Below, in pieces: positions 1 through 64,000 of a stretch of 64,000 nt of DNA. The stretch's first letter is position 1, and every line of letters starts with the position of its first letter. The notes below the pieces were generated by a model that was given only the letters and a program-made list of their open reading frames with translations, ran no database searches and was not told the DNA's origin. The stretch spans positions 32,001-96,000 of the forward strand of contig CAZPQW010000011.1 of the NCBI GenBank assembly GCA_964588985.1, in the 5' to 3' direction. The position numbers were made by a program, and so were the translations under genes. The stretch is from an uncultured Solirubrobacteraceae bacterium (lineage in GTDB: Bacteria; Actinomycetota; Thermoleophilia; Solirubrobacterales; Solirubrobacteraceae).

Positions 1-1513
<1,513 letters not shown>

Positions 1514-1662
1514 TGTGTGATCCCTTCCTGCTTGGACGGTGCCTCAAGGAGCTTTTGTGGTCCGGATAACGCCTGTGGAGCAGTCTACCAATCGGTCCCC
1601 CTGCTCTAACGGGGTCATCGGCAGCGGGGGGTCCCGGCTTGATCGACGCCCGATCAGAACCC

Positions 1663-3165
1663 TCAGTCGCGCATCGCGGGGAACAGCACGACCTCGCGGA
1701 TCGAGTCGCGCCCGGTCAGCAGCATCACCAGCCGGTCGACACCGAGGCCGACGCCTCCCGCCGGCGGCATCCCCTGCTCGAGCGCCTGCACGAACAGCTC
1801 GTCGTAGGGCTGGACCTCCTCCTCGCCGAGCGTCGCGAGCCGCTGCTGGGCCTCGAAGCGCTCGCGCTGGATGTCCGGATCGGTTAGCTCGCTGAACGCG
1901 TTGGCGATCTCCATGCCGCCCGCGAATGCCTCCCAGCGCTCCACCAGGCCGGGCCTGGAGCGGTGCTGGCGCGCGAACGGCGAGAGCTCCACGGGGTAAT
2001 CCATGACGAACGTCGGCTGCACGAGCGTCGGCTCCACGAACTTCGACAGCAGGTCGTCGGCCATCTGCTCCCAGCTGGCGTCCTCGGTGCGTATCTCGAG
2101 ACCCCGCTGGAGGATCTCCGCACGAAGCGCCTCCGTGTCTCCAGCAACCGAGATGTCGATGCCGGTGGCCTCGGCGATCGACTCCACGAAGCCCACTCGC
2201 CGCCACGGCTCGGAGAAGTCGATCTCACCCGCGTAGTCGATCGCGTGTGCCGCTCCGCGCACGATCGCTTCCAGGCGCGCGGCCGCGTCGTTGTAGTCGG
2301 CGTAGGCCTCGTAGAACTCGACCATCGTGAACTCGGGGTTGTGCTTGGAGGAGACGCCCTCGTTGCGGAAGTCCTTGCCCAGCTCGTACACCCGCTCGAG
2401 TCCGCCGACGATCAGGCGCTTGAGGTAAAGCTCGGTGGCGATCCGCAGGTACAGCGTGCGCTCGAGCGCGTTGTGGTGGGTCGTGAACGGCCGCGCGAGC
2501 GCGCCGCCGTAGAGCGGCTGCAGCACCGGCGTTTCGACCTCCAGGAAACCAGCGCCGTCAAGGTAGGCACGCACCGCGGAAACGATCCGCGCGCGGTCGG
2601 CGAACAGCCGGCGGGCCTCCTCGCTGGAGATCAGGTCGAGCTCGCGCCGGCGGTAGCGCAGCTGCACGTCGCTCAGGCCCGCGTGCTTGTCCGGCGGCGG
2701 ACGCAGCGCCTTCGCGAGGATCTGAAAGCCCTGCACCCGCAGCGAGATCTCGCCGCGACGGCTGCGCAGCGCGGCGCCGTCCACGCCGAGGATGTCGCCC
2801 ACGTCGAGCGAGGTCAGCCGCTCGAACGCCTCCTCGCCGAGCACGTCGATCCGCGCGTGCAGCTGGATCTTGCCGGTGCGGTCGACCACGTCCAGGAACG
2901 CCATCTTGCCCGCCTCCCGGCGCGCCGCGATCCTGCCCGCCACGCGATGGGCGTCATCGGTTTCCTCCCCGCTCTCCAGGTGCGCGTACGCCGCGAGGAC
3001 GTCCGCGATCGGCTCCGCGTCGGGGAATGAGTAGGGGAACGCGTCGGGGTCCGCCTCGCGCAGACGCTCGGCCTTGGCGCGACGCTCCGCGATCAGCTCG
3101 TTGAGGCCGTGCCTGCTCGACTCGCCCTCCGGCTGCTCCTCGGGCGGTTGCTCGGTTCCGCTCAC
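1663..3165 (-). CDS. lysS: Lysine--tRNA ligase (class II)
   Basis: OB-fold N-terminus, YLRIATELYLKRL, FRNEG..KHNPEFT, EIANAFSEL, GLGVDRLVMLLT..SIREVVLFP. Confidence 0.97.
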   Translation of the reverse strand: MSGTEQPPEEQPEGESSRHGLNELIAERRAKAERLREADPDAFPYSFPDAEPIADVLAAYAHLESGEETDDAHRVAGRIAARREAGKMAFLDVVDRTGKIQLHARIDVLGEEAFERLTSLDVGDILGVDGAALRSRRGEISLRVQGFQILAKALRPPPDKHAGLSDVQLRYRRRELDLISSEEARRLFADRARIVSAVRAYLDGAGFLEVETPVLQPLYGGALARPFTTHHNALERTLYLRIATELYLKRLIVGGLERVYELGKDFRNEGVSSKHNPEFTMVEFYEAYADYNDAAARLEAIVRGAAHAIDYAGEIDFSEPWRRVGFVESIAEATGIDISVAGDTEALRAEILQRGLEIRTEDASWEQMADDLLSKFVEPTLVQPTFVMDYPVELSPFARQHRSRPGLVERWEAFAGGMEIANAFSELTDPDIQRERFEAQQRLATLGEEEVQPYDELFVQALEQGMPPAGGVGLGVDRLVMLLTGRDSIREVVLFPAMRD

Positions 3166-3175
3166 CGCGGCGAGC

Positions 3176-3661
3176 CTACTCGAGGCCGACGTCGATCTTG
3201 GTGATCTTGAGCTTGCGCGCCGGGCCTTTGGGGACCTGCACGGCGACGGTGTCGTTGCGCTTGTGGCCGATCAGCGCGCGACCCACCGGAGACTCGTTGG
3301 AGAGCTTGTATTCGTCGGGCTTGGCCTCCGCCGAGCCGACGATCGTGTATTTGACCGACTTGCCGGTCTTTTCGTCCTTGACGTGCACCACCGAACCGAC
3401 CTGCACGACATCGGTGGAGAGGTCTTTGGCCTGGATGACCGTGGCCATGCGGAGCTTCTCCTGCAGCTGGGCGATGCGGCTCTCGACCATCGCCTGCTCG
3501 TTCTTGGCGTCGTCGTACTCGGAGTTCTCGGAGATGTCCCCGAACTCTCGGGCCTCCTTGATGCGCTGGGCTACCTCTTTGCGCTTCTCGGTTGAGAGCA
3601 GCTCAAGCTCGTCCTGCAGCTTCTGAAGACCTTCGGGGGTGAGGATGACGTCCTTCGGCAT
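3176..3661 (-). CDS. greA: Transcription elongation factor GreA
   Basis: LTPEG..KL..EL, AREFGDISENSEY, SNESPVGRALIG; start taken at ATG 3661 (MPKDVIL). Confidence 0.95.
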   Translation of the reverse strand: MPKDVILTPEGLQKLQDELELLSTEKRKEVAQRIKEAREFGDISENSEYDDAKNEQAMVESRIAQLQEKLRMATVIQAKDLSTDVVQVGSVVHVKDEKTGKSVKYTIVGSAEAKPDEYKLSNESPVGRALIGHKRNDTVAVQVPKGPARKLKITKIDVGLE

Positions 3662-3713
3662 GTTGGCGGGCGGGACTCGATTCCACGGGTTGATGGCGCG
3701 TCCGACGGCACAC

Positions 3714-3734
3714 AAAACCCCGCTCGCGGCGGGG
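3714..3734 (-). terminator. Intrinsic terminator-like hairpin in the greA leader
   Basis: Minus strand CCCCGC-CGCGA-GCGGGG followed by TTTT, downstream of a TATACT -10 hexamer (3768-3773) and upstream of the greA start. Confidence 0.6.
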
Positions 3735-3814
3735 ATGTCAGCGGCCGGAGGCTTCAGCGAGCGCAGCAGTATAGCGGGGGGCTGGGTCCGCCGGGCAGGA
3801 ACGCAGAACGTGCC

Positions 3815-4852
3815 TCAGACCGCCACTGCCGGAGCCATCGGCTGGAGCTGGAGCGCGCTCCTGACCTGCTCCAGCGTGTCCGCACTCTGCAGCGATTCCT
3901 GCAGCGACTTGGCATCACGCGAGGGCAGCTGCAGACCCACTACATACCAGGGGTAGAACTTGCGCAAGTAGCGCGTCGCGCGCAGCTCGCCGAGATGCTC
4001 GACGGCGCACTCGATCGTCCAGTCGAGCTCCTCCAGGACCTCGGCACGCGTGGGACCGTGCTCGCGTGTTCCGAGGAGCTGCGCGAAGAGCCACGGGTTG
4101 CCGAGCGCTCCACGCGCGAGCATCACCGCCGCCGCGCCGGTCAGCTCGAAGGCCTCGCGCGCATGCTCGGCGTCACTGAGCCCGCCGGTGAGGATCACGG
4201 GCGCGTCGAGCGAGTCAACCAGCTGGCGCGCCAGCTCGTAGTCGGGTACGCCCTTGTGATGGACGGCCGCGGAGCGGGGGTGGAACGCGATCGCCGCGAC
4301 CCCCGCCTCCTCGACCAGCCGGTGCGCGACCTCGAAGCCACTCGTGTCTCCCGCTCGCAGCCCCGAGCGCAGCTTGACCGTCACGGGAATTCCGCCCACG
4401 CCGCCCGCGCCCTCGACCGTCGCGCTCGCGACCGCCACCGCACGATCCGGGTCGGCGAGCAGCGCGGCGCCGGCGCCGGTCTTGCGGACCTTCGGGACCG
4501 GGCAGCCCATGTTGATGTCGATCGCGTCCGCGCCCAGCCCCGCCACGTGCGCCGCCGCCTCGCGCATCGTCGCGGGGTCTTCGCCGAACAGCTGGATCGA
4601 CACCGGCCCGCCCTCGCGCTCGCGCGGGTCGATGCGCAGCATCTCGTTGCAGGTCCGCTCGTTGCCGTAGTGGATCGCGTGAGAGGAGACCATCTCCGAG
4701 AACGCCATGCCCGCGCCGTAGCGCTTCGCCTGCAGGCGCACGAACCAGTTGCCGATACCCGCCAGCGGGGCGAGCATCACTCGGTTGGGGACGCGCAGCG
4801 GGCCGAGCGTCCATGAGTCGGTGAGCGACCTCGAGTCGGGCATCTCCCCCAT
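3815..4852 (-). CDS. dusB: tRNA-dihydrouridine synthase (DusB family)
   Basis: LAPLAG, SEMV, IQLFG, IDINMGCPVPKV..GAGAALL, PVTVKLR, VMLARGALGNPWLF. Confidence 0.92.
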   Translation of the reverse strand: MGEMPDSRSLTDSWTLGPLRVPNRVMLAPLAGIGNWFVRLQAKRYGAGMAFSEMVSSHAIHYGNERTCNEMLRIDPREREGGPVSIQLFGEDPATMREAAAHVAGLGADAIDINMGCPVPKVRKTGAGAALLADPDRAVAVASATVEGAGGVGGIPVTVKLRSGLRAGDTSGFEVAHRLVEEAGVAAIAFHPRSAAVHHKGVPDYELARQLVDSLDAPVILTGGLSDAEHAREAFELTGAAAVMLARGALGNPWLFAQLLGTREHGPTRAEVLEELDWTIECAVEHLGELRATRYLRKFYPWYVVGLQLPSRDAKSLQESLQSADTLEQVRSALQLQPMAPAVAV

Positions 4853-4874
4853 TGTTACGAGCCGCGACGACCGC

Positions 4875-5639
4875 TCAGGAGTTGCGCTCGTGCAACAACC
4901 GTAGCCCGGTGAGCGTGAGCAGGTCGTCGACCTCCTCGATCTCCTCGGCGTACGGCACCACCAGTCGGGCGAGGCCGCCGGTGGCGATCACGTCGGTGCG
5001 TTCGCCGAGCTCGTCGTACAGCCGCCTGAGGATCGCGTCTATGGCGCCCGCGTAGCCGAACACGACCCCGGAGCGGATCGCGTCGATGGTGTTCTTGCCG
5101 ATCACGCTCTTCGGCGGAGCGAGGTCGATCTTGGGCAGGCGCGCGCCGCGCTCGGAGAGCGCTTCGAGGGAGATCTCGATGCCGGTCATCAGCGCGCCGC
5201 CCAGATACTCGCTGTCGCGTGAGACCACGTCGAAGGTGGTGGCGGTGCCGAAGTCCACGCACACCGCCGCGCCGCCGAAGCGCTCGCGGATGGCAACCGC
5301 GTTGACGAGCCTGTCGGCGCCGATCTCGCGAGGGTTGTCGTAGCGGATTGCCATCCCGGTCTTCGTCCCGGGGCCGACGGCGAGCATCTCGTGCCCTAGG
5401 TAGCGACCCGCCATCTCCGTCCACTCGGGCTCCAACTGAGGAACGGTCGAAGACACGATCGACGCTTTCAGGTCGGCGAATCCGTAGCCGCGCAGCTCGA
5501 GCAGATTTCGCAGCGCCGCGCCCAGCTCGTCAGCGGTGGACTGGCGCACGGTGGCGAAACGCCAGTGCTCGAGCAGCTCATCGCCCTCATAGGCGCCAAA
5601 GTGGGTCTGCGTGTTTCCGACGTCGACGGCGAGCAGCAT
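4875..5639 (-). CDS. coaX: Type III pantothenate kinase
   Basis: LAVDVGNT, YDNPREIGADR, VDFGTATTFD, VIATGG, LTLTGL. Confidence 0.96.
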   Translation of the reverse strand: MLLAVDVGNTQTHFGAYEGDELLEHWRFATVRQSTADELGAALRNLLELRGYGFADLKASIVSSTVPQLEPEWTEMAGRYLGHEMLAVGPGTKTGMAIRYDNPREIGADRLVNAVAIRERFGGAAVCVDFGTATTFDVVSRDSEYLGGALMTGIEISLEALSERGARLPKIDLAPPKSVIGKNTIDAIRSGVVFGYAGAIDAILRRLYDELGERTDVIATGGLARLVVPYAEEIEEVDDLLTLTGLRLLHERNS

Positions 5640-5662
5640 CGGCGACCATTATGCTCGGCACG
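5640..5662. promoter_or_regulatory. Bidirectional leaderless promoter between coaX and the GST-like gene
   Basis: Overlapping -10 hexamers: CATAAT (minus, 5648-5653, 8 nt before ATG 5639) and TATGCT (plus, 5650-5655, 7 nt before ATG 5663). Confidence 0.55.
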
Positions 5663-6415
5663 ATGGCTGCAGGCACACTCAAGCTCTACTCGCTCCCCGG
5701 CTCGCACCCGTGCGCGGCGGTCGAGGTCGCGCTGAAGCTGAAGTCGATCCCCTACAAGCGGGTCGATCTGCTCCCCCTATCGCAGGTTCTAGCCGGCCCT
5801 CTGCTGTACGGCGGCACGACCGTTCCCGGCATCCGCGGCGGCGGAGAGCGGCTGGTCGGCTCGCGCGCGATCATGCGCCGACTCGACGAGCTAGCCGCCG
5901 AGCCGGCGCTGCTGCCCCCACCCGGCGACCCCGCCTACGCGCGCGTGCTGGAGATCGAGCGCTGGGGCGACGAGGTCCTGCAGAGCGTGCCGCGGCGACT
6001 GATCGACGCTGCGTTCATCCGCCGCCCCGACACGATGGAGAGCTATGTGGGAGACGCGAAGCTTCCGCTTCCGCGCCCGCTGCTGCGACCCGCGATGCCG
6101 CTCACCGCACGGCTGATGGCGGTCAAGAACAAGGCCCGCGACGAGAACGCTCGCGCGGACATGGCGGCGCTCCCCGGCCAGTTCGACAGGATCGACGCGT
6201 GGATCTCAGACGGGCTGCTCGGCGGCGAGCGCCCGAACGCCGCGGACCTGCAGATCGGCAGCGCGATTCGGCTGATGATGAGCATCGGCGACGTCCGACC
6301 GCTGATCGAGGGACGCCCGTGCGAGGCGCTCGCACGCTACTTCCCCCCGCTGGCGGGCGCAATCCCCGCGGGCGTGCTGCCAGCCGCGTGGCTGCCCACC
6401 CCCACGGCTCCTTAG
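5663..6415 (+). CDS. Glutathione S-transferase-like protein (GST N-terminal thioredoxin fold)
   Basis: KLYSLPGSHPC..V..AL.LK.I.Y..V, TVP, GSRAIMR.LD and C-terminal PNAADLQI; start at 5663 inside ORF 5348-6415. Confidence 0.8.
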   Translation: MAAGTLKLYSLPGSHPCAAVEVALKLKSIPYKRVDLLPLSQVLAGPLLYGGTTVPGIRGGGERLVGSRAIMRRLDELAAEPALLPPPGDPAYARVLEIERWGDEVLQSVPRRLIDAAFIRRPDTMESYVGDAKLPLPRPLLRPAMPLTARLMAVKNKARDENARADMAALPGQFDRIDAWISDGLLGGERPNAADLQIGSAIRLMMSIGDVRPLIEGRPCEALARYFPPLAGAIPAGVLPAAWLPTPTAP

Positions 6416-6436
6416 AACTTCGGCGCTACAGTCGCG

Positions 6437-7018
6437 GTGCGACTCATGCGCACCCTCGATCCGCAGGACCTCAGCCAACACGTGGACCGGCTCTACCGCG
6501 CCGCGTGGGCGCTGTGCGGCTCGCGCGAGGACGCTGAGGACCTCGTTCAGGAGACGTTCGCACGCGTTCTGTCGCGTCCGCGGGTGCTCACCGGAGACGA
6601 CGATCTCTACTACCTGATGCGCGTGCTGCGCAACACGTTCCTCACGGGACTTCGCACCGCGTCGCGGCGTCCGGTGACGGTCGCCACGCTGGAAGACGTG
6701 GTGGCGGCGGACCCCCGGCCGATGGGGCGCCCCGCCGAGGCGCTCGAGGTCCAGGAGCTGTATGCGACGATCGCGACGCTCCCGGAAGACTTCCGCCTCG
6801 CCCTCGTCGCGGTGGACGTGCTCGGCCTCTCCTACCGCGAGGCTGCCCGCGCCCTGCGCGTGCGCGAGGCGACGCTCACCACGCGGCTGTTCCGAGCTCG
6901 CAAGCAGGTCGTCAAGCGCCTCACACCCGACCCATCACCCTCGCCTGCATCCTCATCGGTCAGCAGACGGGAAGAGAGGAACGCCGGCGGAGTCTTGTCC
7001 GGTGAAGGAGCGCAATGA
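6437..7018 (+). CDS. ECF (sigma-70 group 4) RNA polymerase sigma factor
   Basis: LYRAA..LCG..EDAEDLVQETF (region 2); LPEDFR.ALVAVDV.GLSYREAA..L (region 4); start may be 6446. Confidence 0.92.
   Translation: MRLMRTLDPQDLSQHVDRLYRAAWALCGSREDAEDLVQETFARVLSRPRVLTGDDDLYYLMRVLRNTFLTGLRTASRRPVTVATLEDVVAADPRPMGRPAEALEVQELYATIATLPEDFRLALVAVDVLGLSYREAARALRVREATLTTRLFRARKQVVKRLTPDPSPSPASSSVSRREERNAGGVLSGEGAQ
6966..6996 (+). promoter_or_regulatory. Putative ECF-dependent promoter (copy 1) upstream of the anti-sigma gene
   Basis: GACGGGAAG-N7-CGCCGGCGG-A-GTCTT; same motif with identical spacing at 7709-7739. Confidence 0.55.
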
Positions 7019-7704
7019 GCGAGCGACGCCAAAATCCCGAAGCCGACCTGATCGAGCGCCTGCGCACGATCGATGTCCGTGCGCCCGAGGAGCTTCATCG
7101 CCGTGTGCAGACACTCGTCGCCGAGCACACGTCGGGATCGCGCGTGCGAGGCGGAGTCGGCGGACGCACCCGTCGGCCTCTGCTGCTCGGCGGCGCCGGT
7201 ACCGCCGTAGCGGCTGCCACCGTGGTCCTCGTTCTCGCGCTCACAGGCGGAGACTCGTCGAAGCTGAACGTGCACGAGGTGTCCGCGCGAACGCTGCTGG
7301 CCGCAACGACCGCCGCCCCTCGCGAGAGCCTCCGCGAACGCGGCGCGCTGACGGAGAACGTCGACGGCGTGGCCTTCCCCTACTGGAAAGAGCGCTTCGG
7401 CTGGCGCGCAAGCGGCGCGCGCAGCGACACGCTCGACGGCCGAACCGTGAGGACTGTGTTCTACACCGACGCGAGCGGGAAGCGCATCGGCTACGCGATC
7501 GTGTCCGGCACGCCGGCGCCCGCCGCGAAGGGCGGCGCGGTCGTGTGGCGTCACGGCGCGCCCTACCGGCTGTTGAGCGAACACGGCGTGACGAGCGTCG
7601 TATGGCTGCGCTCGGGGCGCCTGTGCGTGGTCGCAGGGCGTGGCGTGTCGAGCTCCACGCTCCTGGCGCTCGCCAGCTGGCGTGAGCGCGGCAGCGCTGC
7701 CTGA
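7015..7704 (+). CDS. Putative membrane-anchored anti-sigma factor
   Basis: ATGA overlap with the ECF gene; N-terminal APEELHRRV helix, single TM (LLLGGAGTAVAAATVVLVLAL), extracytoplasmic domain. Confidence 0.72.
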   Translation: MSERRQNPEADLIERLRTIDVRAPEELHRRVQTLVAEHTSGSRVRGGVGGRTRRPLLLGGAGTAVAAATVVLVLALTGGDSSKLNVHEVSARTLLAATTAAPRESLRERGALTENVDGVAFPYWKERFGWRASGARSDTLDGRTVRTVFYTDASGKRIGYAIVSGTPAPAAKGGAVVWRHGAPYRLLSEHGVTSVVWLRSGRLCVVAGRGVSSSTLLALASWRERGSAA

Positions 7705-7708
7705 AGAC

Positions 7709-7739
7709 GACGGGAAGGTTCCGCCGCCGGCGGTGTCTT
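7709..7739 (+). promoter_or_regulatory. Putative ECF-dependent promoter (copy 2) upstream of the cupredoxin gene
   Basis: GACGGGAAG-N7-CGCCGGCGG-T-GTCTT; 23 of 31 nt identical to 6966-6996. Confidence 0.6.
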
Positions 7740-7795
7740 CACGGGCAGGCGGTCCCAGCACGCGGCCGAGAACCACCGACACCGAAGGAGCCCGG

Positions 7796-8137
7796 ATGAC
7801 CAGGAAGAGATTCATGTTGCCGGCAGCACTCGCGTTGGCGAGCGCGGCGCTGATTCCCGCGGCAGCTCTAGGTGGCGCGCGCGCAGCCGTCAGGCACACG
7901 GTGACGCTGAAGAACTTCCGCTTTCACCCTGGCAGCCTCACGATCAACCGCGGCGACACCGTGACGTGGGGGTGGCACGACGGAGAAACGGAACACAACG
8001 TGACCTTTCACGGCTTTCACTCGCACACGCAATCGAGCGGCACCTACACGGTGCGCTTCACCCGCGCGGGCACCTTCAACTACCACTGCACGATCCACGT
8101 CTCGGAAGGCATGAAGGGCAAGATCGTCGTTCGCTAG
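7796..8137 (+). CDS. Secreted plastocyanin/azurin-family cupredoxin
   Basis: GAAGGAG RBS, signal peptide, F.P..LTI..GDTVTW, HNV and YHCTIH....MKG type 1 copper ligands. Confidence 0.88.
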   Translation: MTRKRFMLPAALALASAALIPAAALGGARAAVRHTVTLKNFRFHPGSLTINRGDTVTWGWHDGETEHNVTFHGFHSHTQSSGTYTVRFTRAGTFNYHCTIHVSEGMKGKIVVR

Positions 8138-8175
8138 GACTGGTGGGGACGCCGGGCGCAGTGCGCGCTGGGTCG

Positions 8176-8700
8176 TCAGCCGCCGGGCACGTCGAGCGGC
8201 GGACCGGCCCAGCGCACGCCCTCCTGGAGGGGGAGCGCGGCGAGCGCGTCGGCGAGCGAGCGCCCGTCGGGGGCGCGCAGCGCGAAGTCCAGCTCGAGTG
8301 CGGGGATCAGCACGAAGCGTCGGCTGAGCAGCTGCGTGTGCGGCAGTGTCATGCGCTCGTGGGAGATCTCGACGTCGCCGAGCAGCAGGATGTCGATGTC
8401 GATCGTGCGCGGCCCGTGACGGACGCCGCCCTCGCCGCGGCCGAGCTCCAGCTCCAGGCGCTTGACCGCGTCGAGCAGCTCCAGGGGCGGGAGCGCGGTG
8501 CGCACACGCAGGCACGCGTTGAGGAAGCTCGGCTGGTCGAGCACCTCCCCCACCGGGTCGGTGTCGTACACCGACGACGAAGCGAGCACCTCGACTCCCA
8601 CCGCCGCCAGCGCATCGACCGCGCCCTGCAGGTGCGCGCGACGGTCGCCCACGTTCGAGCCGAGTCCGAGCAGCCCGATGCGATCCTCTGGAGCGCTCAT
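8176..8700 (-). CDS. folK: 2-amino-4-hydroxy-6-hydroxymethyldihydropteridine pyrophosphokinase
   Basis: LGLGSNVGDR, SSVYDTDP, FLNAC, GPRTIDIDILL, LPH..L..RRFVL.P. Confidence 0.96.
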   Translation of the reverse strand: MSAPEDRIGLLGLGSNVGDRRAHLQGAVDALAAVGVEVLASSSVYDTDPVGEVLDQPSFLNACLRVRTALPPLELLDAVKRLELELGRGEGGVRHGPRTIDIDILLLGDVEISHERMTLPHTQLLSRRFVLIPALELDFALRAPDGRSLADALAALPLQEGVRWAGPPLDVPGG

Positions 8701-8713
8701 TCGCCCTCGCGAC

Positions 8714-9109
8714 TCAGGCGCGGGTGGTCTGAAGGCCGGCCTGAGCGACCTTCTCGCCCATCGCCTGCGCGAACGGCAACAGGCCCGAGATCGGACGCAG
8801 CATCACGGTGAAGTCCGCGATCAGGCCGCCCTCGTCGAATCGCAGCAGATCGATGCCCTCCAGCTCGCGGCCGTCGATCGCGGCGCGGAACACCAGTATG
8901 TGCGCCCCGTCGGTCTCGAGCTCGTCGGTGTAGCGAAAGTCCTCGAACGTCTGCGCGACGAGCCCGAGCAGCTTGGTAACGGTCTCCCGTCCGACGAACG
9001 GATGGAAGGTCGCGGGGCTGTGGAAGACGACGTCGGGGGCGAGCAGCTCGCTGGCGGCGTCAATGTCCATGCTCTCCACGGCGGCGCGGAAACGCGCTGC
9101 GGCGCTCAT
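8714..9109 (-). CDS. SnoaL-like / NTF2-fold protein
   Basis: MSAAARFRAAVE..D.....LLAPDVVFHSP, LEGIDLLRFDE.GLI..FTVMLRP; start 9109 overlaps the MMPL stop. Confidence 0.85.
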   Translation of the reverse strand: MSAAARFRAAVESMDIDAASELLAPDVVFHSPATFHPFVGRETVTKLLGLVAQTFEDFRYTDELETDGAHILVFRAAIDGRELEGIDLLRFDEGGLIADFTVMLRPISGLLPFAQAMGEKVAQAGLQTTRA

Positions 9110-11253
9110 GCGGGCATCTCCCGCGGTGCGCCCTCGTGCAACCCGATGCGCGCATGCAGCCGGCGCAGCGGACGCGGCGCCCACCACGTGCGCTCGCCCA
9201 GGCGGCCCATCAGCGCGGGCACGAGCAGCGCGCGCACGACCGTCGCGTCGATCGCCACCGCGAGCGCCGCGCCGACGCCGAGCTGCTTGATGAAGAAGAT
9301 GTGCGACGTCACGAACGCGCCGATCGCGACGCACAGCAAGAGCGCGGCCGCCGTGATCAGCCGCCCGGTGCGCTCTAGTCCCTGAGCGACCGCGTCGCGG
9401 GTGGACAGCCCCATGTCGTGCGCCTCCTTGATCCTCGCGAACAGGAACACACCGTAGTCGGTCGACAGCGCGAACGCCACGACGAACAGGAGCACCAGGT
9501 TCGACTCCTCGAGGCCCCCGATCGGGCTGAATCCCATCAGCGAGGAGAGGTGGCCATCCTGGAATATCAGCACCAGCAGGCCGGCGCCGACGGCGACGGT
9601 CAGCGCGTTCATCACCAGCGCGAGCAGCGGCAGCACGAGCGAGCCGGTCATCAGGAAGATGATGCCGCCGGTGACGAGCGCGAGGATCACGAGCGCAGGA
9701 TCGACGTTCGCCGCGACCGCCGCCTTCTGGTCGACGAACCACGCCGTGGGGCCGCCCACGAGCAGCGTCGAGGAGGACGCGAGCGTGCGCAGCCTTCGGA
9801 TCAGCCGCTGGTTAACCGAGGAGCCATCCTGGCCCCTGGGGTTCAGTTCGAACTGCCACGTTTCGCGGCCGTAGTAACGGGGCGGCACGAGGCTCGCCTG
9901 CCCGGACGCGATCGCCTGCGCGCGCTGTGCCAACCCCGTGACCGTCTGGCGCGCGCCGGCCGGTGCGCGCACGACCAGCGTGATCGCCTGTGAGCCGTTC
10001 ACTGGGAAGTCGCGACCGAGTGTTTCGGCGACCTGGCGCGGCTGCGAGGAGCTCGGCAGCACGCGAGCGTCGGGCGGGGTGAGCTGTAGGCGCAGGGCTG
10101 GGAGCGAGATCGCGATCAGCGCGACCGCGGTGACGAGCGCGATCAGGCCCGGGCGACGCATCACGCCGCGCGCGAGCCGATACCAGGCGCCGCGCTCGGA
10201 CGGCTGCGCGATGTCCTGAGCGCTGCGCTGCATCCAGCGGGGCGCGAGCGAGTCGATGCGCGGACCGAGCGCCACGAGCACCGCCGGCAGCACCACGAGC
10301 GCAACCGCGCCGTCGGCCAGCGCCACGAGCCCGCCGCCCACGCCCATCGAGTAGAGGAATCGCAGCGGGAACACGAGCAGGCACGAGAGCGCGCCCGCGA
10401 CGGTCAGCGAGCTGTAGAGCACCGTGCGCCCGGCGGTCTCGAGCGTGCGCCTGATCGCAGTAGCGGTGTCTGCGCCGCGGGCGAGCTCTTCGCGGTAGCG
10501 CGAGAGCACGAACAGGCTGTAGTCGATGCCGAGGCCGAGGCCGATGCCGGTGACGAGGTTGACCGCGAAGATTGACAGGCCCGCGAACTGGTCGATCAGC
10601 CGCAGCAGCAGGAACGTGGCCACGATCGCGAAGCCGCCCACGAGCAGCGGCAGGACGGCGGCGATCAGGCCACGGAACACCCAAAGCGAGAGCAGCAGCA
10701 GGATCGGGAAGGCGAACGTCTCCGCGGCCCGCAGGTCCGAGCTGGTGCGTTCGTTGATTTCGCTGAACGCCACGTCGTTGCCGCCGAAGCTAACGCCGCT
10801 GCCAGCGAGCAGCGGGCGAACGTGTGCGACCGCGTCCTTCGAGCGTTCGCGATTCGTGAACGCCGCCAGCACGACCGTCTGTCGCCCGTCGCGCGAGACG
10901 AGCTCGGGCAGGTGGGTGCTCGGATAGTCGATCACGCGTTGGAAGCCTGGCTGCTTCGAAAGCAGCGCGGCCACCCGCGTCGTCTCAGCGGCGGCGGCTG
11001 GATCGCTGCGCACGTCGGCCCCGCTCGGCACAAGCGCCGCGACGCCGAATCCGGCGGACTGGCCTGTGGCTCGTTCGATCGCATGCAGCGCCTGCTGGTT
11101 CTGCGAGTGCGGGTCCTGGAAATCCGAGGATTCGCTCTTGAGGATCGAGACGACCGGGGCTCCCAGCGCGGCCGCCACCAGGAACAGGACGCCCGCGAGG
11201 ATCAGCACGCGGCGGGTGTGCCCGGTTGCGAGCGCCAGCAGCCGAGAGGTCAT
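9106..11253 (-). CDS. MMPL (RND superfamily) transporter
   Basis: Two pseudo-repeats with GLGIDYSLFVLSRYREE and LSTDYGVFLFARIKE; ITAAA, DATVVRALLVPA..LG...WW.P. Confidence 0.93.
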   Translation of the reverse strand: MTSRLLALATGHTRRVLILAGVLFLVAAALGAPVVSILKSESSDFQDPHSQNQQALHAIERATGQSAGFGVAALVPSGADVRSDPAAAAETTRVAALLSKQPGFQRVIDYPSTHLPELVSRDGRQTVVLAAFTNRERSKDAVAHVRPLLAGSGVSFGGNDVAFSEINERTSSDLRAAETFAFPILLLLSLWVFRGLIAAVLPLLVGGFAIVATFLLLRLIDQFAGLSIFAVNLVTGIGLGLGIDYSLFVLSRYREELARGADTATAIRRTLETAGRTVLYSSLTVAGALSCLLVFPLRFLYSMGVGGGLVALADGAVALVVLPAVLVALGPRIDSLAPRWMQRSAQDIAQPSERGAWYRLARGVMRRPGLIALVTAVALIAISLPALRLQLTPPDARVLPSSSQPRQVAETLGRDFPVNGSQAITLVVRAPAGARQTVTGLAQRAQAIASGQASLVPPRYYGRETWQFELNPRGQDGSSVNQRLIRRLRTLASSSTLLVGGPTAWFVDQKAAVAANVDPALVILALVTGGIIFLMTGSLVLPLLALVMNALTVAVGAGLLVLIFQDGHLSSLMGFSPIGGLEESNLVLLFVVAFALSTDYGVFLFARIKEAHDMGLSTRDAVAQGLERTGRLITAAALLLCVAIGAFVTSHIFFIKQLGVGAALAVAIDATVVRALLVPALMGRLGERTWWAPRPLRRLHARIGLHEGAPREMPA

Positions 11254-11297
11254 CGTCCGCTCTCCTCCCTGTCGGTGTCGCGCAACCGCACTCCTAC

Positions 11298-11327
11298 ATT
11301 ATGAGTGACTGCTAACTAACTTGTCAA
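11298..11327 (-). promoter_or_regulatory. Sigma-70 promoter for the MMPL gene with overlapping operator-like pseudo-palindrome
   Basis: Minus strand TTGACA-N18-CATAAT; TGAGTGACTGCTAACTAA (11302-11319) is an imperfect palindrome TnAGTnA-N4-TnACTnA. Confidence 0.65.
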
Positions 11328-11350
11328 GGGCAAGTTCAGCTAGATGGATC

Positions 11351-11800
11351 TCAATCGGACGCTTCGCGCCAGACCTCGACCGAGACCTCGTCCACCGGAA
11401 GCGCGATCGGCGGCTCCGGCTTGGCCGCCTTCACCCACACGCCCTCGAGGTCGTAGTCGGCGAGCAGCCGGTCGGCGATCGTGCTGCAGAGCCGCTCGAG
11501 CGTTTTGTGCGAGCGCTGCTGGGCGATCAGCGCGACGAGCTGGCAGACCTCGGCGTAGTCGACCGTGTCCTCGAGCGAGTCCGTTACGGTCGCGTCGGTC
11601 TCGCCGATGTCCAGACGCAGGTCGAGCACCAGGCGCTGGCCCACCTCGCGCTCGGCCTCGGTGACACCGTGGTGGGTGTACAGCGAAAGTCCGCTGATCT
11701 CGATCGTGACCGCCTCGGCGGCCTCTTCGCCCTCCTCTTCGAGACCTGCGTCGTCGTCTAGCTCGTCTGGGTCCTCGCCATGCCCCTCGTCGTCGGCCAC
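11351..11800 (-). CDS. folB: Dihydroneopterin aldolase (with acidic N-terminal extension)
   Basis: I.GL....HHGV..AEREVGQR..LDL, DSLEDTVDY, KP.PPI. Confidence 0.93.
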   Translation of the reverse strand: MADDEGHGEDPDELDDDAGLEEEGEEAAEAVTIEISGLSLYTHHGVTEAEREVGQRLVLDLRLDIGETDATVTDSLEDTVDYAEVCQLVALIAQQRSHKTLERLCSTIADRLLADYDLEGVWVKAAKPEPPIALPVDEVSVEVWREASD

Positions 11801-12690
11801 GAGCCCAACGTAGCAGCCGCCACCGTCAGCGCGGCGCTCACCGGGCCGACGTCGTGCACGCGGAACAAGCTCGCCCCGCGCTCATACGCGAGCACGTTCG
11901 TCGCGATCGTCCCCGGTAGGCGCTCCTCCGGGGACACGGGCTCGCGCTCGCCCGCACCGTCGGCGATCAGCCGGCCGAGGAAGCTCTTGCGCGAGGTCCC
12001 CACGAGGAGTGGGCAACCGAGCGAAGTCAGCTCATCGAGGCGAGCGAGCAGCACGAGGTTGTGCTCGAGCGTCTTGCCGAAGCCGATGCCCGGGTCGAGC
12101 ACGATCCGCTGCTCGGGGATGCCGGCGCTCACCGCGAAGCTCAGACGCTCCTCGAGAAACGCCTTGACGTCGTCGACCACATCTTTGTATTGAGGCCCAC
12201 CCTCGCGCTGCATCGTGCGGGGCTCGCCGAGCATGTGCATCAGACAGCAGTCGACGCCGCTTTCGGCCACCACGCCGACCATCCCCGGATCGGCTCGCAG
12301 CGCGCTCACGTCGTTGACGATGCTCGCCCCCGCGGCGATCGCGGCTCGCGCCACCGCCGCCTTGGACGTGTCGATCGAGACCTGCGGAGGCGTGGAGATC
12401 CAATCGGTCGCGGCGATCCCCTCGAGCACCGGCAGCACCCTGCGCAGCTCCTCCTCACCCGAGACCGGCTCGGCTCCCGGCCGCGTCGACTCGCCACCCA
12501 CATCCAGGATGTCCGCGCCTTCTGCGACCAGCGTCAACGCGTGCGCGATCGCATCGCCCGCGTCGAGGTACTCCCCTCCGTCTGAGAACGAGTCGGGGGT
12601 CACGTTCACAACCCCCATGATTCGGAACGGCGAGGCGTCAGGCAGGTTCTGGGCGCTCTTTGTCGCTGGCTCTGATCTCAGCCGTTCCAC
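11758..12690 (-). CDS. folP: Dihydropteroate synthase
   Basis: MGVVNVTPDSFSDGG, DVGGESTRPGA, SIDT, LDPGIGFGKT, SRKSF, RVHDV; true start may be ATG 12618. Confidence 0.96.
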   Translation of the reverse strand: MERLRSEPATKSAQNLPDASPFRIMGVVNVTPDSFSDGGEYLDAGDAIAHALTLVAEGADILDVGGESTRPGAEPVSGEEELRRVLPVLEGIAATDWISTPPQVSIDTSKAAVARAAIAAGASIVNDVSALRADPGMVGVVAESGVDCCLMHMLGEPRTMQREGGPQYKDVVDDVKAFLEERLSFAVSAGIPEQRIVLDPGIGFGKTLEHNLVLLARLDELTSLGCPLLVGTSRKSFLGRLIADGAGEREPVSPEERLPGTIATNVLAYERGASLFRVHDVGPVSAALTVAAATLGSWPTTRGMARTQTS

Positions 12691-14626
12691 CCGCGAGCCC
12701 TGGCCTCGGAACCGGGCGCGGCACGGTCTCGCGCTCCGCGCGCTCAGCCGAGGCGGGCGGCGCGGGAAGCTCCGGCGTGGCGGCGTCTTCGATGCCGAAC
12801 ACCTCCTCCTCGCTCTTGCCCGCGAGCAGCGCCGCGAACTCCTCCTTCTCGATCGTCTCGCGTTTGACGAGGATCTCGGAGATGTTCTTCAGGTCGTGCT
12901 CGTGTTCGGAGAGGATGCTCGTCGCGCGCTGGTGGGCGGACTCGATGATGCGGCGAATCTCGTCGTCGATCTCGCGGGCGATCTCGTCGGAGTAGTCCGG
13001 TTCGCTGGAGAATTCGCGGCCGAGGAACGGCTGGCTGTGGTCGTGGCCGAACACGCGCGGCCCGAGCTTCTGGCTCATGCCGAAGCGCATCACCATCTGC
13101 TTCGCCGTGGCGGTGACCTTCTCGATGTCGTTGGAAGCTCCGGTGGTGATCTCGCCGAAGACGATTTCCTCGGCGGCGCGTCCGCCGAGCGTCATCGCCA
13201 TCGTGTCCTCGAGCTCGGCGCGCGTGGTCAGGAAACGGTCCTCCTGGGGCATCGAGATCGTGTAGCCGAGCGCCTGGCCACGTGAGATCACGGAGATCTT
13301 GTGCACCGGGTCAGCGTGCTCGAGGAAGTGGCCCACGAGCGCGTGGCCCATCTCGTGGTAGGCGGTGATGAGGCGCTCTTTCTCGCTCATCACGCGCGTC
13401 TTCTTCTCCGGGCCGGCGATCACGCGCATGATCCCCTCCTCCAGCTCGACCTGGCCGATCTCGCGCTTGCCGGTGCGCGCGGACAGCAGCGCCGCCTCGT
13501 TGATCAGGTTGGAGAGGTCAGCGCCGGTAAAGCCCGGGGTCTGTCCCGCGAGCGCGTCGATGTCGATGACCTTCGCGAGCGGCTTGCCGCGCGTGTGGAC
13601 CTCGAGGATCTTCGCGCGACCCTTGCGGTCGGGGCGGTCGACGGCGATCTGGCGGTCGAAGCGCCCGGGGCGCAGCAGCGCCGGGTCGAGGATGTCGGGC
13701 CGGTTGGTGGCCGCGATCATGATGATGTTGTCCTTCGCCTCGAAGCCGTCCATCTCGACGAGCAGCTGGTTGAGCGTCTGCTCGCGCTCGTCGTGACCGC
13801 CGCCCAGGCCCGCGCCGCGGTGGCGGCCGACGGCGTCGATCTCGTCCATGAAGATGATGCACGGGCTGTTCTGCTTGGCCTGCTCGAACAGATCGCGGAC
13901 GCGCGATGCGCCGACGCCGACGAACATCTCCACGAAGTCCGAGCCGGAGATCGAGAAGAACGGCACGCCCGCCTCGCCGGCGACCGCGCGCGCGAGCAGC
14001 GTCTTGCCCGTTCCCGGGGGGCCGTACAGCAGCACGCCGGTGGGGATCCGCGCACCGAGCGCCTGGAACTTCTTCGGGTTCTCCAGGAACTCCTTGATCT
14101 CGTGGAGCTCCTCCACCGCCTCGTCCACGCCGGCCACGTCGCGGAAGGTGATCTTCGGCGAGTCCGCGGACATGCGCTTGGCGCGCGACTTGCCGAACGA
14201 CATCACTTTCGAGCCGCCGCCCTGGACCTGGTTCATGATGAAAAGCCAGAACCCGAAGAACAGCAGGATCGGGACGATGTAGCCGAGCAGGCTCAGCAGC
14301 GCGTCGCTCTTTTCCGCTTCGATGTTGAACTTGACCCCGGGAACGCTTTCGAGCTTTTTGAGCAGTTCGGGCGTGGCCTGTTCGATGAAGCCGATTTCGT
14401 AGCTTTCCTTGTTCGCCTTGCTGTTGAGCTTGACTTCGAGCGCTTTGCCCTTGTTCTTCAGCAGGACCGATTCGACTTCGCCTTTGGGGATCTCCGTGGA
14501 GACCAGCGTCTGATAGCTGTGCGAATGCCGGTTGGACGAACTCGGCGTGAAGAATTTGACGGCGAGAAACGCCAACACCACGACGATGAGGATCGGAAAT
14601 GCGGCGCTCTTGAAGAAGCGGGTCAT
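12638..14626 (-). CDS. ftsH: ATP-dependent zinc metalloprotease FtsH
   Basis: Two N-terminal TMs, [29 protein letters not shown] motif, HEMGH zinc motif, TTGASND; start ATG 14626. Confidence 0.97.
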
Positions 14627-14747
14627 GGCGAGTTCCTGAGGGTCCTGGCACCGTCTGAGGTCGTGACCACCGCTCCCCAGCGTACCATGCAGGACCGGCC
14701 CTTCGGGCGGTTGCGCGGGACGCTCGAGACCCGAAGGCCGAGGCTCT

Positions 14748-15296
14748 CTAGCTGTCCAGCACCGCCACGTAGGGCAAGTTGCGGTGGCGCTCGGCGTAGT
14801 CGAGCCCATAGCCGACCACAAAGCGGTCGGGTATCTCAAAGCCCACGTAGCGAGTGGGCAGGTCGACCTTGCGCCGCTCGGGCTTTGTCAGAAGCGCGCA
14901 CACCTCGAGCGTGCGCGGGTTGCGCGAGCCGAGGTTGCGAAGCAGGTACTGCAGAGTCAACCCGGAGTCGACGATGTCCTCGACGATCAGCACGTCGCGG
15001 TCTTCTATCGACGCGTCGAGGTCCTTGAGGATGCGAACCACGCCGGAGGAGTCGGTGGCGGAGCCGTAGGAGGCGACCGCCATGAAGTCGACCTCGACGG
15101 GGATGTCGATGAAGCGCATGAGATCGCTCAGGAAGAACACCGCGCCCTTGAGCACGCCTACGAGCAGCAGCGGCCTGCCGGCATAGTCGCGAGAGATCTC
15201 CTCGCCAAGTTCCACCACCCTACGCTGCAGGTCCTCGGCGGTGACCAGCACCTCGCCCAGACCTGGCTCGACTGAGACGCGTGCGGGTGTGGCCAC
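14748..15296 (-). CDS. hpt: Hypoxanthine phosphoribosyltransferase
   Basis: [33 protein letters not shown]...RNLPY. Confidence 0.96.
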
Positions 15297-15306
15297 GCGA
15301 GGGAGT

Positions 15307-16314
15307 CTAGTCCTCGTGCGGCGGCTGCTCGGCGGGGGAGCGCTCGGCGCGTGGCGGAAGCTTCACCATCGTGAGGACGCCGTCCTCGATGACGGCGCCG
15401 GCACGCCCCCCTACGTGCAGCTCCGCGCGGCCGCCGCGACGACCGAGCGCGATCAGCTCCTCGACGCGCTCGCCGGCCTGCGGTACGTACGTGCCCGCGG
15501 CCTCCTCGGCGAGGCGCACCACCACCAGTCGTGCCAGCGCGGCCGGCAGCTGGCTCAGCCGGAGGATCGCGATGCCCGCGCGCCCGGCGAGCTCGCCTGT
15601 GACGAGCTCGTCGAGCAGCTCGGTCTCCTCGCGCAACAGCGCGGCGGTGCGCAGCACGTTGGCCTCGGCGGCGGGGTGCACGGCGCGCAGGGCCGGCAGC
15701 AGCCCGTGCCTAACACGAGTGCGGGCATAGCGCTCGTCCGCGTTGCTCTCGTCCTCTCGCCAGCCGAGCCCCTGTGCTTCGCAGTAGGCGGCCGTCTGCT
15801 CGCGCGTGACCCCCAGCAACGGGCGGATCAGGCGCCCCTCGCTCGCGACCATCCCCTGCAACGCGCGCCGTCCGGGAGAGGCCGCCAGCCGGTAGAGGAT
15901 CGTCTCGACCTGGTCGCTGGCGGTGTGGCCCGTGGCGACGAGCGCATCGCGCCGTTGCGCCGACCGCGTCGCCGCGTCGTAGCGCAGCTCGCGCGCCCAC
16001 GCCTGCACGTTGCCGGCGGCTCCCGGCATACCCGGCGAGCCCGCGTCGCGCTCCGCGCGCACCACCTCCAGCTCGACGCCCAGCCGCTCGCACACCGCCG
16101 CGCAGTGACGCTCGTCCGCGTCCGCCTGCTCGCGCAGCCCGTAGTTGACATGCAGGGCGCTCACCCACTCCGGGCCAAGCAGCGCCACGGCCACGTCGAG
16201 CAGACAGGTCGAATCGCGCCCTCCGGAGAGCATCGCGAGGATCGGACGCCCGCCCGCCGCGCGCGCGAACAGCCCGCTCGCGCCGATCGTCTCGCGCACC
16301 TCCTCGACGATCAT
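15307..16314 (-). CDS. tilS: tRNA(Ile)-lysidine synthetase
   Basis: SGGRDS PP-loop, [34 protein letters not shown]; position upstream of hpt-ftsH; start ATG 16314. Confidence 0.93.
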
Positions 16315-16316
16315 CT

Positions 16317-17537
16317 CTACCCCTCGCGAGCGGAGGCCACGAACAGCTCCGTCGGCTCGGAGAAGCCCTTCAGCCGAACCTCGCCGATGCGGATGAACTC
16401 GAGGCCGTCGTGCCCCTGAGCGCTTTCCACCACCGAGCGCGTCACGAGCACCTCCCCGCCTCCCGCCCTTGCGACCACGCGCGCGGCCTGATTGACCTCG
16501 CGGCCGAAGTAGTCGCCGTCGCGGTAGAGCGCCTCGCCGTAGTGCACGCCGATCCGCGGCGGCGGCTCGCCGGGCGCGATCTGGTCCTGCAGGCCGACCG
16601 CCCATGCCGTCAGCGCGGCCACGTCGGAACCCACGACCATCACCTCGTCGCCGAGCGTCTTGATCACGCGCGCGTCCAGCGGCAGGCTCTGCGCAACGGC
16701 CCTGACGAACCCTTCCACCGTGCTTACCGCCGCCTCGTCCCCGCGCTCGACGGTCAGGCGCGCGTAGCCGGCGAGGTCGGCGAACGCGATCGCCACGCGC
16801 AGCCGTCCCTCCTCGAGGACGTCGTCGCCCAGGTCGGCCTCCATGTGACCGATCATGTCCTGCTCCACGAAGTGCGTGAGGAAACGGCCGTGCAGGTAGT
16901 TCATGAACGGCGCCGCGAACGGGAATATCTCGCGCACCAGCCCCTCCATCTCCTCGGCGACCTCGACGCTCGGCACGCCCGCGCGCATCAGCGGCTCGTG
17001 CACGTAGAGATGGACCAGCCGCACCTCCGCGTCGGCGATCTGCGCGATCACCTGGCCGTAGACGCGCATCAGCTGCAGGAACGCTGGCAGCGGAAAGCCA
17101 GCGCCGAGCATCGTGGACACGTAGCGCATCATCTCCAGGTCTTCGTCGGAGATCGCCTCCAGTGGAAGGGTGCCGAGGCCCATGGTGATGTAGATCTCTT
17201 CGATCAGCTCCGGCTTGACGCCGCTCTCGCGCGCGGCGTCCTTGAGCGAGTGCCGCGGCTCGGAGCTGCGCAGCATGTTCTCGATCGGCCCGACGGCGAG
17301 CTGGCCGTTGTCGCTGGCCTGCTTGATTCGCTCGAGCGTGTGACCGCGAGCGCGAAGCCTCGCGACCACGCGGACGTAGGCCATGGCGGAAGGGGTCCAG
17401 CGTCCGTCGTAGCCGGGGACCAGGCCCTTGGCGACCCAGCGGCGGACCGTCGCGGCGGAGACGCCAGCGCGCGCGGCCACCTGAGCGAGCGTCAGCTCGC
17501 CGGTCTCGCGCACTGGATCAGCGTCGGGCTCGTTCAC
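16317..17537 (-). CDS. Class III adenylate/guanylate cyclase with N-terminal MerR-like HTH and regulatory domain
   Basis: LAQVAARAGVSAATVRRW HTH; catalytic FADLAGY, KTLGDEVM, RIGVHYG, DYFGREVNQAAR, LKG. Confidence 0.88.
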   Translation of the reverse strand: MNEPDADPVRETGELTLAQVAARAGVSAATVRRWVAKGLVPGYDGRWTPSAMAYVRVVARLRARGHTLERIKQASDNGQLAVGPIENMLRSSEPRHSLKDAARESGVKPELIEEIYITMGLGTLPLEAISDEDLEMMRYVSTMLGAGFPLPAFLQLMRVYGQVIAQIADAEVRLVHLYVHEPLMRAGVPSVEVAEEMEGLVREIFPFAAPFMNYLHGRFLTHFVEQDMIGHMEADLGDDVLEEGRLRVAIAFADLAGYARLTVERGDEAAVSTVEGFVRAVAQSLPLDARVIKTLGDEVMVVGSDVAALTAWAVGLQDQIAPGEPPPRIGVHYGEALYRDGDYFGREVNQAARVVARAGGGEVLVTRSVVESAQGHDGLEFIRIGEVRLKGFSEPTELFVASAREG

Positions 17538-17592
17538 TCAGACGCGAGGCGCGGCGGGCATTCCCATACCTCGAAGTCTAAAGTCGCGGCCG

Positions 17593-18312
17593 ATGGCACA
17601 CGATCCACCCCACCCGGAAGCGGCGCGTCAGCCCTCGATCCACCTGCGTCCGACGGCGGAGTTGAGCGAGCGCGTGCTGCTGCCCGGCGACCCTGGCCGC
17701 GCGCTGATGCTGGCCCAGGCCCTGCTGCAGGAGCCGCGCATGTTCAACCACCACCGCGGCCTGTGGGGCTACACCGGCACAGCAAGCGATGGCGGCAAGC
17801 TGACGATCCAGGCGACCGGCATGGGCGGACCGTCGGCGGCGATCGTGCTGCACGAGCTGATCGTGCTGGGAGCCCGCCGGGCGATCCGTGTGGGCACCTG
17901 CGGCGCGCTCGCTCCTGGGCTCGAGCTGGGCGAGCTCGTGGTGGCATGCGAGGCGATCTGCGCCGACGGCACCTCGCGCGCGCTGGGCGCGGGCGAGCGG
18001 ATCGCGGCCGACCCGGCGCTCACGCGCGCGCTGACGCGCGAGGCGCGGGGAGCGCGCGAAGGCGCCGTCGTGAGCGTGGATCTCTTCTACGAGGACGGCG
18101 ACCCGGGCGATGGTCGCGACGCGCTCGCGGTGGAGATGGAGGCGGCGACGCTGTTCGCGGTCGGCGCCCGAGCGCACGTTCCCGTGGCCTGTGTGCTGGC
18201 TGTGTCCGACACGTTCGACGGAGAGGGCAACCGCGCGCGAATCGAGGATGATGCGCTGCTCGCCGCTGCGGAGAGGATGGGGGCGGCGGCGATCGCCGCC
18301 CTCGCGGCCTGA
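17593..18312 (+). CDS. deoD: Purine-nucleoside phosphorylase (DeoD-type, PNP/UDP family 1)
   Basis: VLLPGDPGRA, R..WGYTG, TGMGGPSAAI, IRVGTCGAL, AVEMEAA, VSD. Confidence 0.85.
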   Translation: MAHDPPHPEAARQPSIHLRPTAELSERVLLPGDPGRALMLAQALLQEPRMFNHHRGLWGYTGTASDGGKLTIQATGMGGPSAAIVLHELIVLGARRAIRVGTCGALAPGLELGELVVACEAICADGTSRALGAGERIAADPALTRALTREARGAREGAVVSVDLFYEDGDPGDGRDALAVEMEAATLFAVGARAHVPVACVLAVSDTFDGEGNRARIEDDALLAAAERMGAAAIAALAA

Positions 18313-18324
18313 ACCGCTTGGGCC

Positions 18325-18867
18325 TCAGCCCGCTTTGGGCTTGGCTCTTGCCGCTTTGGCTTTCGCCGGTTTGGCTGCCGCTTTGGGCTTGGCGGCCGGT
18401 GTTCCCGATTTGCCTCGGACGCCAGCCGCTTTCGCGGTCGCCTTCGGTTTCGCCGCTTTGGCTTTCGGCTGCGCTTTGGCCGCCGCTTTGGGCTTGGCCG
18501 GCTGGTCGAGCTTGCTCGTGAGCGTGCGCAGCTGCTGCTCGATCGCGGACAGGCGCGCCTCGACCCCGCCCGTGGACGTGCCGCGATCGAGGCGGTCGAC
18601 GCCGTCCTCGATGCCCTCCAGCCGGTGGGAGACCGAGCGCAGCCGCCTCGTCAGCCGTTCGATGTCGGCCGCGGAGGGGATGTTGAGCGCGCTCAGCGCC
18701 ACCTCCTGTGCCTGCGCCGCCTTCTCGCGGGCCTCGAACGCGCGACCGATCGCGCCGGTCAGGAGCGGGTTTTCCAGCAGATCAGACAGCGCCTTGCCGA
18801 GCCGCTCCTCGGTGTTGCCGCCCAGGCGATCGCGCAGGTGCTTGGCGACATTGCTCGCGTCGGACAT
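18325..18867 (-). CDS. Hypothetical protein: phasin-like helical/coiled-coil region plus Lys/Ala/Pro-rich histone H1-like tail
   Basis: LNIPSAADIERLTRRL.....LE.IE coiled coil, followed by KPKAAAKA-type repeats. Confidence 0.7.
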   Translation of the reverse strand: MSDASNVAKHLRDRLGGNTEERLGKALSDLLENPLLTGAIGRAFEAREKAAQAQEVALSALNIPSAADIERLTRRLRSVSHRLEGIEDGVDRLDRGTSTGGVEARLSAIEQQLRTLTSKLDQPAKPKAAAKAQPKAKAAKPKATAKAAGVRGKSGTPAAKPKAAAKPAKAKAARAKPKAG

Positions 18868-18890
18868 CTTCTGAAGGATACGGTGCAGCG
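18868..18890. promoter_or_regulatory. Bidirectional leaderless promoter
   Basis: Overlapping -10 hexamers: TATCCT (minus, 18875-18880, 7 nt before ATG 18867) and TACGGT (plus, 18879-18884, 6 nt before ATG 18891). Confidence 0.55.
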
Positions 18891-19799
18891 ATGGGTCAGC
18901 GACTTTTCATCTTCGTGCAGATGGAGTTCCCGTGGATCCTCGGCCCGCCCGACGGTAGGTACCTGCTGCGCGCCGAGCGGGACGGAGAGCCGGAGCGCGT
19001 CGTGGTGATCGACACGCTGGCGGCCACTCGCGACCGAAAGGCGGCTCGCGGCGGATCGATCCTCAGGCGCTCGAGCCCCACCGAGGCCCCACCGGAACCC
19101 GATCCCGAGTCGGTCAGCACGACGCGCGTGACGGTGATCGATCCGATCTCGCTGTCGTCCGAGAACCAGGCCCGTGCTTGGCTCGAGGATCTGGGTGGCG
19201 ATCGCGAGGTGCTCGCCGCCGTCGCGGTCGTCAACCGCGTTCTGTACTCGCATCGCATCGCCTCCGCGGACCCCCACGTCCACGAGGTCTCCCCCGCCCA
19301 GGCGCTCGCGATCAGGGCCGGCTGGGGCGAGGGCGAGCAGGTGGCCGACGGTCGCTGGCTGCACGCGCGCGTGCTGCCGTGGAAGCGTCCCGGCCACGGC
19401 TCGGGCGGCGCACTGCGAGTTGGCCGCGCGCGGTCGCTCGCGCTTCGCCCCCAGGAGCGCCTCGCGGAGCTGCTGGGCGCCCACGGGCAGGCGTTGGGAT
19501 GCGAGGAGCTGGCCCTGCGCGCACGTCTGGACCTGGACCACGGGCGCACGCGCCTCGCGGCGCTCGAGCTCGATCGAGCGCTCGCGCTGGCCGCCACCGA
19601 GCTGCGGTCGGAGACCCGGCCGGACCTCGACATCCGCATCGCCGAGCTCGAACAGCTGCACACGGGCGTCGTCGAGCAGGCGACCGGCGCGCTGGCAAAG
19701 GAGGTCGCGGAGCTGGACGTGGAGGCCGTGACCCACGCGCTGGAGCGGCTCGAGGCGGCGCTGCGCGCGCGTTCGGCCACGGGCTTTAGTCTGCAGTGA
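18891..19799 (+). CDS. Hypothetical protein
   Basis: Protein-like composition from ATG 18891 within ORF 18708-19799; stop overlaps the downstream AKR start. Confidence 0.7.
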   Translation: MGQRLFIFVQMEFPWILGPPDGRYLLRAERDGEPERVVVIDTLAATRDRKAARGGSILRRSSPTEAPPEPDPESVSTTRVTVIDPISLSSENQARAWLEDLGGDREVLAAVAVVNRVLYSHRIASADPHVHEVSPAQALAIRAGWGEGEQVADGRWLHARVLPWKRPGHGSGGALRVGRARSLALRPQERLAELLGAHGQALGCEELALRARLDLDHGRTRLAALELDRALALAATELRSETRPDLDIRIAELEQLHTGVVEQATGALAKEVAELDVEAVTHALERLEAALRARSATGFSLQ

Positions 19800-20935
19800 C
19801 GATGGATCCGACGACCACGGCGATAGGAACCTGGAGCGGCGGGCGCTTCATGCACTTCGGCGAGCCGTTGGAGGACGAGCGCCTGAGCGCACTCCTGCGT
19901 CCGGGCGAAGGCATCGACACGGTGATCACCGCGGACGTGTACGGCAGCGGGGAGGCGGATCTCGCGCTCGGCCGAGCGCTCGAGGGTCTCCGACGCGAGG
20001 ACTACTGCCTCGTGGGCGCTATCGGGCACGACTTCTACACGGGCGAGCGCGACGGCGCGAAGGGCTTTCCCCGCTTCACCGACCCGCTACTGCGAGGCGA
20101 GGCGGACTACGCGCGGTACATCCGCGAGGCCACCGAGCGCAGCCTCGAGCGCTGCGGGGTGGAGCGCTTCGATCTGCTGCTGCTGCACAACCCCGACCAC
20201 GTCGGCTACTCGAGCCCGGTCGTGTGGGAGGGCATGCGGGCGGTCCGCGACGCCGGACTCACCGAGCGCCTGGGCGTCGCGCCGGGCCCGGCGAACGGCT
20301 TCACGCTCGACCTGATCGACTGCTTCGAGCGCTTCGCTGAGCTGATCGACTGGGCGATGATCATCCTCGGCCCGCTCGAGCCGTGGCCCGGCGAGCTCGT
20401 GCTCGACGCCGCGGCCAAACACGACGTGAGCCTGATCACGCGAGTGGTCGACTACGGCGGGATGTTTCACGACGACGTGCTGCCCGGCCACGCCTTCGCG
20501 CCCTACGACCACCGCAAGTTCCGTCCCGACGGCTGGGTGCAGGCGGGCAGGGAGAAGCTCGAGCTGATGCGCCCCTACGCGGAGCGCCACAGTCTGACGA
20601 TGCTGCAGCTCGCGTGCGCGTGGAACCTGTCTCTGCCGGGCGTGCGCTGCGTGGTCCCGTCGTTGATCCAGGAGAGCGGAGCGCACGCGCGCGCGATCGA
20701 GGACAAGCGCGCCGAGCTGGCCGCCGTCACGGCGGATGCGATCCTCAGCGAAGAGGAGGTGGAGGCGATCCGCGCGATCGGCGAGAACACCGGCTGCATG
20801 GCGCTGAAGGGCGCCAGCCTCGAACACCAGGGGTCGGCGCTCGCAGACAGATGGAGCGTCGACGATCAGCTCTCTCAGGTGGCCGGCCGCTGGGGCATCG
20901 ACCCCGATCGGGACCTGCTGCCGCACGCGGTCTAG
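19796..20935 (+). CDS. Aldo/keto reductase family protein
   Basis: IGTW, TADVYG.GE, SLERCG..RFDLLLLHNPD, LQLACAWNL. Confidence 0.88.
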   Translation: MTMDPTTTAIGTWSGGRFMHFGEPLEDERLSALLRPGEGIDTVITADVYGSGEADLALGRALEGLRREDYCLVGAIGHDFYTGERDGAKGFPRFTDPLLRGEADYARYIREATERSLERCGVERFDLLLLHNPDHVGYSSPVVWEGMRAVRDAGLTERLGVAPGPANGFTLDLIDCFERFAELIDWAMIILGPLEPWPGELVLDAAAKHDVSLITRVVDYGGMFHDDVLPGHAFAPYDHRKFRPDGWVQAGREKLELMRPYAERHSLTMLQLACAWNLSLPGVRCVVPSLIQESGAHARAIEDKRAELAAVTADAILSEEEVEAIRAIGENTGCMALKGASLEHQGSALADRWSVDDQLSQVAGRWGIDPDRDLLPHAV

Positions 20936-21597
20936 AGCCCCAGCCGCCCCGGCAGCTCCTCCATCGCATCCAGAATCTCCGCACCGGCTTGCCTCAGCGC
21001 GTCCTCGTCGCTGTCAGCGGCGTAGCCGAACACGCGCATCCCGGCCGCCACAGCGGCCACCACACCCGACGGCGTGTCCTCCACGACGACGCACGCGGAC
21101 GGATCGACTCCCATCGTGCTCGCCGCATGGAGAAAGAGATCGGGATGCGGCTTGCCGCGCGCGACGGAGTGCGCCGAGAACAGGGCACGATCGGCGAACA
21201 GGTAGCCGAGACCTGTGAGCTGGAGCGAGAGCCGCGTCTTCTCGAGCTTGCCCTGCGAGGCCACGCAAACGGCCAGTCCCGCATCGCGCACCTGCGCGAC
21301 TGCCGCGGCGGCCCCATCCACAGCTCGCAGCTCCCGTCGAAATACCTCCGCGCGCGTGCGCTCGTAGCTCTCGAGCCAGCCCGGGGGCAACGAGCGACCG
21401 AGCTCCGCCTCGGCCGCGATCCCGATGTCGCCGAGCAGCAACCCCTGGTAGTCGCGGCGAGCCTCCTCGAGCGTCTTCGAAAGCCCCTCCTCGCTCAGCA
21501 TGCGTGCGAGCACGTCGTTTGAGATCCGCTCGCTGTCGACGAGCACACCGTCGCAATCGAAGATGACCAGCTCGGGCTCCCGCCCGACGGCGCTCAC
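20932..21597 (-). CDS. HAD-superfamily hydrolase (subfamily IA)
   Basis: VIFDCDGVLVDSE, GKPHPDLFLHAA, VVEDTPSGV.AA.AAGM; start GTG 21597. Confidence 0.92.
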   Translation of the reverse strand: MSAVGREPELVIFDCDGVLVDSERISNDVLARMLSEEGLSKTLEEARRDYQGLLLGDIGIAAEAELGRSLPPGWLESYERTRAEVFRRELRAVDGAAAAVAQVRDAGLAVCVASQGKLEKTRLSLQLTGLGYLFADRALFSAHSVARGKPHPDLFLHAASTMGVDPSACVVVEDTPSGVVAAVAAGMRVFGYAADSDEDALRQAGAEILDAMEELPGRLGL

Positions 21598-22166
21598 GGC
21601 GACAGGCGCGTGGTGCGCCATCCCTCCTCGGCCCGCTCGAACAGCAGGCGCTCGTGCATCCTGTCGGGCGCTTGGGTCCAGAACTCGACCGCTTCGGGAA
21701 CGACGCGGATGGCTCCCCAGTCGGGCGGACACTGGGGAGGAGCCTCGAGCACGTTCATGAGATGCGCGTGGCGGGCGCGCAGCGGCTCGATGTCCTCGAT
21801 CGGCGTGCCCTGTCGGGAGACGAGCGTCTGGACCCGGTGTGAGATGTCCCGCTCGGAGAACAGCTCGAGCGCGAGCGCTCGCTCGGCCACCTTCGCCTCA
21901 CCGGTCACGTGCACCTGCCGGCCGACGGTGGGCCAGTGGAAAAGAAGAGCCACGTTCGGATTGCTCTCGATCTCGCGAGCTTTGCGGGTCCACAGCGCGG
22001 AGGTGAACACGAGCGCGTCGCCCTCCACGCGCTTGAGCGACACGGTCCGCGCGGACGGTCGCCCATCCGCGCCGACGGTGACGAACGCGACTGCAGCGGG
22101 CTCCGGTGCTCCCGCCGATCGCGCGTCGCCCAACCAGCGATTCAGCAGCGCGATCGGATCGCTCAT
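21594..22166 (-). CDS. pdxH: Pyridoxamine 5'-phosphate oxidase family protein
   Basis: DPI.L...W..DA, G.PSARTVSLK, RK..EI..NP.VALLFHW, RQV, VSRQ, WG..RVVP..VEFW....RMHER. Confidence 0.82.
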   Translation of the reverse strand: MSDPIALLNRWLGDARSAGAPEPAAVAFVTVGADGRPSARTVSLKRVEGDALVFTSALWTRKAREIESNPNVALLFHWPTVGRQVHVTGEAKVAERALALELFSERDISHRVQTLVSRQGTPIEDIEPLRARHAHLMNVLEAPPQCPPDWGAIRVVPEAVEFWTQAPDRMHERLLFERAEEGWRTTRLSP

Positions 22167-22182
22167 GAGGGTCCTGACGCTA

Positions 22183-22683
22183 CTACATGTGCAGGTTGCC
22201 GATCACCTGGACTTCGGCGTTGGAGTTGTTGCGGTCGAGCACGCCGTAGAAGCCGCCCTTGCCGGAGATGTGCGCGTAGCGACCGGTCCCGCCTACGATC
22301 GTGGCGGTGCCTCCGAAGCTTTCATAGCGACCGTTGCCTGAGTGGAGTTTCGCGCTGCCGTGACCGGAGATCGAGCCGCCGCCGAGGTGAAACGTAAAGC
22401 TCGACGTGGTGGTGCTTCCGTTGAAGCTCAGTGTCGCGTGCGCCGTGCCCACGAGCGTGCCTGTGGCACGACCTTCCTCGGTCAGTGTGTTCCCGTTCGC
22501 GTTCAGCAGGTGCATCTTGGCCGCGTCTCGCACCACCAGGATCCGCGCCGTCACCGCGCTCGGCTGCCGCGACTCGCCGCGAGCGAGGCCCGCGGCGATG
22601 CCGCCGTCCAACGCCCCGCCGGCGACCGCCGCCACGGCGACCGCCGCGGCGAACATCCGGGTCTTGTTACCTGGGCGCACCAT
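22183..22683 (-). CDS. Secreted beta-rich hypothetical protein (dirigent/allene-oxide-cyclase-like motif)
   Basis: Signal-peptide-like MFAAAVAVAAVAGG..GIAAGLA; Gly/Thr-rich strands with IVGGTGRYAHISGKG; start 22683 or 22749 (ATGA overlap with the DUF2600 stop). Confidence 0.65.
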   Translation of the reverse strand: MVRPGNKTRMFAAAVAVAAVAGGALDGGIAAGLARGESRQPSAVTARILVVRDAAKMHLLNANGNTLTEEGRATGTLVGTAHATLSFNGSTTTSSFTFHLGGGSISGHGSAKLHSGNGRYESFGGTATIVGGTGRYAHISGKGGFYGVLDRNNSNAEVQVIGNLHM

Positions 22684-22745
22684 CAGCCCAACATATCCGG
22701 CAGTCGTGGAGCCCGGCGACAGTGTTTCCATCTGCGTCGAGGAGC

Positions 22746-23852
22746 TCATATGCGAGGCTCGCGCCCACTCCCAGACCGCGTGCGGCCCGCCGCGCGACGC
22801 GCGCGAAGCACCCACATGCTCGGTGTCGCCGCTCCCCCGAGCACAGCAAGGATGCGTTCGGATATGGGCGCGGCCTCGGGAAGGGAAGCCTCGGGGGCCG
22901 TCAGATAGAGACTGACCATGCCGGCGAGGATGAGGGCGTGCAGATCGCCGCCGCGCAGTCCGCGAGCCGCCCCCAGTGCCCGCTCGGTGATCATCTGTAA
23001 ACGCGCGCCCGCTTCCTCGGCTGAGCTGTAGTGAGACAGCAGGCTGACCTGTCCGGCGCCGGCGTCCTCACCTAGGTCGACGAGGCTGTCGAGCAGTGTG
23101 TGCAGAGCACCGATCCACGGGTAGTAGGCCCGCTCGATCGCGGCGATGTCCCCTGAGCTGAGCCGCGGATCAGCGGCGGCCGCGAGCAGCGCGAGGACCG
23201 CCAGCGAGGAGGCGCCGGCGGCGGCCGTCTCCCACCATTGCAGGGCTGAGTCTGGCGAGGTTTGATCGTCTGCCCAGCGCGCAAGAGCGCTGTGATCGCC
23301 CTGATTGAGTGCTTGATAGGCGATGATTCGAGTAATCGCAGCCTCGGTGGGCCCTGAAGCTGGACGGTTGTTCGACATTTGAGCGAGCGCACCGCGAGTC
23401 GTGTCGATCATGTCCAGGAGGTAGCCACCATCCTCGGAGCTCGCGCAAAGCGCGTAGTAGTCGTCGTGAGGGACCCCCGGTTGCAGCGCGCGCAGCAGTG
23501 CCAGGTGCAGCTGCCGCGCGTTTGCCGAGCGATCTCCGCAGGGCTGCTCGGCGAGCAGGTCGGCGTAGTCGTAGGCGGCCTGCCAGGCGACGATCATCCG
23601 CACCGTCAAAGCGCGGCTCCTGCTGGGCACAAGCACCGCAAACGCGGCTGCTCCCTCGATATTTCCGCGCTTCGACAGCTGCGCCTCGAGCGCGACCCGA
23701 CGCAGCAACGGATCGTCGATCGAGGCGGCACGAGCCTTCCAGTGGCGCATCTCCCGAGCGAGGTGGGGATATACGCCCAACCAGTAACGCAACGCCGTCT
23801 GAACAAACAAGGCCCCCGATGAGAAACGCCTCCATGTTGTGCTCATACGCAC
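22746..23852 (-). CDS. DUF2600 / YtpB-like (tetraprenyl-beta-curcumene synthase family, class IB terpene synthase) protein, copy 1
   Basis: YP.L.RE..HW..RA..IDDP.LR..AL, VAWQ..YDYADLLAE, DGGYL, WWE.AA.ASSL..LAL.A.A, AYYPWIGALH.LLDSLVD..ED, L..GMV.LYL. Confidence 0.82.
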   Translation of the reverse strand: MRMSTTWRRFSSGALFVQTALRYWLGVYPHLAREMRHWKARAASIDDPLLRRVALEAQLSKRGNIEGAAAFAVLVPSRSRALTVRMIVAWQAAYDYADLLAEQPCGDRSANARQLHLALLRALQPGVPHDDYYALCASSEDGGYLLDMIDTTRGALAQMSNNRPASGPTEAAITRIIAYQALNQGDHSALARWADDQTSPDSALQWWETAAAGASSLAVLALLAAAADPRLSSGDIAAIERAYYPWIGALHTLLDSLVDLGEDAGAGQVSLLSHYSSAEEAGARLQMITERALGAARGLRGGDLHALILAGMVSLYLTAPEASLPEAAPISERILAVLGGAATPSMWVLRARRAAGRTRSGSGREPRI

Positions 23853-23904
23853 AACATCGCCAGCGAACCGCCGCTGCCAAAGTCAGCTGACTGCTAAACC
23901 TGTG

Positions 23905-26472
23905 TCACTCCTGAAAGCTCGTCTGGGCCGATACGCGCGCCGCGGAAAGGCCCGGGAGGGCGACAACTGTGAGCGCGATGCCCCCGACGAGCAACAGCGT
24001 GAGCAGCACCTGCACCAGCCCAAGAGAGAAGGGCGCGGGGAACCCCGTCGTCAGTTTCAGCCACCGGCTCGCGAGTGCGTGGCCGTAGAGTCCGAAGATC
24101 GCGCCGTCGGCGCAACCGATCCCGAGGACGATGCCGCTCTCCAGCAAAAGCGAGCGCCACAGTTGGCGGCTGTCGAAGCCCTGGGACTTCAACGAGGCGA
24201 GCCTGTCCCGCCGCTGCCAGATCGCGGCGCTGAGCGCAAACGCAACCGACAGCGCAGCCACCAGTAGCAGCAGCGTCGATATCTGCCCCAGGCTCCGCAG
24301 GGCCTGCCTGGCGTTCGCACGGAACTGCGCTTCGCGCTGGCCACGCGTCTGCACCGACAGCCCCGGGCGCGCACCGATCGCCGCCTGAACCGATCGCACG
24401 CCCTGAGTCGGCGTCACCCCCGGCCGGAGGTTGACCTCCAGAGCCGCGGGATTCGTGGTCTGCCAGCCTCGACGGAAATCGGCTGTCGACATCGTGATCG
24501 CTCCCGCCGGCCATCCCACGTTCGTGGTGACCGCAGCCACACCAAGGCGCTGTTGCCCCGACGGTGTGGGCAGAGTGAAGCTACCGCCGACCTCGAGGTG
24601 GCGTTCGTCCGCGAACCCATCCGAGACCGCGGCCCAGCCGCCTTGACGCAGCAGGCTCGTGGCGTGGGCGAGGTTGCCCTCCAGCAACTGCGAGGACTGG
24701 ATCATCGCGCTGTCGCTCGGCGGCCGCGCGCGAATCCACAGCCTGCGTTTGCCGACGTCCAGGAGTGCGCCCTGATACACGCGCACCGAGGCCACGTCGC
24801 GCGTGCGGGCGATCCTGTCCACCGCGCCGCGAGCCAGGAAGCTGTCCGTGGTGAACACGTTTTCTCCGGTGGTCACCCACACGTCGGCGGTACCCAGATA
24901 CTGAGTGATCGCCGCGTTCAGGCCCGTGGTCAGATCGTGTCGTGCGCCCTGTATGGCCACGCTCCCGTACACCGCCAGCGCCGCCACGCTGGCAAGCGCG
25001 ACCGAGCGCGTGGCCGTGGCGCGCAGTTCGACCACCGCGAGCGCAAGCATGCTGCCGCGCAGACGCTCGCTGACCGGAGCGATCGCGGCGCCTGTGAGCG
25101 CGAAGATGCCCGGGCTCAGGCACGCGGCGGCGAGCGCGAGCAGCACTCCACCGACGATCGTCAGGCTGGGCGCCGCGAGCACCACGATCGTCACGGCCGC
25201 CAACAGCGTCAGGCCGATCGTGGTGAGCAGTGCGATCGAGCTCGTGCCAATGCCGTGGCCCACCTCACCCCGCTCGTGGAGAACCGCATCCACGGGACGC
25301 CGGGGATTCATGTCGAAGGTCGGCGGCAGCGATGCGAGCAATGCGGCGAGCACACCGCACGCCGTGGCCAGAAGGACCGTCGTCGTATGCACCACCTGGT
25401 GCGATCCGATCGGAAACGCAAACGTGAGGTAGCTGGGGATTTCGCGGAACAGCGTGCGCGACAGCAGACTCCCCGCGGCCACGCCCGCGAGCGAGGCGAC
25501 AACCCCGAGCATCACCGCCTGCGAGGCGAGGATCAGTAACACCTGCCGAGGTCCGAAGCCCTGTGTGCGCAGCTCCGCGACGAAGCGACGACGCTCGGGC
25601 ACCGTCAGCAGCATCGCGTTGAGCGCGAGCAGAAACCCGACCATCGCGCTGATCGCCGCGAACAGCGTCGTCGACTGGCTGGTCGGGCGAGCGGCCTGTT
25701 CGAGCAGCGCCAGCTCGTGATCGGCTGGCTCCACGTCGAGCCGCCCGCCCGCCAACCCGCGCAGCTCGCGTTCGACGCGTGCGTCCTGGCCCGCCTGAGG
25801 CTGAACCAGCACCTGCGTGACTCGTCGCGACTTGTCGGTGAGGCTCTGCGCCACCGGCAGCAGCGCCAAGACGATCGGGCTGTTTGCCACGGGCCCCACG
25901 ATCTGTTCGGGTAGGACCGCGCGCACGATCGCGGCGTGAGAGTCGCCGCTGGAGCGGATCTCGACCGACTGCCCGGCCTCGGCGTTCACGGCCGCCGCGA
26001 CGCTCGACGGGAGTCCGACTCCTCCTGTCAACAGCGACGTCCCGGCCCCGAGGTTCTTCGTTGCCGTGGTGTTGAGCGTGACCAGACTTGCTGTCACGCC
26101 GAGCACCTGGATCACCTGACGCCCCTTCGGCCCGACGATCACAGCGTCCTCTTTCAGGACCGGTGAGGCGACCCTCACTCCCGGCAGTTCTCCGACTCGC
26201 GTCGCCAACCGTTCGTCGAACCCACTGGAGGAGCGCGACACGAGCTGGAGGCGCGCGGTTCCCGTCACTGCGTGGACGAGGTCGCCGGCCGAGCTGACGA
26301 TGCTGGTGTTCGCGACGAGCACTCCGAACATCAGCGCCACGCCCGTCGCGATCCCCAAGCCAGCGAGCAGCTCCTGGATCTTGTGGTCCTTCAGCCGCCA
26401 GCGATAGAGGTCGATCAACGCGCTCAGCCGCACACCGAGCACGGCCGGCTTCGGCATTCTGCTGGGCATCAT
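23905..26472 (-). CDS. FtsX/MacB-type ABC transporter permease (two FtsX repeats), copy 1
   Basis: LLAGLGIATGVALMFGV, large extracytoplasmic domains, ERRRFVAELR..G and QRR..LASLKSQG FtsX motifs; start 26472 overlaps the ATPase stop. Confidence 0.9.
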   Translation of the reverse strand: MMPSRMPKPAVLGVRLSALIDLYRWRLKDHKIQELLAGLGIATGVALMFGVLVANTSIVSSAGDLVHAVTGTARLQLVSRSSSGFDERLATRVGELPGVRVASPVLKEDAVIVGPKGRQVIQVLGVTASLVTLNTTATKNLGAGTSLLTGGVGLPSSVAAAVNAEAGQSVEIRSSGDSHAAIVRAVLPEQIVGPVANSPIVLALLPVAQSLTDKSRRVTQVLVQPQAGQDARVERELRGLAGGRLDVEPADHELALLEQAARPTSQSTTLFAAISAMVGFLLALNAMLLTVPERRRFVAELRTQGFGPRQVLLILASQAVMLGVVASLAGVAAGSLLSRTLFREIPSYLTFAFPIGSHQVVHTTTVLLATACGVLAALLASLPPTFDMNPRRPVDAVLHERGEVGHGIGTSSIALLTTIGLTLLAAVTIVVLAAPSLTIVGGVLLALAAACLSPGIFALTGAAIAPVSERLRGSMLALAVVELRATATRSVALASVAALAVYGSVAIQGARHDLTTGLNAAITQYLGTADVWVTTGENVFTTDSFLARGAVDRIARTRDVASVRVYQGALLDVGKRRLWIRARPPSDSAMIQSSQLLEGNLAHATSLLRQGGWAAVSDGFADERHLEVGGSFTLPTPSGQQRLGVAAVTTNVGWPAGAITMSTADFRRGWQTTNPAALEVNLRPGVTPTQGVRSVQAAIGARPGLSVQTRGQREAQFRANARQALRSLGQISTLLLLVAALSVAFALSAAIWQRRDRLASLKSQGFDSRQLWRSLLLESGIVLGIGCADGAIFGLYGHALASRWLKLTTGFPAPFSLGLVQVLLTLLLVGGIALTVVALPGLSAARVSAQTSFQE

Positions 26473-27176
26473 CCAGCCGACGCAGGGACCAGATCTGGGT
26501 CCAAACCGTCGGACAGACGCCCGTCTTTGAGCGTATAGACACGGTCGACGAGCTGGCTCGCATGCGGATCGTGCGTTACCAGCAGGCCCGGCGTCTGGTG
26601 TTCGTGGCAGATATCGCGCAGCAGTTCGAGGGTCTGACTGCTGCGACGCGAGTCGAGGTTGCCCGTCGGCTCGTCGGTGAGCAGCAGCCGCGGCTCGTTG
26701 ACCAACGCCCGTGCGATCGCAACCCGCTGGCGCTCGCCCATCGACAGCCGGTCGGGCGTGTGTTCGGCTCGGGCGCCCAGCCCCACCCGCTCCAGCCACG
26801 GCTGCGCTCTTCGCCTGGCCTCACGCAGGCTCAGCCCGTGTCCCAGAAGCTTGATCGCGGCGTTGTCGAGCGCGGAGGCGCCGGAGATCAGATGGAACGT
26901 CTGGAAGACGAAGCCGACATCGTGGAGGCGATATGCGGCGCTCTCGGCCGCGCTCATACGCGAGACCTCGCTCCCGTCGAAGTGGATGCTCCCCTCGTCG
27001 GGCGTGAGCAGTCCGGCGGAGAGCAAGAGCAGCGTCGTCTTGCCGGACCCGCTGGGGCCGTACAGCGCTACGAACTCGCCCTCGGAGACCGTCAGCGAGA
27101 CACCGTCGACCGCGTTTACGACCTCGGCGCCACTTGGATAGTGCTTGACGACATCTCGCAGCTCCAGTGCGCTCAC
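26469..27176 (-). CDS. ABC transporter ATP-binding protein, LolD/MacB type, copy 1
   Basis: [43 protein letters not shown]; start GTG 27176. Confidence 0.93.
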   Translation of the reverse strand: MSALELRDVVKHYPSGAEVVNAVDGVSLTVSEGEFVALYGPSGSGKTTLLLLSAGLLTPDEGSIHFDGSEVSRMSAAESAAYRLHDVGFVFQTFHLISGASALDNAAIKLLGHGLSLREARRRAQPWLERVGLGARAEHTPDRLSMGERQRVAIARALVNEPRLLLTDEPTGNLDSRRSSQTLELLRDICHEHQTPGLLVTHDPHASQLVDRVYTLKDGRLSDGLDPDLVPASAG

Positions 27177-27916
27177 GGCGAGGAGCGCGCCCTGCCATAC
27201 GCACGCTGGTCCGGAAATTGGACGACCGTGCCAGCCTGGTCCATCGAGCGTAGCCGTCCCTGATCGATCGACATGATCCGGTGCGCACGGCGCAGGGGCG
27301 CCACGTCCTCGGAGGCGACCACGATCGCCACCCGCGAGTCCTTGCCAAGCGAGCACAGCAGGTCGTAGAGCTCCACGCCCTCGCTCGGGCTGAGCAGCAC
27401 CGCCGGCTCGTCGATCAGCAGCAGTCTCGGCTTGTGCACAAACGCGCGGGCGAGGGCGACCCTGACGCGCTCGACGCGTGAGAGGCGATCGGTGGCCATG
27501 TACGCGCAACGCGAGACGCCCATCCTTTCGAGCGCGAGATGAGCCGGCTCCTTGGCCTCGCGCAGGCTCATGCCATCGCTCAGCAGCGGCAGCGCCACGT
27601 GCTCGACGACCGGCTTGTTGCGTCCCGGACGCCAGTCGGTCGACACGAGCCCAATGCCGCCGTAGCGCTGCAGCTTCGCGCGCGCGTCCGCGGACATGCT
27701 CCCCACGTCGCGACCGTCGAACCACACAGACCCCGAGTCGGGGAGTTCCGTGGCCGCTGCCACCCGCAGCAGCGTCGTCTTGCCGGATCGCCGCACGCCC
27801 CATATGCCGACGAAGTCGCCCTCGTCGATTTCCAGCGACAGATCGTCGAGAGCTCGAATCTCCCCACGGCCATCCGCATAGGACTTCGTGACGTGCTGCA
27901 GCGAGAGGAGACTCAT
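27173..27916 (-). CDS. Degenerate ABC ATP-binding protein, copy 1
   Basis: ABC fold with GVRRSGKT Walker A, no Q-loop Gln, LSRVE signature, IDEP, and ASED in place of the H-loop. Confidence 0.88.
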   Translation of the reverse strand: MSLLSLQHVTKSYADGRGEIRALDDLSLEIDEGDFVGIWGVRRSGKTTLLRVAAATELPDSGSVWFDGRDVGSMSADARAKLQRYGGIGLVSTDWRPGRNKPVVEHVALPLLSDGMSLREAKEPAHLALERMGVSRCAYMATDRLSRVERVRVALARAFVHKPRLLLIDEPAVLLSPSEGVELYDLLCSLGKDSRVAIVVASEDVAPLRRAHRIMSIDQGRLRSMDQAGTVVQFPDQRAYGRARSSP

Positions 27917-28515
27917 CGCATCCTGCCTGTCGACTCATTGGCTACGAACTCCGCGATCCACCGTCGCGCCATGACGATCCATCGCAACTCCGCTTGAAGG
28001 CTCTCATCGACCGCCATCCGCGTCAAGTTCATCGCGAGGCCCGCCCACGAGCCCATCGGCACCTCGGCTTCCTGGGTCTTGTGCAGCATCGCGAAGCAGT
28101 CGCGTTCGTAGTCGTCGAGCGCGCTCAGAAGCTGGGGCGCGTGTCGCGCGCTCGACATCGCGATCTTCGCCTGCAGCTCCGCGCGCATCGGCTCCTTGCC
28201 GACTGGGGTTTCCATCCACGCAGCCACAACCGACTCGGCCCGCTCGGTCGCCAAGTAGACGCGCTGCCCATCGCCCACCCGCCCCGTCGCCTCCTTGATG
28301 CTCGAGGAGACGAGCCCGTCCTCCTCGAGCCGATCGAGCGTTCCGTAGACGCTCTGCCGGGTCACGCGCCACGCCGGGCCGAGACGCCGCTCGACGAGAG
28401 TTCCCAGGCGGTATCCGCCAAGCGGCTGATCGCCCTCGCTCACGAGCAGCGCGAGGAGCGCCCCCCGCAAGGGCGAGCCTCCCACCTGCTTCTTCTCCGG
28501 CATCGCCGCTGACAT
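27913..28515 (-). CDS. PadR family transcriptional regulator (AphA-like, long C-terminal domain), copy 1
   Basis: LRGALLALL, GY.L, W......VYGTLDRLE..GLV, RVY..T, C-terminal LQAELRW; start ATG 28515. Confidence 0.88.
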   Translation of the reverse strand: MSAAMPEKKQVGGSPLRGALLALLVSEGDQPLGGYRLGTLVERRLGPAWRVTRQSVYGTLDRLEEDGLVSSSIKEATGRVGDGQRVYLATERAESVVAAWMETPVGKEPMRAELQAKIAMSSARHAPQLLSALDDYERDCFAMLHKTQEAEVPMGSWAGLAMNLTRMAVDESLQAELRWIVMARRWIAEFVANESTGRMR

Positions 28516-28774
28516 CGCGCTCCACCCCCAAGTCGAGAGCCGTTTGGCAACAAGAACGATACGTGAAACTTCGATCGGTCGATAGATCGTTGGTCTGGAC
28601 AAAACTATCCCGACCAGCTGGCTGAGCCTTTCACATCCTGCGTATTACTGCTCGCATCTCGCATAGCGACAATGTTTACCGGGACATCCCGAACGTTTCT
28701 CACTGTTTATGAGTTGACAACCCATCAGGCGTGACCTATACAACGCGCGTCTGGCCGACGATCATCGCGCGTAC

Positions 28775-29164
28775 GTGATTACGAACGCACGAAGCTCCTC
28801 CCATGCCACATCGTCGACCGAGCCGGTGTACATCGAGCTGACCCAGGCCCAGGTCGATCGCGTCGTACGCGGAGCTTCGGGGGCGGGCACGATGTCCGCC
28901 CTGATGGCTGGGCTCGGAGGCGTACGCCAGACGCTGCAGGACGCACCTGAGCAGATCGAGGACAGACGCCTCTCCAGATCGCTGCTGTCCGGCCTGCTGC
29001 TGCTCGCCTGCTTCCCGACCGACGGCACGTACCTCAGCAACACCGAGGTCGCGCGACTGGTCGGCATGAACATGAGCACCGCCCACCGCTACATCTCCAC
29101 GCTCGTCTCGGTCGGACTGCTCGAACGCGACCCCGGAACGCGTCACTACCGGCTGGCGCAATGA
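28775..29164 (+). CDS. Small IclR-type HTH protein without effector-binding domain, copy 1
   Basis: SRSL..GL.LL.CF......SNTEVARLVGMNMSTAHRYISTLV.VGLLERDP.TR.YRL at the C-terminus; divergent from PadR. Confidence 0.82.
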   Translation: MITNARSSSHATSSTEPVYIELTQAQVDRVVRGASGAGTMSALMAGLGGVRQTLQDAPEQIEDRRLSRSLLSGLLLLACFPTDGTYLSNTEVARLVGMNMSTAHRYISTLVSVGLLERDPGTRHYRLAQ

Positions 29165-29814
29165 CGCTCCCCTTCGCCGCGGATCTCGGATCGACGACTC
29201 GGCCGTCCACGATCGATGACGGCCCGACGATCGTCGGCGAGGAGCAGGAGCTGCTCGATCTGCAGACCCAGCTGCTGCTCGCCGATCGCACCCATCCGGT
29301 CGTGGCGCTCACTCTCGACGAAGAGGAGATCGACGCCGCCGTCCTTTGGCTCGAGGAGATTCGCCCGATCGTCGGCCCGGACACGCGCGTCTACTTCGTC
29401 GAGGAACCTCTGTTGAGCCTCCTGCGCGAGGGACTCGGACGCAAGCTCGCACTGACACCCGGCTCGGCGCGGATCTGGTGGCCGGGGCTCTCCACGCGCA
29501 GCGATCCCGGCGACCACCCACTCGTGCTGGCGCTCGAGGGCGAGAGCCGCGTGGACGTGCTCGCTGAGCTCGCTCGCCAGTTCGACCTCAGCCGCCCGCA
29601 CGTCCGCCGCGAGCTCAAGCTCATCGAGGATGCTCGAGCGCTGGCTGAACACCGTCTCGCCGAGATCGTCGAGCAGGACCAGAGGACGGCGGAGCGCCTG
29701 CGCGACGCCCACCGCGAACGCCACCGTGAAGCGACCCGCGCACAGGCAGCCGAGGCTCGGCTGAACGATGCGCTCAAGCGGCTCGCGGAGTGCGACTGCG
29801 AAGAGTCGGCCTAG
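29161..29814 (+). CDS. Hypothetical protein (alpha/beta domain plus C-terminal coiled coil)
   Basis: ATGA overlap with the HTH gene; R..PVV.LT, GSARIWWPG....DP..HPL, heptad-rich C-terminus. Confidence 0.7.
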   Translation: MTLPFAADLGSTTRPSTIDDGPTIVGEEQELLDLQTQLLLADRTHPVVALTLDEEEIDAAVLWLEEIRPIVGPDTRVYFVEEPLLSLLREGLGRKLALTPGSARIWWPGLSTRSDPGDHPLVLALEGESRVDVLAELARQFDLSRPHVRRELKLIEDARALAEHRLAEIVEQDQRTAERLRDAHRERHREATRAQAAEARLNDALKRLAECDCEESA

Positions 29815-30611
29815 GGGACCAGCTCGACCCCGAGCGCGCTCGCCAGCGTCGCGAGGCCCTCGACCACGTCTCCGTCGAAGCGCACGCTCGCGATCTCGTC
29901 CAGCGGCGTGGTGCCCTGGGTGAGGATCGCCACCGATCCACCCCTCGCCCTGGTCAACAGCGGCAGCCCCGCCACGGGATGGACCTCCAGCGAGGAGCCG
30001 ATGCACAGCAGCACGTCAGCGCCTTTGCACAGCTCGCGCGCACGCCCCAGCGAGCGCTCGTCGAGCATCTCGCCGAACAGCACCACATCGGGCTTCAGCG
30101 GGCCGTCGCACGCCTCGCAGCGCGGCACGCCGTCGGGGTCTTCGGCCAGCCGAGTACGCACCTCCTCGAGCCCGATGCGCCCGCCGCAGACGGGGCAGGA
30201 GCACGTGGCGATGCTCCCGTGCACCTCCACCAGCTCACGTGTGCCGGCGACACGGTGGAGCATGTCGATGTTCTGCGTGATCACGCCGTCGAGCATGCCC
30301 CGCTCCTCGAGCGCAACGAGCACACGGTGCGCGCCGTTGGGCTGCTTACCCCCGAGCGTCGCGAAGCGTTCGCCGTAGAAGCGCCAGAAGCGCACCGGGT
30401 CGCCGCGGAATGCCTCGATGTGCGCCACCTCCATCGGGTTCACGTTCTCCCACAGCCCCGTCCGCGGGGTGCGGAAGTCGGGGATCCCCGACGGGACCGA
30501 GATGCCCGCCCCGGTCAGCGCTACGACCGAGCGGGCGCCTTCGATCAGCTCGGCGAGCGTCTGGATCGCCGGGCGCACGCCGAGAGCGGCCGGTAGGCCG
30601 CCCCTACCCAA
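29811..30611 (-). CDS. cobB: Sir2-family NAD-dependent protein deacylase
   Basis: LTGAGISVPSGIPDFR, PN.AH, ITQNID.LH, HGS, two CxxC, KPDVVLFGE, GSSL.V.P; start may be GTG 30578. Confidence 0.93.
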   Translation of the reverse strand: MGRGGLPAALGVRPAIQTLAELIEGARSVVALTGAGISVPSGIPDFRTPRTGLWENVNPMEVAHIEAFRGDPVRFWRFYGERFATLGGKQPNGAHRVLVALEERGMLDGVITQNIDMLHRVAGTRELVEVHGSIATCSCPVCGGRIGLEEVRTRLAEDPDGVPRCEACDGPLKPDVVLFGEMLDERSLGRARELCKGADVLLCIGSSLEVHPVAGLPLLTRARGGSVAILTQGTTPLDEIASVRFDGDVVEGLATLASALGVELVP

Positions 30612-30614
30612 CTC

Positions 30615-32621
30615 TCACTCGCCCTTGAAGCTCGGCGCGCGTTTGCCGAGGAACGCGGAGATGCCCTCCTTGGCGTCCGCGCTCGCGAACACCGCGGCGA
30701 ACGCACGCTTCTCGTCCTCGACGCCCTGGTCTAGATCGCCGGCCCCTGAGACGCTCTTGATCTGCGCCACCGCGAGCGGCGCCTGCCCGGCGAGCTTGCG
30801 CGCCCACTGCAGCGCGGTGTCGAGCAGTTCGTGGTCCTCAACCAGGCGGTTCACCAACCCGAGCTCGAATGCTTCATCGGCCAGGATCGGATCGCCGACG
30901 AGGTTCATCTCGAGCGCCTTGTTCGTGCCAACCAGGCGTGGCAGACGCTGGGTGCCGCCGAAGCCGGGGATGATCCCCAGCTTGATCTCCGGCTGGCCGA
31001 AGATCGCCGAGCGCGCCGCGATCCGCACGTCGCACGCCATCGCGAGCTCGCAGCCGCCGCCGAACGCGAGGCCGTTGACCGCCGCGATCGTCACGACCCC
31101 GTCCTCGCCGAGCTCTTTGAAGAGCGCGTGCGCGGAGTGGATCAGCTGCTCGCCCGCTGATTCGTCCATCGTCGTGAACGCCTTGATGTCGGCGCCCGCG
31201 CAGTAGAGGAACGGGTTCGAGGAGGCGATCACCAGCGCGTGCACGCCTGAGCTCTTGACCTTGCTCCAGACCTTGCCCAGGTCCTCCACCACCTGCGGGG
31301 AGATCGAGTTCATCTGGCCGTTCGCCAGCCACGCGATCGCCACGCCGTCGGCGCGCGTCTCTAGCTTGACGACCTCGGCCGGCTGCTCGGCGTCCGGCTG
31401 CGGGTAGGCGTAGAAGCCCTGGCCGCTCTTCTGGCCGAGGCGTCCCTGAGCGACGAGACGGCGCAGGATCGTCGGCGGCATGAAGCGCTCGCCGTAGCGC
31501 TCCTGCGCGTTCTCCATCCGCTCGAGGACCGTGTCGAGGCCCTCGACGTCGGCCTTCATGAACGGCGGCATCAACCCTCTGCGAGGGTCCAGGCCGGCGC
31601 CGGCCATCATCCCGAAGTCGATGTCGCGGTGGGTCGCGACGCCCTCCTCGAGCACCAGGCACGCCTCGATCAGTGTCTTCAGCGACAGCATCTCCACCAG
31701 CTCCGCCACGTTCGGCTCGTTGTCGCCCGAGATGTTCGGCTCGCCCTGTGCGTTGTAGAAGCCATCGCCGCCGGTCTTCGCGCCGAGCTTGCCGTCGGCC
31801 ACGAGCTTCTGCATGCCCTTGGGCACGTAGAAGCGTTCCTCGCCGTAGGACTCGACGAGGTGCTCGGCGACGTGCAGCACCGTGTCCAGGCCGAGCAGGT
31901 TCACCAGGTAGTAGGGGCCGATCGGCACCACGCCCGCGGCTCCGACGCCCTCGTCGATCGCTTTGATCGACAGGCCCTTCTCCTCCTGCTCGCGCCACAC
32001 CTCCGAGATCCCCGAGTTGAGGATGCGGTTGACGACGAAGCCCGGGACCTCGGCACAGGTGATCGGCTGCTTGCGGATCGCCTGCGCGAACGTGATCGCC
32101 GCGCTGACAGTCTCGGCGGAGGTTTCCTCGCCCTCGACGATCTCGATCAGCGGCATGATCGACGCGGGGTAGAAGTAGTGGAAGCCCACGACCTTCTCCG
32201 GGCGCAGCGTCGCTTCGCCCATCTCCGTGATCGACAGCGAGGAGGTGTTCGACGCGAGGATCGCGTGGCCGGGGGTGGCCGCGTCGAGCTCCGCGAACAC
32301 GCTCTGCTTTATGTCCATCCGCTCGGGGACCGCCTCGACGACGAAGTCCACGTCGCCGAAGGCCTCATACGAGGTCGTCCCGTGGATCCGCCCCATGACC
32401 GCGTCGATCTGCTCCTGCGCCTGCTCGGCGGTGATCTTGCCCTTCTCGACGAGCTTGTTGATCTGCCCGCTGGTGACGTTGCGGGCCTCGTCGAGGCCCG
32501 CCTGCACGAGTGCGTCGTCGATGTCCTTCAACACCACCGGCGTTCCGGAGGCGGCGATCGTCTGGGCGATCTGCCCGCCCATTGTTCCCGCCCCGACGAC
32601 GGCGGCCTTGAAGACGAACAT
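30615..32621 (-). CDS. 3-hydroxyacyl-CoA dehydrogenase / enoyl-CoA hydratase fusion (HADH N-terminal, crotonase C-terminal)
   Basis: VVGAGTMGGQIA, VVEAVPE, ASNTSSLSI, PGFVVNR, LG.KSG.GFY, then CAGADI, GGGCELA, GQPEI.LGIIPG.GGTQRL; start ATG 32621. Confidence 0.92.
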   Translation of the reverse strand: MFVFKAAVVGAGTMGGQIAQTIAASGTPVVLKDIDDALVQAGLDEARNVTSGQINKLVEKGKITAEQAQEQIDAVMGRIHGTTSYEAFGDVDFVVEAVPERMDIKQSVFAELDAATPGHAILASNTSSLSITEMGEATLRPEKVVGFHYFYPASIMPLIEIVEGEETSAETVSAAITFAQAIRKQPITCAEVPGFVVNRILNSGISEVWREQEEKGLSIKAIDEGVGAAGVVPIGPYYLVNLLGLDTVLHVAEHLVESYGEERFYVPKGMQKLVADGKLGAKTGGDGFYNAQGEPNISGDNEPNVAELVEMLSLKTLIEACLVLEEGVATHRDIDFGMMAGAGLDPRRGLMPPFMKADVEGLDTVLERMENAQERYGERFMPPTILRRLVAQGRLGQKSGQGFYAYPQPDAEQPAEVVKLETRADGVAIAWLANGQMNSISPQVVEDLGKVWSKVKSSGVHALVIASSNPFLYCAGADIKAFTTMDESAGEQLIHSAHALFKELGEDGVVTIAAVNGLAFGGGCELAMACDVRIAARSAIFGQPEIKLGIIPGFGGTQRLPRLVGTNKALEMNLVGDPILADEAFELGLVNRLVEDHELLDTALQWARKLAGQAPLAVAQIKSVSGAGDLDQGVEDEKRAFAAVFASADAKEGISAFLGKRAPSFKGE

Positions 32622-33793
32622 CAGGCGGGAACCGCCGTCGGCTCCTCGGCACGTCGTGGCAGCAGCGTTTCGCGCGCGATCACCAGCCGCTGGATCTGCG
32701 AGGTGCCCTCGTACAGCTGCATGATCTTCGCGTCGCGGAACAGCTTCTCCACGGGGTACTCCTTGATGAAGCCGTAGCCGCCGTACACCTGCACCGCGTC
32801 CGTCGCGATCTTCATCGCCGCGTCCGCGGCGAAGCGCTTCGCGTGCGAGGAGACCAGCGTGTTGCGTTCGCCGTTGTCGAGCATCGTCGCCGACTTCCAC
32901 GTCAGCAGCCGCGCTGCCTCGATTTCGGTCGCCATGTCGGCGATCATGAACTGGATCGCCTGGTGCATCGCGATCGGCACGCCGAACTGGACGCGTTCGC
33001 GCGAGTAGTCGACCGCGAACTCGAACGCCGCGCGAGCGATGCCGGTGGCCATCGCCGCGACACCCGGGCGGGTGCGGTCGAGCGTCATCATCGCCAGTTT
33101 GAAGCCCTTGTTTTCCTCGCCCAGCAGGTTCTCGGCGGGGACCTCGACATCGTTGAAGGAGATCGTCGCGGTGTTCGACGCGCGCTGCCCGAGCTTGTCC
33201 TCCTTCTTGTCCACGACCACGCCCCAGTCGCGCTCGACCACGAACGCCGAGATGCCACGGTGGCCGGCGTCCTTGTCGGTCTTCGCGTAGACGGTGTAGT
33301 AGTCGGCGTAGCCGCCGTTGGTGATGAAGCACTTGGAGCCGTTGATGACGTACTTGTCGCCCTTCTTCACGGCCGTTGTGCGCATGCCGGAGACGTCGGA
33401 GCCGGCGTCCGGCTCGGTCAGGCAGAACGAAGCGAGCTTGGGCGCTTCGGTGAGCATGCCGAGGTACTTCTTCTTGATCTCCTCGGAGCCGCCCAGCGCG
33501 ATCGGCGCGGTGGCCAGGCCGTTGCAGCCGAGCGAGGTCTGGATCCCCGAGCAGCCCCACGAGAGCTCCTCCTCGATCAGGCAGCCATCGAGGTAGCCGG
33601 CGCCGGCTCCGCCGTAGGCCTCCTCGATGTGGGAGTTCATCAGTCCCACCTCCCACGCTTTCTCGACCAGGTCCTGCGGCCACGTGCCGTCCTTGTCGTA
33701 CTCCCAGGCTACGGGGCGTATCTCCTTGACGGCGAAGTCGTGCGCCATCTCGCGCAGGTTCTTCTGCTCGTCTGTGAGCGTGAAATCGACCAT
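32621..33793 (-). CDS. Acyl-CoA dehydrogenase
   Basis: FCLTEPDAGSD, NGSKCFITNG, KEDKLGQR, R.QFG.PI..QAIQF.IADM, YGGYGF..EYPVEK.FRDAK..LYEGTSQIQ. Confidence 0.96.
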   Translation of the reverse strand: MVDFTLTDEQKNLREMAHDFAVKEIRPVAWEYDKDGTWPQDLVEKAWEVGLMNSHIEEAYGGAGAGYLDGCLIEEELSWGCSGIQTSLGCNGLATAPIALGGSEEIKKKYLGMLTEAPKLASFCLTEPDAGSDVSGMRTTAVKKGDKYVINGSKCFITNGGYADYYTVYAKTDKDAGHRGISAFVVERDWGVVVDKKEDKLGQRASNTATISFNDVEVPAENLLGEENKGFKLAMMTLDRTRPGVAAMATGIARAAFEFAVDYSRERVQFGVPIAMHQAIQFMIADMATEIEAARLLTWKSATMLDNGERNTLVSSHAKRFAADAAMKIATDAVQVYGGYGFIKEYPVEKLFRDAKIMQLYEGTSQIQRLVIARETLLPRRAEEPTAVPA

Positions 33794-33840
33794 TCTCAGA
33801 TCTCCTTACGGGCTGGCGCGTGAAAGTGGCGCGGGACATA

Positions 33841-33860
33841 GATTGACTGGTCAGTCAATC
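33841..33860. promoter_or_regulatory. Palindromic operator upstream of the beta-oxidation operon (TetR-type)
   Basis: GATTGACTG-GT-CAGTCAATC: perfect 9-bp inverted repeat in the divergent intergenic region. Confidence 0.7.
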
Positions 33861-33910
33861 CAGAGAGCGGAGGGTAGCGAACGGCAGGCCGATCGGCAAC
33901 AATCAGCAGT

Positions 33911-34399
33911 GTGGACCGCGCCATCGCGACTCTCGTGCTCGGCATCATCGAAAACCCGCTGAGCTTCGTCGTCATCGGCGCGGTCGCCTTCTCGGTGCTG
34001 ATGTGCCTCGTGTTCGCCGCCTCCCGCGGCGCCGGCAGCATGTACGACCAGATCGGCCAGGGCGGCTTCTCGCGCGAAGGCGACCAGCCGAAGAGCGGCA
34101 TGCTCACCCCGATACCCGGCTCGACCGCGGCGAGCGCGGAGCAGGAGCGGGAGATTCGCCAGATGCTCGCCGCGCGCAGCGAGCGGATGGTGCGCCGGGG
34201 CGAGCCGGCGCTGGACGTCGACGCCGAGCTCGCGCGCCTGCTCACGCCCGCAAGCGCACCCGGGAAACACGACGCCGAGCTCGCCGAAGAGGTGCGCCAG
34301 CTCGTCATAGCGCGCAACGAACGGCGTATCCGCCAGGGTCTCGAGCCCCTCGACGAGGACGCCGAGGTGACACGCACGCTCGCGGAGATGGACCCGTGA
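33911..34399 (+). CDS. Hypothetical membrane-anchored protein with internal duplication
   Basis: N-terminal TM, then two copies of E(I/V)RQ..AR(S/N)ER..R.G..LD.DAE..R.L. Confidence 0.72.
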   Translation: MDRAIATLVLGIIENPLSFVVIGAVAFSVLMCLVFAASRGAGSMYDQIGQGGFSREGDQPKSGMLTPIPGSTAASAEQEREIRQMLAARSERMVRRGEPALDVDAELARLLTPASAPGKHDAELAEEVRQLVIARNERRIRQGLEPLDEDAEVTRTLAEMDP

Positions 34400-34433
34400 A
34401 CACAGCGCCGGCGCCGTGGGGTATAAACGCGCC

Positions 34434-34775
34434 ATGACCAACGCGCGCCGCTTCCAGATCGACGAGCTGACCCTCCGTCCCGGCACCTACTTCAACCCGC
34501 AGACCGAGATCATGATCGTCGTCGACGACTCACCCGAGGTCGACCACGAGCTGTTCGAGATGGACGAGTTCGACAGCGACGAGTGGGTGCTGATCGCAGA
34601 GGACACCCCGCTCGACGAACCCAAGCGCGACGAGCTCGTCGAGCGCTTCCAGCTCGCCTACCAGGGGACCAGCGAGCTGTCCGCGGACGACGACGATGAC
34701 GACGAAGACGAGGACGACGACGAAGAGGACGACGAGCTCGACGGCGTCGAAGAGCTGGAGCTCGACAGAGACTGA
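34434..34775 (+). CDS. Highly acidic hypothetical protein
   Basis: ATG 34434 preceded by TATAAA; RPGTYFNPQTE core and poly-Asp/Glu tail. Confidence 0.75.
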   Translation: MTNARRFQIDELTLRPGTYFNPQTEIMIVVDDSPEVDHELFEMDEFDSDEWVLIAEDTPLDEPKRDELVERFQLAYQGTSELSADDDDDDEDEDDDEEDDELDGVEELELDRD

Positions 34776-34793
34776 GTCGCTAGCATCGAAGCG

Positions 34794-36293
34794 GTGCGCT
34801 TGAAGCGTCTCGCGGCACTCGCCCTCGGGGTCCTCGCCCTGGGCGGGGCCGGCTCTCCCGCTGCCCTGGCTGCCCACAAGCACGCGCCGACCGTCACCGC
34901 CGCGCTCCAGAGCCTGCTGCATGGAGGCTCGATCGCGGAAGCCGCCTACCGCCAGGACTACAGCGCGTACGTCGCCGCCAAACGCTCCGTCGGGCGACTC
35001 GGCGGCACCCGCCGCGCGGAGCTGAGCGCGGTCTTGACCAACGTGCAGCAGATGGCCGCCGCCGGCCAGCTGATCCCCTCGCGCCTGCCGGCGGTGTTCC
35101 TCACGCTCGAACGCAACCGCACCTGGTGGACGACCGAACCGCTGCTCGCGAGCGGGGATCGGGTGAGCTTCCCGGGAAGCAAGCTGATCTGGCAGTACTA
35201 CCCCGGACAGGGCATCGAGATCCAATGGCTGGCTACGTTTGGCGAGGGCAACGGCTTCTTCCTCTCCGGCCACGAAAACTCGAACCTGCGCCAGCTGGCG
35301 AGCGAAATCATCCCGCTCGCCACGCAGCGCGCGGGGGGCATCGCGTGGGAGTACCTGTTCCACTTCGACGGCGGCGCGCCGCCATGGACGAGCGGCCTCT
35401 CGCAGGGGACGGCCCTGCAGGTGCTCGCGCGCTCCTACCTGCGCTTCAAAGAACCGGCCGATCTCACGGCGGCCCAGCAGGCGCTCGGGATCTTCAAACT
35501 GCCGCCACCGCAGGGCGTGCGTGTGAGCACCCCCGCGGGCGTGATCTACGCCGAGTACACCTACGCGCCCAGCGACCGCATCCTCAACGGCTTCATCCAG
35601 GCGCTCGTCGGCCTGTACGACTACACCTCCATCACCCAGGATCCGCTGGGGCTGGCGCTGTTCGAAGCTGGAGACGCGGAGGCGCGCGTGCTCACGCCCC
35701 ACTACGACACGGGCGCGTGGTCGCTGTACGACCAGTTCGGCGAATCGAACCTCAACTACCACGAACTGCTCGCCGAATTCCTCCAGCACCTGTGCGAACG
35801 GTCGAAGAAAGGCATCCCGATCGCGCCCGCGGCGCCGCCGCCGGCGCCGAGCACGACGCCCACCGCCCCACCGCCCGCCTCCACCACCTCCAAAACCGGC
35901 GGAGCAAGCTCGGGCGCGGTCGCGGCGAGCGCCCCCACCGCCCCCGTGAGCACGCCGATCGCCGCCGATCAGATCTACTGCACGACCGCGCAGCGCTTCT
36001 ACGCCGACGTGCACACGCCACCCGTGGTCGCACTGCTGACGACGAAGCTGCACGGCGGCACCCGCGGCGGCGTGAAGATGTCGCTGTCGAAGATCTCCAC
36101 CGTCAACCTCACCGTGCGCAAGGGCTCCCACGTGGTCTGGAGCAACAGCGCGACGGTCGGCGGGGGCAAGCCGAAGCTGCTGTGGGTGACGCCCGCCAAG
36201 GGCGGCACGTTCACGGTCACGCTCACCGCCACCGACCTCGCGGGCAACTTCGCCACGACCAACGGCACGATCGTCGTCTCGCCGCATAAGTGA
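34794..36293 (+). CDS. Secreted D-glucuronyl C5-epimerase family protein
   Basis: Signal peptide; W.SG..QG.AL.VL.R.Y, YAEY, ILNGFI.AL.GLYDY, YDTG.WS.YD; Pro/Thr-rich insert and C-terminal Ig-like domain (ATDLAGN). Confidence 0.8.
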   Translation: MRLKRLAALALGVLALGGAGSPAALAAHKHAPTVTAALQSLLHGGSIAEAAYRQDYSAYVAAKRSVGRLGGTRRAELSAVLTNVQQMAAAGQLIPSRLPAVFLTLERNRTWWTTEPLLASGDRVSFPGSKLIWQYYPGQGIEIQWLATFGEGNGFFLSGHENSNLRQLASEIIPLATQRAGGIAWEYLFHFDGGAPPWTSGLSQGTALQVLARSYLRFKEPADLTAAQQALGIFKLPPPQGVRVSTPAGVIYAEYTYAPSDRILNGFIQALVGLYDYTSITQDPLGLALFEAGDAEARVLTPHYDTGAWSLYDQFGESNLNYHELLAEFLQHLCERSKKGIPIAPAAPPPAPSTTPTAPPPASTTSKTGGASSGAVAASAPTAPVSTPIAADQIYCTTAQRFYADVHTPPVVALLTTKLHGGTRGGVKMSLSKISTVNLTVRKGSHVVWSNSATVGGGKPKLLWVTPAKGGTFTVTLTATDLAGNFATTNGTIVVSPHK

Positions 36294-36323
36294 GCCGCCG
36301 CGCCGCGCCTAGACTAGGCGCCA

Positions 36324-37001
36324 GTGACACGACTCGCACACGCATGGCACGCGATGCGCCCTGAGCAGCGGCTGGCCGCGCTGGCCGCGCTCGCGCTGCT
36401 CGTGACGATGTTCTTCCCGTGGTACGGGCTGCAGAGCCTCAACCCCAAGACCAAGGCGATCTACTCGCACAACATCAGCGCGTTCGGCGACGTGTCGTTC
36501 GTCGAGGCCGCGATCTTCCTCGTCGCCGTCGGAGTGGTCGCGATGCTGATCGCACGTGCGGAGGGACGCGACTTCCAGCTGCCCGGAGGCGACGGCACGG
36601 TCGTGCTGATCACGGGCGCGTGGGCGGGCCTCCTGATCTTCTACCGCGTGTTCAGCCGACCCGCCGGCGACGGCTACCCGGTGGGGATCGAGTGGGGGTT
36701 CTTCCTCGCGTTCGTCGCCGCCGGCGGCCTCGCGTTCGCGGGGTTGAGGATGCGCGCGGGCGAACGGCCCTCGCCTCCGCTCGTGCGCCCGCGCGGTGAA
36801 CAGCGCAGGCGCACGCCGGTCAATCCGAGGCCCGTCGATCCGGACAGCCCCGTGCTCGCCTCCGGTCCGCTTCGCCACCATCGCTCCGCGCCGGTTCCCG
36901 CTGCTCGCACGCCGCCCGTCGAGCGCTCGCCGTATCCGCCGGCACCGTCCGGCAAGCCCGAGCAGCTCTCCTTCGAAGACCCGCCCACGCGGGCGGAGTA
37001 G
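36324..37001 (+). CDS. Hypothetical integral membrane protein (4 TM plus Pro-rich tail)
   Basis: Hydrophobic helices with FPWY and WGFFLA motifs; leaderless-type TAGACT 8 nt upstream. Confidence 0.72.
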   Translation: MTRLAHAWHAMRPEQRLAALAALALLVTMFFPWYGLQSLNPKTKAIYSHNISAFGDVSFVEAAIFLVAVGVVAMLIARAEGRDFQLPGGDGTVVLITGAWAGLLIFYRVFSRPAGDGYPVGIEWGFFLAFVAAGGLAFAGLRMRAGERPSPPLVRPRGEQRRRTPVNPRPVDPDSPVLASGPLRHHRSAPVPAARTPPVERSPYPPAPSGKPEQLSFEDPPTRAE

Positions 37002-37062
37002 CCGTACCGCCGAGCCACGCGCGCGGCCCCGCTCTCAGCCGACGCCTATCATTGGTTCGACG

Positions 37063-37980
37063 ATGTCCGCGCCCCTGCCACCCTCGCCAGCCTCCGTCGC
37101 GGAGCTGGCAGCGGGTTTGCGCGAGGTCGGCTACCTGCCCGGCGAGTCGACCGCGCTGGTGTCGTTCCTGGCGACCAAGCTCGGCAAGCCCGTGCTCGTG
37201 GAGGGTCCCGCCGGGGTCGGCAAGACCGAGCTCGCGAAGGCGCTCGCGAGACACCTGGGCCGCGAGCTGGTGCGCCTGCAGTGCTACGAGGGGCTCGACG
37301 AGGCGAAGGCGCTGTACGAGTGGAACTACCGCAAGCAGCTGCTGCGCATCCAGGCGGAGGCGACCGACACCGGCTGGGACGCAGTGCAGGAGGACATCTT
37401 CGGCGACGAGTTCCTGCTCGCACGCCCGCTGATGACCGCGATCGCCTCCCCCGAGCCGGTTGTGCTGCTGATCGACGAGATCGACAAGACCGACCAGGAG
37501 TTCGAGGCGATGCTGCTGGAGGTGCTCTCCGACTTCCAGATCTCGATCCCCGAGCTGGGTCTCGTGCAGGCGCGCACGCACCCGGTGGTGCTGCTCACGT
37601 CGAACAACTCGCGTGAGCTCACCGAGGCGCTCAAGCGCCGCTGCCTGTACCTGTGGCTCGACTACCCCGAGCTCGAGCACGAGCTGGAGATCGTGCGGCT
37701 GCACGCACCCGAACTCGACGAGACGGTCGCCCGCCGGCTGGTGGAGGTCGTGGGCATGGTGCGCGCACTGGACCTGAAGAAGCCGCCGTCGATCGCGGAG
37801 TCGATCGACTGGGCGCGCGCGCTACTCTTGCTCGGCGTCAAGGACATCGACTCGGACACCTTCATGGAAACGATGTCGGTGATCGTCAAGCACCGCACCG
37901 ACATGGACGTGGTCGCCGATCGCGTGGGCCTGAAGCTCAGCTCGCCCGCTGCGACCGGGCCGGCGCCGCATGTCGCCTGA
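37063..37980 (+). CDS. MoxR family AAA+ ATPase (CoxD-like)
   Basis: VEGPAGVGKTELAK, RLQCYEGLD..ALYEWNY.KQLL, LLIDEIDK, LTSN..REL.EALKRRC. Confidence 0.92.
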   Translation: MSAPLPPSPASVAELAAGLREVGYLPGESTALVSFLATKLGKPVLVEGPAGVGKTELAKALARHLGRELVRLQCYEGLDEAKALYEWNYRKQLLRIQAEATDTGWDAVQEDIFGDEFLLARPLMTAIASPEPVVLLIDEIDKTDQEFEAMLLEVLSDFQISIPELGLVQARTHPVVLLTSNNSRELTEALKRRCLYLWLDYPELEHELEIVRLHAPELDETVARRLVEVVGMVRALDLKKPPSIAESIDWARALLLLGVKDIDSDTFMETMSVIVKHRTDMDVVADRVGLKLSSPAATGPAPHVA

Positions 37981-39379
37981 GGCCGACTCGCCCCTGAGCA
38001 CCCCCAGGCCGGAGGGCCTGCCCGCACGGATACTCGAGCTGGGCGAGGAGCTGCGCCGCGAAGGCATCGCGGTGGGCACCTCGGAGCTGCTCGACGCGTT
38101 CGAGGTGCTACGCGAGATCCCGTGGACGCTTCAGGAGGACTTCCGCGAGGCGCTCGCGGCGACGCTCGCCAAGAGCCAGGAGGACCGGCGCGTGTTCGAG
38201 CTGGTGTTCGACCGCTTCTTCTTCCGCGCCGTCGAGGTCGCCGCCGCGCGCGAGGGCATCCGCGAGGAGGATCTCTCGGAGCTCGGCGAGCTCTCCGAGG
38301 AGGAGCTCGAGGCGCTGCGCACGCAGATTGCCGCCGCGCTGCGCGATGGCTCGGAGGGCGCGATGCGCGACCTCGCGCGCATGGCGATCGCCGCGTTCGC
38401 CCGCCGTCAGGAGGGCTCGGGGGTGATCGGCGTGGACGTGCAGCGCATCCGCCGTGCGCTCGGCCTGCGCGCCGAGCCACAGCCCGACCTGCCCGCCGAG
38501 GACCCGCGCCGCGACGGGCTGCCGCGCGAGGCGCTGCGCCGCTTCGAGGCGCTCCTGAGACGAGAGTTGGAGCGCGGGCAGATCGAGCGCACCGGCAACC
38601 TCCCCCCCGCACGCCCGCTCGGGGAAATGGACCGCGCGCTGCCCTCCGGCCCGCTCGCGGACCTCGCCGCGGTGCACCGCGTCGTCGCGCAGCTGCGCCG
38701 CCGCCTCGCCACCCAGGGACTGCAGGCGCGCGGGCACCGCCGCCACGCGCACGTGGACGTGCGGCGCACGATGCGCGCCTCGCTTCAGACCGGCGGCGTG
38801 CCGGTGGTGCTGAAGTACCGCCCACGCCGCCCCAAACGACCGGAGATCTACGTCCTGTGCGACGTGTCCACGAGCGTCACCTCCGCGTCGGTGTTCTTCC
38901 TGTCGGTGCTCCACGCTCTCCACGACACGTTCCGCAAGATGCGCTCGTTCGTGTTCATCGAGCGGATCTCCGAGGTGACGGACATCTTCGAACACGAGCG
39001 GAACTTCAAGGCGGTCAGCGAGAAGATCTCCGGCGACGCGGGCGTGGCGGACATCTCCGGCTACACCGACTACGGACGCGTGTGGTCGGAGTTCCTGGTG
39101 CAGGTGGAGGACGACCTCCACCCGCGCGCCACGGTGATCGTGCTCGGCGACGCGCGCACCAACGGGCGCGACCCGCGCGCGGACATCTTCGCTCAGATCG
39201 CGGCGCGCGCCGGACGCACGTTCTGGCTGAACCCGGAGCCGCGGCTGTACTGGAACTACGGCGACTCGGTGATCTCCGCGTACGAGCAGTACTGCACCGC
39301 GTTCGAGTGCTGGACGACCGCGCAGCTGGAGGACTTCGTGCGCGCGCTCACGCGGCCGGTCGTCGCGGCGCCGCGCTAG
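37970..39379 (+). CDS. VWA domain protein (CoxE-like)
   Basis: DVRRTMRASL.TGG.P, LCDVSTSV MIDAS-like, YTDYG, VLGDARTN, WLNPEP. Confidence 0.88.
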   Translation: MSPEADSPLSTPRPEGLPARILELGEELRREGIAVGTSELLDAFEVLREIPWTLQEDFREALAATLAKSQEDRRVFELVFDRFFFRAVEVAAAREGIREEDLSELGELSEEELEALRTQIAAALRDGSEGAMRDLARMAIAAFARRQEGSGVIGVDVQRIRRALGLRAEPQPDLPAEDPRRDGLPREALRRFEALLRRELERGQIERTGNLPPARPLGEMDRALPSGPLADLAAVHRVVAQLRRRLATQGLQARGHRRHAHVDVRRTMRASLQTGGVPVVLKYRPRRPKRPEIYVLCDVSTSVTSASVFFLSVLHALHDTFRKMRSFVFIERISEVTDIFEHERNFKAVSEKISGDAGVADISGYTDYGRVWSEFLVQVEDDLHPRATVIVLGDARTNGRDPRADIFAQIAARAGRTFWLNPEPRLYWNYGDSVISAYEQYCTAFECWTTAQLEDFVRALTRPVVAAPR

Positions 39380-39396
39380 CATCGGACGGGCAGCAG

Positions 39397-39502
39397 ACAC
39401 CGGGGGTGCTGGCGGGAAAGGCCGGCTGAGATGGCGCACGGGAACCGGGTTCCCCCGGCGCCGACCCTTTGAACCTGTGGGGTAATGCCCGCGAAGGGAG
39501 CG
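39397..39502 (+). ncRNA. TPP (THI-box) riboswitch
   Basis: GGGGTGC...GCTGAGA...ACCCTTTGAACCTG..GGGTAATGCCCGCGAAGGGAG, directly upstream of thiXYZ-type genes; the 3' GGGAG doubles as the RBS. Confidence 0.93.
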
Positions 39503-39504
39503 AA

Positions 39505-40287
39505 GTGCCGAGCGATCTGCAGTCCCGCCCTCAGCCCACGATCCGTCCGAGGATCGCGGCCGAGGAGATCGTGCTCGAGGACGTGAGCTTCACCTTCGCC
39601 GGCCGTGACCGCGGCGTGAGGGCGCTCGACGGGCTGTCGTTGCGAGCCGCCCGCGGCGAGCTGCTGGCGGTGGTCGGCCCGAGCGGCTGCGGCAAGAGCA
39701 CGCTTCTGGAACTGCTGTGTGGCCTGCGCACGCCCGAGCGGGGCTCGATCGCCTGTCCGCCCGCGGTGCTGATGCCCCAGCGCGACCTGCTGCTGCCGTG
39801 GCTCTCCGCGCTCGACAACGCCGGCCTCGCGCTGCGCATCGTGGGCCTCTCGCGCGCACAGGCGCGCGCCCGCGCCGGCGAGCTGTTCGCGGAGCTCGGG
39901 CTGGAGGGCTTCGAGCACGCGCGCCCACATGAGCTCTCTGGCGGCATGCGCCAGCGTGTGGCGTTCTTGCGCACGCTGTTGTCGGGCAAGCAGGTGCTGT
40001 GCCTCGACGAGCCGTTCGGCGCGCTCGACGCGATCACGCGCGGGGAGATGCAGGAGTGGCTGGCCGGAACGCTCGTCCGCGAGCCGCGCACTGTGGTGCT
40101 CGTGACCCACGACGTCGAGGAGGCGATCCTGCTGGCCGACCGCGTGGTCGTACTCTCGCCTCGGCCAGGGCGCGCAGTCGCACAGCTCGAGGTCGAGCTT
40201 GAGCGTCCGCGCGGGCGCACCGACGCGGATGTGATCGCGCTGCGCGAGCGTGCGCTCGACGCGCTGGCCGGCGGAGCCCGCGGATGA
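39505..40287 (+). CDS. ABC transporter ATP-binding protein (ThiZ-like; HMP/thiamine precursor uptake)
   Basis: GPSGCGKST, LMPQRDLLLPW, LSGGMRQR, LDEPFGALDA, VTHD; start GTG 39505. Confidence 0.9.
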   Translation: MPSDLQSRPQPTIRPRIAAEEIVLEDVSFTFAGRDRGVRALDGLSLRAARGELLAVVGPSGCGKSTLLELLCGLRTPERGSIACPPAVLMPQRDLLLPWLSALDNAGLALRIVGLSRAQARARAGELFAELGLEGFEHARPHELSGGMRQRVAFLRTLLSGKQVLCLDEPFGALDAITRGEMQEWLAGTLVREPRTVVLVTHDVEEAILLADRVVVLSPRPGRAVAQLEVELERPRGRTDADVIALRERALDALAGGARG

Positions 40288-41066
40288 GGCGTCGCGCGGT
40301 GCGCGTGCTGCCCGCGTTCGTGCTCGCCGCGGTGCTGCTCGGCGCGTGGGAGCTGTATGTGGCGCTCTCGGGCGTGGAAGCGGACGTGCTGCCGGCTCCC
40401 CACGCGATCGCGACGGAACTGTGGGACAGCGCGAACGTCCTGTGGCGCAACTTCTCGGTCACCGCCGAGGAGGTCGTGCTGGGACTCGGCCTGGCCCTCG
40501 TGAGCGGATTCGCGCTCGCGGTCGCCATCCACCTCTCGCCGCTGCTGCGCCGCGCGGTCTACCCGCTGGCCGTGGGCTCGCAGGCGTTGCCGATCCCGCT
40601 GATCGGCGTGCCGCTGGTGTTCTGGTGGGGTTTTGGGATCTTCCCCAAGCTGGTGGTGGTCGCTCTGATCTGCTTCTTCCCGGTGCTCGTCACCACCGTC
40701 GACGGCCTCGCGACGGTGGACCCCGACCAGCCCAAGCTGCTGCGCACGCTCGACGCCTCACGCTGGCAGGCGTTCCGCCTCGCCGAGCTGCCGGCGGCGC
40801 TGCCGGCGGCGCTCAGCGGAGCGCGCATCGCGCTGGCGGTTGGTGTGATCGGAGCGTTCATCGCCGAGACCACGACCCCGACCACCGGCGCCTACCCCGG
40901 CCTGGGGCGCCAGATCATCGCCGAAATCAACGCCTTCAACACGACGCGGGCCTATGCGGCTACGGCCGTCCTGTTCGCCTTCGCGATCGCCTGCTTCTAC
41001 GCGCTGTCCGTCGCCGAGCGCAGACTTGCACCCTGGAGCATCCAATCCCGAGGAGATATCCCTTGA
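40284..41066 (+). CDS. ABC transporter permease (ThiX-like)
   Basis: LPAP..I, WWGFG..PK, FFP.., EAA-like LRTLDASRWQ.FR..ELP.ALP. Confidence 0.9.
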   Translation: MRRRAVRVLPAFVLAAVLLGAWELYVALSGVEADVLPAPHAIATELWDSANVLWRNFSVTAEEVVLGLGLALVSGFALAVAIHLSPLLRRAVYPLAVGSQALPIPLIGVPLVFWWGFGIFPKLVVVALICFFPVLVTTVDGLATVDPDQPKLLRTLDASRWQAFRLAELPAALPAALSGARIALAVGVIGAFIAETTTPTTGAYPGLGRQIIAEINAFNTTRAYAATAVLFAFAIACFYALSVAERRLAPWSIQSRGDIP

Positions 41067-42097
41067 CCGACTCAGCGATCCGTCGACCCGCGACCGTGCT
41101 GCTCGCCGCCGCGTGCCTTGCGTGCGCGCTCGCGCTCGGAGCGTGCGGCAGCAAGCAGGACTCGCTCACCGCGCCCGGGGTCAAGCCGTTCTCGGTGATG
41201 CTCGACTTCTTCCCCAACGCCGACCACGCGCCTCTGTATGCGGCGATCGCGAACGGCGACTTCCGCAGAGCCGGCCTGAGCGTCGAGCCTGAGACGCCCG
41301 CGGAAACGGCCGAACCGCTGAAGCTGCTCGCCGCCGGCAAGGTCGACATGGCGATCTCCTACGAGCCCGAGCTGATGCTCGCCCGCGATCGCGGCCTGAA
41401 GCTCGTGTCGATCGGAGCGCTCGTGCAGCGACCCCTGACGTCGATCATCGCGCTTCCCGGCAAGCACGTCGCGAACGTGTCCGCGCTCGCGGGCAAGACC
41501 GTCGGCACGGCCGGGATCGCCTACCAGACGGCCGAGCTGCACACCGCGCTAGCGCACGCGGGCGTCTCCACCGGCAGTGTGAAGGAAGCGAACGTCGGCT
41601 TCAACCTCGTGCCCGCGATGCTGTCCGGACGGGTCGACGCGACGCTCGGCGGCTTCTGGAACTACGAGGGGATCCAACTGCGCCTGCTGCACAAGCATCC
41701 CGTCGTGATCCCCGTCGATCAGGCGGGCGTGCCCACGTATGACGAGCTCGTGCTGGTCGTGCGCGAAGACGAGGCCCACACGCGCGGCCAGGACCTGCGC
41801 GCGTTCCTGCAGGCGCTCACCCGCGGCGAGCACGAGGTGCGCGCGAACCCGTCCGGCGCGGCCGCGCTGCTCGTCAAGGCCAACCCGTCGCTGGAAGCGA
41901 AGCTGCAGCTGGAATCGATCAAGCAGACGCTGCCGGCGGTCCTCCCCGCCGACTCGAGCGACCCCTACGGCTGGCAGCAGCCGACCGCGTGGGCGACGTT
42001 CGGCGCGTGGATGTTCGCGCACGGCCTGCTTTCCCACGACCCCAACGGAGGGTTGCCTCCGTTCACGAACGAGTTCCTGCCGGGACAGGGGATCTGA
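41063..42097 (+). CDS. NMT1/THI5-family substrate-binding lipoprotein (ThiY-like)
   Basis: Lipobox LALGAC, LDFFPNADHAPLY.A, ISYEPE, GGFWNYEG; start TTG 41063. Confidence 0.9.
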   Translation: MTDSAIRRPATVLLAAACLACALALGACGSKQDSLTAPGVKPFSVMLDFFPNADHAPLYAAIANGDFRRAGLSVEPETPAETAEPLKLLAAGKVDMAISYEPELMLARDRGLKLVSIGALVQRPLTSIIALPGKHVANVSALAGKTVGTAGIAYQTAELHTALAHAGVSTGSVKEANVGFNLVPAMLSGRVDATLGGFWNYEGIQLRLLHKHPVVIPVDQAGVPTYDELVLVVREDEAHTRGQDLRAFLQALTRGEHEVRANPSGAAALLVKANPSLEAKLQLESIKQTLPAVLPADSSDPYGWQQPTAWATFGAWMFAHGLLSHDPNGGLPPFTNEFLPGQGI

Positions 42098-42148
42098 CTA
42101 TCTGACTCTTGGGTCTTTGCGTAATAGTTTGTATATACTGACTTTACG

Positions 42149-43858
42149 GTGGAGGCCGAGGAAGTAGGACTCGGGCCTGAGGCTGCAGGCCAGACGGCTG
42201 CTCACGGCGCGGCCCTGCCTTCGACAGCCGCCTCGCAGAGCCTCGCCTCGCAGGCAGCGCTGCTCGACCTGGTCCCGGACGCGTTCGTGGGCATCGACGC
42301 CGACGGCGGGATCACGCTCGCCAACAAACAAGTCGAGTCCCTCTTCGGCTACTCCCACGAGCAGCTGATCGGTCAGCCGCTCGAGATCCTCCTGCCCGAG
42401 CGCTTCGTGGCCGCTCACCGCGGCCACCGCGCCCGCTTCTTCTCCCACCCGCATACCCGCCCGATGGATAGCGGGCTGGAACTGACGGGACGCCGGCTGG
42501 ACGGCAGCGAGTTCCCGGCGGAAATCAGCTTGGGAACCATCGAGCTCGAAGGCCACATGCTCGCAACGGCAGCCATCCGCGACATCAGTGATCGCATCGC
42601 GGTCGTGCGCGAGAAGGAGCGACTCGAGGCCGAAGCCGAACGCGAGCATCTGGTCAACCAGCTGCACCACGTTCGGCGCCTGGAGAGCCTCGGCGAGCTT
42701 GCGGGCGGCGTCGCCCACGACTTCAACAACCTGCTCGCCGTGATCATCAACTACGCAGCGTTCGTCGCCGAGGATCTCGACGCGGCGGGCGAGAGCGAGG
42801 AGAAGCGCCACATCTTGCGGGCCGACGTCGAGCAGATCGGCCTGGCGGCGCAGCGGGCCGCGCACCTCACGCACCAGCTGCTCGCATTCGCCCGACGCGA
42901 GGTGGTACAGCCTGAGGTCGTCGACGTCAACACGGTGGTTGCCGACATCGAGCAGCTCCTCACACGCACTCTCGGCGAGCACATAACCCTGCGCAGCGAA
43001 CTCGCCGCGGACCTGCGATCGGTCCTCATCGATCCGGGGCAGCTCGAGCAGATGCTCGTCAACCTCGCCATCAACGCCCGCGATGCGATGCCGAACGGCG
43101 GCACGCTCACGATCGACACCGCCAACTTCGACATCGACGCCGACTACACACATCACCGACCCGAGCTGTCTCCCGGCCCCTACGTTCGCCTGCGTGTCAG
43201 CGACAACGGCACGGGCATGGAGCACGACGTCATCGAACGTGCCTTCGACCCGTTCTTCACCACCAAGCCCGCCGGCCAGGGGACCGGGCTCGGACTCGCG
43301 ACCGTCTACGGCATCGTCCAACAGGCCGGCGGGCAGGCGCGGATCTACTCAGAGTCCAGCATCGGCACGACGTTCACCGCGCTGCTGCCCGCGACCGATC
43401 GCAGTCCGACCCGCGCCCCTGTCGAGATCGATCGCGAGCGCCTGCGCGGCAAGTCCACGATCCTGCTGGTGGAGGACGAGCAGGCTCTGCGCGAGGTCAT
43501 CGAACGGATCCTCACGAGCAGCGGCTACCAGGTCCTCAGCGCCACCAACGGCGCCGAGGCACTCGCGCTCGCCGGCAAGTCGCTGGAAGGCATAGACCTG
43601 CTGCTGACCGACGTGATCATGCCGGTGATGCACGGCCCGCAGCTCGCCGAGCAGATTAAGCAGATGCGACCGTCGATCCGGGTGATGTTCATGTCCGGCT
43701 TCGCCCAGCCGATCCTCGACGCGGGCGGACACCTGGAGCCGGGCGTGATTCTGATCGAGAAGCCGTTCGCGGGAGCGGACCTGCTGGAAAAGGTGCGCCA
43801 GGTCCTCGAATCCGATGCGCAGAGCAATAGCCGGCAAGCCGGCGGGGAGGAACGATGA
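42149..43858 (+). CDS. PAS-domain hybrid sensor histidine kinase with C-terminal receiver
   Basis: PAS (LFGY...LIG..LE.LLP, RRLDGSEFP), LAGGVAHDFNNLL, NLAINARDAM, FDPFFTTK..G.GTGLGL, REC (LLVEDE, LLTDVIMP, KPF). Confidence 0.94.
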   Translation: MEAEEVGLGPEAAGQTAAHGAALPSTAASQSLASQAALLDLVPDAFVGIDADGGITLANKQVESLFGYSHEQLIGQPLEILLPERFVAAHRGHRARFFSHPHTRPMDSGLELTGRRLDGSEFPAEISLGTIELEGHMLATAAIRDISDRIAVVREKERLEAEAEREHLVNQLHHVRRLESLGELAGGVAHDFNNLLAVIINYAAFVAEDLDAAGESEEKRHILRADVEQIGLAAQRAAHLTHQLLAFARREVVQPEVVDVNTVVADIEQLLTRTLGEHITLRSELAADLRSVLIDPGQLEQMLVNLAINARDAMPNGGTLTIDTANFDIDADYTHHRPELSPGPYVRLRVSDNGTGMEHDVIERAFDPFFTTKPAGQGTGLGLATVYGIVQQAGGQARIYSESSIGTTFTALLPATDRSPTRAPVEIDRERLRGKSTILLVEDEQALREVIERILTSSGYQVLSATNGAEALALAGKSLEGIDLLLTDVIMPVMHGPQLAEQIKQMRPSIRVMFMSGFAQPILDAGGHLEPGVILIEKPFAGADLLEKVRQVLESDAQSNSRQAGGEER

Positions 43859-44922
43859 CGGAGCTGCTGATCGTGGATGACGACGTGCCTCTGAGGCGCT
43901 GGGCCGAGCGGGTGGTGAGCGACGGCGGCTACGCGTGCGACAGCGCGGGCGACGCTGCCGAGGCACGCGAACGTCTACAGCAGAGCGCCTATTCGCTCGT
44001 CCTGCTCGACGTCCGCATGCCAGGCGAGTCGGGGATGGAGCTCCTGAGCCACATCCGCTCCTCGTTCCCTGCCACGGCCGTGGTGATGGTCACGGGCGAG
44101 GACGACCAGCAGCTTGCGATGAGCGCGATCGAGCACGGCGCGTATGGCTACATGGTCAAGCCGGTCAGATCGGGGGAGCTGTTGATCAACGTCGCCAACG
44201 CACTGCACCGCCGCCGCAGCGAGGCCGACCGCCAGCAGATGGTGAGCACGCTCGAGAACGCCGTGCAGGACAGCAGCTACAAGCTCGAGCACGCGCTGCA
44301 GGAGCTGCACCTGTCCGAGAGCATGGTGTGGGCCTCGCAGGCGGAGACGATCCTGCGCCTGGCGCGACTGGTGGAGTTCCGCGACGAGGAGACCGGGCAC
44401 CACCTGCAGCGGATGAGCTCCTACTGCGAGATCCTCGCGTGCGAGCTCGGCCTGTCCGAGCGCCACCGGGAGGTCGTGCGCCTGGCCAGCCAGCTGCACG
44501 ACGTGGGCAAGGTCGCGATCCCCGACAGCATCCTGCGCAAGTCGGGCAAGCTCACGCCGCAGGAGTTCGAGGTGATCCAGACGCACGCCGAAATCGGCCA
44601 CGAGATGCTCACGGGCTCGACCTCCGAGGTCGTGCAGATTGGCGCGACGATCGCGCTCACCCATCACGAGCGCTGGGATGGCAGCGGCTATCCGGGCGAG
44701 CTCTCCGGCGAGGAGATCCCAGAGGAGGGCCGCATCGCGGCGATCGCGGACGTGTTCGACGCGCTCACCTCCGATCGCGTCTACCGTCCGGCGTTCCCGG
44801 TGAGTCTGGCGCTCAAAACCATGCAGGCCGAGCGCGGCACACACTTCGACCCGCGGATGCTCGACGCGTTCATGCACGCGCTTCCCGAAGTCGAAGCGGT
44901 CAGGCGCACCTACGGCGACTGA
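43855..44922 (+). CDS. Response regulator with HD-GYP phosphodiesterase domain (RpfG-like)
   Basis: REC (LIVDDD, LLDVRMP, KP); ETG.H..R, LHDVGK, HHERWDGSGYP, ADVFDAL...RVYR. Confidence 0.93.
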   Translation: MTELLIVDDDVPLRRWAERVVSDGGYACDSAGDAAEARERLQQSAYSLVLLDVRMPGESGMELLSHIRSSFPATAVVMVTGEDDQQLAMSAIEHGAYGYMVKPVRSGELLINVANALHRRRSEADRQQMVSTLENAVQDSSYKLEHALQELHLSESMVWASQAETILRLARLVEFRDEETGHHLQRMSSYCEILACELGLSERHREVVRLASQLHDVGKVAIPDSILRKSGKLTPQEFEVIQTHAEIGHEMLTGSTSEVVQIGATIALTHHERWDGSGYPGELSGEEIPEEGRIAAIADVFDALTSDRVYRPAFPVSLALKTMQAERGTHFDPRMLDAFMHALPEVEAVRRTYGD

Positions 44923-44985
44923 CGCGCGCCGAGCCGCCACTCCGACGGCCCCGCCGCCTGTTCCCGCAAGCGCTACCGTCCAACG

Positions 44986-46023
44986 ATGGCTTGCATCGGG
45001 CTGCTCACCGGAGGAGGCGACTGTCCCGGACTGAACGCCGTCATCCGCGCGGTCGTCCGCAGCGGCTCGGCCCGCGGCGAGCATCGATTCGTCGGGTTCC
45101 GCCACGGCTGGGCCGGGCTGCTGGACGACGAGGCTGACGAGCTGACGCTGCAGAGCACCGTCGGCCTGCTCCCACGCGGCGGGACGATTCTCGGCACCTC
45201 GCGCACCAACCCCTACGCGGACGGCGCCGACGGGACCGCGCAGATCGTGCGCACTCTGAAGAGCCGCGGCGTCGACGCGCTGATCCCGATCGGCGGCGAG
45301 GACACGCTCGGGGTGGCCCTGCGCCTGCACCGCGAGGGGGTGCCGGTGGTGGGCGTGCCCAAGACGATCGACAACGACCTCGGCGGCACCGACGTGACGG
45401 TCGGCTTTCAGACCGCCGTTCAGATCGTGACCGACGCGATCGACCGTCTGCACACGACCGCCGAGTCCCACGACCGCGTGATGGTCGTCGAGGTGATGGG
45501 CAGGCACGCCGGGTGGATCGCGACGCACGCGGGCATCGCGGGAGGCGCCGACGCGATCCTCGTGCCCGAGCGCCCGTTCGACATCGACGAGGTCGTGGCA
45601 TACGTCCGCCGCCGCCACGAGCGGGGGCGCAGCTTCTCGATCGTGGTCGCCGCCGAGGGAGCGAAGCCGCGCGAAGGCACCCTGCAGACGCGGGCCGGGA
45701 CGACCGCGGACGCGTTCGGACACGTGCGCCTGGGAGGGATCGGCGTCACCCTCGAGGCGGAGATCGAGGCGCGCACCGGCTATGAGACGCGCGTGACGAT
45801 CCTCGGGCACGTACAGCGCGGGGGCACGCCCGTGGCGTTCGACCGGGTCCTCGCAACGCGCTTCGGCGTGGCCGCGATGGACGCTGTCGCCGCGGGACGC
45901 TTCGGCACGATGGTGGGCTTGAGCGGCAGCGAGATCGTCGAGGTCGAACTCGAGGAGGCGCTGCGCAAACCCAAGCTGCTCGACCCAGCCCTCTACGAGA
46001 CCGCCGAGCTGTTCTTCGGCTGA
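44986..46023 (+). CDS. pfkA: 6-phosphofructokinase, group III, probably PPi-dependent
   Basis: TGGGDCPGLN, GGTILGTSR, GGEDT, PKTIDND, EVMGRHAGWI, LGHVQRGG. Confidence 0.92.
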   Translation: MACIGLLTGGGDCPGLNAVIRAVVRSGSARGEHRFVGFRHGWAGLLDDEADELTLQSTVGLLPRGGTILGTSRTNPYADGADGTAQIVRTLKSRGVDALIPIGGEDTLGVALRLHREGVPVVGVPKTIDNDLGGTDVTVGFQTAVQIVTDAIDRLHTTAESHDRVMVVEVMGRHAGWIATHAGIAGGADAILVPERPFDIDEVVAYVRRRHERGRSFSIVVAAEGAKPREGTLQTRAGTTADAFGHVRLGGIGVTLEAEIEARTGYETRVTILGHVQRGGTPVAFDRVLATRFGVAAMDAVAAGRFGTMVGLSGSEIVEVELEEALRKPKLLDPALYETAELFFG

Positions 46024-46038
46024 CGGCCGAGCTGGCGC

Positions 46039-47106
46039 TCAGAGCGGCCAGTGGCAAGCGAGCTTCGCGACGGCGCGCTCCACCAGCGATCCCGGATCGT
46101 CCGACGACGGCTCGAACGTCGCCTCGCGCGGCTGCCCCTCGCCCGCGAGAGCCGGCAGCGTCGCGCAGACGCACTCGGCCAGCACGCGCCGGTTGTAGCC
46201 GCCCTCCAACACCACCCCAAGCGGGATGCCCGAGGCGAGCGCCATATCGCGCACGCGCATCGCCATCTCCGGGAAGGAGCGCGTCTCCAGGGCGCAGTCG
46301 GCCAACGGGTCCTCGACGTGCGCGTCGAAGCCCGCGGAGACGAGCACGAGCTCGGGCTCGAACGCGACCGCCGAGGGCAGGATCACGCGCTCCAGCAGCG
46401 CGAGCCACAGCGGCTCGCGCGAGCCCGCGGGCACCGGCAGGTTGATCGTGTAGCCCTCTCCCGGACCCGAGCCAACGTCGTCGAGCGGGCCGCTCCCGGG
46501 AAACAGCCCCTGCTGGTGGATGCTCGCGAACAGCACGTCGTCGCGCTCGCGAAATATCTCCCCGGTGCCGTTGCCGTGGTGCACGTCCCAGTCGAGCACG
46601 AACACCCTGCTCAATCCCAGATCGGCGATCGCCGAGGCAGCCGCGACGGCGACGTTGTCGAACAGGCAGAAGCCCATCGCGCGCTCACGCTCGGCGTGGT
46701 GACCCGACGGCCGGACCGCGCAGAACCCCACACGCGCCTCTTCGGCCAGGAGCGCGCGCGTCATCTCGCACGCACCACCGGCTGCATGCAGCGCCGCGCG
46801 AAACGACTCTTCGCCGACGAACGTATCGGGGTCGATCGCGCCGCCGCCGGCCGCGCACAGATCCATGATCGAGCTCACGTGTCGCGCGGAGTGCACCAGC
46901 TGCAGTTGCTCGACGCTCGCGGCGGGCGCCTCGCGCCGCTCCCACCCCAGCCAGTCACGCTCCGCGAGTGCCCGTTCGAGCGCGATCAGACGCTCCGGCG
47001 TGTCGGGATGCATTGGCGAGTGCACGCGCGGGTCGTGCTCGAGGCACGCCGGATGGCTGAAGTACAGGCCCGGGCTGACGAGGGGCCTCTCCGATTCGCG
47101 ATCCAC
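46039..47106 (-). CDS. Histone deacetylase family protein (Zn-dependent amidohydrolase)
   Basis: HPDTPERL, RPSGHHA, GFC.FDNVAVA, LDWDVHHGNGT, SAGFDAH..DPL, LEGGY; start GTG 47106. Confidence 0.93.
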   Translation of the reverse strand: MDRESERPLVSPGLYFSHPACLEHDPRVHSPMHPDTPERLIALERALAERDWLGWERREAPAASVEQLQLVHSARHVSSIMDLCAAGGGAIDPDTFVGEESFRAALHAAGGACEMTRALLAEEARVGFCAVRPSGHHAERERAMGFCLFDNVAVAAASAIADLGLSRVFVLDWDVHHGNGTGEIFRERDDVLFASIHQQGLFPGSGPLDDVGSGPGEGYTINLPVPAGSREPLWLALLERVILPSAVAFEPELVLVSAGFDAHVEDPLADCALETRSFPEMAMRVRDMALASGIPLGVVLEGGYNRRVLAECVCATLPALAGEGQPREATFEPSSDDPGSLVERAVAKLACHWPL

Positions 47107-47264
47107 CGTCTCAATATGGCGTAATCGGACACGCTCTGCGCGCGCTCCTGGTCGTGAGCGCGGCGCAGGGCTCGACCCAACGGTGACTACCTGTCGGAAC
47201 AGTTCGGTAGGCGCCCTCGCGGTGATGTATCTTCCACGTACCATTTCCTGAGACGAGGAAGCGA

Positions 47265-47852
47265 ATGGCAAGCGTAAGTCCGGAGAAGACTAAGTGGATG
47301 CGGGGGGCATCGACGCCGCTGCGAGGCGCGCTGCTCGGCCTGCTGCTCGAACGCCCGGGCCACGGAGGAGATCTGGCCAACCGGCTGGCCGCACGGCTGG
47401 GCGAGACGTGGCGCGTCGACACGAACGACGTCTACCGCCTGCTCGAGCAGCTCGAGCGCACAGGCCTCGCGAGCTCGCGCGACGAGCCCAAGCGCAGCAA
47501 CCAGCGACGGACGCATCTCGTGTACCACCCAACGGAGGAGACCTCCGAGGCTCTCACGACGTGGATGGAAACGCTGCTGCCGCGAGAGCCGGTGCGACTT
47601 GGCCTGCAGGCCAAGCTGTCTGTCGCGCGACCACAGGACGCGCCACGCCTGCTGATCGCGCTGCGAGCCTACGAGCGCGAGTGCTTGGTCCTCGCTCAGC
47701 TGGTCTGTCCCTCGGACTTCTATGCACGCTCGTGGGCGGCGCTGTGCATGGAGTGCACGCGCGACGCCGTCTACGCGCAACTGCAGACGGAAGTGGATTG
47801 GGCGACGCGGACCCGACAGCGGATCAACGAGTTCCTGGAACACAACTCGTAG
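47265..47852 (+). CDS. PadR family transcriptional regulator, copy 2
   Basis: LRGALLGLL.ERP.HG.DL, W......VYRLLEQLE..GL, PVR..LQAK, YEREC, LQTEVDW; paralog of 27913-28515. Confidence 0.88.
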   Translation: MASVSPEKTKWMRGASTPLRGALLGLLLERPGHGGDLANRLAARLGETWRVDTNDVYRLLEQLERTGLASSRDEPKRSNQRRTHLVYHPTEETSEALTTWMETLLPREPVRLGLQAKLSVARPQDAPRLLIALRAYERECLVLAQLVCPSDFYARSWAALCMECTRDAVYAQLQTEVDWATRTRQRINEFLEHNS

Positions 47853-47865
47853 GGCTAACGGTGCG

Positions 47866-48615
47866 ATGACGCCGCTGCTCTCATTCCTGAACGTGACCAA
47901 GCGCTACCCGGACGGCGGGCGGGAGATCCTCGTCCTCGACCGCGTCTCGCTCGACATCGAGCCCGGCGCGTCGGTCGGCGTTTACGGCTCCCGCCGCTCC
48001 GGCAAGTCCACGCTGCTGCGCATGGCCGCCGGAGTCGCCTCGCCGGACTCGGGATCGGTCAGCTTCGACGGCCACGACATGGCGGACATGACCTCCGCGC
48101 AGCGAGGCCGACTGCTGCGCGGAGCGATCGCGTTCATGTGCGCGGACGACTGGCTCGCGAACCCCGGCGAGAGCATCGCCGACCACGTCGCCACCTCGCT
48201 CGGCAGTCAGGGACTGACGATGCGCGAAGCCAGGCATAAGGCGCTGCGGATCCTCGACCACGTCGACATCGACGAGAAGGCCTCCGAGAAGATGACCGTG
48301 TCGCTGTCACTGACCGAACGCACGCGGGTGATGCTCGCGCGAGCACTTGCCCGAGAGCCGCGCCTGCTGGTGCTCGACGAACCGGCGGCGATGCCCAGCC
48401 CCGGCGACCGCGGCAAGTTCCATGAACTGCTGCGCTCGGTGGCGAGGGAGCGTGGCATGGCGCTGCTCGTCGCCTCTGAGGAAATGGCGGCACTGAGCGG
48501 CTTCGACGTGCTGATGTCGATCTCCGAAGGCGAACTGTGCTCGACCGACGAGCGAGGCATGCTCGCACGCCTGCCGAAACCCCCACTGCCCGACCCGGAG
48601 CCATCGACACCGTGA
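47866..48615 (+). CDS. Degenerate ABC ATP-binding protein, copy 2
   Basis: GSRRSGKS Walker A, no Q-loop Gln, LSLTE signature, LDEP, and ASEE in place of the H-loop; start ATG 47866. Confidence 0.88.
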   Translation: MTPLLSFLNVTKRYPDGGREILVLDRVSLDIEPGASVGVYGSRRSGKSTLLRMAAGVASPDSGSVSFDGHDMADMTSAQRGRLLRGAIAFMCADDWLANPGESIADHVATSLGSQGLTMREARHKALRILDHVDIDEKASEKMTVSLSLTERTRVMLARALAREPRLLVLDEPAAMPSPGDRGKFHELLRSVARERGMALLVASEEMAALSGFDVLMSISEGELCSTDERGMLARLPKPPLPDPEPSTP

Positions 48616-49316
48616 GCACGCTCGAATTGCGCGAGGTCAGCAAGCACTACGCCACCAGCGTGGAGACCGTCACGGCCGTGGACCGGGTCTCGCTGTCGGT
48701 TTCCAGCGGGGAGTTCGTGGCGCTCTACGGCCCGAGCGGATCGGGCAAGACGACGCTGCTGATGCTGGCGGCCGGCCTCACTCCGCCGGACGACGGCAGC
48801 GTGCTGTTCGACGGGCAGAACGTGGGCGCGCTGTCCGAGCGCGACAGTGCTCTCTACCGTCGTCGGGATGTGGGCTTCGTCTTTCAGTCCTTCCACCTGA
48901 TGCCCCATACGTCAGCGCTCGACAACGCCACGATCAAGCTCACCGGCAGCGGCTACACCCTGCGCGAGGCGCGCACGCAGGCCCTGCCGTGGCTCGAGCG
49001 CGTCGGCTTGGCGGCGCGCTCGGAACACACGCCGGAGCAGCTCTCGATGGGTGAGCGACAGCGGGTCGCGATCGCCCGTGCCCTCGTCAGCGATCCGCGA
49101 CTGCTGCTGGCGGACGAGCCGACCGGCAATCTCGACTCCAAGCGCAGCCAGGAGATACTCGGGTTGATGCGCGACGTCTGCCACGAACGCTCGATTCCCG
49201 GAGTGCTCGTCACTCACGACCTCGAAGCCACACGGTTCGTCGATCGCGTGTACACGCTGCGCGACGGACAACTGATCGACGGGATGGATTCAGAGCTGGC
49301 AGCGACCTCCTCGTGA
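48612..49316 (+). CDS. ABC transporter ATP-binding protein, LolD/MacB type, copy 2
   Basis: [44 protein letters not shown]; start GTG 48612. Confidence 0.93.
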
Positions 49317-51928
49317 GCGGGAGTCCGCGCCCCCGCTTCGCGGGGGTACGCCTCAGCATGCAGGTCCATCTCTATCGAGTTCGACTGCGCTCCCATGGGG
49401 TCCAGGAGCTGCTCGCCGCCAGCGGCATCGCGATCGGGGTCGCGCTGGTGCTAGGAGTGCTCGTTGCGAACACGAGCTTGACGAGCTCGGCGGCCGAGCT
49501 GCTCCACAGGGTCATCGGCTCTGCCCGCATCCAGCTCGCGGCACGCTCCTCCAGCGGGTTCGACATGAGGCTGGCGAGCACGAGCGAGCATCTCGCGGGG
49601 GTGCGGGTCGCTGCGCCGGTGCTCCGACAGAACATCGCGATGGTCGGCCCGCGTGGCCGTCAATCGGTGCAACTGCTGGGCGTGACGCCCGCGGTGGCGC
49701 TGTTGAATGGCCTGGGCGGACAGGACTCAAGCCGGGCCTCCGGCCTGGCCGGCATCCGTGTAGCCGGCGGACTCGCCTCCGGCCTAGAGGCGATCGGCGT
49801 CGGCGGCGGACTGATCCTGCCGTCGAGCGTCGCCGTCGCCACAGGCGCGAAGGTCGGTGGGCAGGTAACGGTCTTTGCTCGCGGATACGCGAGCCGCATC
49901 AGGGTCGCGGCTGTGCTGAGCGACTCCAAGGTCGGTGCGCTCGCATCCAGCCCGATCGCGATCACACAGCTACCCGTAGCGCAGCGCCTCACAGGGCTCA
50001 AAGGTCGTGTGACGCAGGTTTACTACGAGCCGCTGCGGGGCGCGGATCGCCTACTGGCCGGCGAGCTGCGCACCCTCGCCGCTGGACGGCTGGACGTCCT
50101 GCCGGCCGACAACGAACTGCGCCTGCTCGATCAAGCCGCGAAGCCCAACGACCAGTCGACGTCGCTGTTCGCGGCGATCAGCGTGATGGTCGGCTTCCTG
50201 CTGGCCGTCAACGCGATGCTGCTAACCGTGCCGGAGCGTCGGCGCTTCGTCGCGGATCTGCGCATGCAGGGATACGACTGGCGCCAGATCCTCGCGCTGC
50301 TCGCCTTTCAGGCGATCGTCCTCGGCCTCTTCGCCTCGGCTGTCGGCGTACTGCTCGGTGACCTGCTCGCCCACGCCTCCTTCCACAGCATTCCCTCCTA
50401 TCTGACGACCGCGTTCCCGATCGGCAGCCAGGAGATCCTGCACGCGGAAACGGTGCTCCTGGCGCTGGGATGCGGTGTGGTCGCGACGATCCTCGTCTCG
50501 GTCTCCCCCGTCTTCGACCTGCGCCCCAACCGCCCCACAGACGCCATCTTCCGGGATCGCTCCGGCGGCAACGAGGTCCTCACGCGGCGCACCACCCTGA
50601 AGCTCGCGCTCGTCGGTGTCGGCCTCGCGAGCCTGATCACGGCACTCGTCCTGGTGGAAGCGAGCTTGACGGTCCTGGGCGGCGTGGCTCTCGCGGTGAC
50701 GACTCTCTGCGCGCTCCCGATCGCGTTCGCGGTGGTCTCCCGGGCGCTGCGATGGATCGGCGAGCGTGCTCGCAGCAGCGCACTGATCGTCGTCGTGTCG
50801 GAGCTGCGTGCGGTCACCACTCGTTCGGTGGCGCTCGCGGGCATCGCGGCGCTCGCGGTCTACGGGAGTGTCGCGATCGGAGGAGCTCGTGCCGATCTCG
50901 TCCGCGGCCTGGAGATCAACTTCAACGAATATCTCCAATCGGCAGATGTGTGGGTGACGACCGGCGGGAACGACCCCGGGATCACCAACAGCTTTCACGA
51001 AGAAGGCGAGACCGCGGCTATCGCGCGCGTCGCGGGCGTCGTATCGGCACGCACCTACCACGGCGGGTTTCTCGACGTCGGGGCGCGTCGGATATGGATC
51101 ATCGCGAGATCCCCCGCGGACGGCAGCCCGATCCCGGCCACCCAGATGGAGCAGGGAAGCCTCACGAATGCCACGCGACTGTTGCGCGGGACGGGATGGG
51201 CGACCGTGCCGGACGGCTTTGCCCAGGAACACCACCTCGGCATCGATCAATCCTTCTCACTGCCGACACCGACCGGACAGGCGCACCTGCGCGTCGCAGC
51301 GATCACGACGAACCTGGGATGGCCTCCCGGTGGTGTGGTCGTGAGCGCCGCCGACTACAGCCGCTACTGGCAGCATGAAGATCCAACCGCGATCGAGGTC
51401 AACTTCAAGCCAGGGATTCCCGCCTCGATCGCCAGACTCGCGGTGGCGCGAGCGCTCGGCAACCGTCCAGGGCTGACAGTCCAAAGCTTCCCGGAACGTA
51501 GCGCCGAATACGCGCAAGCCTCACGTCAGGGACTTCAGGCTCTCAGCGAGATCGCGAGCCTGCTGTTGATTGCCGCGGCCCTCGCGGTCGCGTCGGCGTT
51601 GAGCGCCGCGATCTGGCAGCGGCGCGCTCGACTCGCGTCGCTGAAGATCCAGGGCTACGACACCAAACAGCTCTGGCGGGCACTGCTGCTCGAGAGCACT
51701 CTCGTGCTCGGCGTGGGCTGCTCGATCGGAGCGGTCGCGGGCGTCTACGGCCACGCGCTCGCAAGCCGCTGGCTGCGGCTGACGACCGGCTCTCCTGCGC
51801 CATTCGCGGTGGACGTGAAGGAAGTGACGATCACGCTCGCGTCGCTCGCGGCGATCGCACTGGCCGTGATCGCGGTACCCGGACTTGCGGCCGCGCGTGC
51901 ACCAGCGCGTACGAGTCTTCAGGAGTAA
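49313..51928 (+). CDS. FtsX/MacB-type ABC transporter permease, copy 2
   Basis: QELLAASGIAIGVAL, ERRRFVADLR.QG, QRR.RLASLK.QG, ends ARTSLQE (copy 1 ends AQTSFQE). Confidence 0.9.
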   Translation: MSGSPRPRFAGVRLSMQVHLYRVRLRSHGVQELLAASGIAIGVALVLGVLVANTSLTSSAAELLHRVIGSARIQLAARSSSGFDMRLASTSEHLAGVRVAAPVLRQNIAMVGPRGRQSVQLLGVTPAVALLNGLGGQDSSRASGLAGIRVAGGLASGLEAIGVGGGLILPSSVAVATGAKVGGQVTVFARGYASRIRVAAVLSDSKVGALASSPIAITQLPVAQRLTGLKGRVTQVYYEPLRGADRLLAGELRTLAAGRLDVLPADNELRLLDQAAKPNDQSTSLFAAISVMVGFLLAVNAMLLTVPERRRFVADLRMQGYDWRQILALLAFQAIVLGLFASAVGVLLGDLLAHASFHSIPSYLTTAFPIGSQEILHAETVLLALGCGVVATILVSVSPVFDLRPNRPTDAIFRDRSGGNEVLTRRTTLKLALVGVGLASLITALVLVEASLTVLGGVALAVTTLCALPIAFAVVSRALRWIGERARSSALIVVVSELRAVTTRSVALAGIAALAVYGSVAIGGARADLVRGLEINFNEYLQSADVWVTTGGNDPGITNSFHEEGETAAIARVAGVVSARTYHGGFLDVGARRIWIIARSPADGSPIPATQMEQGSLTNATRLLRGTGWATVPDGFAQEHHLGIDQSFSLPTPTGQAHLRVAAITTNLGWPPGGVVVSAADYSRYWQHEDPTAIEVNFKPGIPASIARLAVARALGNRPGLTVQSFPERSAEYAQASRQGLQALSEIASLLLIAAALAVASALSAAIWQRRARLASLKIQGYDTKQLWRALLLESTLVLGVGCSIGAVAGVYGHALASRWLRLTTGSPAPFAVDVKEVTITLASLAAIALAVIAVPGLAAARAPARTSLQE

Positions 51929-51966
51929 ATGTGTAGTAACCGATACCGCAGGCCGAAACTGTTCCT

Positions 51967-53073
51967 GTGGCCGGCTACCCCAGGAGTCGATTAGGTCTGG
52001 CCAGAGCGTTTTCGGGCGCAGCCGCAAAGTATTGGCTCGAGATCTTCCCCCAGGTCAAACGCGAGCTGCGCCACTGGCATCGACAAGCGCTTCGAATCCC
52101 GGACCCGGGACTGCGACGCCAAGCCCTGGCCACCCAACATGCCGAGCGTGGCAATCTCGACGGGGCTGCGGCGTTCGCCGTGCTCGCACCCCGCGCCCAC
52201 CGGGCGCAGGTGGTGCGCGCCAGCATCGCGTTCCAAATCGCCTACGAATACGTCGACTCGCTCGCCGAGGAGCCCAACAGCGACCCGCTGGCGAATGGCG
52301 AGCGGCTTCACCTGGCGCTGCTCGCGGCGCTCGATCCACACATCGAGCAGCCCGACTACTACGAGTTCCATGCGGGCAAATGCGACAACGGCTACATCAC
52401 ATACCTCGTCGGCACCTGCAGAGAGGCACTCGCCACGCTCCCGTCCTACGACACAGTGGCAGACGATGCGCTGCGGGCCGCGCGACGCATGGCCGCCTAC
52501 CAGAGCCTCAACCACGATCCTCGCGGAGAGGTCATGGCGCTCGCGCGGTGGGCCTCGGACCTGACGCCCACTGGAACTGGACTGCGCTGGTGGGAGACGG
52601 CAGCCGGCGCGGCTTCCTCGCTCACCCTCCTTCCTCTCATCGCGGCAGCCGCACAGCCCGCGCTCGACGCAAGTGAGGCCAGCGCGATGGACAGCGCCTA
52701 CTTCCCATGGATTGGCTCCCTCAACCAGTTGCTCGACAGCCTGATCGACCAGGCCGCGGATCGCGAGGCCGGCCATCACAGCCTCGTCGATCACTACGTG
52801 TCGATCGAGGAAATGGCTGCACGCCTCGGCTCGATCGCGACCCGCGCCATGCAGGCCACCGAGTCGATATCCGGGAGCATCCAGCATGCGCTGATCCTCG
52901 CGGCGATGAGTAGCTACTACCTCTCGGCGCCAGGAGCGCTGACTCCCAGCGCGAGAGTCGTGGCGCGACATGTGCTGGATGCCATGGGTGCGTTGGCGAA
53001 GCCCACGATGCTCATCCTGCGCATGCGACGCGAGGCCGGTCGGCTTCTCACCGACCCGATCGTCGACAGTTAG
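51967..53073 (+). CDS. DUF2600 / YtpB-like (class IB terpene synthase family) protein, copy 2
   Basis: IFP.V.RELRHW..QA..IPDP.LR.QAL, FQIAYEYVDSLAE, DNGY, WWETAAGAASSL, AYFPWIG.L..LLDSLIDQ..D. Confidence 0.82.
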   Translation: MAGYPRSRLGLARAFSGAAAKYWLEIFPQVKRELRHWHRQALRIPDPGLRRQALATQHAERGNLDGAAAFAVLAPRAHRAQVVRASIAFQIAYEYVDSLAEEPNSDPLANGERLHLALLAALDPHIEQPDYYEFHAGKCDNGYITYLVGTCREALATLPSYDTVADDALRAARRMAAYQSLNHDPRGEVMALARWASDLTPTGTGLRWWETAAGAASSLTLLPLIAAAAQPALDASEASAMDSAYFPWIGSLNQLLDSLIDQAADREAGHHSLVDHYVSIEEMAARLGSIATRAMQATESISGSIQHALILAAMSSYYLSAPGALTPSARVVARHVLDAMGALAKPTMLILRMRREAGRLLTDPIVDS

Positions 53074-53242
53074 AAAACGGCCTCTTAGACGATTCGCCAT
53101 AAGTTACTCGAGAGTCAAGTATTGGACTTTCCCCTTGTCGCGGATTCGCACCATCGACATGATCATAGGTGCGTGACACTGGATCGAAACGCTGTCCTTC
53201 TGCGTATCCAAGTCCAGATTCCCGCTCTCGTCTCGCCAGTGA

Positions 53243-53273
53243 GTGAGCCGGGCGTCCCTGGCGTCCGGCTCAC
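53243..53273 (+). other. Strong RNA hairpin upstream of the IclR-type HTH gene
   Basis: GTGAGCCGGGCGTC-CCT-GGCGTCCGGCTCAC: 14-bp stem including two G-U pairs, followed by GTTT. Confidence 0.5.
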
Positions 53274-53297
53274 GTTTGATCGCACGATCGGGTCTCA

Positions 53298-53660
53298 GTG
53301 ACAGACGACAATTCAATCTCGATAGAGCTCACCAGCAAGCAGATCGACCGCATCATCCGCGGCGCGTCGTCGCGGGACTTCGCGTCCAACCTGATGCGTG
53401 GGCTGGCGGACAGTCAGGCGCCGCCGCCGGACTTCGAAGCGCTCTCCGAGAGCCCCCGCCTGTCGCGCTCGCTACTGCTCGGCCTGCTCGTGCTGGCGTG
53501 CTTCCCAACGGACGGGAGCACCGTGGCGGTGACCCAGATCGCGGCGCGCTTGGGGATGAGCGCGAGCACGACGCACCGCTACATGACCACGCTCCTGGCG
53601 GTGGGCCTGCTCGAACAGGACTCGCGCACCCGTCGCTACCGGCTGCCGGTCGACGACTGA
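53298..53660 (+). CDS. Small IclR-type HTH protein without effector-binding domain, copy 2
   Basis: IELT..QIDR..RGAS N-module; SRSLL.GL.VLACFPTDG..AVTQIAARLGMSASTTHRYMTTLL.VGLLEQD..TRRYRL. Confidence 0.82.
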   Translation: MTDDNSISIELTSKQIDRIIRGASSRDFASNLMRGLADSQAPPPDFEALSESPRLSRSLLLGLLVLACFPTDGSTVAVTQIAARLGMSASTTHRYMTTLLAVGLLEQDSRTRRYRLPVDD

Positions 53661-53662
53661 CG

Positions 53663-55156
53663 CTAGGCGGAAGCGGTGGCACGCTCGCGCGCCGGCGTGA
53701 AGCCGGGCAGCTCGAGCTCGATACTTGCGCCGCCCTCGGGCGAGGCGCCGGCGGTCACCGTGCCGCCGTGCGCATCGGCGATCGCGCGTACGATCGCCAG
53801 CCCCAGGCCCGTCCCTCCAGACTTGCGGTCGCGCGCCGCATCGGTGCGATGGAAGCGACCGAAGATCCGCTCGCGCTGATCCACCGGGATACCGGGACCG
53901 TCGTCTTCCACCAGGAACCGTACTCGCCCGCGAGGAGCCCGCTCGACGCGCATGCGAACCAGCCCCACTCCCGGAGAGGTGTGGTCGATCGCGTTGCCGA
54001 GCAGGTTGCGCAGCGCCTGCGCGAGGCGATCGGGGTCGGCCCGGAGCACGCCCCCGGGCACGCGATCGAGCTCGAAGCGGCGATCGGCGATCAGGCTCGT
54101 ACCATCCCACAGCTCGCGAACGTAGTCGGCGAGCTCGACGCTCTCCACCCGCAGGAACTCCGTGTGCTCCGTCTTGGCCAGCAGCAGCAGGTCGTCGACC
54201 AGGCGGCTGACGCGGGCGATCTCAGCCTGCACTAAGCGCTCCACCCGGCGCACCTCCTCCCCGGACGGGTTGCTCTGCGCCGCCAGCACTTCGAGCTGTC
54301 CGCGAATCACCGTCAGCGGCGTGCGCAGCTCGTGCGACGCGTCGGCCACGAACGCACGCTGGCCCGCGAACGCGTCGGTGAGTCGGTCGAGCATGTGGTT
54401 GAAGGCATCCGCCAGCACCTTCACCTCCTCGCCCTCCCCGCCCGAGTCGTGTATCCGCGGGTGCAGGTCGCCGGCGTCCACCCGCGCGGCCACGGCGGCC
54501 ATCCTGCGCAGCGGACGCGACAGGCGAGCGCCCAGGAAGTAGGAGGCCAAGATCGCCCCCGCGAGAGCCAGCAGGCCTGCGAGCACGAACGCGCCGGCGA
54601 CGCTTCGCTGGGCGTGGGCGACCGCGGCGAGGGGCTCACCGACCCCCACGGTCACCGCAAGACCGCCACGAACGCGCACCACGCGCTTGAGCAGACGCAG
54701 GTCGCCGACATCGGGAAGAGCCACCGTCGAGTACCCCTGATGTGCCGTCTGCAGGCGCGTCGAAAGGCGGTTCTCAGCTTCCTGCGCGGCCGTGCTCTCG
54801 CCGTCGTCCGGCTGGACGCGCGAGAACAGCTCGGGGCGGTTGGTGCTGGTGGGAGCGCCCGACACGAGCACGAACAACAGGGTCGAGCTGGCACTGAACG
54901 GCTGGTTGCGTACATAGCGGGCCGCGGCCGAGGCGACGCCGCGGGGGGTACGCGCCTGTGTGAGCGTGAGGTTGTCCGTCAGCTCGCTCGCGTCGCCGCC
55001 CAGCTCCTGGTCGATCTGATGGCGCAGCTGGGTGGCGGTGCCGCGATACACCGCCACGAAAACGATCGCCGTGCACATCAGGGTCACCAGCGTCAGCCAG
55101 CCGGCCAGGCGCCAGCGCAGTCCCCTGGGGCGCAGGCGCGCGAGGATCTCGCGCAC
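53663..55156 (-). CDS. HAMP-domain sensor histidine kinase (OmpR-partner type)
   Basis: Two TMs, HAMP, FVADASHELRTPL, NL..NAI.H, DDGPG, F.RF.R.D..R...GG.GLGLAI. Confidence 0.94.
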   Translation of the reverse strand: MREILARLRPRGLRWRLAGWLTLVTLMCTAIVFVAVYRGTATQLRHQIDQELGGDASELTDNLTLTQARTPRGVASAAARYVRNQPFSASSTLLFVLVSGAPTSTNRPELFSRVQPDDGESTAAQEAENRLSTRLQTAHQGYSTVALPDVGDLRLLKRVVRVRGGLAVTVGVGEPLAAVAHAQRSVAGAFVLAGLLALAGAILASYFLGARLSRPLRRMAAVAARVDAGDLHPRIHDSGGEGEEVKVLADAFNHMLDRLTDAFAGQRAFVADASHELRTPLTVIRGQLEVLAAQSNPSGEEVRRVERLVQAEIARVSRLVDDLLLLAKTEHTEFLRVESVELADYVRELWDGTSLIADRRFELDRVPGGVLRADPDRLAQALRNLLGNAIDHTSPGVGLVRMRVERAPRGRVRFLVEDDGPGIPVDQRERIFGRFHRTDAARDRKSGGTGLGLAIVRAIADAHGGTVTAGASPEGGASIELELPGFTPARERATASA

Positions 55157-55161
55157 GATTC

Positions 55162-55920
55162 TCAGGCGCCGCCGCCGAGCCTATATCCGACGGCTCGCAC
55201 GGTGTGTATCGGAGCGGGATCGCCAGGCTGGCCGAGCTTGCGCCGCAGATATCCGACGTAGACGTCCACAACGTTGGTCGCGGGATCGTGCTCGTAGCCC
55301 CACACGGAGCTGAGGATCTCCTCGCGCGAGACGACTCTGCCGTGGTTGCGCAGGAGGTACACGAGCAACTCGAACTCGGTCGTCGACAACGCGGCCGAAC
55401 GTCCGTTGCGGCGCACCTTGCGACTCAGCAGATCGACCTCGATGCCCTCCGCCGCCAGCGAGCTCGACGACGCCTGCGCGATCACACGCAGCTGGGCGCG
55501 CACGCGCGCGACGAGCTCCGCCATCGAGAACGGCTTGACCAGGTAGTCCACTGCGCCCGCTTCGAGTCCCTCGACGCGGTCCTCGATCTCACCGCGAGCG
55601 GTGAGCACGATCACCGGCACGCTCGGTGTCGCCCTGCGAACGGCTTGCAGGATCTCGAGGCCGCTGCGCCCGGGGAGCATCAGGTCGAGGACGATCGCGT
55701 CGAAGCCGCCCTTCAGCGCCAGCCGCTCTCCCTCGATGCCGTCCAGCACGGCCTGCACGGCAAAGCCCTCCGCCTCGAACCCCCGGCTGACGAAATCGAC
55801 GATCCCCGGCTCGTCCTCGATCAGGAGCACGCTCGCCGTGTGCGACGAAGTGCCCGCAGCCCCGCCATCCACGGCTATGCCCGCAGACTGCGGCTCAGGG
55901 GCATCGACGGCATTTGCCAT
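55162..55920 (-). CDS. OmpR/PhoB family response regulator
   Basis: LLIEDE, LDLMLP, LTAR, DYLVKPF, EFELL, VWGY, NVVDVYVGYLRRKL, TVR.VGY. Confidence 0.95.
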   Translation of the reverse strand: MANAVDAPEPQSAGIAVDGGAAGTSSHTASVLLIEDEPGIVDFVSRGFEAEGFAVQAVLDGIEGERLALKGGFDAIVLDLMLPGRSGLEILQAVRRATPSVPVIVLTARGEIEDRVEGLEAGAVDYLVKPFSMAELVARVRAQLRVIAQASSSSLAAEGIEVDLLSRKVRRNGRSAALSTTEFELLVYLLRNHGRVVSREEILSSVWGYEHDPATNVVDVYVGYLRRKLGQPGDPAPIHTVRAVGYRLGGGA

Positions 55921-55971
55921 GCCTCAAGGATATGCATCGCTACCGGCGCCGCTTTTCCTGCCCCTCGATTC

Positions 55972-55987
55972 GATGAGGTTTCTCATC
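55972..55987. promoter_or_regulatory. Palindrome in the divergent TCS / apbE-cluster promoter region
   Basis: GATGAG-GTTT-CTCATC perfect 6-4-6 inverted repeat. Confidence 0.45.
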
Positions 55988-56030
55988 CGGGAGTTACCCC
56001 ATCCTTAGTCAATATGAACACACTGCCTCC

Positions 56031-56702
56031 ATGGCCATCGACCAGCAGACAACCAGCCCGCGCACAGCCGGGTACCCCGCACGGGCGCGAAATCGGCGCC
56101 TGACGGGTGGCGGCTCGACCGGCAACGAACGCCTCACCGCCGTCAACGGCGCGATCCTCATCGCGCTACTGGCGGTGATCGGCCTGACGCTGCTGCGCCT
56201 GCGCCCACTGCTGTCGGTGCACCTGTTCGTCGGGATGCTGCTGATCCCACCGGTCCTACTCAAGCTCGCCAGCACCGGCTACAGGTTCATCCGCTACTAC
56301 ACCCACGACCCGGTCTACCGCCGCAAGGGGCCGCCGCCGACGCTGCTGCGGATGCTCGCGCCGATGATGGTGCTGACCACCGTCGTGGTGCTCGCCAGCG
56401 GGGTGGCGCTGCTGTTCATCGGCCCCTCCTCGCGCGACACGTTGCTGCCGGTACACAAGGTGAGCTTCATCCTCTGGAGCGCTTTCTTCGCACTTCACGT
56501 GCTTGGCCACCTCATCGAGCTGCCGCACGCGCTGCGTGCCGATTATTCACCCTCGGCTCGTCTCACCGGTGATGTGACAGGACGGTCGGGACGCACACTC
56601 GCGCTCGCCGGCGCACTCGTCGCGGGGGTGGTGCTCGCGATCCTCGTGATCCCCGAATTCGGGCCGTGGCTGCACAACACGAACCTGTTCCACGACCACT
56701 AG
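56031..56702 (+). CDS. Integral membrane protein with intramembrane His residues (possibly cytochrome b-like)
   Basis: About 5 TMs; GNERLTA, SVHLFVG, STGYRF.RYY, PVHKVSF, ALHVLGH. Confidence 0.72.
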   Translation: MAIDQQTTSPRTAGYPARARNRRLTGGGSTGNERLTAVNGAILIALLAVIGLTLLRLRPLLSVHLFVGMLLIPPVLLKLASTGYRFIRYYTHDPVYRRKGPPPTLLRMLAPMMVLTTVVVLASGVALLFIGPSSRDTLLPVHKVSFILWSAFFALHVLGHLIELPHALRADYSPSARLTGDVTGRSGRTLALAGALVAGVVLAILVIPEFGPWLHNTNLFHDH

Positions 56703-56707
56703 CCCAA

Positions 56708-57169
56708 ATGCACATACACACAACTCACACGCGAGATGCGGCGCTGCGCGAGCTCAACCGGCTCACCCGCTGGATGATCGCCGGCAGCATCGTCCTCACC
56801 GGGATTCTCTCCGATGTCGCTGCGAGCGCATTCTCTGGAAAAGCGACCAAGCACAACGCGAAGAGCAAGAGCGCGGCCGCTCACCACAAAGCACCCAAGA
56901 CCTCCACCGGCACCTCCACCGGCGTGCTCAAAGCGCCGGCCCAGACACCAACCACGCCGACGGAAGAACCTTCACACGAATCGACTCCCCAGGAATCCGC
57001 TCCGACGAACGAATCCGCGCCCGCGCAGGAACCCGCCCCGGAACAGGAATCCGCACCGACGCAGGAATCGGCGCCGGCGCAGGAAGCGCCCCCCGAACCG
57101 ACGCAGGAAGCAGCGCCCGAACCAGCGCCGGCGGAAGAATCGGGTCCGGTCGTCTCGGGAGGCTCCTGA
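56708..57169 (+). CDS. Exported low-complexity protein with QESAP repeats and C-terminal VVSGGS
   Basis: N-terminal hydrophobic segment, Pro/Glu/Thr-rich repeats; stop overlaps the apbE start. Confidence 0.75.
   Translation: MHIHTTHTRDAALRELNRLTRWMIAGSIVLTGILSDVAASAFSGKATKHNAKSKSAAAHHKAPKTSTGTSTGVLKAPAQTPTTPTEEPSHESTPQESAPTNESAPAQEPAPEQESAPTQESAPAQEAPPEPTQEAAPEPAPAEESGPVVSGGS
56990..57121 (+). repeat. Imperfect 18-bp coding tandem repeat (CAGGAAT/ACCGCNCCG...) encoding QESAPT-like hexapeptides
   Basis: About seven units: QESAPT NESAPA QEPAPE QESAPT QESAPA QEAPPEPT QEAAPE. Confidence 0.8.
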
Positions 57170-58134
57170 TGGGCGCCGCCCACGGCGCGCCAGAGCAGCT
57201 CCCCACCGCCAGGTGGGAAGCGCTGGGTACGACCGTCGTGCTGCGCCTCACCGACCCAAACGGAATCGCGGCCGCACGCGCCGCGGTGGAGGCGGACCTA
57301 TCGGCCGTCGATCGGGCGTGCAGTCGCTTCCGGGCAGACTCGGAGATCTCGCGTATCAACGCGCAAGCGAGCCGTTCGCGGAAGGTCAGCGCACTGCTCT
57401 TCGAGGCGCTCGAGCTCGCGGTCAGAGCCGCGGAGCTGACCGACGGCGACGTCGACCCGACCGTCGGGCGCGCGCTCGAGCTCGCCGGCTACGACCGCGA
57501 CTGGCATCAGCTCGCCCCACCGGTGGGCGAGCCCGAGCGCGACGTGAGGGTGACCGCACGCGTCATCAGCGGTTGGCGCGCGATCACGCTCGATCGCCAC
57601 AGCGGGACGGTCCGCATGCCCGCGGGGATCACGCTCGACCTCGGCGCGACCGCGAAAGCATGGGCGGCCGACCGCGCGGCGGCGGCAGCAGCGGCGGCAG
57701 CGGGCTGTGGCGCTCTGGTCTCGATCGGCGGCGACATCGCCACCGCCGGTCAGCCTCCCGCGGGCGACTGGCGGATCCGAGTGACCGACGATCACCGCAG
57801 CGACCCCTCCGCACCCGGCCAGACGATCGCGATCCAATCCGGCGCGTTGGCGACCTCGAGCACCGCGGTGCGCCGCTGGAGCCACGCCGGACACACGATG
57901 CACCACATCATCGACCCCCGCACGGGAGCGCCGGTGCGCGACACGTGGCGCACCGTGAGCGTGGCCGCGGAAAGCTGCGCGGACGCGAACATCGCCACCA
58001 CCGCGGCGCTCGTGCGTGGCGACCGCGCGCCATCGTGGCTCGCCGAGCAGCAGCTGCCGGCCCGCCTGCTCGATTGGCGGGGCAACGTCACGACCGTCGG
58101 CGGCTGGCCGGTGGAGAGGGCCTTGGCGGCATGA
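57169..58134 (+). CDS. apbE: FAD:protein FMN transferase (ApbE family)
   Basis: ALGTT, CSRFR.DSEI..IN, T.G.VDPTV, LDLGATAK, SIGGDI, LATSS, HHIIDPRTG.P, ANIATTA. Confidence 0.93.
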   Translation: MGAAHGAPEQLPTARWEALGTTVVLRLTDPNGIAAARAAVEADLSAVDRACSRFRADSEISRINAQASRSRKVSALLFEALELAVRAAELTDGDVDPTVGRALELAGYDRDWHQLAPPVGEPERDVRVTARVISGWRAITLDRHSGTVRMPAGITLDLGATAKAWAADRAAAAAAAAAGCGALVSIGGDIATAGQPPAGDWRIRVTDDHRSDPSAPGQTIAIQSGALATSSTAVRRWSHAGHTMHHIIDPRTGAPVRDTWRTVSVAAESCADANIATTAALVRGDRAPSWLAEQQLPARLLDWRGNVTTVGGWPVERALAA

Positions 58135-58847
58135 GCCTCCCGATCGCGGCGAGCGGCACGAGCCTCTACTGGTATCTCACCCGCTCGACGGGCGCGGTCG
58201 CGCTGCTGCTGCTCACGTTCGCGATCGCGCTCGGCGTCGCCGACGTGAAGCGTTGGAGCACCCCGCGCTGGCCGCGCTTCGTGGTGGACTCGCTGCACCG
58301 CAACGTGTCGCTGCTTGCGTTCACCTTCCTGGTGCTGCACATCCTCACCTCCGTGCTCGACAGCTTCGCGCCGATCTCGCTTTTGGACTCGGTGGTTCCG
58401 TTCGCGGGCTCCTATCGGCCGTTCTGGCTCGGCCTCGGCGCGGTCTCCTTCGATCTGATCCTCGCGGTGATCGCCACGAGCCTGCTGCGCCAGCGGATGG
58501 GCTACGGCACCTGGCGCGCGATCCACTGGCTCACGTACGCGAGCTGGCCGATCGCGCTCCTGCACGGCCTCGGCACCGGCAGCGACGTGAAATTCACGTG
58601 GCTGCTCGCGCTCTCCGTCCTGTGCATCGCGATCGTCATCGCGGCCGTCCTCGCCAGGGTCGTCGCCGGCTGGCCCGAGAACCTGCCGGTCCGCGGAGCG
58701 GCGCTCGGCGGAGCGGGGGCGTTCTCGCTGTTCCTCGTGCTGTGGCTCCCCCAGGGCCCACTCGGCTCGGAATGGGCGCGTCGCTCTGGAACTCCGACCG
58801 CGCTCCTACCCCACGCCCACGCCTCGACAACCAAGAAGAGCAAATGA
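58131..58847 (+). CDS. Ferric reductase-like (MsrQ-type) transmembrane cytochrome b
   Basis: WYLTRSTG, four heme-ligand His (SLHRN, VLHIL, AIHWLTY, LLHGLG); start ATG 58131. Confidence 0.88.
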   Translation: MSLPIAASGTSLYWYLTRSTGAVALLLLTFAIALGVADVKRWSTPRWPRFVVDSLHRNVSLLAFTFLVLHILTSVLDSFAPISLLDSVVPFAGSYRPFWLGLGAVSFDLILAVIATSLLRQRMGYGTWRAIHWLTYASWPIALLHGLGTGSDVKFTWLLALSVLCIAIVIAAVLARVVAGWPENLPVRGAALGGAGAFSLFLVLWLPQGPLGSEWARRSGTPTALLPHAHASTTKKSK

Positions 58848-60229
58848 GCGCGTCCCCGACGACAATCACCGAAGTGCGCCCCCCCTCTCACGAGCCCGTC
58901 GACGCCCCCGCGCTGCCACGGCTGCTCGCGGGAATCCGCGAACACGGCGCGCTGAGCCTCGAAGAACACCTCGCGGTCCACGGCCCTCTCGCTCCCGTGC
59001 GCAGCGGCAAGCGCAGGCGTGCGCGCGAGGACGCCCAAGCGATGATCGAGGAGGTCGAGCGCGCGGGGCTGCTCGGCCACGGCGGCGCGGGCTTCCCGAT
59101 GGCAAGGAAGCTGCAGGCGGTCGCGTCGGCACGCGGTCGCGCGATCGTGGTGGCGAACGGAGCCGAGGGCGAGCCCGCGAGCCTCAAGGACCGCACGCTG
59201 CTTGAGACGCTGCCGCACCTCGTGCTCGACGGTGCCGTCGCCGCGGCCGAAGCGGTCGACGCGGACGAGCTGATCGTGTGCGTGTGCGAAACCGCCGGCG
59301 CGAGCGTCGAAAGCGTCGCCCGGGCAATCGAGGAACGCCAGGCACGCGCCTCCGCGGGCGCCTCGCCCCGCATCAACCTCACGACCGTGCCGAGCCACTA
59401 TGCGGCGGGCCAGGAGTCGGCGCTCGTGAACTACCTAAACGGCGGGCCCGCCAAGCCGCTGTTCACTCCGCCGATGATGTTCGAGCAGGGCGTGCGCAAG
59501 CGCCCCACGCTGATCAACAACGTCGAGACGCTCGCCCACATGGCGCTGATCGCCCGCCACGGCGCGCACTGGTTCCGCCAGCTGGGGACGAGCGCCCAGC
59601 CCGGTTCCACGCTCGTCACGCTGTGCGGGCCGGTCGCCCACCCCGGGGTGTATGAGATCGAGCACGGCGCGTCGCTCGCCTCGCTCATCGACGCCGGCGG
59701 CGGGCCCACCGCGCGGGTGCGCGGAGCGCTCGTGGGCGGCTACGCGGGCACGTGGATCGCCGGCGAGCGCCTGCGCGGAGTCGCACTCTCCAAGGAGCAC
59801 CTCGCACCCCACGGAGCGACGCTCGGAGCGGGCGTAGTGCTGCTGCTCTCCGAGGCTGCCTGCCCAGTAGCGGAAAACGCGCGCGTGGCGCGGTGGCTCG
59901 CGAACCAGAGCACTCGTCAGTGCGGCCCGTGCGTGCACGGCCTGGACGCGCTCGCGGGAACCATCGAGGAGATCGCCGCGGGCGTCGCCGGAGCGAGGGT
60001 CTCCCAGCGCATCGACCGCCTCGCCTCGCTCGTCGCGCGTCGTGGCGCGTGCGGCCACCCCGACGGCGCGCTCAACCTGATCCTCAGCTCGCTGCAGGCC
60101 TTCCAGACGGAGTTCGCCGACCACGCGCGCCATGGCCCGTGCGAGAGCTGCGGCCGCGCGCCCGAGCTGCCGCTGCCGCTGCGACAGGTCAGCGACCAGA
60201 CGCTTCGCGACCTGGAGCCTCGGCGATGA
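58844..60229 (+). CDS. NuoF-like NAD(P)H/FMN-binding Fe-S oxidoreductase
   Basis: GL.G.GGAGFP, NGAEGEP.S.KDR, Y.AGQESAL, NNVETL, SLBB region, QCGPC..G...CGHPDG; start ATG 58844. Confidence 0.88.
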   Translation: MSASPTTITEVRPPSHEPVDAPALPRLLAGIREHGALSLEEHLAVHGPLAPVRSGKRRRAREDAQAMIEEVERAGLLGHGGAGFPMARKLQAVASARGRAIVVANGAEGEPASLKDRTLLETLPHLVLDGAVAAAEAVDADELIVCVCETAGASVESVARAIEERQARASAGASPRINLTTVPSHYAAGQESALVNYLNGGPAKPLFTPPMMFEQGVRKRPTLINNVETLAHMALIARHGAHWFRQLGTSAQPGSTLVTLCGPVAHPGVYEIEHGASLASLIDAGGGPTARVRGALVGGYAGTWIAGERLRGVALSKEHLAPHGATLGAGVVLLLSEAACPVAENARVARWLANQSTRQCGPCVHGLDALAGTIEEIAAGVAGARVSQRIDRLASLVARRGACGHPDGALNLILSSLQAFQTEFADHARHGPCESCGRAPELPLPLRQVSDQTLRDLEPRR

Positions 60230-60459
60230 GCCAGACCGTGCGCGTCAACCCGATCGCGTGCGAGGCGCACGGCATGTGCGCCGAGCTGCTGCCCGAGCGG
60301 ATCACGCTCGACGAGTGGGGCTACCCGATCGTCGACGGCGAGCCGCTGCACGGCTCGCAGGTCGAGCACGCCATCCGCGCGGCCCGCGCATGCCCCACGT
60401 TCGCGCTGCTCGTGGAACGAGACCGTGCGCGGGCGAAGGCCGGCTCGCGCTCGAGCTGA
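60226..60459 (+). CDS. Ferredoxin (3Fe-4S type, Fer4_15-like)
   Basis: VNPIACEAHGMCAELLPE...DEWGYP...A..ACPT.AL; start ATG 60226. Confidence 0.87.
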   Translation: MSQTVRVNPIACEAHGMCAELLPERITLDEWGYPIVDGEPLHGSQVEHAIRAARACPTFALLVERDRARAKAGSRSS

Positions 60460-60492
60460 GCGCGCTCTAGGCTCAGGGTCGCGTGACCGCCC

Positions 60493-60610
60493 ATCTGCGT
60501 GATCGCACCGATCAATGCGTAGAAACAGGCACAACGCAGTAATCTGCGCGAACGCGCATTATTGTGTCGATACAGCCATTCCTAGGTACAATATGCGCAA
60601 TCGTGCAGAT
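60493..60610. promoter_or_regulatory. Three 20-bp palindromic operators at 49-bp period upstream of hipB
   Basis: ATCTGCGTGATCGCACCGAT (60493), ATCTGCGCGAACGCGCATTA (60542), ATATGCGCAATCGTGCAGAT (60591); -10 TACAAT at 60587-60592. Confidence 0.75.
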
Positions 60611-60836
60611 GCATACACTAGACATCACCACCTCAGAAAAGATCGGACAACGCGTACGCGAGGAGCGGGGCCGCCAGGGCATCGATCAACGGACGCTCGC
60701 CATGGTCGCCAGCGTCGGGGTCCGCTCCGTCCACCGCGTCGAGCACGGCGAGCCTACTGTGCGACTGGACGTGGTGACCCGGATCCTTGCGGCGCTGGGC
60801 TTGCGCCTGGAGGTACACGGCCACGGTGAGACATGA
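60609..60836 (+). CDS. hipB: HipB-like XRE/HTH antitoxin
   Basis: IG..VR..R...GIDQ..LA..A.VG...V..VE.G..TVRL..V..IL.ALGL; ATGA overlap with hipA. Confidence 0.85.
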   Translation: MHTLDITTSEKIGQRVREERGRQGIDQRTLAMVASVGVRSVHRVEHGEPTVRLDVVTRILAALGLRLEVHGHGET

Positions 60837-62065
60837 GTCTCGGCGTCTACTGGGATGAGCAAGAGATCGGGAGGCTCGAGCGCGTGGACGAGCGGTCCCG
60901 TGAGTATTCCTTCCGCTACACGCAACGGTCCCGCGCGATCTCACTGTCGCTGCCGCTGAGCCAGGAAGACTTCACTCCCGCGGAGAGCCGTCCGTTCTTC
61001 GAGGCCCTGCTGCCCGAGGGGGCAGTGCGCGAACAGATCGCAAGTCAACTCAAGCTTGCGACGAGTGACTCGTTTGGCCTGCTCGCGGAGTTGGGGCGCG
61101 ACTGCGCCGGTGCGCTGCAGATCGTCGACAACAGGCGGACGTCAGACCAGCCATCGGTGCGCTGGCTCGACGAAAGCGAGCTGGACGAGCTGGTCGAAGA
61201 TCTTCCACGGCACCCCCTTGGGATCCAACGCGAAGATGAGCGCCTCCGCCTCAGCCTCGCCGGCGTGCAGCACAAGGCCGTGCTCGTCCGCGATGAGCAG
61301 CACCGCTTCGGGAAGCCGCTCGACGGCATGCCCAGCAGCCACATCCTCAAGCCAGAGCTGCCCGGCAGCGAATACCCAGGACTGGCTACGAACGAGTACT
61401 TCTGCATGCGTCTGGCAGCACGGTGCGGACTGTCGGCGGCCGGCGTCGAGCTGATCACGGCAGCCGGCCGTCCGTGCCTGGTGGTCGAGCGATTCGACCG
61501 CGAGCAACTGACGTGGCCGCATCGTCGCATACACCAGGAGGATCTCTGTCAGGCGCTGGGGCTGACTCCCGACTTCAAGTACCAGAAGGAGGGATGGCGG
61601 CTGCCCTCCTACCGCGCGCTTGCCGGTCTGCTGGACCAGCACGGCCCGTGGCCGGGCCTGGATCGCCTCGCCGGCGCGCAGGCCGCCGTCTTTCACTATC
61701 TGGTCGGCAATGCAGATGCGCACGCCAAGAACATCTCGCTGGTGCATGTGCGAGACGGAGTCCGGCTGGCGCCGCTCTACGACGTGGTCTCCACCGCCGC
61801 CTACCCCGACCTCAGCACAGAGCTGGCGCTGAGCATCGGCGACGAGTTGGACCCTGACGCCATCACCTCGATTCACTGGTCAGACCTCGCCAACGACTTC
61901 GGCCTCAACACAGGAGGGTTCGAGCGCGTGCGCCGAGAGCTCCTCGACCGCGTAACCGTCGAGGCACCCCGTCTACGTGACGAGGCGCGGGCCAAGAACT
62001 GGTATCAGCCCTCGATCGACAACATCATCTCCGTGATCGCGGCCCGAGGGGCGCGAGCTGTGTAA
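60833..62065 (+). CDS. hipA: HipA family Ser/Thr kinase toxin
   Basis: F.Y...ISLSLPL, FF..LLPEG..R, GRDCAGAL, SLAGVQHK, SHILKP, NEYFCM.LA, VERFDR, HQED.CQ, GNADAHAKN.S, LAPLYD. Confidence 0.95.
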   Translation: MSLGVYWDEQEIGRLERVDERSREYSFRYTQRSRAISLSLPLSQEDFTPAESRPFFEALLPEGAVREQIASQLKLATSDSFGLLAELGRDCAGALQIVDNRRTSDQPSVRWLDESELDELVEDLPRHPLGIQREDERLRLSLAGVQHKAVLVRDEQHRFGKPLDGMPSSHILKPELPGSEYPGLATNEYFCMRLAARCGLSAAGVELITAAGRPCLVVERFDREQLTWPHRRIHQEDLCQALGLTPDFKYQKEGWRLPSYRALAGLLDQHGPWPGLDRLAGAQAAVFHYLVGNADAHAKNISLVHVRDGVRLAPLYDVVSTAAYPDLSTELALSIGDELDPDAITSIHWSDLANDFGLNTGGFERVRRELLDRVTVEAPRLRDEARAKNWYQPSIDNIISVIAARGARAV

Positions 62066-62099
62066 GCAGGACCACTGAAGCGCAGGCCCACGGCTACGT

Positions 62100-62972
62100 T
62101 CAGCCCCCATACATGTGCGAAGCCGCCAGCCCGGACCACCGTCCATAGCGCTCGAAGAACTCCCGCACCTGATACTCCTCGGCGTAGGCGTTGGGATCGC
62201 CGCCGCTGAGCGCGCGCCCGACGAGCTTGAGCAGTCCGAGATCGCCGGCGGGAACCTGGTCGTAGCGGCCCTGTCCATAGAGGGCGAGCATCTCGACCGT
62301 CCACGAGCCGATGCCGGGGATCGCGCGCAGCCGTCGCCAGCCCCGCTCGTGATCTGAGTCGTGCAGGTCGATTCGCCCGCGCGCGACCTCGCGCGCGGCG
62401 CGCACGAGCGTGATCGCCCGGCATCCGGCGAGGTCGAAGGACTGGAGGCGTGCGGGCGCCGTTCCGGCGAGCACCTCGGCCGCGGGCAGATCGCGCAGCC
62501 CGTCGCCAAGTCCGTCCCGTCCAGTCCAGCGCCTACCCAGCGCGCCGAGCACGCGGCGCTCGATCGCCGCGGCGCGCTCGTACTCGATCAGCTGCTCGCA
62601 GATCGCCCACGCGAGCGACTCGAACGGCTCCGGCCGGCGGACAGCCCGCAGCCATGGCCGTGCGCGCACCGAGCGTCCGATCAGAGGGTCGCGGGCGAAC
62701 TCGCGCAGGAACGCGCCGAGGTCGTCGTCGACCCCCAGCGCGAAGCGCATCCGCTCGATCCCGTACTCGGCCGCCGCGTTCGTGGGCGCCCACGCGCCGA
62801 ACAGCACCGTCTCGGGCGAGGTCTGTGCGACCCGCACGAGCACGGGCTCGTCGTCGTGGTGCAGCAGCCGTTCGAGCACTCCCCCGCGCCGGCGCAGCAT
62901 GCCGTCCATGCCCGTTCGGCGGGGCAGGCGAAATGCCCCGACGGGCGTCACCTCCCGGCGCAGCTCGACCAA
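62100..62972 (-). CDS. alkA: DNA-3-methyladenine glycosylase II (AlkA / HhH-GPD family)
   Basis: PFESL.WAI..Q, HhH L.AIPGIG.WT, P.GDLGL, W.G.A..H. Confidence 0.82.
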   Translation of the reverse strand: MVELRREVTPVGAFRLPRRTGMDGMLRRRGGVLERLLHHDDEPVLVRVAQTSPETVLFGAWAPTNAAAEYGIERMRFALGVDDDLGAFLREFARDPLIGRSVRARPWLRAVRRPEPFESLAWAICEQLIEYERAAAIERRVLGALGRRWTGRDGLGDGLRDLPAAEVLAGTAPARLQSFDLAGCRAITLVRAAREVARGRIDLHDSDHERGWRRLRAIPGIGSWTVEMLALYGQGRYDQVPAGDLGLLKLVGRALSGGDPNAYAEEYQVREFFERYGRWSGLAASHMYGG

Positions 62973-62992
62973 CTTGCCCAGCGCTCCGACCT

Positions 62993-63418
62993 TCAGCGCT
63001 GGGGGTCAGCGCCGGGGCGGCCCAGCAGGTGCACGTCGACGAGCATCGAGCGGCTGCTCACGACCTGCATCACCTCGCCCGCCTGGCTGCGCTGGCGCGC
63101 TCCGGCCTTGCTCAGGGCACGCCCCGCCCGTCGACCGCTGCTCAGAGCGGTGGATTGACGCTGGCGGCGGTGCACCAGCCCCAGTACCGCGGCGCCGGCG
63201 ACGAACCCACCGGCGGCGACAGCCGCCGCCTGCACCGCGGGGATCATCGCGGCCGGCCGTCGCGAGCTTGCGATCGTGCCGGGGAACGCGCGTGCGTCCA
63301 CGATCCGCGGCGGTCCCGACAGGACCGGCAGCGCGTCCACCACCTGCCCGTCCACGTCCTCGATCGGGCCGTCGTCGTGAGTCTCAGCGGCCGGATCGGG
63401 CTCAAGCGGATCGCTCAC
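62993..63418 (-). CDS. Hypothetical protein
   Basis: Leaderless-type TACACT 7 nt before GTG; hydrophobic VQAAAVAAGGFVAGAAVLGLV segment; C-terminal SRSMLVDVHLL. Confidence 0.65.
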   Translation of the reverse strand: MSDPLEPDPAAETHDDGPIEDVDGQVVDALPVLSGPPRIVDARAFPGTIASSRRPAAMIPAVQAAAVAAGGFVAGAAVLGLVHRRQRQSTALSSGRRAGRALSKAGARQRSQAGEVMQVVSSRSMLVDVHLLGRPGADPQR

Positions 63419-63460
63419 CCGGCGAAGTGTAGAGGGAGCCTCAGACCGCTAGGACGGTCG

Positions 63461-64000
63461 CTAGTCGAGTACGCGCTCGTACACGCGATAGCGCCGCTTG
63501 ATCTCGCCGCCCATGCCTTCCATGGCGCGGTTCATCGGCTTGTTCACCTCGAGGATCCAGCCCATCTCCCCGCCCTTCTGCGGGGTGCGTTCTGCCGCGT
63601 CGAAGTGCATCTGGTAGAAGCGCGCGCCGACCCCCGTGTGCTGGTACTCGGGCTTGACGCCGAGAGCGAACACGCGCACCGCGTCGATCTTCGGTTTCTC
63701 GCGCAGCGCGGTGATCCAGCCGAACGGCAGCAGGCGCCCGTTCATCTTGCCCAGCACCTGGTTGAAGTCCGGCAGCGACAGCGCCGCGCCGACGACCTCG
63801 CCGGTGTCCTTCTTTTCGGCCACCATCGCCCAGTTCTCGTCGAGCACCGGTTTGAGGTCCTTGGCGTAGTGGCGGACCTCCTCCTCGTTGAGCGGCACGA
63901 ACGCCCAGTTGCGCTCCCACGCTGAGTTGTAGACCTCCAGGAAGCGGGTCACCTCGGCGTGCAGGTCCTTCTTGCGGAAGTTGCGGCACACGATCCCGTG
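63461..64000 (-). CDS. GNAT-fold N-acetyltransferase-like protein (YghO-like; 5' end outside the window)
   Basis: YNSAW..NW.FVP, LPDFNQ, NGRLLPFGW, LGV.PEYQ..GV, WILE.N..M, KRYRVYE. Confidence 0.82.
   Translation of the reverse strand, partial: HGIVCRNFRKKDLHAEVTRFLEVYNSAWERNWAFVPLNEEEVRHYAKDLKPVLDENWAMVAEKKDTGEVVGAALSLPDFNQVLGKMNGRLLPFGWITALREKPKIDAVRVFALGVKPEYQHTGVGARFYQMHFDAAERTPQKGGEMGWILEVNKPMNRAMEGMGGEIKRRYRVYERVLD

Follow-up and report, generated by a model that had tools for sequence, protein, structure and literature searches.

If a homologue of a long-chain terpene synthase is encoded beside a transporter of the lipid-moving kind, and the whole arrangement occurs twice, what might the two proteins do together? 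We analysed a window of 64,000 nucleotides from an uncultured soil bacterium of the Solirubrobacteraceae, and compared the two cassettes that it holds (table 1) with their relatives in the same genome and beyond.

Two cassettes and their regulators

By Pfam (with copy 1 ATP2 assigned not by that scan but by its identity to copy 2 ATP2), both cassettes encode a PadR-family regulator, a degenerate ABC ATPase (ATP1), a canonical ATPase (ATP2), a permease in which two FtsX modules are fused, a protein of the DUF2600 family and an IclR-type protein reduced to its HTH. A sequence-only reading had claimed this recurring set, and Pfam on both copies confirms it; the genome has five cassettes, and all five DUF2600 genes come after PadR–ATP1–ATP2–permease. 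The claim of the same six components stands for the window but is too strict for the wider set, in which about one-sixth of loci follow a shorter order that lacks PadR and ATP1 and includes a secreted barrel. Protein by protein the two copies share 38–67% identity and are old paralogues.

Table 1. Features of the two cassettes, with positions in the window.
Copy	Feature	Position	Strand	Evidence or remark
1	Secreted protein (SEC)	22183..22749	-	Predicted signal peptide and eight-stranded beta-barrel; ATG overlaps DUF2600 stop
1	DUF2600, class IB large-terpene synthase homologue, 368 aa	22746..23852	-	PF10776, E 2e-67
1	Fused permease, 855 aa	23905..26474	-	FtsX, E 8.4e-20, in 2 stretches
1	ATP2, canonical LolD/MacB-type ABC ATPase	26469..27178	-	67% identity to copy 2 ATP2
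1	ATP1, degenerate ABC ATPase	27173..27916	-	ABC_tran, E 1.4e-19
1	PadR-family regulator	27913..28515	-	PF03551, E 3.6e-8, 33.7 bits (cut-off 27)
1	Small IclR-type HTH-only protein	28775..29164	+	HTH_IclR, E 1.6e-12; divergent from PadR
1	Acidic protein, 217 aa	29161..29814	+	Start overlaps IclR-HTH stop
2	Candidate operator, imperfect palindrome TGTCGGAA-N3-TTCGGTA	47192..47209	+	About 55–75 nt before PadR ATG
2	PadR-family regulator, 195 aa	47265..47852	+	PF03551, E 4e-9
2	ATP1, degenerate ABC ATPase	47866..48615	+	ABC_tran, E 8.1e-24
2	ATP2, canonical ABC ATPase	48612..49316	+	ABC_tran, E 7.3e-35
2	Fused two-FtsX permease, 871 aa	49313..51928	+	FtsX, E 1.5e-18, in 2 stretches
2	DUF2600, class IB large-terpene synthase homologue, 368 aa	51967..53073	+	PF10776, E 6e-73
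2	Small IclR-type HTH-only protein, 120 aa	53298..53660	+	HTH_IclR, E 9e-14; downstream, co-directional

Copy 1 lies on the minus strand, apart from its IclR-type gene, and copy 2 on the plus strand. The stop/start overlaps read earlier from PadR to the permease are present at all three junctions of copy 1, as 4-base ATGA or GTGA overlaps (the likely PadR start is the ATG at 28515; ATP2 starts with the GTG at 27176, within GTGA), and a fourth joins DUF2600 to the secreted protein. In copy 2, on the other hand, only the ATP1/ATP2 and ATP2/permease junctions overlap, and a 13-base gap separates PadR from ATP1.

How might the cassettes be controlled? The nearest solved relative of copy 2 PadR is AphA (1yg2, E 7.7e-6). 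When the regions upstream of 14 members of the copy 2 orthologue group are aligned, the palindrome before the PadR gene and a TATTGT-like element are the sole conserved non-coding blocks. The palindrome occurs once in the window at one mismatch or fewer, and we infer that it is bound by PadR. Candidate operators differ from cassette to cassette, and PadR is the most diverged component, at 17–57% identity among within-genome paralogues.

The IclR-type gene, described earlier as divergent, is so in copy 1 but not in copy 2, where it follows DUF2600 co-directionally, as it does in 38 of the 40 loci of the long gene order (type A, below) that have such a gene. Pfam finds no IclR_C domain in either protein. 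The copy 1 protein is 129 aa by its longest ORF, its start being uncertain; an N-terminal I-E-L-T-x-x-Q motif and a wHTH are common to 24 aligned homologues, and in the copy 2 model the wHTH is confident while the N-terminal 55 aa are poorly predicted. Full-length IclR regulators occur in other cassettes and, with the HTH-only proteins, would constitute a second layer of control.

The synthase homologue and the transporter

Is the DUF2600 protein a terpene synthase? Both copies match PF10776 at 228–246 bits, and residues 23–320 of copy 2 match BalTS of B. alcalophilus (5yo8, E 3.4e-33); the DUF2600/YtpB assignment made earlier was correct, and the protein is a true class IB terpene synthase homologue. 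The same family includes YtpB/BsuTS, the tetraprenyl-beta-curcumene synthase of B. subtilis, and BclTS of B. clausii. Over the roughly 300 residues aligned to BalTS, two acidic motifs fall at the same positions: D-Y-x-D-x-L-x-E against the Bacillus-type DYLDNLxD, and D-S-x-x-D-x-x-x-D against DY(F,L,W)IDxxED. In copy 1 these read D-Y-A-D-L-L-A-E and D-S-L-V-D-L-G-E-D. The three Asp positions of motif 2 are Asp in 69/69 sequences. In motif 1 the middle Asp is present in 68/69 and the last acidic position is Glu in 69/69; the first position is Asn in all 11 enzymes of the type B gene order (below) and Gln in three others (14/69). The metal motifs of a class IB synthase are kept in variant form. 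Mutating any of the six corresponding Asp residues of BalTS abolishes its activity (PMC5939612), so some DUF2600 copies may have lost their synthase activity or have it in altered form. We found no membrane segment in copy 2 and one weak hydrophobic segment in copy 1.

Has the protein instead become part of the transporter, as a subunit that binds polyprenyl (di)phosphate or has a regulatory role, for example in gating or loading? Motif 1 is off the Bacillus consensus in every sequence, as this would predict, but Asp to Glu retains a metal ligand and the sequences hardly vary at five of the six acidic positions (68–69/69 at four, Glu in 69/69 at the fifth). Retention of DUF2600 in nearly every cassette, despite 29–58% identity among within-genome paralogues, could reflect a cassette-specific protein contact; against this, 11 loci keep the gene without an ABC neighbour; in two of them it lies next to a cis-prenyltransferase and in one next to a P450. 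We consider such a subunit improbable.

What kind of transporter is it? ATP1 keeps Walker A and B, but has lost the Q-loop Gln, the signature Gly and the H-loop His in 48/48 aligned sequences; the ATP2 motifs are all canonical in 57–59 of 59. The pairing of a degenerate with an intact ATPase, noted earlier, is real. LolD is the top NCBIfam match of both ATPases (1.1e-61 for copy 2 ATP2), DevA matches too, and YbbA is among the matches of ATP2 (3.3e-51), all under the family cut-offs. The copy 1 permease has two FtsX modules, two extracytoplasmic domains and nine strong hydrophobic segments, with loops of about 215 aa after the first and sixth. The copy 2 permease matches MacB_PCD under the cut-off of 27 (6.6e-5, 23.7 bits), and its similarity to solved type VII proteins is weak, at E about 1e-3 (LolC 7arh, 8.5e-4; MacB 5lil, 2.7e-3); no YbbP chain was among the solved-structure matches of that search. 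The earlier MacB/LolCDE-type assignment holds in that the permease is MacB/LolC-like.

The cassette resembles E. coli YbbAP–TesA in its fused two-FtsX permease, two extracytoplasmic domains, LolD/MacB-type ATPases and genetic tie to a lipid-handling enzyme; YbbAP, a fused type VII system, is proposed to extract hydrophobic compounds from the inner membrane for its partner, the periplasmic hydrolase TesA, whereas the enzyme tied to the cassette is a cytoplasmic, synthetic terpene synthase homologue (PMC12646458). Unlike YbbAP, the cassette has two different ATPase genes, one of them degenerate, resides in a Gram-positive-type actinobacterium, and has as its candidate outside partner a beta-barrel outside known families, in some cassettes only. 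DevBCA, the heterocyst glycolipid exporter, is another type VII lipid mover. Like LolCDE and DevBCA, the cassette has ATPases that match LolD and DevA and a permease weakly matching LolC/E, again under family cut-offs; unlike them, it is without lipoprotein or glycolipid pathway genes.

The barrel, SEC, has no Pfam or NCBIfam match. Its model has a pLDDT of about 90 over eight strands, and its best Foldseek matches are the barrels of dirigent, pyocyanin demethylase, AbyU and allene oxide cyclase (E 6.5e-4 to 1e-2, TM about 0.5). As modelled, SEC is a secreted small-molecule-type barrel. Hand-over to LolA, a soluble hydrophobic-cavity protein, serves as a model for its role, although the fold search did not find SEC to be LolA-like.

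Linkage beyond the window

How far does the linkage extend? We annotated 74 DUF2600 loci with HMMs built for this analysis. The sampling is biased, 49 loci having been found via copy 2 peptide patterns. The genomes were all MAGs and the trees unrooted. This neighbourhood comparison had been set beforehand as one that could refute the combination, and it does not refute it: DUF2600 adjoins ATP2 and the permease in 63 of the 74 loci. The PadR–ATP1–ATP2–permease order (type A) accounts for 51, of which 49 have PadR; 12 are type B, with SEC (12/12) and DUF2600 upstream of ATP2 and the permease; the remaining 11 have no ABC neighbour. Cassette recurrence is far beyond chance. Pairwise identities correlate with those of DUF2600 (Spearman 0.76 for the permease, 0.90 for ATP1, 0.86 for PadR), and when only paralogues within one genome are compared (47 pairs), the permease correlation is 0.61.

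Of 36 further genomes from the same Solirubrobacteraceae genus, 30 have DUF2600, some with up to 17 matches; cells here carry 5–17 diverged copies against one in Bacillus. It was found in 0/24 genomes of other families of the order and 0/400 other genomes of the phylum, and the permease subfamily in 0/120 other genomes of the class. Neither the synthase nor the permease subfamily was found outside this one genus, within which the whole cassette has been duplicated and has diverged many times.

Could the adjacency be merely historical, DUF2600 having landed by an unrelated PadR–ABC efflux operon in an ancestor and been copied along? Whole-cassette duplication alone would produce both recurrence and co-divergence, and the lower GC3 of the cassette genes (0.79–0.85, against 0.87–0.94 in neighbouring genes) hints at foreign origin as one block. 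However, the linkage persists at identities down to 29%, survives rearrangement to the type B order (whose enzymes form one clade of 11), and is accompanied by intact coding frames; two genus members (G013 and G014) have lost DUF2600 and the permease together, while G023, G002 and G005 have both. We regard this explanation as very improbable. Two further contigs of the genome, C1 and C22, carry ABC cassettes without DUF2600.

Where would the substrate come from? The earlier statement that there is no prenyl diphosphate synthase is true of both window cassettes but not of the contig C4 cassette of this genome, which has a second UPPS-family cis-prenyltransferase between DUF2600 and SEC; with L069 and L074, where a cis-prenyltransferase adjoins DUF2600, this makes 3/74 loci, the only ones with a prenyl diphosphate synthase. 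Since some DUF2600 copies adjoin such an enzyme, the substrate may differ from an all-trans C25–C35 diphosphate. The genome also has two trans-polyprenyl synthases. Tailoring enzymes are few: in L008 and L017 the gene right after DUF2600 encodes a P450, and a methyltransferase and SDR follow the IclR gene in L014. These extra genes, the cis-prenyltransferase included, point to biosynthesis. The 217-aa acidic protein of copy 1, without a Pfam or NCBIfam match, has a 46% identical paralogue immediately after the DUF2600 gene of contig C20 and was not found in the remaining loci examined; it is possibly an accessory.

Extraction of a terpenoid, or defence?

What, then, does the cassette do? We give about an even chance to a module under repressor control in which polyprenyl diphosphate is made into a large terpenoid and a YbbAP-like type VII machine extracts this from the membrane. 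PadR would repress the operon from its cassette-specific palindrome until released by a hydrophobic ligand. The cytoplasmic DUF2600 protein would ionize a long polyprenyl diphosphate, which the host pool would provide or, where a cassette has one, a dedicated cis-prenyltransferase; being very hydrophobic, the resulting terpene would partition into the membrane. From there a machine of the MacB/LolCDE/YbbAP architecture, comprising one fused permease and the canonical ATPase, with the catalytically degenerate ATPase added in the long form, would extract the lipid by mechanotransmission and, in copy 1-like cassettes, might hand it to the secreted barrel.

This make-and-extract scheme gives no reason for 5–17 modules per cell. 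Would defence? The main rival is a module for defence against antibiotics or envelope stress which, like ytpB in Bacillus, would act on the pool of polyprenyl diphosphate. It seems to us rather unlikely, and it was left unconsidered in the earlier terpenoid interpretation. That interpretation is partly supported, by the identity of DUF2600, the permease type, the co-occurrence and the biosynthetic neighbours. PadR would sense a membrane- or cell-wall-active compound, the ABC machine would protect or clear an outer-face target in the manner of BceAB, and co-induced DUF2600 would lower free long-chain polyprenyl diphosphate or supply a membrane-stabilizing terpenoid; many diverged cassettes would answer many different soil antimicrobials. 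Diversified ligand sensing fits, because PadR is so diverged and the operators are cassette-specific. Detoxification typically uses multi-copy repressor-plus-pump modules, and Bce-type modules, like the cassettes, occur as several paralogues per genome. In operons for bacitracin resistance, an ABC transporter is encoded together with an undecaprenyl diphosphate phosphatase. In Listeria, PadR repressors control antibiotic-detoxifying ABC transporters. Pyocyanin demethylase, among the best fold matches of SEC, is a secreted toxin-degrading enzyme. But BceB has a single large loop, where the cassette permease has two extracytoplasmic domains, as in LolCE, MacB and YbbP; control is by a PadR repressor and not by a BceRS-type two-component system; the cis-prenyltransferase, P450s, methyltransferase and SDR look biosynthetic; and one operon that makes and then destroys a carrier lipid is hard to explain.

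The Bacillus literature bears on both sides. The cassette shares with BceAB–BceRS and the sigma-M ytpAB system an FtsX-family ABC transporter and a published functional link between YtpB, polyprenyl diphosphate and bacitracin. A ytpB deletion was used to accumulate heptaprenyl diphosphate in B. subtilis, which reportedly sensitizes cells to bacitracin and was linked to BceAB, and yet BceAB was not inhibited by the accumulation (PMC7038271). Sigma-M induces ytpAB under cell-wall antibiotics, and ytpAB contributes to bacitracin resistance; there the synthase gene is paired with a hydrolase, not placed inside a transporter operon with ABC genes as it is here (bioRxiv 10.1101/2024.01.17.576085). 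In these two sources the ytpB phenotypes are antibiotic tolerance and not export, and this tolerance, acting via the heptaprenyl diphosphate pool, supports the defence reading.

Literature searches found no published description of a cassette combining a synthase with a lipid-extractor ABC system. Here a homologue of the Bacillus-type long-chain terpene synthases is joined to a pump of the lipid-extracting kind, and the likely role of the two is to make large terpenoid lipids and to remove or export them.

Two diverged cassettes in the window

Pfam searches bore out every component that the sequence-only reading had named in the two cassettes. Each consists of a PadR-type regulator, a degenerate ABC ATPase (ATP1), a canonical one (ATP2), a permease in which two FtsX stretches are fused, a gene of the large-terpene synthase family DUF2600 and a small IclR-type gene; copy 1 has in addition a gene for a secreted beta-barrel protein (SEC). 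The IclR-type gene had been described as divergent. This holds for copy 1, where it lies on the plus strand and PadR on the minus strand, but not for copy 2, where it lies downstream of DUF2600 on the same strand. Both IclR-type proteins are indeed effector-less: they match HTH_IclR, preceded by an extra 55–70 aa, and lack IclR_C (Pfam).

Genes of the two window cassettes, and a cis-prenyltransferase gene from another cassette of the same genome (G000)
Feature	Position	Strand	Evidence or remark
Copy 1 PadR	27913-28515	minus	Pfam
Copy 1 ATP1	27173-27916	minus	Pfam, ABC ATPase
Copy 1 ATP2	26469-27178	minus	67% identity to copy 2 ATP2
Copy 1 permease, 855 aa, two FtsX stretches	23905-26474	minus	Pfam
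Copy 1 DUF2600	22746-23852	minus	PF10776, 227.8 bits
Copy 1 SEC	22183-22749	minus	signal peptide and predicted barrel
Copy 1 small HTH_IclR-only gene, divergent from PadR	28775-29164	plus	Pfam
Copy 2 PadR	47265-47852	plus	Pfam
Copy 2 ATP1	47866-48615	plus	Pfam, ABC ATPase
Copy 2 ATP2	48612-49316	plus	Pfam, ABC ATPase
Copy 2 permease, 871 aa, two FtsX stretches	49313-51928	plus	Pfam
Copy 2 DUF2600	51967-53073	plus	PF10776, 246 bits
Copy 2 small HTH_IclR-only gene, 225 bases past DUF2600	53298-53660	plus	Pfam
Second UPPS-family cis-prenyltransferase	G000 contig C4:138268-138897		between DUF2600 and SEC; 70% identical to contig C3 copy

In copy 1 the PadR/ATP1, ATP1/ATP2, ATP2/permease and DUF2600/SEC junctions are 4-base ATGA/GTGA overlaps; in copy 2 such overlaps are confined to ATP1/ATP2 and ATP2/permease. 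The identity between the copies is 38% for PadR, 42% for ATP1, 67% for ATP2, 53% for the permease, 47% for DUF2600 and 53% for the IclR-type protein, and the two are old paralogues.

Among the genes around the window cassettes no terpenoid tailoring enzyme was found; the neighbours are ordinary housekeeping and regulatory genes. The GC3 of the cassette genes is 0.79–0.85 (0.91 for the IclR-type gene of copy 2), that of most neighbours 0.87–0.94, which may reflect a foreign origin or a different expression level. A 217-aa acidic protein of no matching family is encoded at 29161-29814 (+), its start overlapping the stop of the copy 1 IclR-type gene, and a paralogue (46% identical) lies directly downstream of the DUF2600 gene on contig C20. 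Since Pfam gives no IclR_C match, we rejected the idea that the 217-aa protein is a detached IclR effector domain. The window also contains a MerR HTH joined in one ORF to an adenylate-cyclase regulatory domain and a partial cyclase catalytic domain (16317-17537, minus), a MoxR-like AAA ATPase gene with a VWA CoxE-like one after it (36796-39379, +), a pairing that is frequent but poorly understood, and a HipA-like kinase gene of the toxin–antitoxin type, with HipA_C and Couple_hipA domains (60833-62065, +).

Recurrence and distribution of the cassette

What other relatives do these old paralogues have? The 3.4-Mb assembly contains five DUF2600 genes, all directly after PadR–ATP1–ATP2–permease. 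The same four genes stand without DUF2600 on contig C1, as does SEC–ATP2–permease on contig C22. The genus was represented by 36 further genomes; 30 of these have DUF2600, as many as 17 matches occurring in one genome. No DUF2600 gene was found in 24 genomes from other families of the order or in 400 others in the phylum (252 genera), eight of them from other genera of the family; at E 1e-30 the permease subfamily was likewise missing from all 120 genomes searched elsewhere in the class. The two are present together in G023, G002 and G005, and absent together from G013 (88% complete) and G014 (92%). All genomes compared are MAGs; by their source names, the organisms with recurring loci are uncultured Solirubrobacteraceae or Solirubrobacterales. 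The 23 sequencing runs with matching sequence are DNA, mostly rhizosphere metagenomes, and several may be the source sample.

Using HMMs derived from the paralogues of this genome and a GC3 heuristic, we called genes in 74 DUF2600 loci. They comprise the five of this genome, 20 from five other genomes (7 of 7 listed copies in G023, 2 of 2 in G005, 2 of 2 in G008, 5 of 7 in G025 and 4 of 7 in G003) and 49 retrieved by means of peptide patterns of copy 2; the last are biased to copy 2 relatives because a single copy 2 protein was used in the search. The order PadR–ATP1–ATP2–permease–DUF2600 (type A) occurs in 51 loci. PadR was seen in 49 of these, the other two being cut by contig ends, and 40 have an IclR-type gene, downstream and co-directional in 38, upstream and divergent in two. 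Twelve loci (type B) combine SEC, present in all 12, with DUF2600–ATP2–permease and lack PadR and ATP1. The other 11 (solo) have no ABC neighbour: in eight DUF2600 follows an N6_N4-methylase-like gene, in one it is divergent from a P450 gene and in two a cis-prenyltransferase comes next.

Overlap of DUF2600 with the end of such an N6_N4 DNA-methylase-like gene was seen in three loci of another Solirubrobacterales clade (L051:8016-10640, L072:8121-10098 and L047:8016-10596). P450 and TetR genes lie close to DUF2600 in L051 and L072, a 170-aa unknown follows it in L051 and L047, and the L051 locus is near recA. Two loci from organisms named Conexibacter sp. and Actinomycetes bacterium (L068:10349-13628 and L070:10346-11080) have a second ATPase directly downstream of DUF2600, followed in L068 by a second fused FtsX permease; this looks like a tandem of cassettes.

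How has the cassette held together? In a midpoint-rooted maximum-likelihood tree of 69 DUF2600 sequences (five fragmented ones left out), type B forms one clade and the methylase-linked solos another, both nested among type A. DUF2600 and the other components have diverged in parallel, as is also seen in 47 pairs of paralogues from the same genome; the cassette was therefore duplicated as a unit and held together down to 29% identity. We consider it very improbable that DUF2600 lies beside the ABC genes by mere hitch-hiking.

The DUF2600 proteins and their associated genes

All five DUF2600 proteins of the genome score above the PF10776 cut-off of 25 bits, those of the window by whole-protein matches, and copy 2 aligns with BalTS, the solved Bacillus member (PDB 5yo8), at E 3.4e-33. 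Are the residues retained that are expected of a class IB synthase, a type of enzyme that ionizes all-trans C25–C35 prenyl diphosphates with the help of Mg? In 69 aligned sequences the first motif (DYLDNLxD in the reference) is acidic at two or three of its three Asp positions. Position 1 is Asp in 54, Asn in 11, Gln in three and Glu in one; the Asn belongs to all 11 type-B enzymes and the sole Glu to copy 2. Position 4 is Asp in 68 and Asn in one, while position 8 is never Asp, being Glu in all 69; the Asn of DYLDNLxD is not conserved. In the second motif, DY(F,L,W)IDxxED in the reference, the three Asp residues are invariant, Ser replaces Tyr in 62 of the 69, and the Glu is variable.

Among 1.84 billion representative proteins, the copy 2 protein has matches in 1,253 clusters, 457 of them at E 1e-30 or better. 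Because 128 of the best 150 of these 1,253 clusters have the Glu-variant first motif, the radiation makes up a large part of the known DUF2600 family.

Where might the substrate come from? The absence of a prenyl diphosphate synthase, claimed from sequence alone, is true of both window cassettes. It fails for the system as a whole, because the contig C4 cassette, in the order PadR–ATP1–ATP2–permease–DUF2600–UPPS–SEC, has a second UPPS-family gene. DUF2600 and UPPS genes are also adjacent in L069 and L074, and the genome has, besides, two trans-polyprenyl synthases and a squalene-hopene-cyclase-like gene. A scan downstream of DUF2600 (45 of 77 candidate ORFs, 17 loci) found a P450 gene immediately after it in L008 and L017, and a methyltransferase and an SDR in L014. 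Given that the acidic motifs are kept, and that dedicated prenyltransferases and tailoring enzymes are occasionally present, we argue that DUF2600 is probably an active enzyme of a small biosynthetic pathway on long polyprenyl diphosphates. A non-catalytic role for it in the cassettes seems to us quite improbable.

Transporter, regulators and a possible route for the product

The two ATPases of the cassette differ in kind. In all 48 aligned sequences ATP1 is degenerate, keeping Walker A and B and missing the Q-loop Gln, the signature Gly and the H-loop His; in ATP2 the motifs are canonical in 57–59 of 59 sequences. The best NCBIfam match of both is LolD, under its cut-off, and ATP2 also matches FtsE, DarD, YbbA and MacB, the five ranging from 1e-61 to 1e-50, all below their equivalog cut-offs. 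The permease matches LolC/E and MacB weakly (MacB_PCD, copy 2 only, 23.7 bits against a cut-off of 27). Each of its two FtsX stretches is preceded by an extracytoplasmic loop of about 215–230 aa flanked by hydrophobic segments, a fused arrangement also known from type VII ABC transporters, E. coli YbbP among them. The transporter belongs to a class, with LolCDE as one member, whose machines use mechanotransmission and take lipidic cargo out of the outer leaflet.

What role might be played by SEC? The protein combines a signal peptide with a confidently predicted eight-stranded barrel, whose best fold matches are dirigent proteins, pyocyanin demethylase, AbyU-type Diels-Alderases and allene oxide cyclase. 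As E is 6.5e-4 at best in these matches and TM is about 0.5, we leave SEC without a family assignment and read the predicted likeness to small-molecule barrels as a resemblance. A protein-atlas search returned only unnamed actinobacterial clusters; DUF3224 and AOC_like, which scored below 0.9, are leads only. From gene adjacency, SEC is a candidate extracytoplasmic partner of the permease.

The PadR proteins, at 195–200 aa, have the two-domain length of AphA (1yg2), and their winged-helix domains score 33.7 (copy 1) and 36.8 bits (copy 2) against a cut-off of 27. A palindrome at 47192-47209, conserved in 14 orthologous upstream regions, is a candidate operator of copy 2. It has no counterpart at copy 1, and in the PadR/IclR intergenic region of copy 1 no inverted repeat was found at the settings used. 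The model of the small IclR protein of copy 2 is confident for the winged helix and not for the N-terminal 55 residues; the N-terminal part contains a conserved I-E-L-T-x-x-Q motif. Of 17 other loci scanned, 13 have a gene for a full-length IclR (HTH_IclR and IclR_C) after DUF2600. At 53243-53273, 25 bases before the start of the copy 2 IclR-type gene, lies an inverted repeat of 12 bases, 92% complementary and with a spacer of 7 bases, that may be an operator or a hairpin. Convergent to copy 2 lie a HAMP histidine kinase and an OmpR-type response regulator (53663-55920, minus). Eleven other loci have this pair, 72–86% identical, next to the cassette; they belong to two paralogue clades, the group of copy 2 and that of L009, L015 and L024. 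The association could reflect synteny or a third regulatory layer.

Might the cassettes instead be modules of envelope-stress response or antibiotic defence? The many diverged repressor-plus-pump modules per genome do resemble a detoxification repertoire. In Bacillus, loss of ytpB, the DUF2600 gene of B. subtilis, raises heptaprenyl diphosphate and with it, reportedly, sensitivity to bacitracin (PMC7038271), and cell-wall antibiotics induce ytpAB (bioRxiv 10.1101/2024.01.17.576085). However, the permease is LolCE/MacB-like, not BceB-like, and prenyltransferase and tailoring genes occur in some cassettes. A BceAB-type module has a 10-helix permease with a single large extracellular loop and a cognate BceRS-type two-component system. 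The cassettes differ from it in loop number, the permease having two extracytoplasmic domains, and in regulator type, a PadR gene being part of the operon; the kinase convergent to copy 2 has a HAMP domain and 497 aa. We regard the defence reading as the main rival to the one that follows, but as rather unlikely.

To the reading of the cassette as a module that makes and extracts a large terpenoid, the simplest model that is coherent, we give about even chances. What the analysis shows is the homology, architecture, linkage and co-distribution of the parts; the substrate, the product, the direction of transport and the regulator ligands are those we infer. DUF2600 would use a long polyprenyl diphosphate and yield an extremely hydrophobic, membrane-resident product. 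The transporter would extract this terpenoid from the membrane and, where SEC is present, hand it to the secreted barrel. PadR would repress the cassette via a cassette-specific palindrome, in copy 2 that at 47192-47209. A bolder version we put forward only tentatively. The cassettes might be genus-restricted, autonomous lipid modules, amplified 5- to 17-fold, in which variant class IB synthases each make their own large terpenoid, some from cis-polyprenyl diphosphate supplied by a UPPS paralogue of their own. The products would be lifted from the membrane onto secreted beta-barrels by a dedicated ABC extractor, YbbAP-like and driven by an asymmetric pair of ATPases; PadR and IclR-type proteins would sense them, and the externalized lipids, a diversified repertoire, would serve as signals or surface coatings.

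The sequence-only reading knew of no account of this gene combination. We likewise found no description of a DUF2600 or class IB synthase coupled to an ABC transporter in the literature searched, subscription journals lying mostly outside it. To judge from the literature found, class IB terpene synthases have been characterized only in Bacillus; here they form a large radiation. Were defence the true role, the cassettes would constitute an inducible defence of a new class, directed against antibiotics whose target is the lipid carrier. Under the make-and-extract reading, type VII transporters would acquire a task that follows on from a biosynthetic enzyme. Under its bolder version this would be the first terpene synthase coupled to a type VII ABC machine, and the cis-polyprenyl diphosphate used in some cassettes would be a substrate class not known for class IB enzymes. 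The link between synthase and extractor offers a concrete route to new large terpenoids of the abundant, uncultured Thermoleophilia of soil.

Follow-up and report, generated by a model that had tools for sequence, protein, structure and literature searches.

A view of type VII ABC transporters is emerging in which they are machines for drawing lipids out of membranes, and Firmicutes genomes carry several paralogous regulator-transporter modules of the Bce type. Class IB terpene synthases are, to our knowledge, known from a handful of Bacillus enzymes. Type VII transporters are reported to be usually paired with an extracytoplasmic partner, and for YbbP together with TesA the removal of hydrophobic molecules from the membrane has been proposed (PMC12646458). 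In the class IB enzyme BalTS of B. alcalophilus, six motif Asp residues are described as essential, with mutation of any one abolishing activity, while the general class I motif DDxx(D,E) permits Glu at its last position (PMC5939612). The related DUF2600 gene of B. subtilis, ytpB, belongs to a sigma-M, cell-wall-stress-induced operon; its loss is reported to cause bacitracin sensitivity via the accumulation of heptaprenyl diphosphate, and the competitor target was proposed to be BceAB (bioRxiv 10.1101/2024.01.17.576085; PMC7038271). It has been suggested that PadR regulators take the place of two-component systems in envelope-stress circuits, and in the HAAS-PadR dyads a PadR-type winged helix-turn-helix (wHTH) is proposed to be controlled by contact with a membrane-associated partner, in some instances one fused to FtsX/MacB-type domains (PMC11237479).

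Two loci, here termed modules A and B, lie within the window, i.e. the whole stretch of 64,000 nucleotides from an uncultured Solirubrobacteraceae bacterium that was analysed. An operon comprising a class IB terpene synthase relative, an ABC transporter and a PadR regulator seems to be a combination that has not been described. The module joins a putative terpene synthase, a type VII transporter, a dedicated candidate repressor and an inactive-looking ATPase in one unit, which has been multiplied within a few soil and rhizosphere Solirubrobacterales lineages.

Two diverged modules in the window

Module B and its candidate control region comprise the following features:

47265-53660, + strand: module B as a whole, in the order PadR, ATP1, ATP2, permease, DUF2600 and then HTH
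47193-47205, + strand: conserved upstream element GTCGGAACNNTTC, candidate operator/promoter, 60-72 nt before the PadR start
47265-47852, + strand: PadR-family regulator, 195 aa (Pfam PF03551, 36.8 bits)
47866-48615, + strand: ATP1, degenerate ABC nucleotide-binding protein, 249 aa (Pfam ABC_tran, 85 bits)
48612-49316, + strand: ATP2, canonical LolD/MacB/YbbA-type ABC ATPase, 234 aa (ABC_tran, 121 bits)
49313-51928, + strand: permease, 871 aa (Pfam FtsX twice, and MacB_PCD)
51967-53073, + strand: DUF2600 protein, 368 aa (PF10776, 246 bits; cut-off 25)
53298-53660, + strand: stand-alone IclR-type wHTH protein, 120 aa (PF09339, 51 bits)

Module A lies in the opposite orientation:

22746-29164, - strand: module A as a whole, with the same five-gene order as B and the HTH gene on the + strand
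28775-29164, + strand: IclR-type wHTH protein, 129 aa (PF09339, 47 bits), divergent and upstream of PadR
27913-28518, - strand: PadR-family regulator, ~201 aa (PF03551, 33.7 bits); reading frame open to 28602
27173-27916, - strand: ATP1, degenerate ABC nucleotide-binding protein, 247 aa (ABC_tran, 71.5 bits)
26469-27176, - strand: ATP2, canonical ABC ATPase, 235 aa (ABC_tran, 118 bits)
23905-26472, - strand: double-FtsX permease, 855 aa (Pfam FtsX twice)
22746-23852, - strand: DUF2600 protein, 368 aa (PF10776, 228 bits)

All twelve reading frames are intact (12/12), and both PadR proteins score above the Pfam cut-off of 27 bits. The five core genes of both copies are linked by GTGA/ATGA overlaps or by gaps of 13-52 nt. 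In module B, the GTG start of ATP2 overlaps the stop of ATP1, the GTG start of the permease gene overlaps the stop of ATP2, and 38 nt separate the permease and DUF2600 genes. In module A, the start of ATP1 overlaps the stop of PadR (ATGA), further overlaps join ATP1 to ATP2 (GTGA) and ATP2 to the permease (ATGA), and DUF2600 follows after 52 nt. Two starts correct earlier coordinates, namely that of ATP1 in module B (47866, not 47722) and that of the permease in module A (26472, not 26799). The PadR start in module A was set by alignment to its counterpart in B and by a GGAG 6 nt upstream.

The preliminary description had reported the same gene order in both copies, which the Pfam matches bear out, and had listed diagnostic strings common to the paralogs, all seven of which (7/7) are found in the translations of both. 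Amino acid identity between A and B is 40% for PadR, 41% for ATP1, 68% for ATP2, 54% for the permease, 48% for the DUF2600 protein and 50% for the HTH protein. The two modules lie on one 105-kb contig, and the range of 40-68% rules out a recent duplication or an assembly artefact, in agreement with the preliminary description. For module B, this is reinforced by contigs from four other rhizosphere metagenome runs, none of them marked as a possible source of the sequence, which match it with 0 differing letters and span the PadR/ATP1, permease/DUF2600 and DUF2600/HTH junctions. A recent duplication is furthermore contradicted by B orthologues in other species, with DUF2600 identities of 60-65%. 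The surroundings of module B are conserved, with the PFK gene recurring in 20, the HDAC gene in 13 and a kinase/regulator pair in 8 other loci. This flanking synteny, together with a GC content like that of the rest of the window, rules out a mobile island. The kinase and regulator pair 3′ of module B is itself a matter of local synteny, being found only in the 8 B-orthologue loci.

The module family and its inheritance

The suggestion that the genome may carry a family of such modules was upheld by a genome-wide count of five full modules. In addition, a locus on contig 1, a close subfamily member, lacks DUF2600, and contig 22 harbors an ATP2-permease pair. The absence of DUF2600 from these two units suggests that the transporter can work without the enzyme. 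All five genomic DUF2600 copies pass the PF10776 cut-off. Among 101 genomes of the family sample, DUF2600 was found in five, and the same five hold close permease homologues; DUF2600 was found in 0 of 400 other genomes of the phylum. Wherever one of the five core genes occurs in a genome, the others are present as well. The number of modules per genome is five here and nine, eight, two and one in relatives. In the four related genomes (G041, G071, G081 and G083), ATP1, ATP2 and permease genes are adjacent at all 20 of the 20 DUF2600 loci, with DUF2600 inverted in six. A further 49 loci were obtained from metagenome-assembled genomes (MAGs). These comprise 29 of the PadR type, nine with DUF2600, ATP2 and permease but without PadR or ATP1, ten with DUF2600 alone and one too short to judge. 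The persisting pair is therefore that of enzyme and transporter.

Trees of the five core genes, which had been proposed as a check, proved congruent over 29 modules. Pairs of trees share 9-16 of 26 splits, and their Robinson-Foulds distances are 20-34, where the lowest values in 500 label shuffles were 46-48. Mantel correlations between core genes range from 0.52 to 0.87 (shuffle maximum: 0.31), with the highest value for DUF2600 against permease. This agreement, part of which is owed to the common species history of orthologues, indicates that the modules duplicate and are inherited as whole units. Modules A and B and the copy on contig 20 form one subfamily, which predates the species splits. 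A DUF2600 clade that nests next to the one of module A is stand-alone and adjoins a DNA methylase gene, suggesting that the enzyme can also work without the transporter. At one locus (L054), a P450 gene adjoins a stand-alone DUF2600 gene; P450 genes are common beside terpene synthases.

Transporter and DUF2600 protein

The first ATPase had been described as degenerate, and the motif check agrees. ATP1 of module B retains Walker A (GSRRSGKS) and the Walker B DE, has the signature LSLTE, and is without the Q-loop Gln, the H-switch His and the D-loop; ATP1 of module A (GVRRSGKT; LSRVE) is without the Q-loop Gln and H-switch His. ATP2 of module B, by contrast, has the intact catalytic motifs of LolD/MacB/YbbA-type ATPases that ATP1 lacks (NCBIfam; LolD: 7.8e-62; YbbA: 3.3e-51), and 61/62 homologues have Walker A, Q-loop, Walker B, D-loop and H-switch all intact. 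The joint loss of Q-loop Gln, H-switch His, signature Gly and D-loop from ATP1 suggests that neither composite ATP1:ATP2 site would be canonical. Modules from which ATP1 is absent must run on ATP2 alone.

The permease of module B is predicted to have ten TM helices, two bundles of the FtsX type and two extracytoplasmic domains, each of ~220 aa (residues 52-284 and 525-746, from hydropathy and the model). The best fold match of its AlphaFold model (pLDDT 89, pTM 0.86) is E. coli YbbP (9ge6_A; e-value: 2.2e-20; TMq 0.62 and TMt 0.66 over 888 columns), at a sequence identity of 14%, with BceB, LolE/C, MacB and HrtB among the further matches. Among the five paralogues, the extracytoplasmic domains are 39-40% and the FtsX bundles 50-51% identical, values that discriminate between none of the readings considered below. 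The module thus resembles YbbAP in its single-chain permease with a ten-helix TM fold and two extracytoplasmic domains, and in the match of ATP2 to the YbbA family. A lipid-acting enzyme is likewise encoded beside the YbbAP transporter, whose proposed task is hydrophobic extraction (PMC12646458). It differs in that the adjoining enzyme is a cytoplasmic terpene synthase relative rather than a periplasmic esterase, and in that it has two different ATPases, one of them degenerate, where YbbA is a homodimer. PadR in the operon, five to nine paralogous copies per genome and a monoderm actinobacterial host set it apart further. Within the operon, no candidate for an extracytoplasmic partner protein was seen. 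The DUF2600 protein cannot fill this role, since hydropathy reveals no TM segment and there is no evident signal peptide. A Tat or Sec signal was considered and rejected, as the short stretch at the N-terminus corresponds to the first BalTS helix in the alignment.

On its Pfam and template matches, the DUF2600 protein of both modules is a class IB large-terpene synthase relative in which motif 2 keeps its Asp residues and motif 1 mostly keeps its acidic character. The protein of module B matches tetraprenyl-beta-curcumene synthase (PDB 5yo8; e-value: 3.4e-33), with residues 23-320 aligned to residues 18-315 of 5yo8_A. It shares with YtpB and BalTS the PF10776 domain, an alignment of ~300 residues and acidic motifs at the same positions (EYVDSLAE and DSLIDQAAD in B; DYADLLAE and DSLVDLGED in A). 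It differs from them in motif 1, which reads D/E-Y-x-D-x-L-x-E here, with the third Asp always Glu, and in motif 2, DSL(I/V)DxxxD, which lacks the Tyr and Glu of DY(F,L,W)IDxxED. Unlike ytpB, which is found with ytpA, the genes here share an operon with an ABC transporter, and unlike YtpB and BalTS the protein is multi-copy and limited to a small number of genera within a single actinobacterial family.

Regulation and proposed function

The conserved element upstream of PadR in module B emerged as a phylogenetic footprint over 22 aligned upstream regions. The window has a single exact occurrence of the pattern, and 13 of 99 loci carry it, in all 13 just upstream of a PadR gene of the B or contig-20 subfamily; it was not found before module A. 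Distinct specificities of the modules are thus plausible, since B and the contig-20 copy have the element in common and A does not. Scans of both modules for sigma-70 promoters returned no hits and those for intrinsic terminators gave counts within shuffle expectation, and among six PadR upstream regions only two weak inverted-repeat pairs were seen, at the contig-20 and contig-1 loci.

PadR lies immediately 5′ of ATP1 in 51 of the 53 assessable modules with ATP1, and in none of the ten without it. Structure prediction of a PadR-ATP1 complex gave a score of 0.41 (best of three controls: 0.00), in a range of up to 0.60 which held only 18 of 157 solved complexes and both of the mismatched pairs that passed, and as such lends weak support to an interaction. 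The mark applied was passed by 116/157 solved complexes and 2/215 mismatched pairs. At least 74% of contacts are common to the prediction runs, and the partner pLDDT is at least 82. On the basis of this association and of its lost catalytic motifs, ATP1 might serve in signalling, docked on the transporter and either retaining or setting free PadR, such that the state of the transporter would be passed on to transcription, although we consider this model unlikely. ATP1 would then have a part other than, or in addition to, that of a motor half, and an equally doubtful corollary is that the pair would be a one-component counterpart of BceAB-BceS flux sensing or of the HAAS-PadR dyads. The likeness to the latter lies in the co-occurrence of PadR with ATP1. 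No HAAS domain was found by Pfam, however, the putative partner would here be a degenerate ABC ATPase, and PadR, which has an N-terminal wHTH in module B, also has its own C-terminal domain of ~100 aa. If the model were true, the whole unit would be the first instance of a mechanistic coupling between a class IB terpene synthase and an ABC lipid extractor.

We tentatively favor, at somewhat below even confidence, a reading in which the module is an operon under PadR control whose products would synthesise a hydrocarbon from a polyprenyl precursor and extract it from the membrane. This is because of the operon packing, linkage, phyletic profile and co-divergence of its genes, the mostly acidic residues at the six DUF2600 motif positions that are essential in BalTS, the presence of polyprenyl synthases, the YbbP-like fold of the permease and the P450 gene at L054. 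PadR would repress its own operon via the subfamily-specific upstream element. Upon relief of repression, the DUF2600 enzyme would ionise a long-chain polyprenyl diphosphate at the cytoplasmic face, probably the C35 precursor of the menaquinone side chain or one of neighbouring chain length, for which two polyprenyl synthases encoded in the genome offer a possible supply. The very hydrophobic hydrocarbon product would partition into the membrane, where the type VII (mechanotransmission) transporter, powered by cytoplasmic ATP hydrolysis, would pull the lipid from the outer leaflet and pass it via the two extracytoplasmic domains so that it is set free or deposited in the envelope. A separate product would be handled by each paralogous module, and the small IclR-type HTH would be a lineage-specific extra regulator outside the core. 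Against this reading count the units in which transporter or enzyme genes occur singly, the Glu at the third Asp position of motif 1, the share of species history in the tree congruence and the result that no extracytoplasmic partner was seen in the operon. An enzyme that would make a lipid is here naturally paired with a candidate for its extraction, which is directly testable, and the family offers a diverged set of putative large-terpene synthases in which to look for new products, as well as a case in which signalling from transporter to repressor can be tested.

The main alternative, which we regard as possible but improbable, is a Bce-like unit for envelope defence, in which PadR would sense a membrane-active or lipid-carrier-binding antibiotic. 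The transporter might then free or shield the target lipid as BceAB does for undecaprenyl diphosphate, and the co-induced DUF2600 protein could remove free, drug-binding polyprenyl diphosphate or make a membrane-ordering terpenoid, steps that we hold to be no more probable than the unit itself. Coverage of several compounds by several paralogous modules carries the same doubt. The module resembles BceAB-BceRS in its FtsX-type ten-TM permease, BceB being the third-best fold match (8s5g_A; e-value: 2e-12), as well as in its hard-wired regulator and its several paralogues per genome. The DUF2600 and Bce-type transporter families are, moreover, functionally linked in B. subtilis through the reported genetic link with heptaprenyl diphosphate (bioRxiv 10.1101/2024.01.17.576085; PMC7038271), and PadR has been proposed in envelope-stress circuits with partners that include FtsX/MacB-type fusions (PMC11237479). 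However, accumulated heptaprenyl diphosphate is reported not to have inhibited BceAB (PMC7038271). The permease, furthermore, has two extracytoplasmic domains as in YbbP rather than the single one between TM7 and TM8 of BceB, and PadR takes the place of a two-component system; the module contains no Bce-type kinase or BceRS-type partner, the kinase pair after B being local synteny, and its operon has an additional degenerate ATPase and a terpene synthase relative. A housekeeping or membrane-ordering enzyme would not need a diverging copy for each transporter (33-48% identity among the DUF2600 paralogues), nor would it predict the DUF2600-permease distance correlation of 0.87. Were this alternative true, the module would be the first Bce-like antibiotic-defence type in this class of Actinomycetota, and an independent support for the disputed link between the polyprenyl diphosphate pool and the transporter. 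That the DUF2600 protein is no longer an enzyme, but a cytoplasmic lipid-binding or regulatory transporter subunit, appears very improbable. The BalTS motif DYLDNLxD is not literally kept, with position 1 Asp in 62, Asn in nine and Glu in one of 72 ungapped sequences (the protein of module B has Glu), position 4 Asp in 71 and Asn in one, and position 8 Glu in all 72, and BalTS itself is reported to be inactivated by mutation of any of its six Asp residues (PMC5939612). In the resulting pattern, D/N/E-x-x-D-x-x-x-E, the replacements are nevertheless acidic with few exceptions, Glu is tolerated at the last position of the class I motif, and the three Asp residues of motif 2 persist in 72, 74 and 74 of 74 sequences, with Tyr replaced by Ser and Glu variable. 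That acidic residues are conserved among proteins only 33-48% identical points to a metal-binding site that has been retained.

A six-part module, in which the IclR-type HTH gene is integral and co-inherited and only its position changed between the copies, had been implied by the preliminary description. The upstream-divergent position in A and the downstream position in B are as described there, but the HTH as a retained and repositioned part of the module found no support in that form. Its retention had been taken to argue for functional linkage, yet an HTH gene adjoins only 1 of 20 modules in the four related genomes and is missing from the contig-20 module of this genome. We therefore rate the six-part module as decidedly unlikely, even though, of the six HTH-family genes in the genome, four are no more than ~300 nt from a module (adjoining 4/5 modules), where modules make up ~1% of the genome, and the gene is found just 3′ of DUF2600 in 19 of the 29 PadR-type MAG loci. 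In the HTH tree, the protein of A groups with those of contigs 4 and 10 (support 97/88 and 91/84) and not with that of B, unlike in the module trees. An AU test of the module topology was borderline and does not formally reject an A+B grouping (p 0.055), and the incongruence is thus suggested, not proven. The HTH gene is monocistronic, lying 224 nt 3′ of DUF2600 in module B, where a histidine kinase gene is convergent with it; a convergent gene is also next in contigs 4 and 10. The recognition helix is nearly invariant across the family (1358 homologues, ~119 aa), which does not suggest module-specific tuning, and no shared DNA 12-mer was found in the regions around four HTH genes. As such, the HTH gives the impression of an accessory regulator taken up in a single lineage, an add-on outside the core. 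The proteins of A and B are IclR-type HTH proteins and not full IclR regulators of ~250 aa, which combine an N-terminal HTH_IclR with a C-terminal effector-binding domain; only the wHTH is present, at the C-terminus. In the model of the module B protein, the wHTH (residues 55-118) is predicted at pLDDT 86-92 and the N-terminus poorly, and the fold matches are IclR N-terminal domains. The HTH of module A is 59% identical to that of the contig-4 module.

Organization of the two modules

The window (bases 32001-96000 of contig 11; 65-72% GC per 2-kb bin) derives from a 3.41 Mb genome in 48 contigs and harbors two copies of a gene module, A and B. All of the elements claimed for them in the preliminary description were found by Pfam in each copy, namely a PadR-type regulator, a degenerate (ATP1) and a canonical (ATP2) ABC ATPase, a double-FtsX permease, a DUF2600 protein and a small IclR-type helix-turn-helix (HTH) protein, and every string said to be common to the paralogs was found in their translations.

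Genes of modules A and B (position in the window, strand, Pfam-based identity)
22746-23852, -, module A DUF2600 protein
23905-26472, -, module A permease
26469-27176, -, module A ATPase ATP2
27173-27916, -, module A ATPase ATP1
27913-28518, -, module A PadR
28775-29164, +, module A HTH_IclR, divergent
47265-47852, +, module B PadR
47866-48615, +, module B ABC ATPase ATP1
48612-49316, +, module B ABC ATPase ATP2
49313-51928, +, module B double-FtsX permease
51967-53073, +, module B DUF2600 protein
53298-53660, +, module B HTH_IclR

The A and B products share 40% (PadR), 41% (ATP1), 68% (ATP2), 54% (permease), 48% (DUF2600) and 50% (HTH) identity. From PadR to DUF2600 the genes of both modules are joined by GTGA/ATGA overlaps or separated by 13-52 nt, and the module B HTH gene lies 224 nt beyond DUF2600. 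Module B shows no differing letters (0) against contigs from four other rhizosphere metagenome runs, with three junctions bridged. In all four runs, the summed contig depth increases by a factor of 5 to 40 across the ATP2 signature and Walker B region (49079-49309), evidently reflecting the many ABC ATPase genes of other organisms that match at 95% likeness.

Alignment of the regions upstream of module B and 21 orthologues revealed a conserved block that reads TGTCGGAAC-N2-TTCGG and precedes GTATTGTCC. Within the window, GTCGGAACNNTTC has a single exact match (47193-47205), and the count at up to one mismatch is likewise one, which does not exceed chance over the whole window. Among 99 loci, all exact matches (13/13) are located ~60-70 nt 5′ of a PadR gene of the module B or contig-20 subfamily, while no element of the GTCGGAACNNTTC type is found at module A.

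A protein-deacetylase-type gene is located on the PadR side of both modules, a histone-deacetylase-family gene divergent from the module B PadR gene (46039-47271, -) and a Sir2-family gene past the module A HTH gene (29811-30611, -), which probably represents synteny or chance. The window also encodes a 1074-aa fusion of 3-hydroxyacyl-CoA dehydrogenase and enoyl-CoA hydratase domains (30615-33839, -), the N-terminal ~400 residues of which yield no Pfam match, and a HipA-like kinase of the toxin-antitoxin type with HipA_C and Couple_hipA domains (60833-62065, +).

Copy number, distribution and co-inheritance

The proposed genome-wide family of modules was borne out by tblastn and ORF annotation: each of the five DUF2600 copies in the source genome ends a PadR-ATP1-ATP2-permease array (contigs 10, 20, 4 and, twice, 11), giving five full modules. 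An ATP2-permease pair is furthermore found on contig 22, and contig 1 carries a PadR-ATP1-ATP2-permease array that lacks DUF2600 (L010, 3030-7734). The ATP1 of the latter has a canonical Walker A (GPSGSGKT), DA as Walker B and no H-switch His, a pattern of degeneration that differs from that of the DUF2600-linked copies.

DUF2600 genes were detected in 5/101 genomes sampled from the same GTDB family (5, 2, 9, 8 and 1 matches), and close permease homologues (E <= 1e-60) occur in exactly these five; one same-genus genome, 97% complete, contains neither. Of 401 genomes sampled across the phylum, the window's own alone carries DUF2600 (absent from the other 400), and 38/301 phylum genomes contain distant double-FtsX permeases (20-28% identity), a tally that takes in three flagged as unpublished (G101, G147 and G322) and used for no other result. 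In four related genomes, ATP1-ATP2-permease genes adjoin DUF2600 in 20/20 loci, with PadR detected in 18 and DUF2600 collinear in 14 and inverted in six. The 49 named MAG loci comprise 29 of the PadR type (two cut by contig ends and two with fragmented permease and DUF2600 frames), nine type II loci with DUF2600-ATP2-permease but neither PadR nor ATP1, ten with DUF2600 alone and one too short for classing. Permease and/or DUF2600 frames are broken into several ORFs in L037, L041, L050, L058 and L060, which represent either pseudogenes or long-read assembly indel errors.

Maximum-likelihood trees (LG+G4, careful search) were constructed for PadR, ATP1, ATP2, permease and DUF2600 from 29 modules (five from the source genome, 18 from the four related genomes and six MAG loci picked across the diversity), modules without any one of these core genes being excluded. 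These per-gene phylogenies, proposed in the preliminary description as a check on co-evolution, are congruent and recover the same major groups: the ten tree pairs have 9-16 of 26 splits in common, Robinson-Foulds distances of 20-34 where none of 500 label shuffles fell below 46-48, and Mantel correlations of 0.52-0.87 (shuffled labels reaching 0.31 at most), the highest (0.87) being that between DUF2600 and permease. Part of this congruence is due to the common species history of the orthologues. In all five trees, modules A, B and that of contig 20 form one subfamily with single members from the related genomes G083 and G041, while the contig-10 and contig-4 modules represent two further subfamilies, each with related-genome orthologues. 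Orthologues of module B are 60-65% identical to it in DUF2600 and have conserved surroundings (PFK at 20 loci, an HDAC-family gene at 13 and a kinase/regulator pair at eight), which argues that the A/B split is older than the species carrying them, in agreement with the claim that the duplication is not recent. The same synteny rules out a mobile island as the origin of module B.

ATPase subunits and regulators

ATP2 retains Walker A, the Q-loop Gln, the DE of Walker B, the D-loop and the H-switch His in 61/62 sequences, with the signature LS(M/G)GE (62 sequences). In the 53 ATP1 sequences, Walker A reads G-x-R-R-S-G-(K 39, R 12)-(S/T)-T, the Walker B Asp and Glu are present in 52 and 45, respectively, the Q-loop Gln and H-switch His are absent, the D-loop is lost and the second signature Gly is retained in only 6/53. 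As the losses all fall in one subunit, neither site of an ATP1:ATP2 dimer assembled head to tail would be fully canonical. The ATP1-less modules (the nine type II loci and contig 22) encode a permease of the same kind and must depend on ATP2 alone.

PadR is encoded directly 5′ of ATP1 in 51/53 assessable ATP1 modules and in 0/10 of those without ATP1. Complex prediction with custom 31-row alignments lent weak support to an ATP1-PadR complex, with a score of 0.41 (best of three controls: 0.00), in a range, <=0.60, where the passing predictions comprise only 18/157 solved complexes plus both passing mismatches, the mark overall being passed by 116/157 solved complexes and 2/215 mismatched pairs. 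The runs share >=74% of contacts, with partner pLDDT >=82. The predicted contact is a lead rather than a finding; it parallels the control via membrane-linked partner proteins proposed for PadR-type regulators in the available text of PMC11237479.

The small HTH protein is real, with 1358 homologues, mostly ~119 aa in length and many 63-89% identical, and a recognition helix nearly invariant across the family. Its model comprises a C-terminal winged HTH (pLDDT 86-92) and a poorly predicted N-terminus; the only fold matches are N-terminal domains of IclR proteins (best E 4.5e-4), and the IclR effector domain is absent. The gene is monocistronic, with a convergent gene next in module B, contig 4 and contig 10. 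It had been described as a retained, repositioned module part, and it indeed adjoins 4/5 modules in the source genome and 19/29 PadR-type MAG loci (counting L033, a longer protein grouping with a 289-aa paralogue), but only 1/20 in the four related genomes; we regard it as an accessory regulator specific to one lineage. In the HTH tree, the upstream-divergent copies of module A and contig 4 pair (97/88) and are joined by that of contig 10 (91/84), while the module B copy clusters with its orthologues. Since the AU test against the module topology gave p 0.055, this apparent conflict with the module trees is only suggestive. Just ahead of the module B HTH start (53245-53285), GTGAGCCGG...CCGGCTCAC form a GC-rich inverted repeat with GTTTGATC behind it; the terminator scan made no call there.

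Permease, DUF2600 enzyme and putative role

Hydropathy places ten TM helices in the permease and assigns residues 52-284 and 525-746 to extracytoplasmic domains. By sequence alone it matches only LolC and MacB, weakly. Its AlphaFold model (37 sequences; pLDDT 89, pTM 0.86) is closest in fold to E. coli YbbP (9ge6_A; E 2.2e-20; TM 0.62/0.66; 14% identity), followed by BceB, LolE/C, MacB and HrtB. The available text of PMC12646458 describes YbbAP-TesA as pulling hydrophobic compounds out of the membrane on behalf of its attached hydrolase, and an extracytoplasmic partner as typical of type VII systems.

The module B DUF2600 protein matches the class IB large-terpene synthase of B. alcalophilus (BalTS, 5yo8; E 3.4e-33), and the names assigned automatically in databases are either 'DUF2600 family protein' or 'tetraprenyl-beta-curcumene synthase'. 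Across 72 ungapped sequences of this clade, motif 1 has the form (D 62, N 9, E 1)-Y-x-(D 71)-x-L-x-(E 72), the Glu at the first position being that of module B alone, and motif 2 is (D 72)-S-L-(I/V)-(D 74)-x-x-x-(D 74) in 74. Hydropathy indicates no TM segment in the DUF2600 proteins, bar one weak segment in that of module A. The source genome encodes two polyprenyl synthases as well as one homologue of squalene-hopene cyclase. The menaquinones of Solirubrobacterales are of the MK-7 type, for which heptaprenyl diphosphate would be made.

The operon structure, identical phyletic profile, joint retention in three gene arrangements and co-divergence indicate that enzyme and transporter are linked. 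Tentatively, we consider it most likely that the transporter handles the enzyme's product: the DUF2600 synthase would make a membrane-bound polyprenyl hydrocarbon, the type VII extractor would take it out and PadR would gate the operon. This is preferred mainly because each transporter retains its own diverging enzyme, a feature less well explained by a Bce-like defence system. Such a system, which we consider less likely, is favoured by the multi-paralogue pattern and by the link between B. subtilis ytpB, heptaprenyl diphosphate and BceAB in the available text of two sources (bioRxiv 10.1101/2024.01.17.576085; PMC7038271). Putative action of a type VII transporter on a membrane isoprenoid is common to both models. 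No earlier description of the module was found among the matches listed from open-access articles, supplements aside, and the tetraprenyl-beta-curcumene synthase papers among them contained nothing on actinobacterial modules by title or abstract.

On a 71-sequence DUF2600 tree, gene context switches at least five times, two of the switches stemming from fragmented frames, and the main stand-alone clade nests beside the module A enzyme. An N6/N4 DNA methylase gene precedes, and overlaps, the stand-alone gene in 3/3 Pfam-scanned loci of this clade (L032, 9019-9846; L034, 9016-9846; L059, 9121-10002), and is split in L032. A P450-TetR pair is located 3-4 kb upstream of the stand-alone gene in L032 and L059. 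In L054, from a Conexibacteraceae MAG, a P450 gene (8389-9825, -) is divergent from the adjoining stand-alone DUF2600 gene (9938-10993, +), a pairing classic for terpene synthases.
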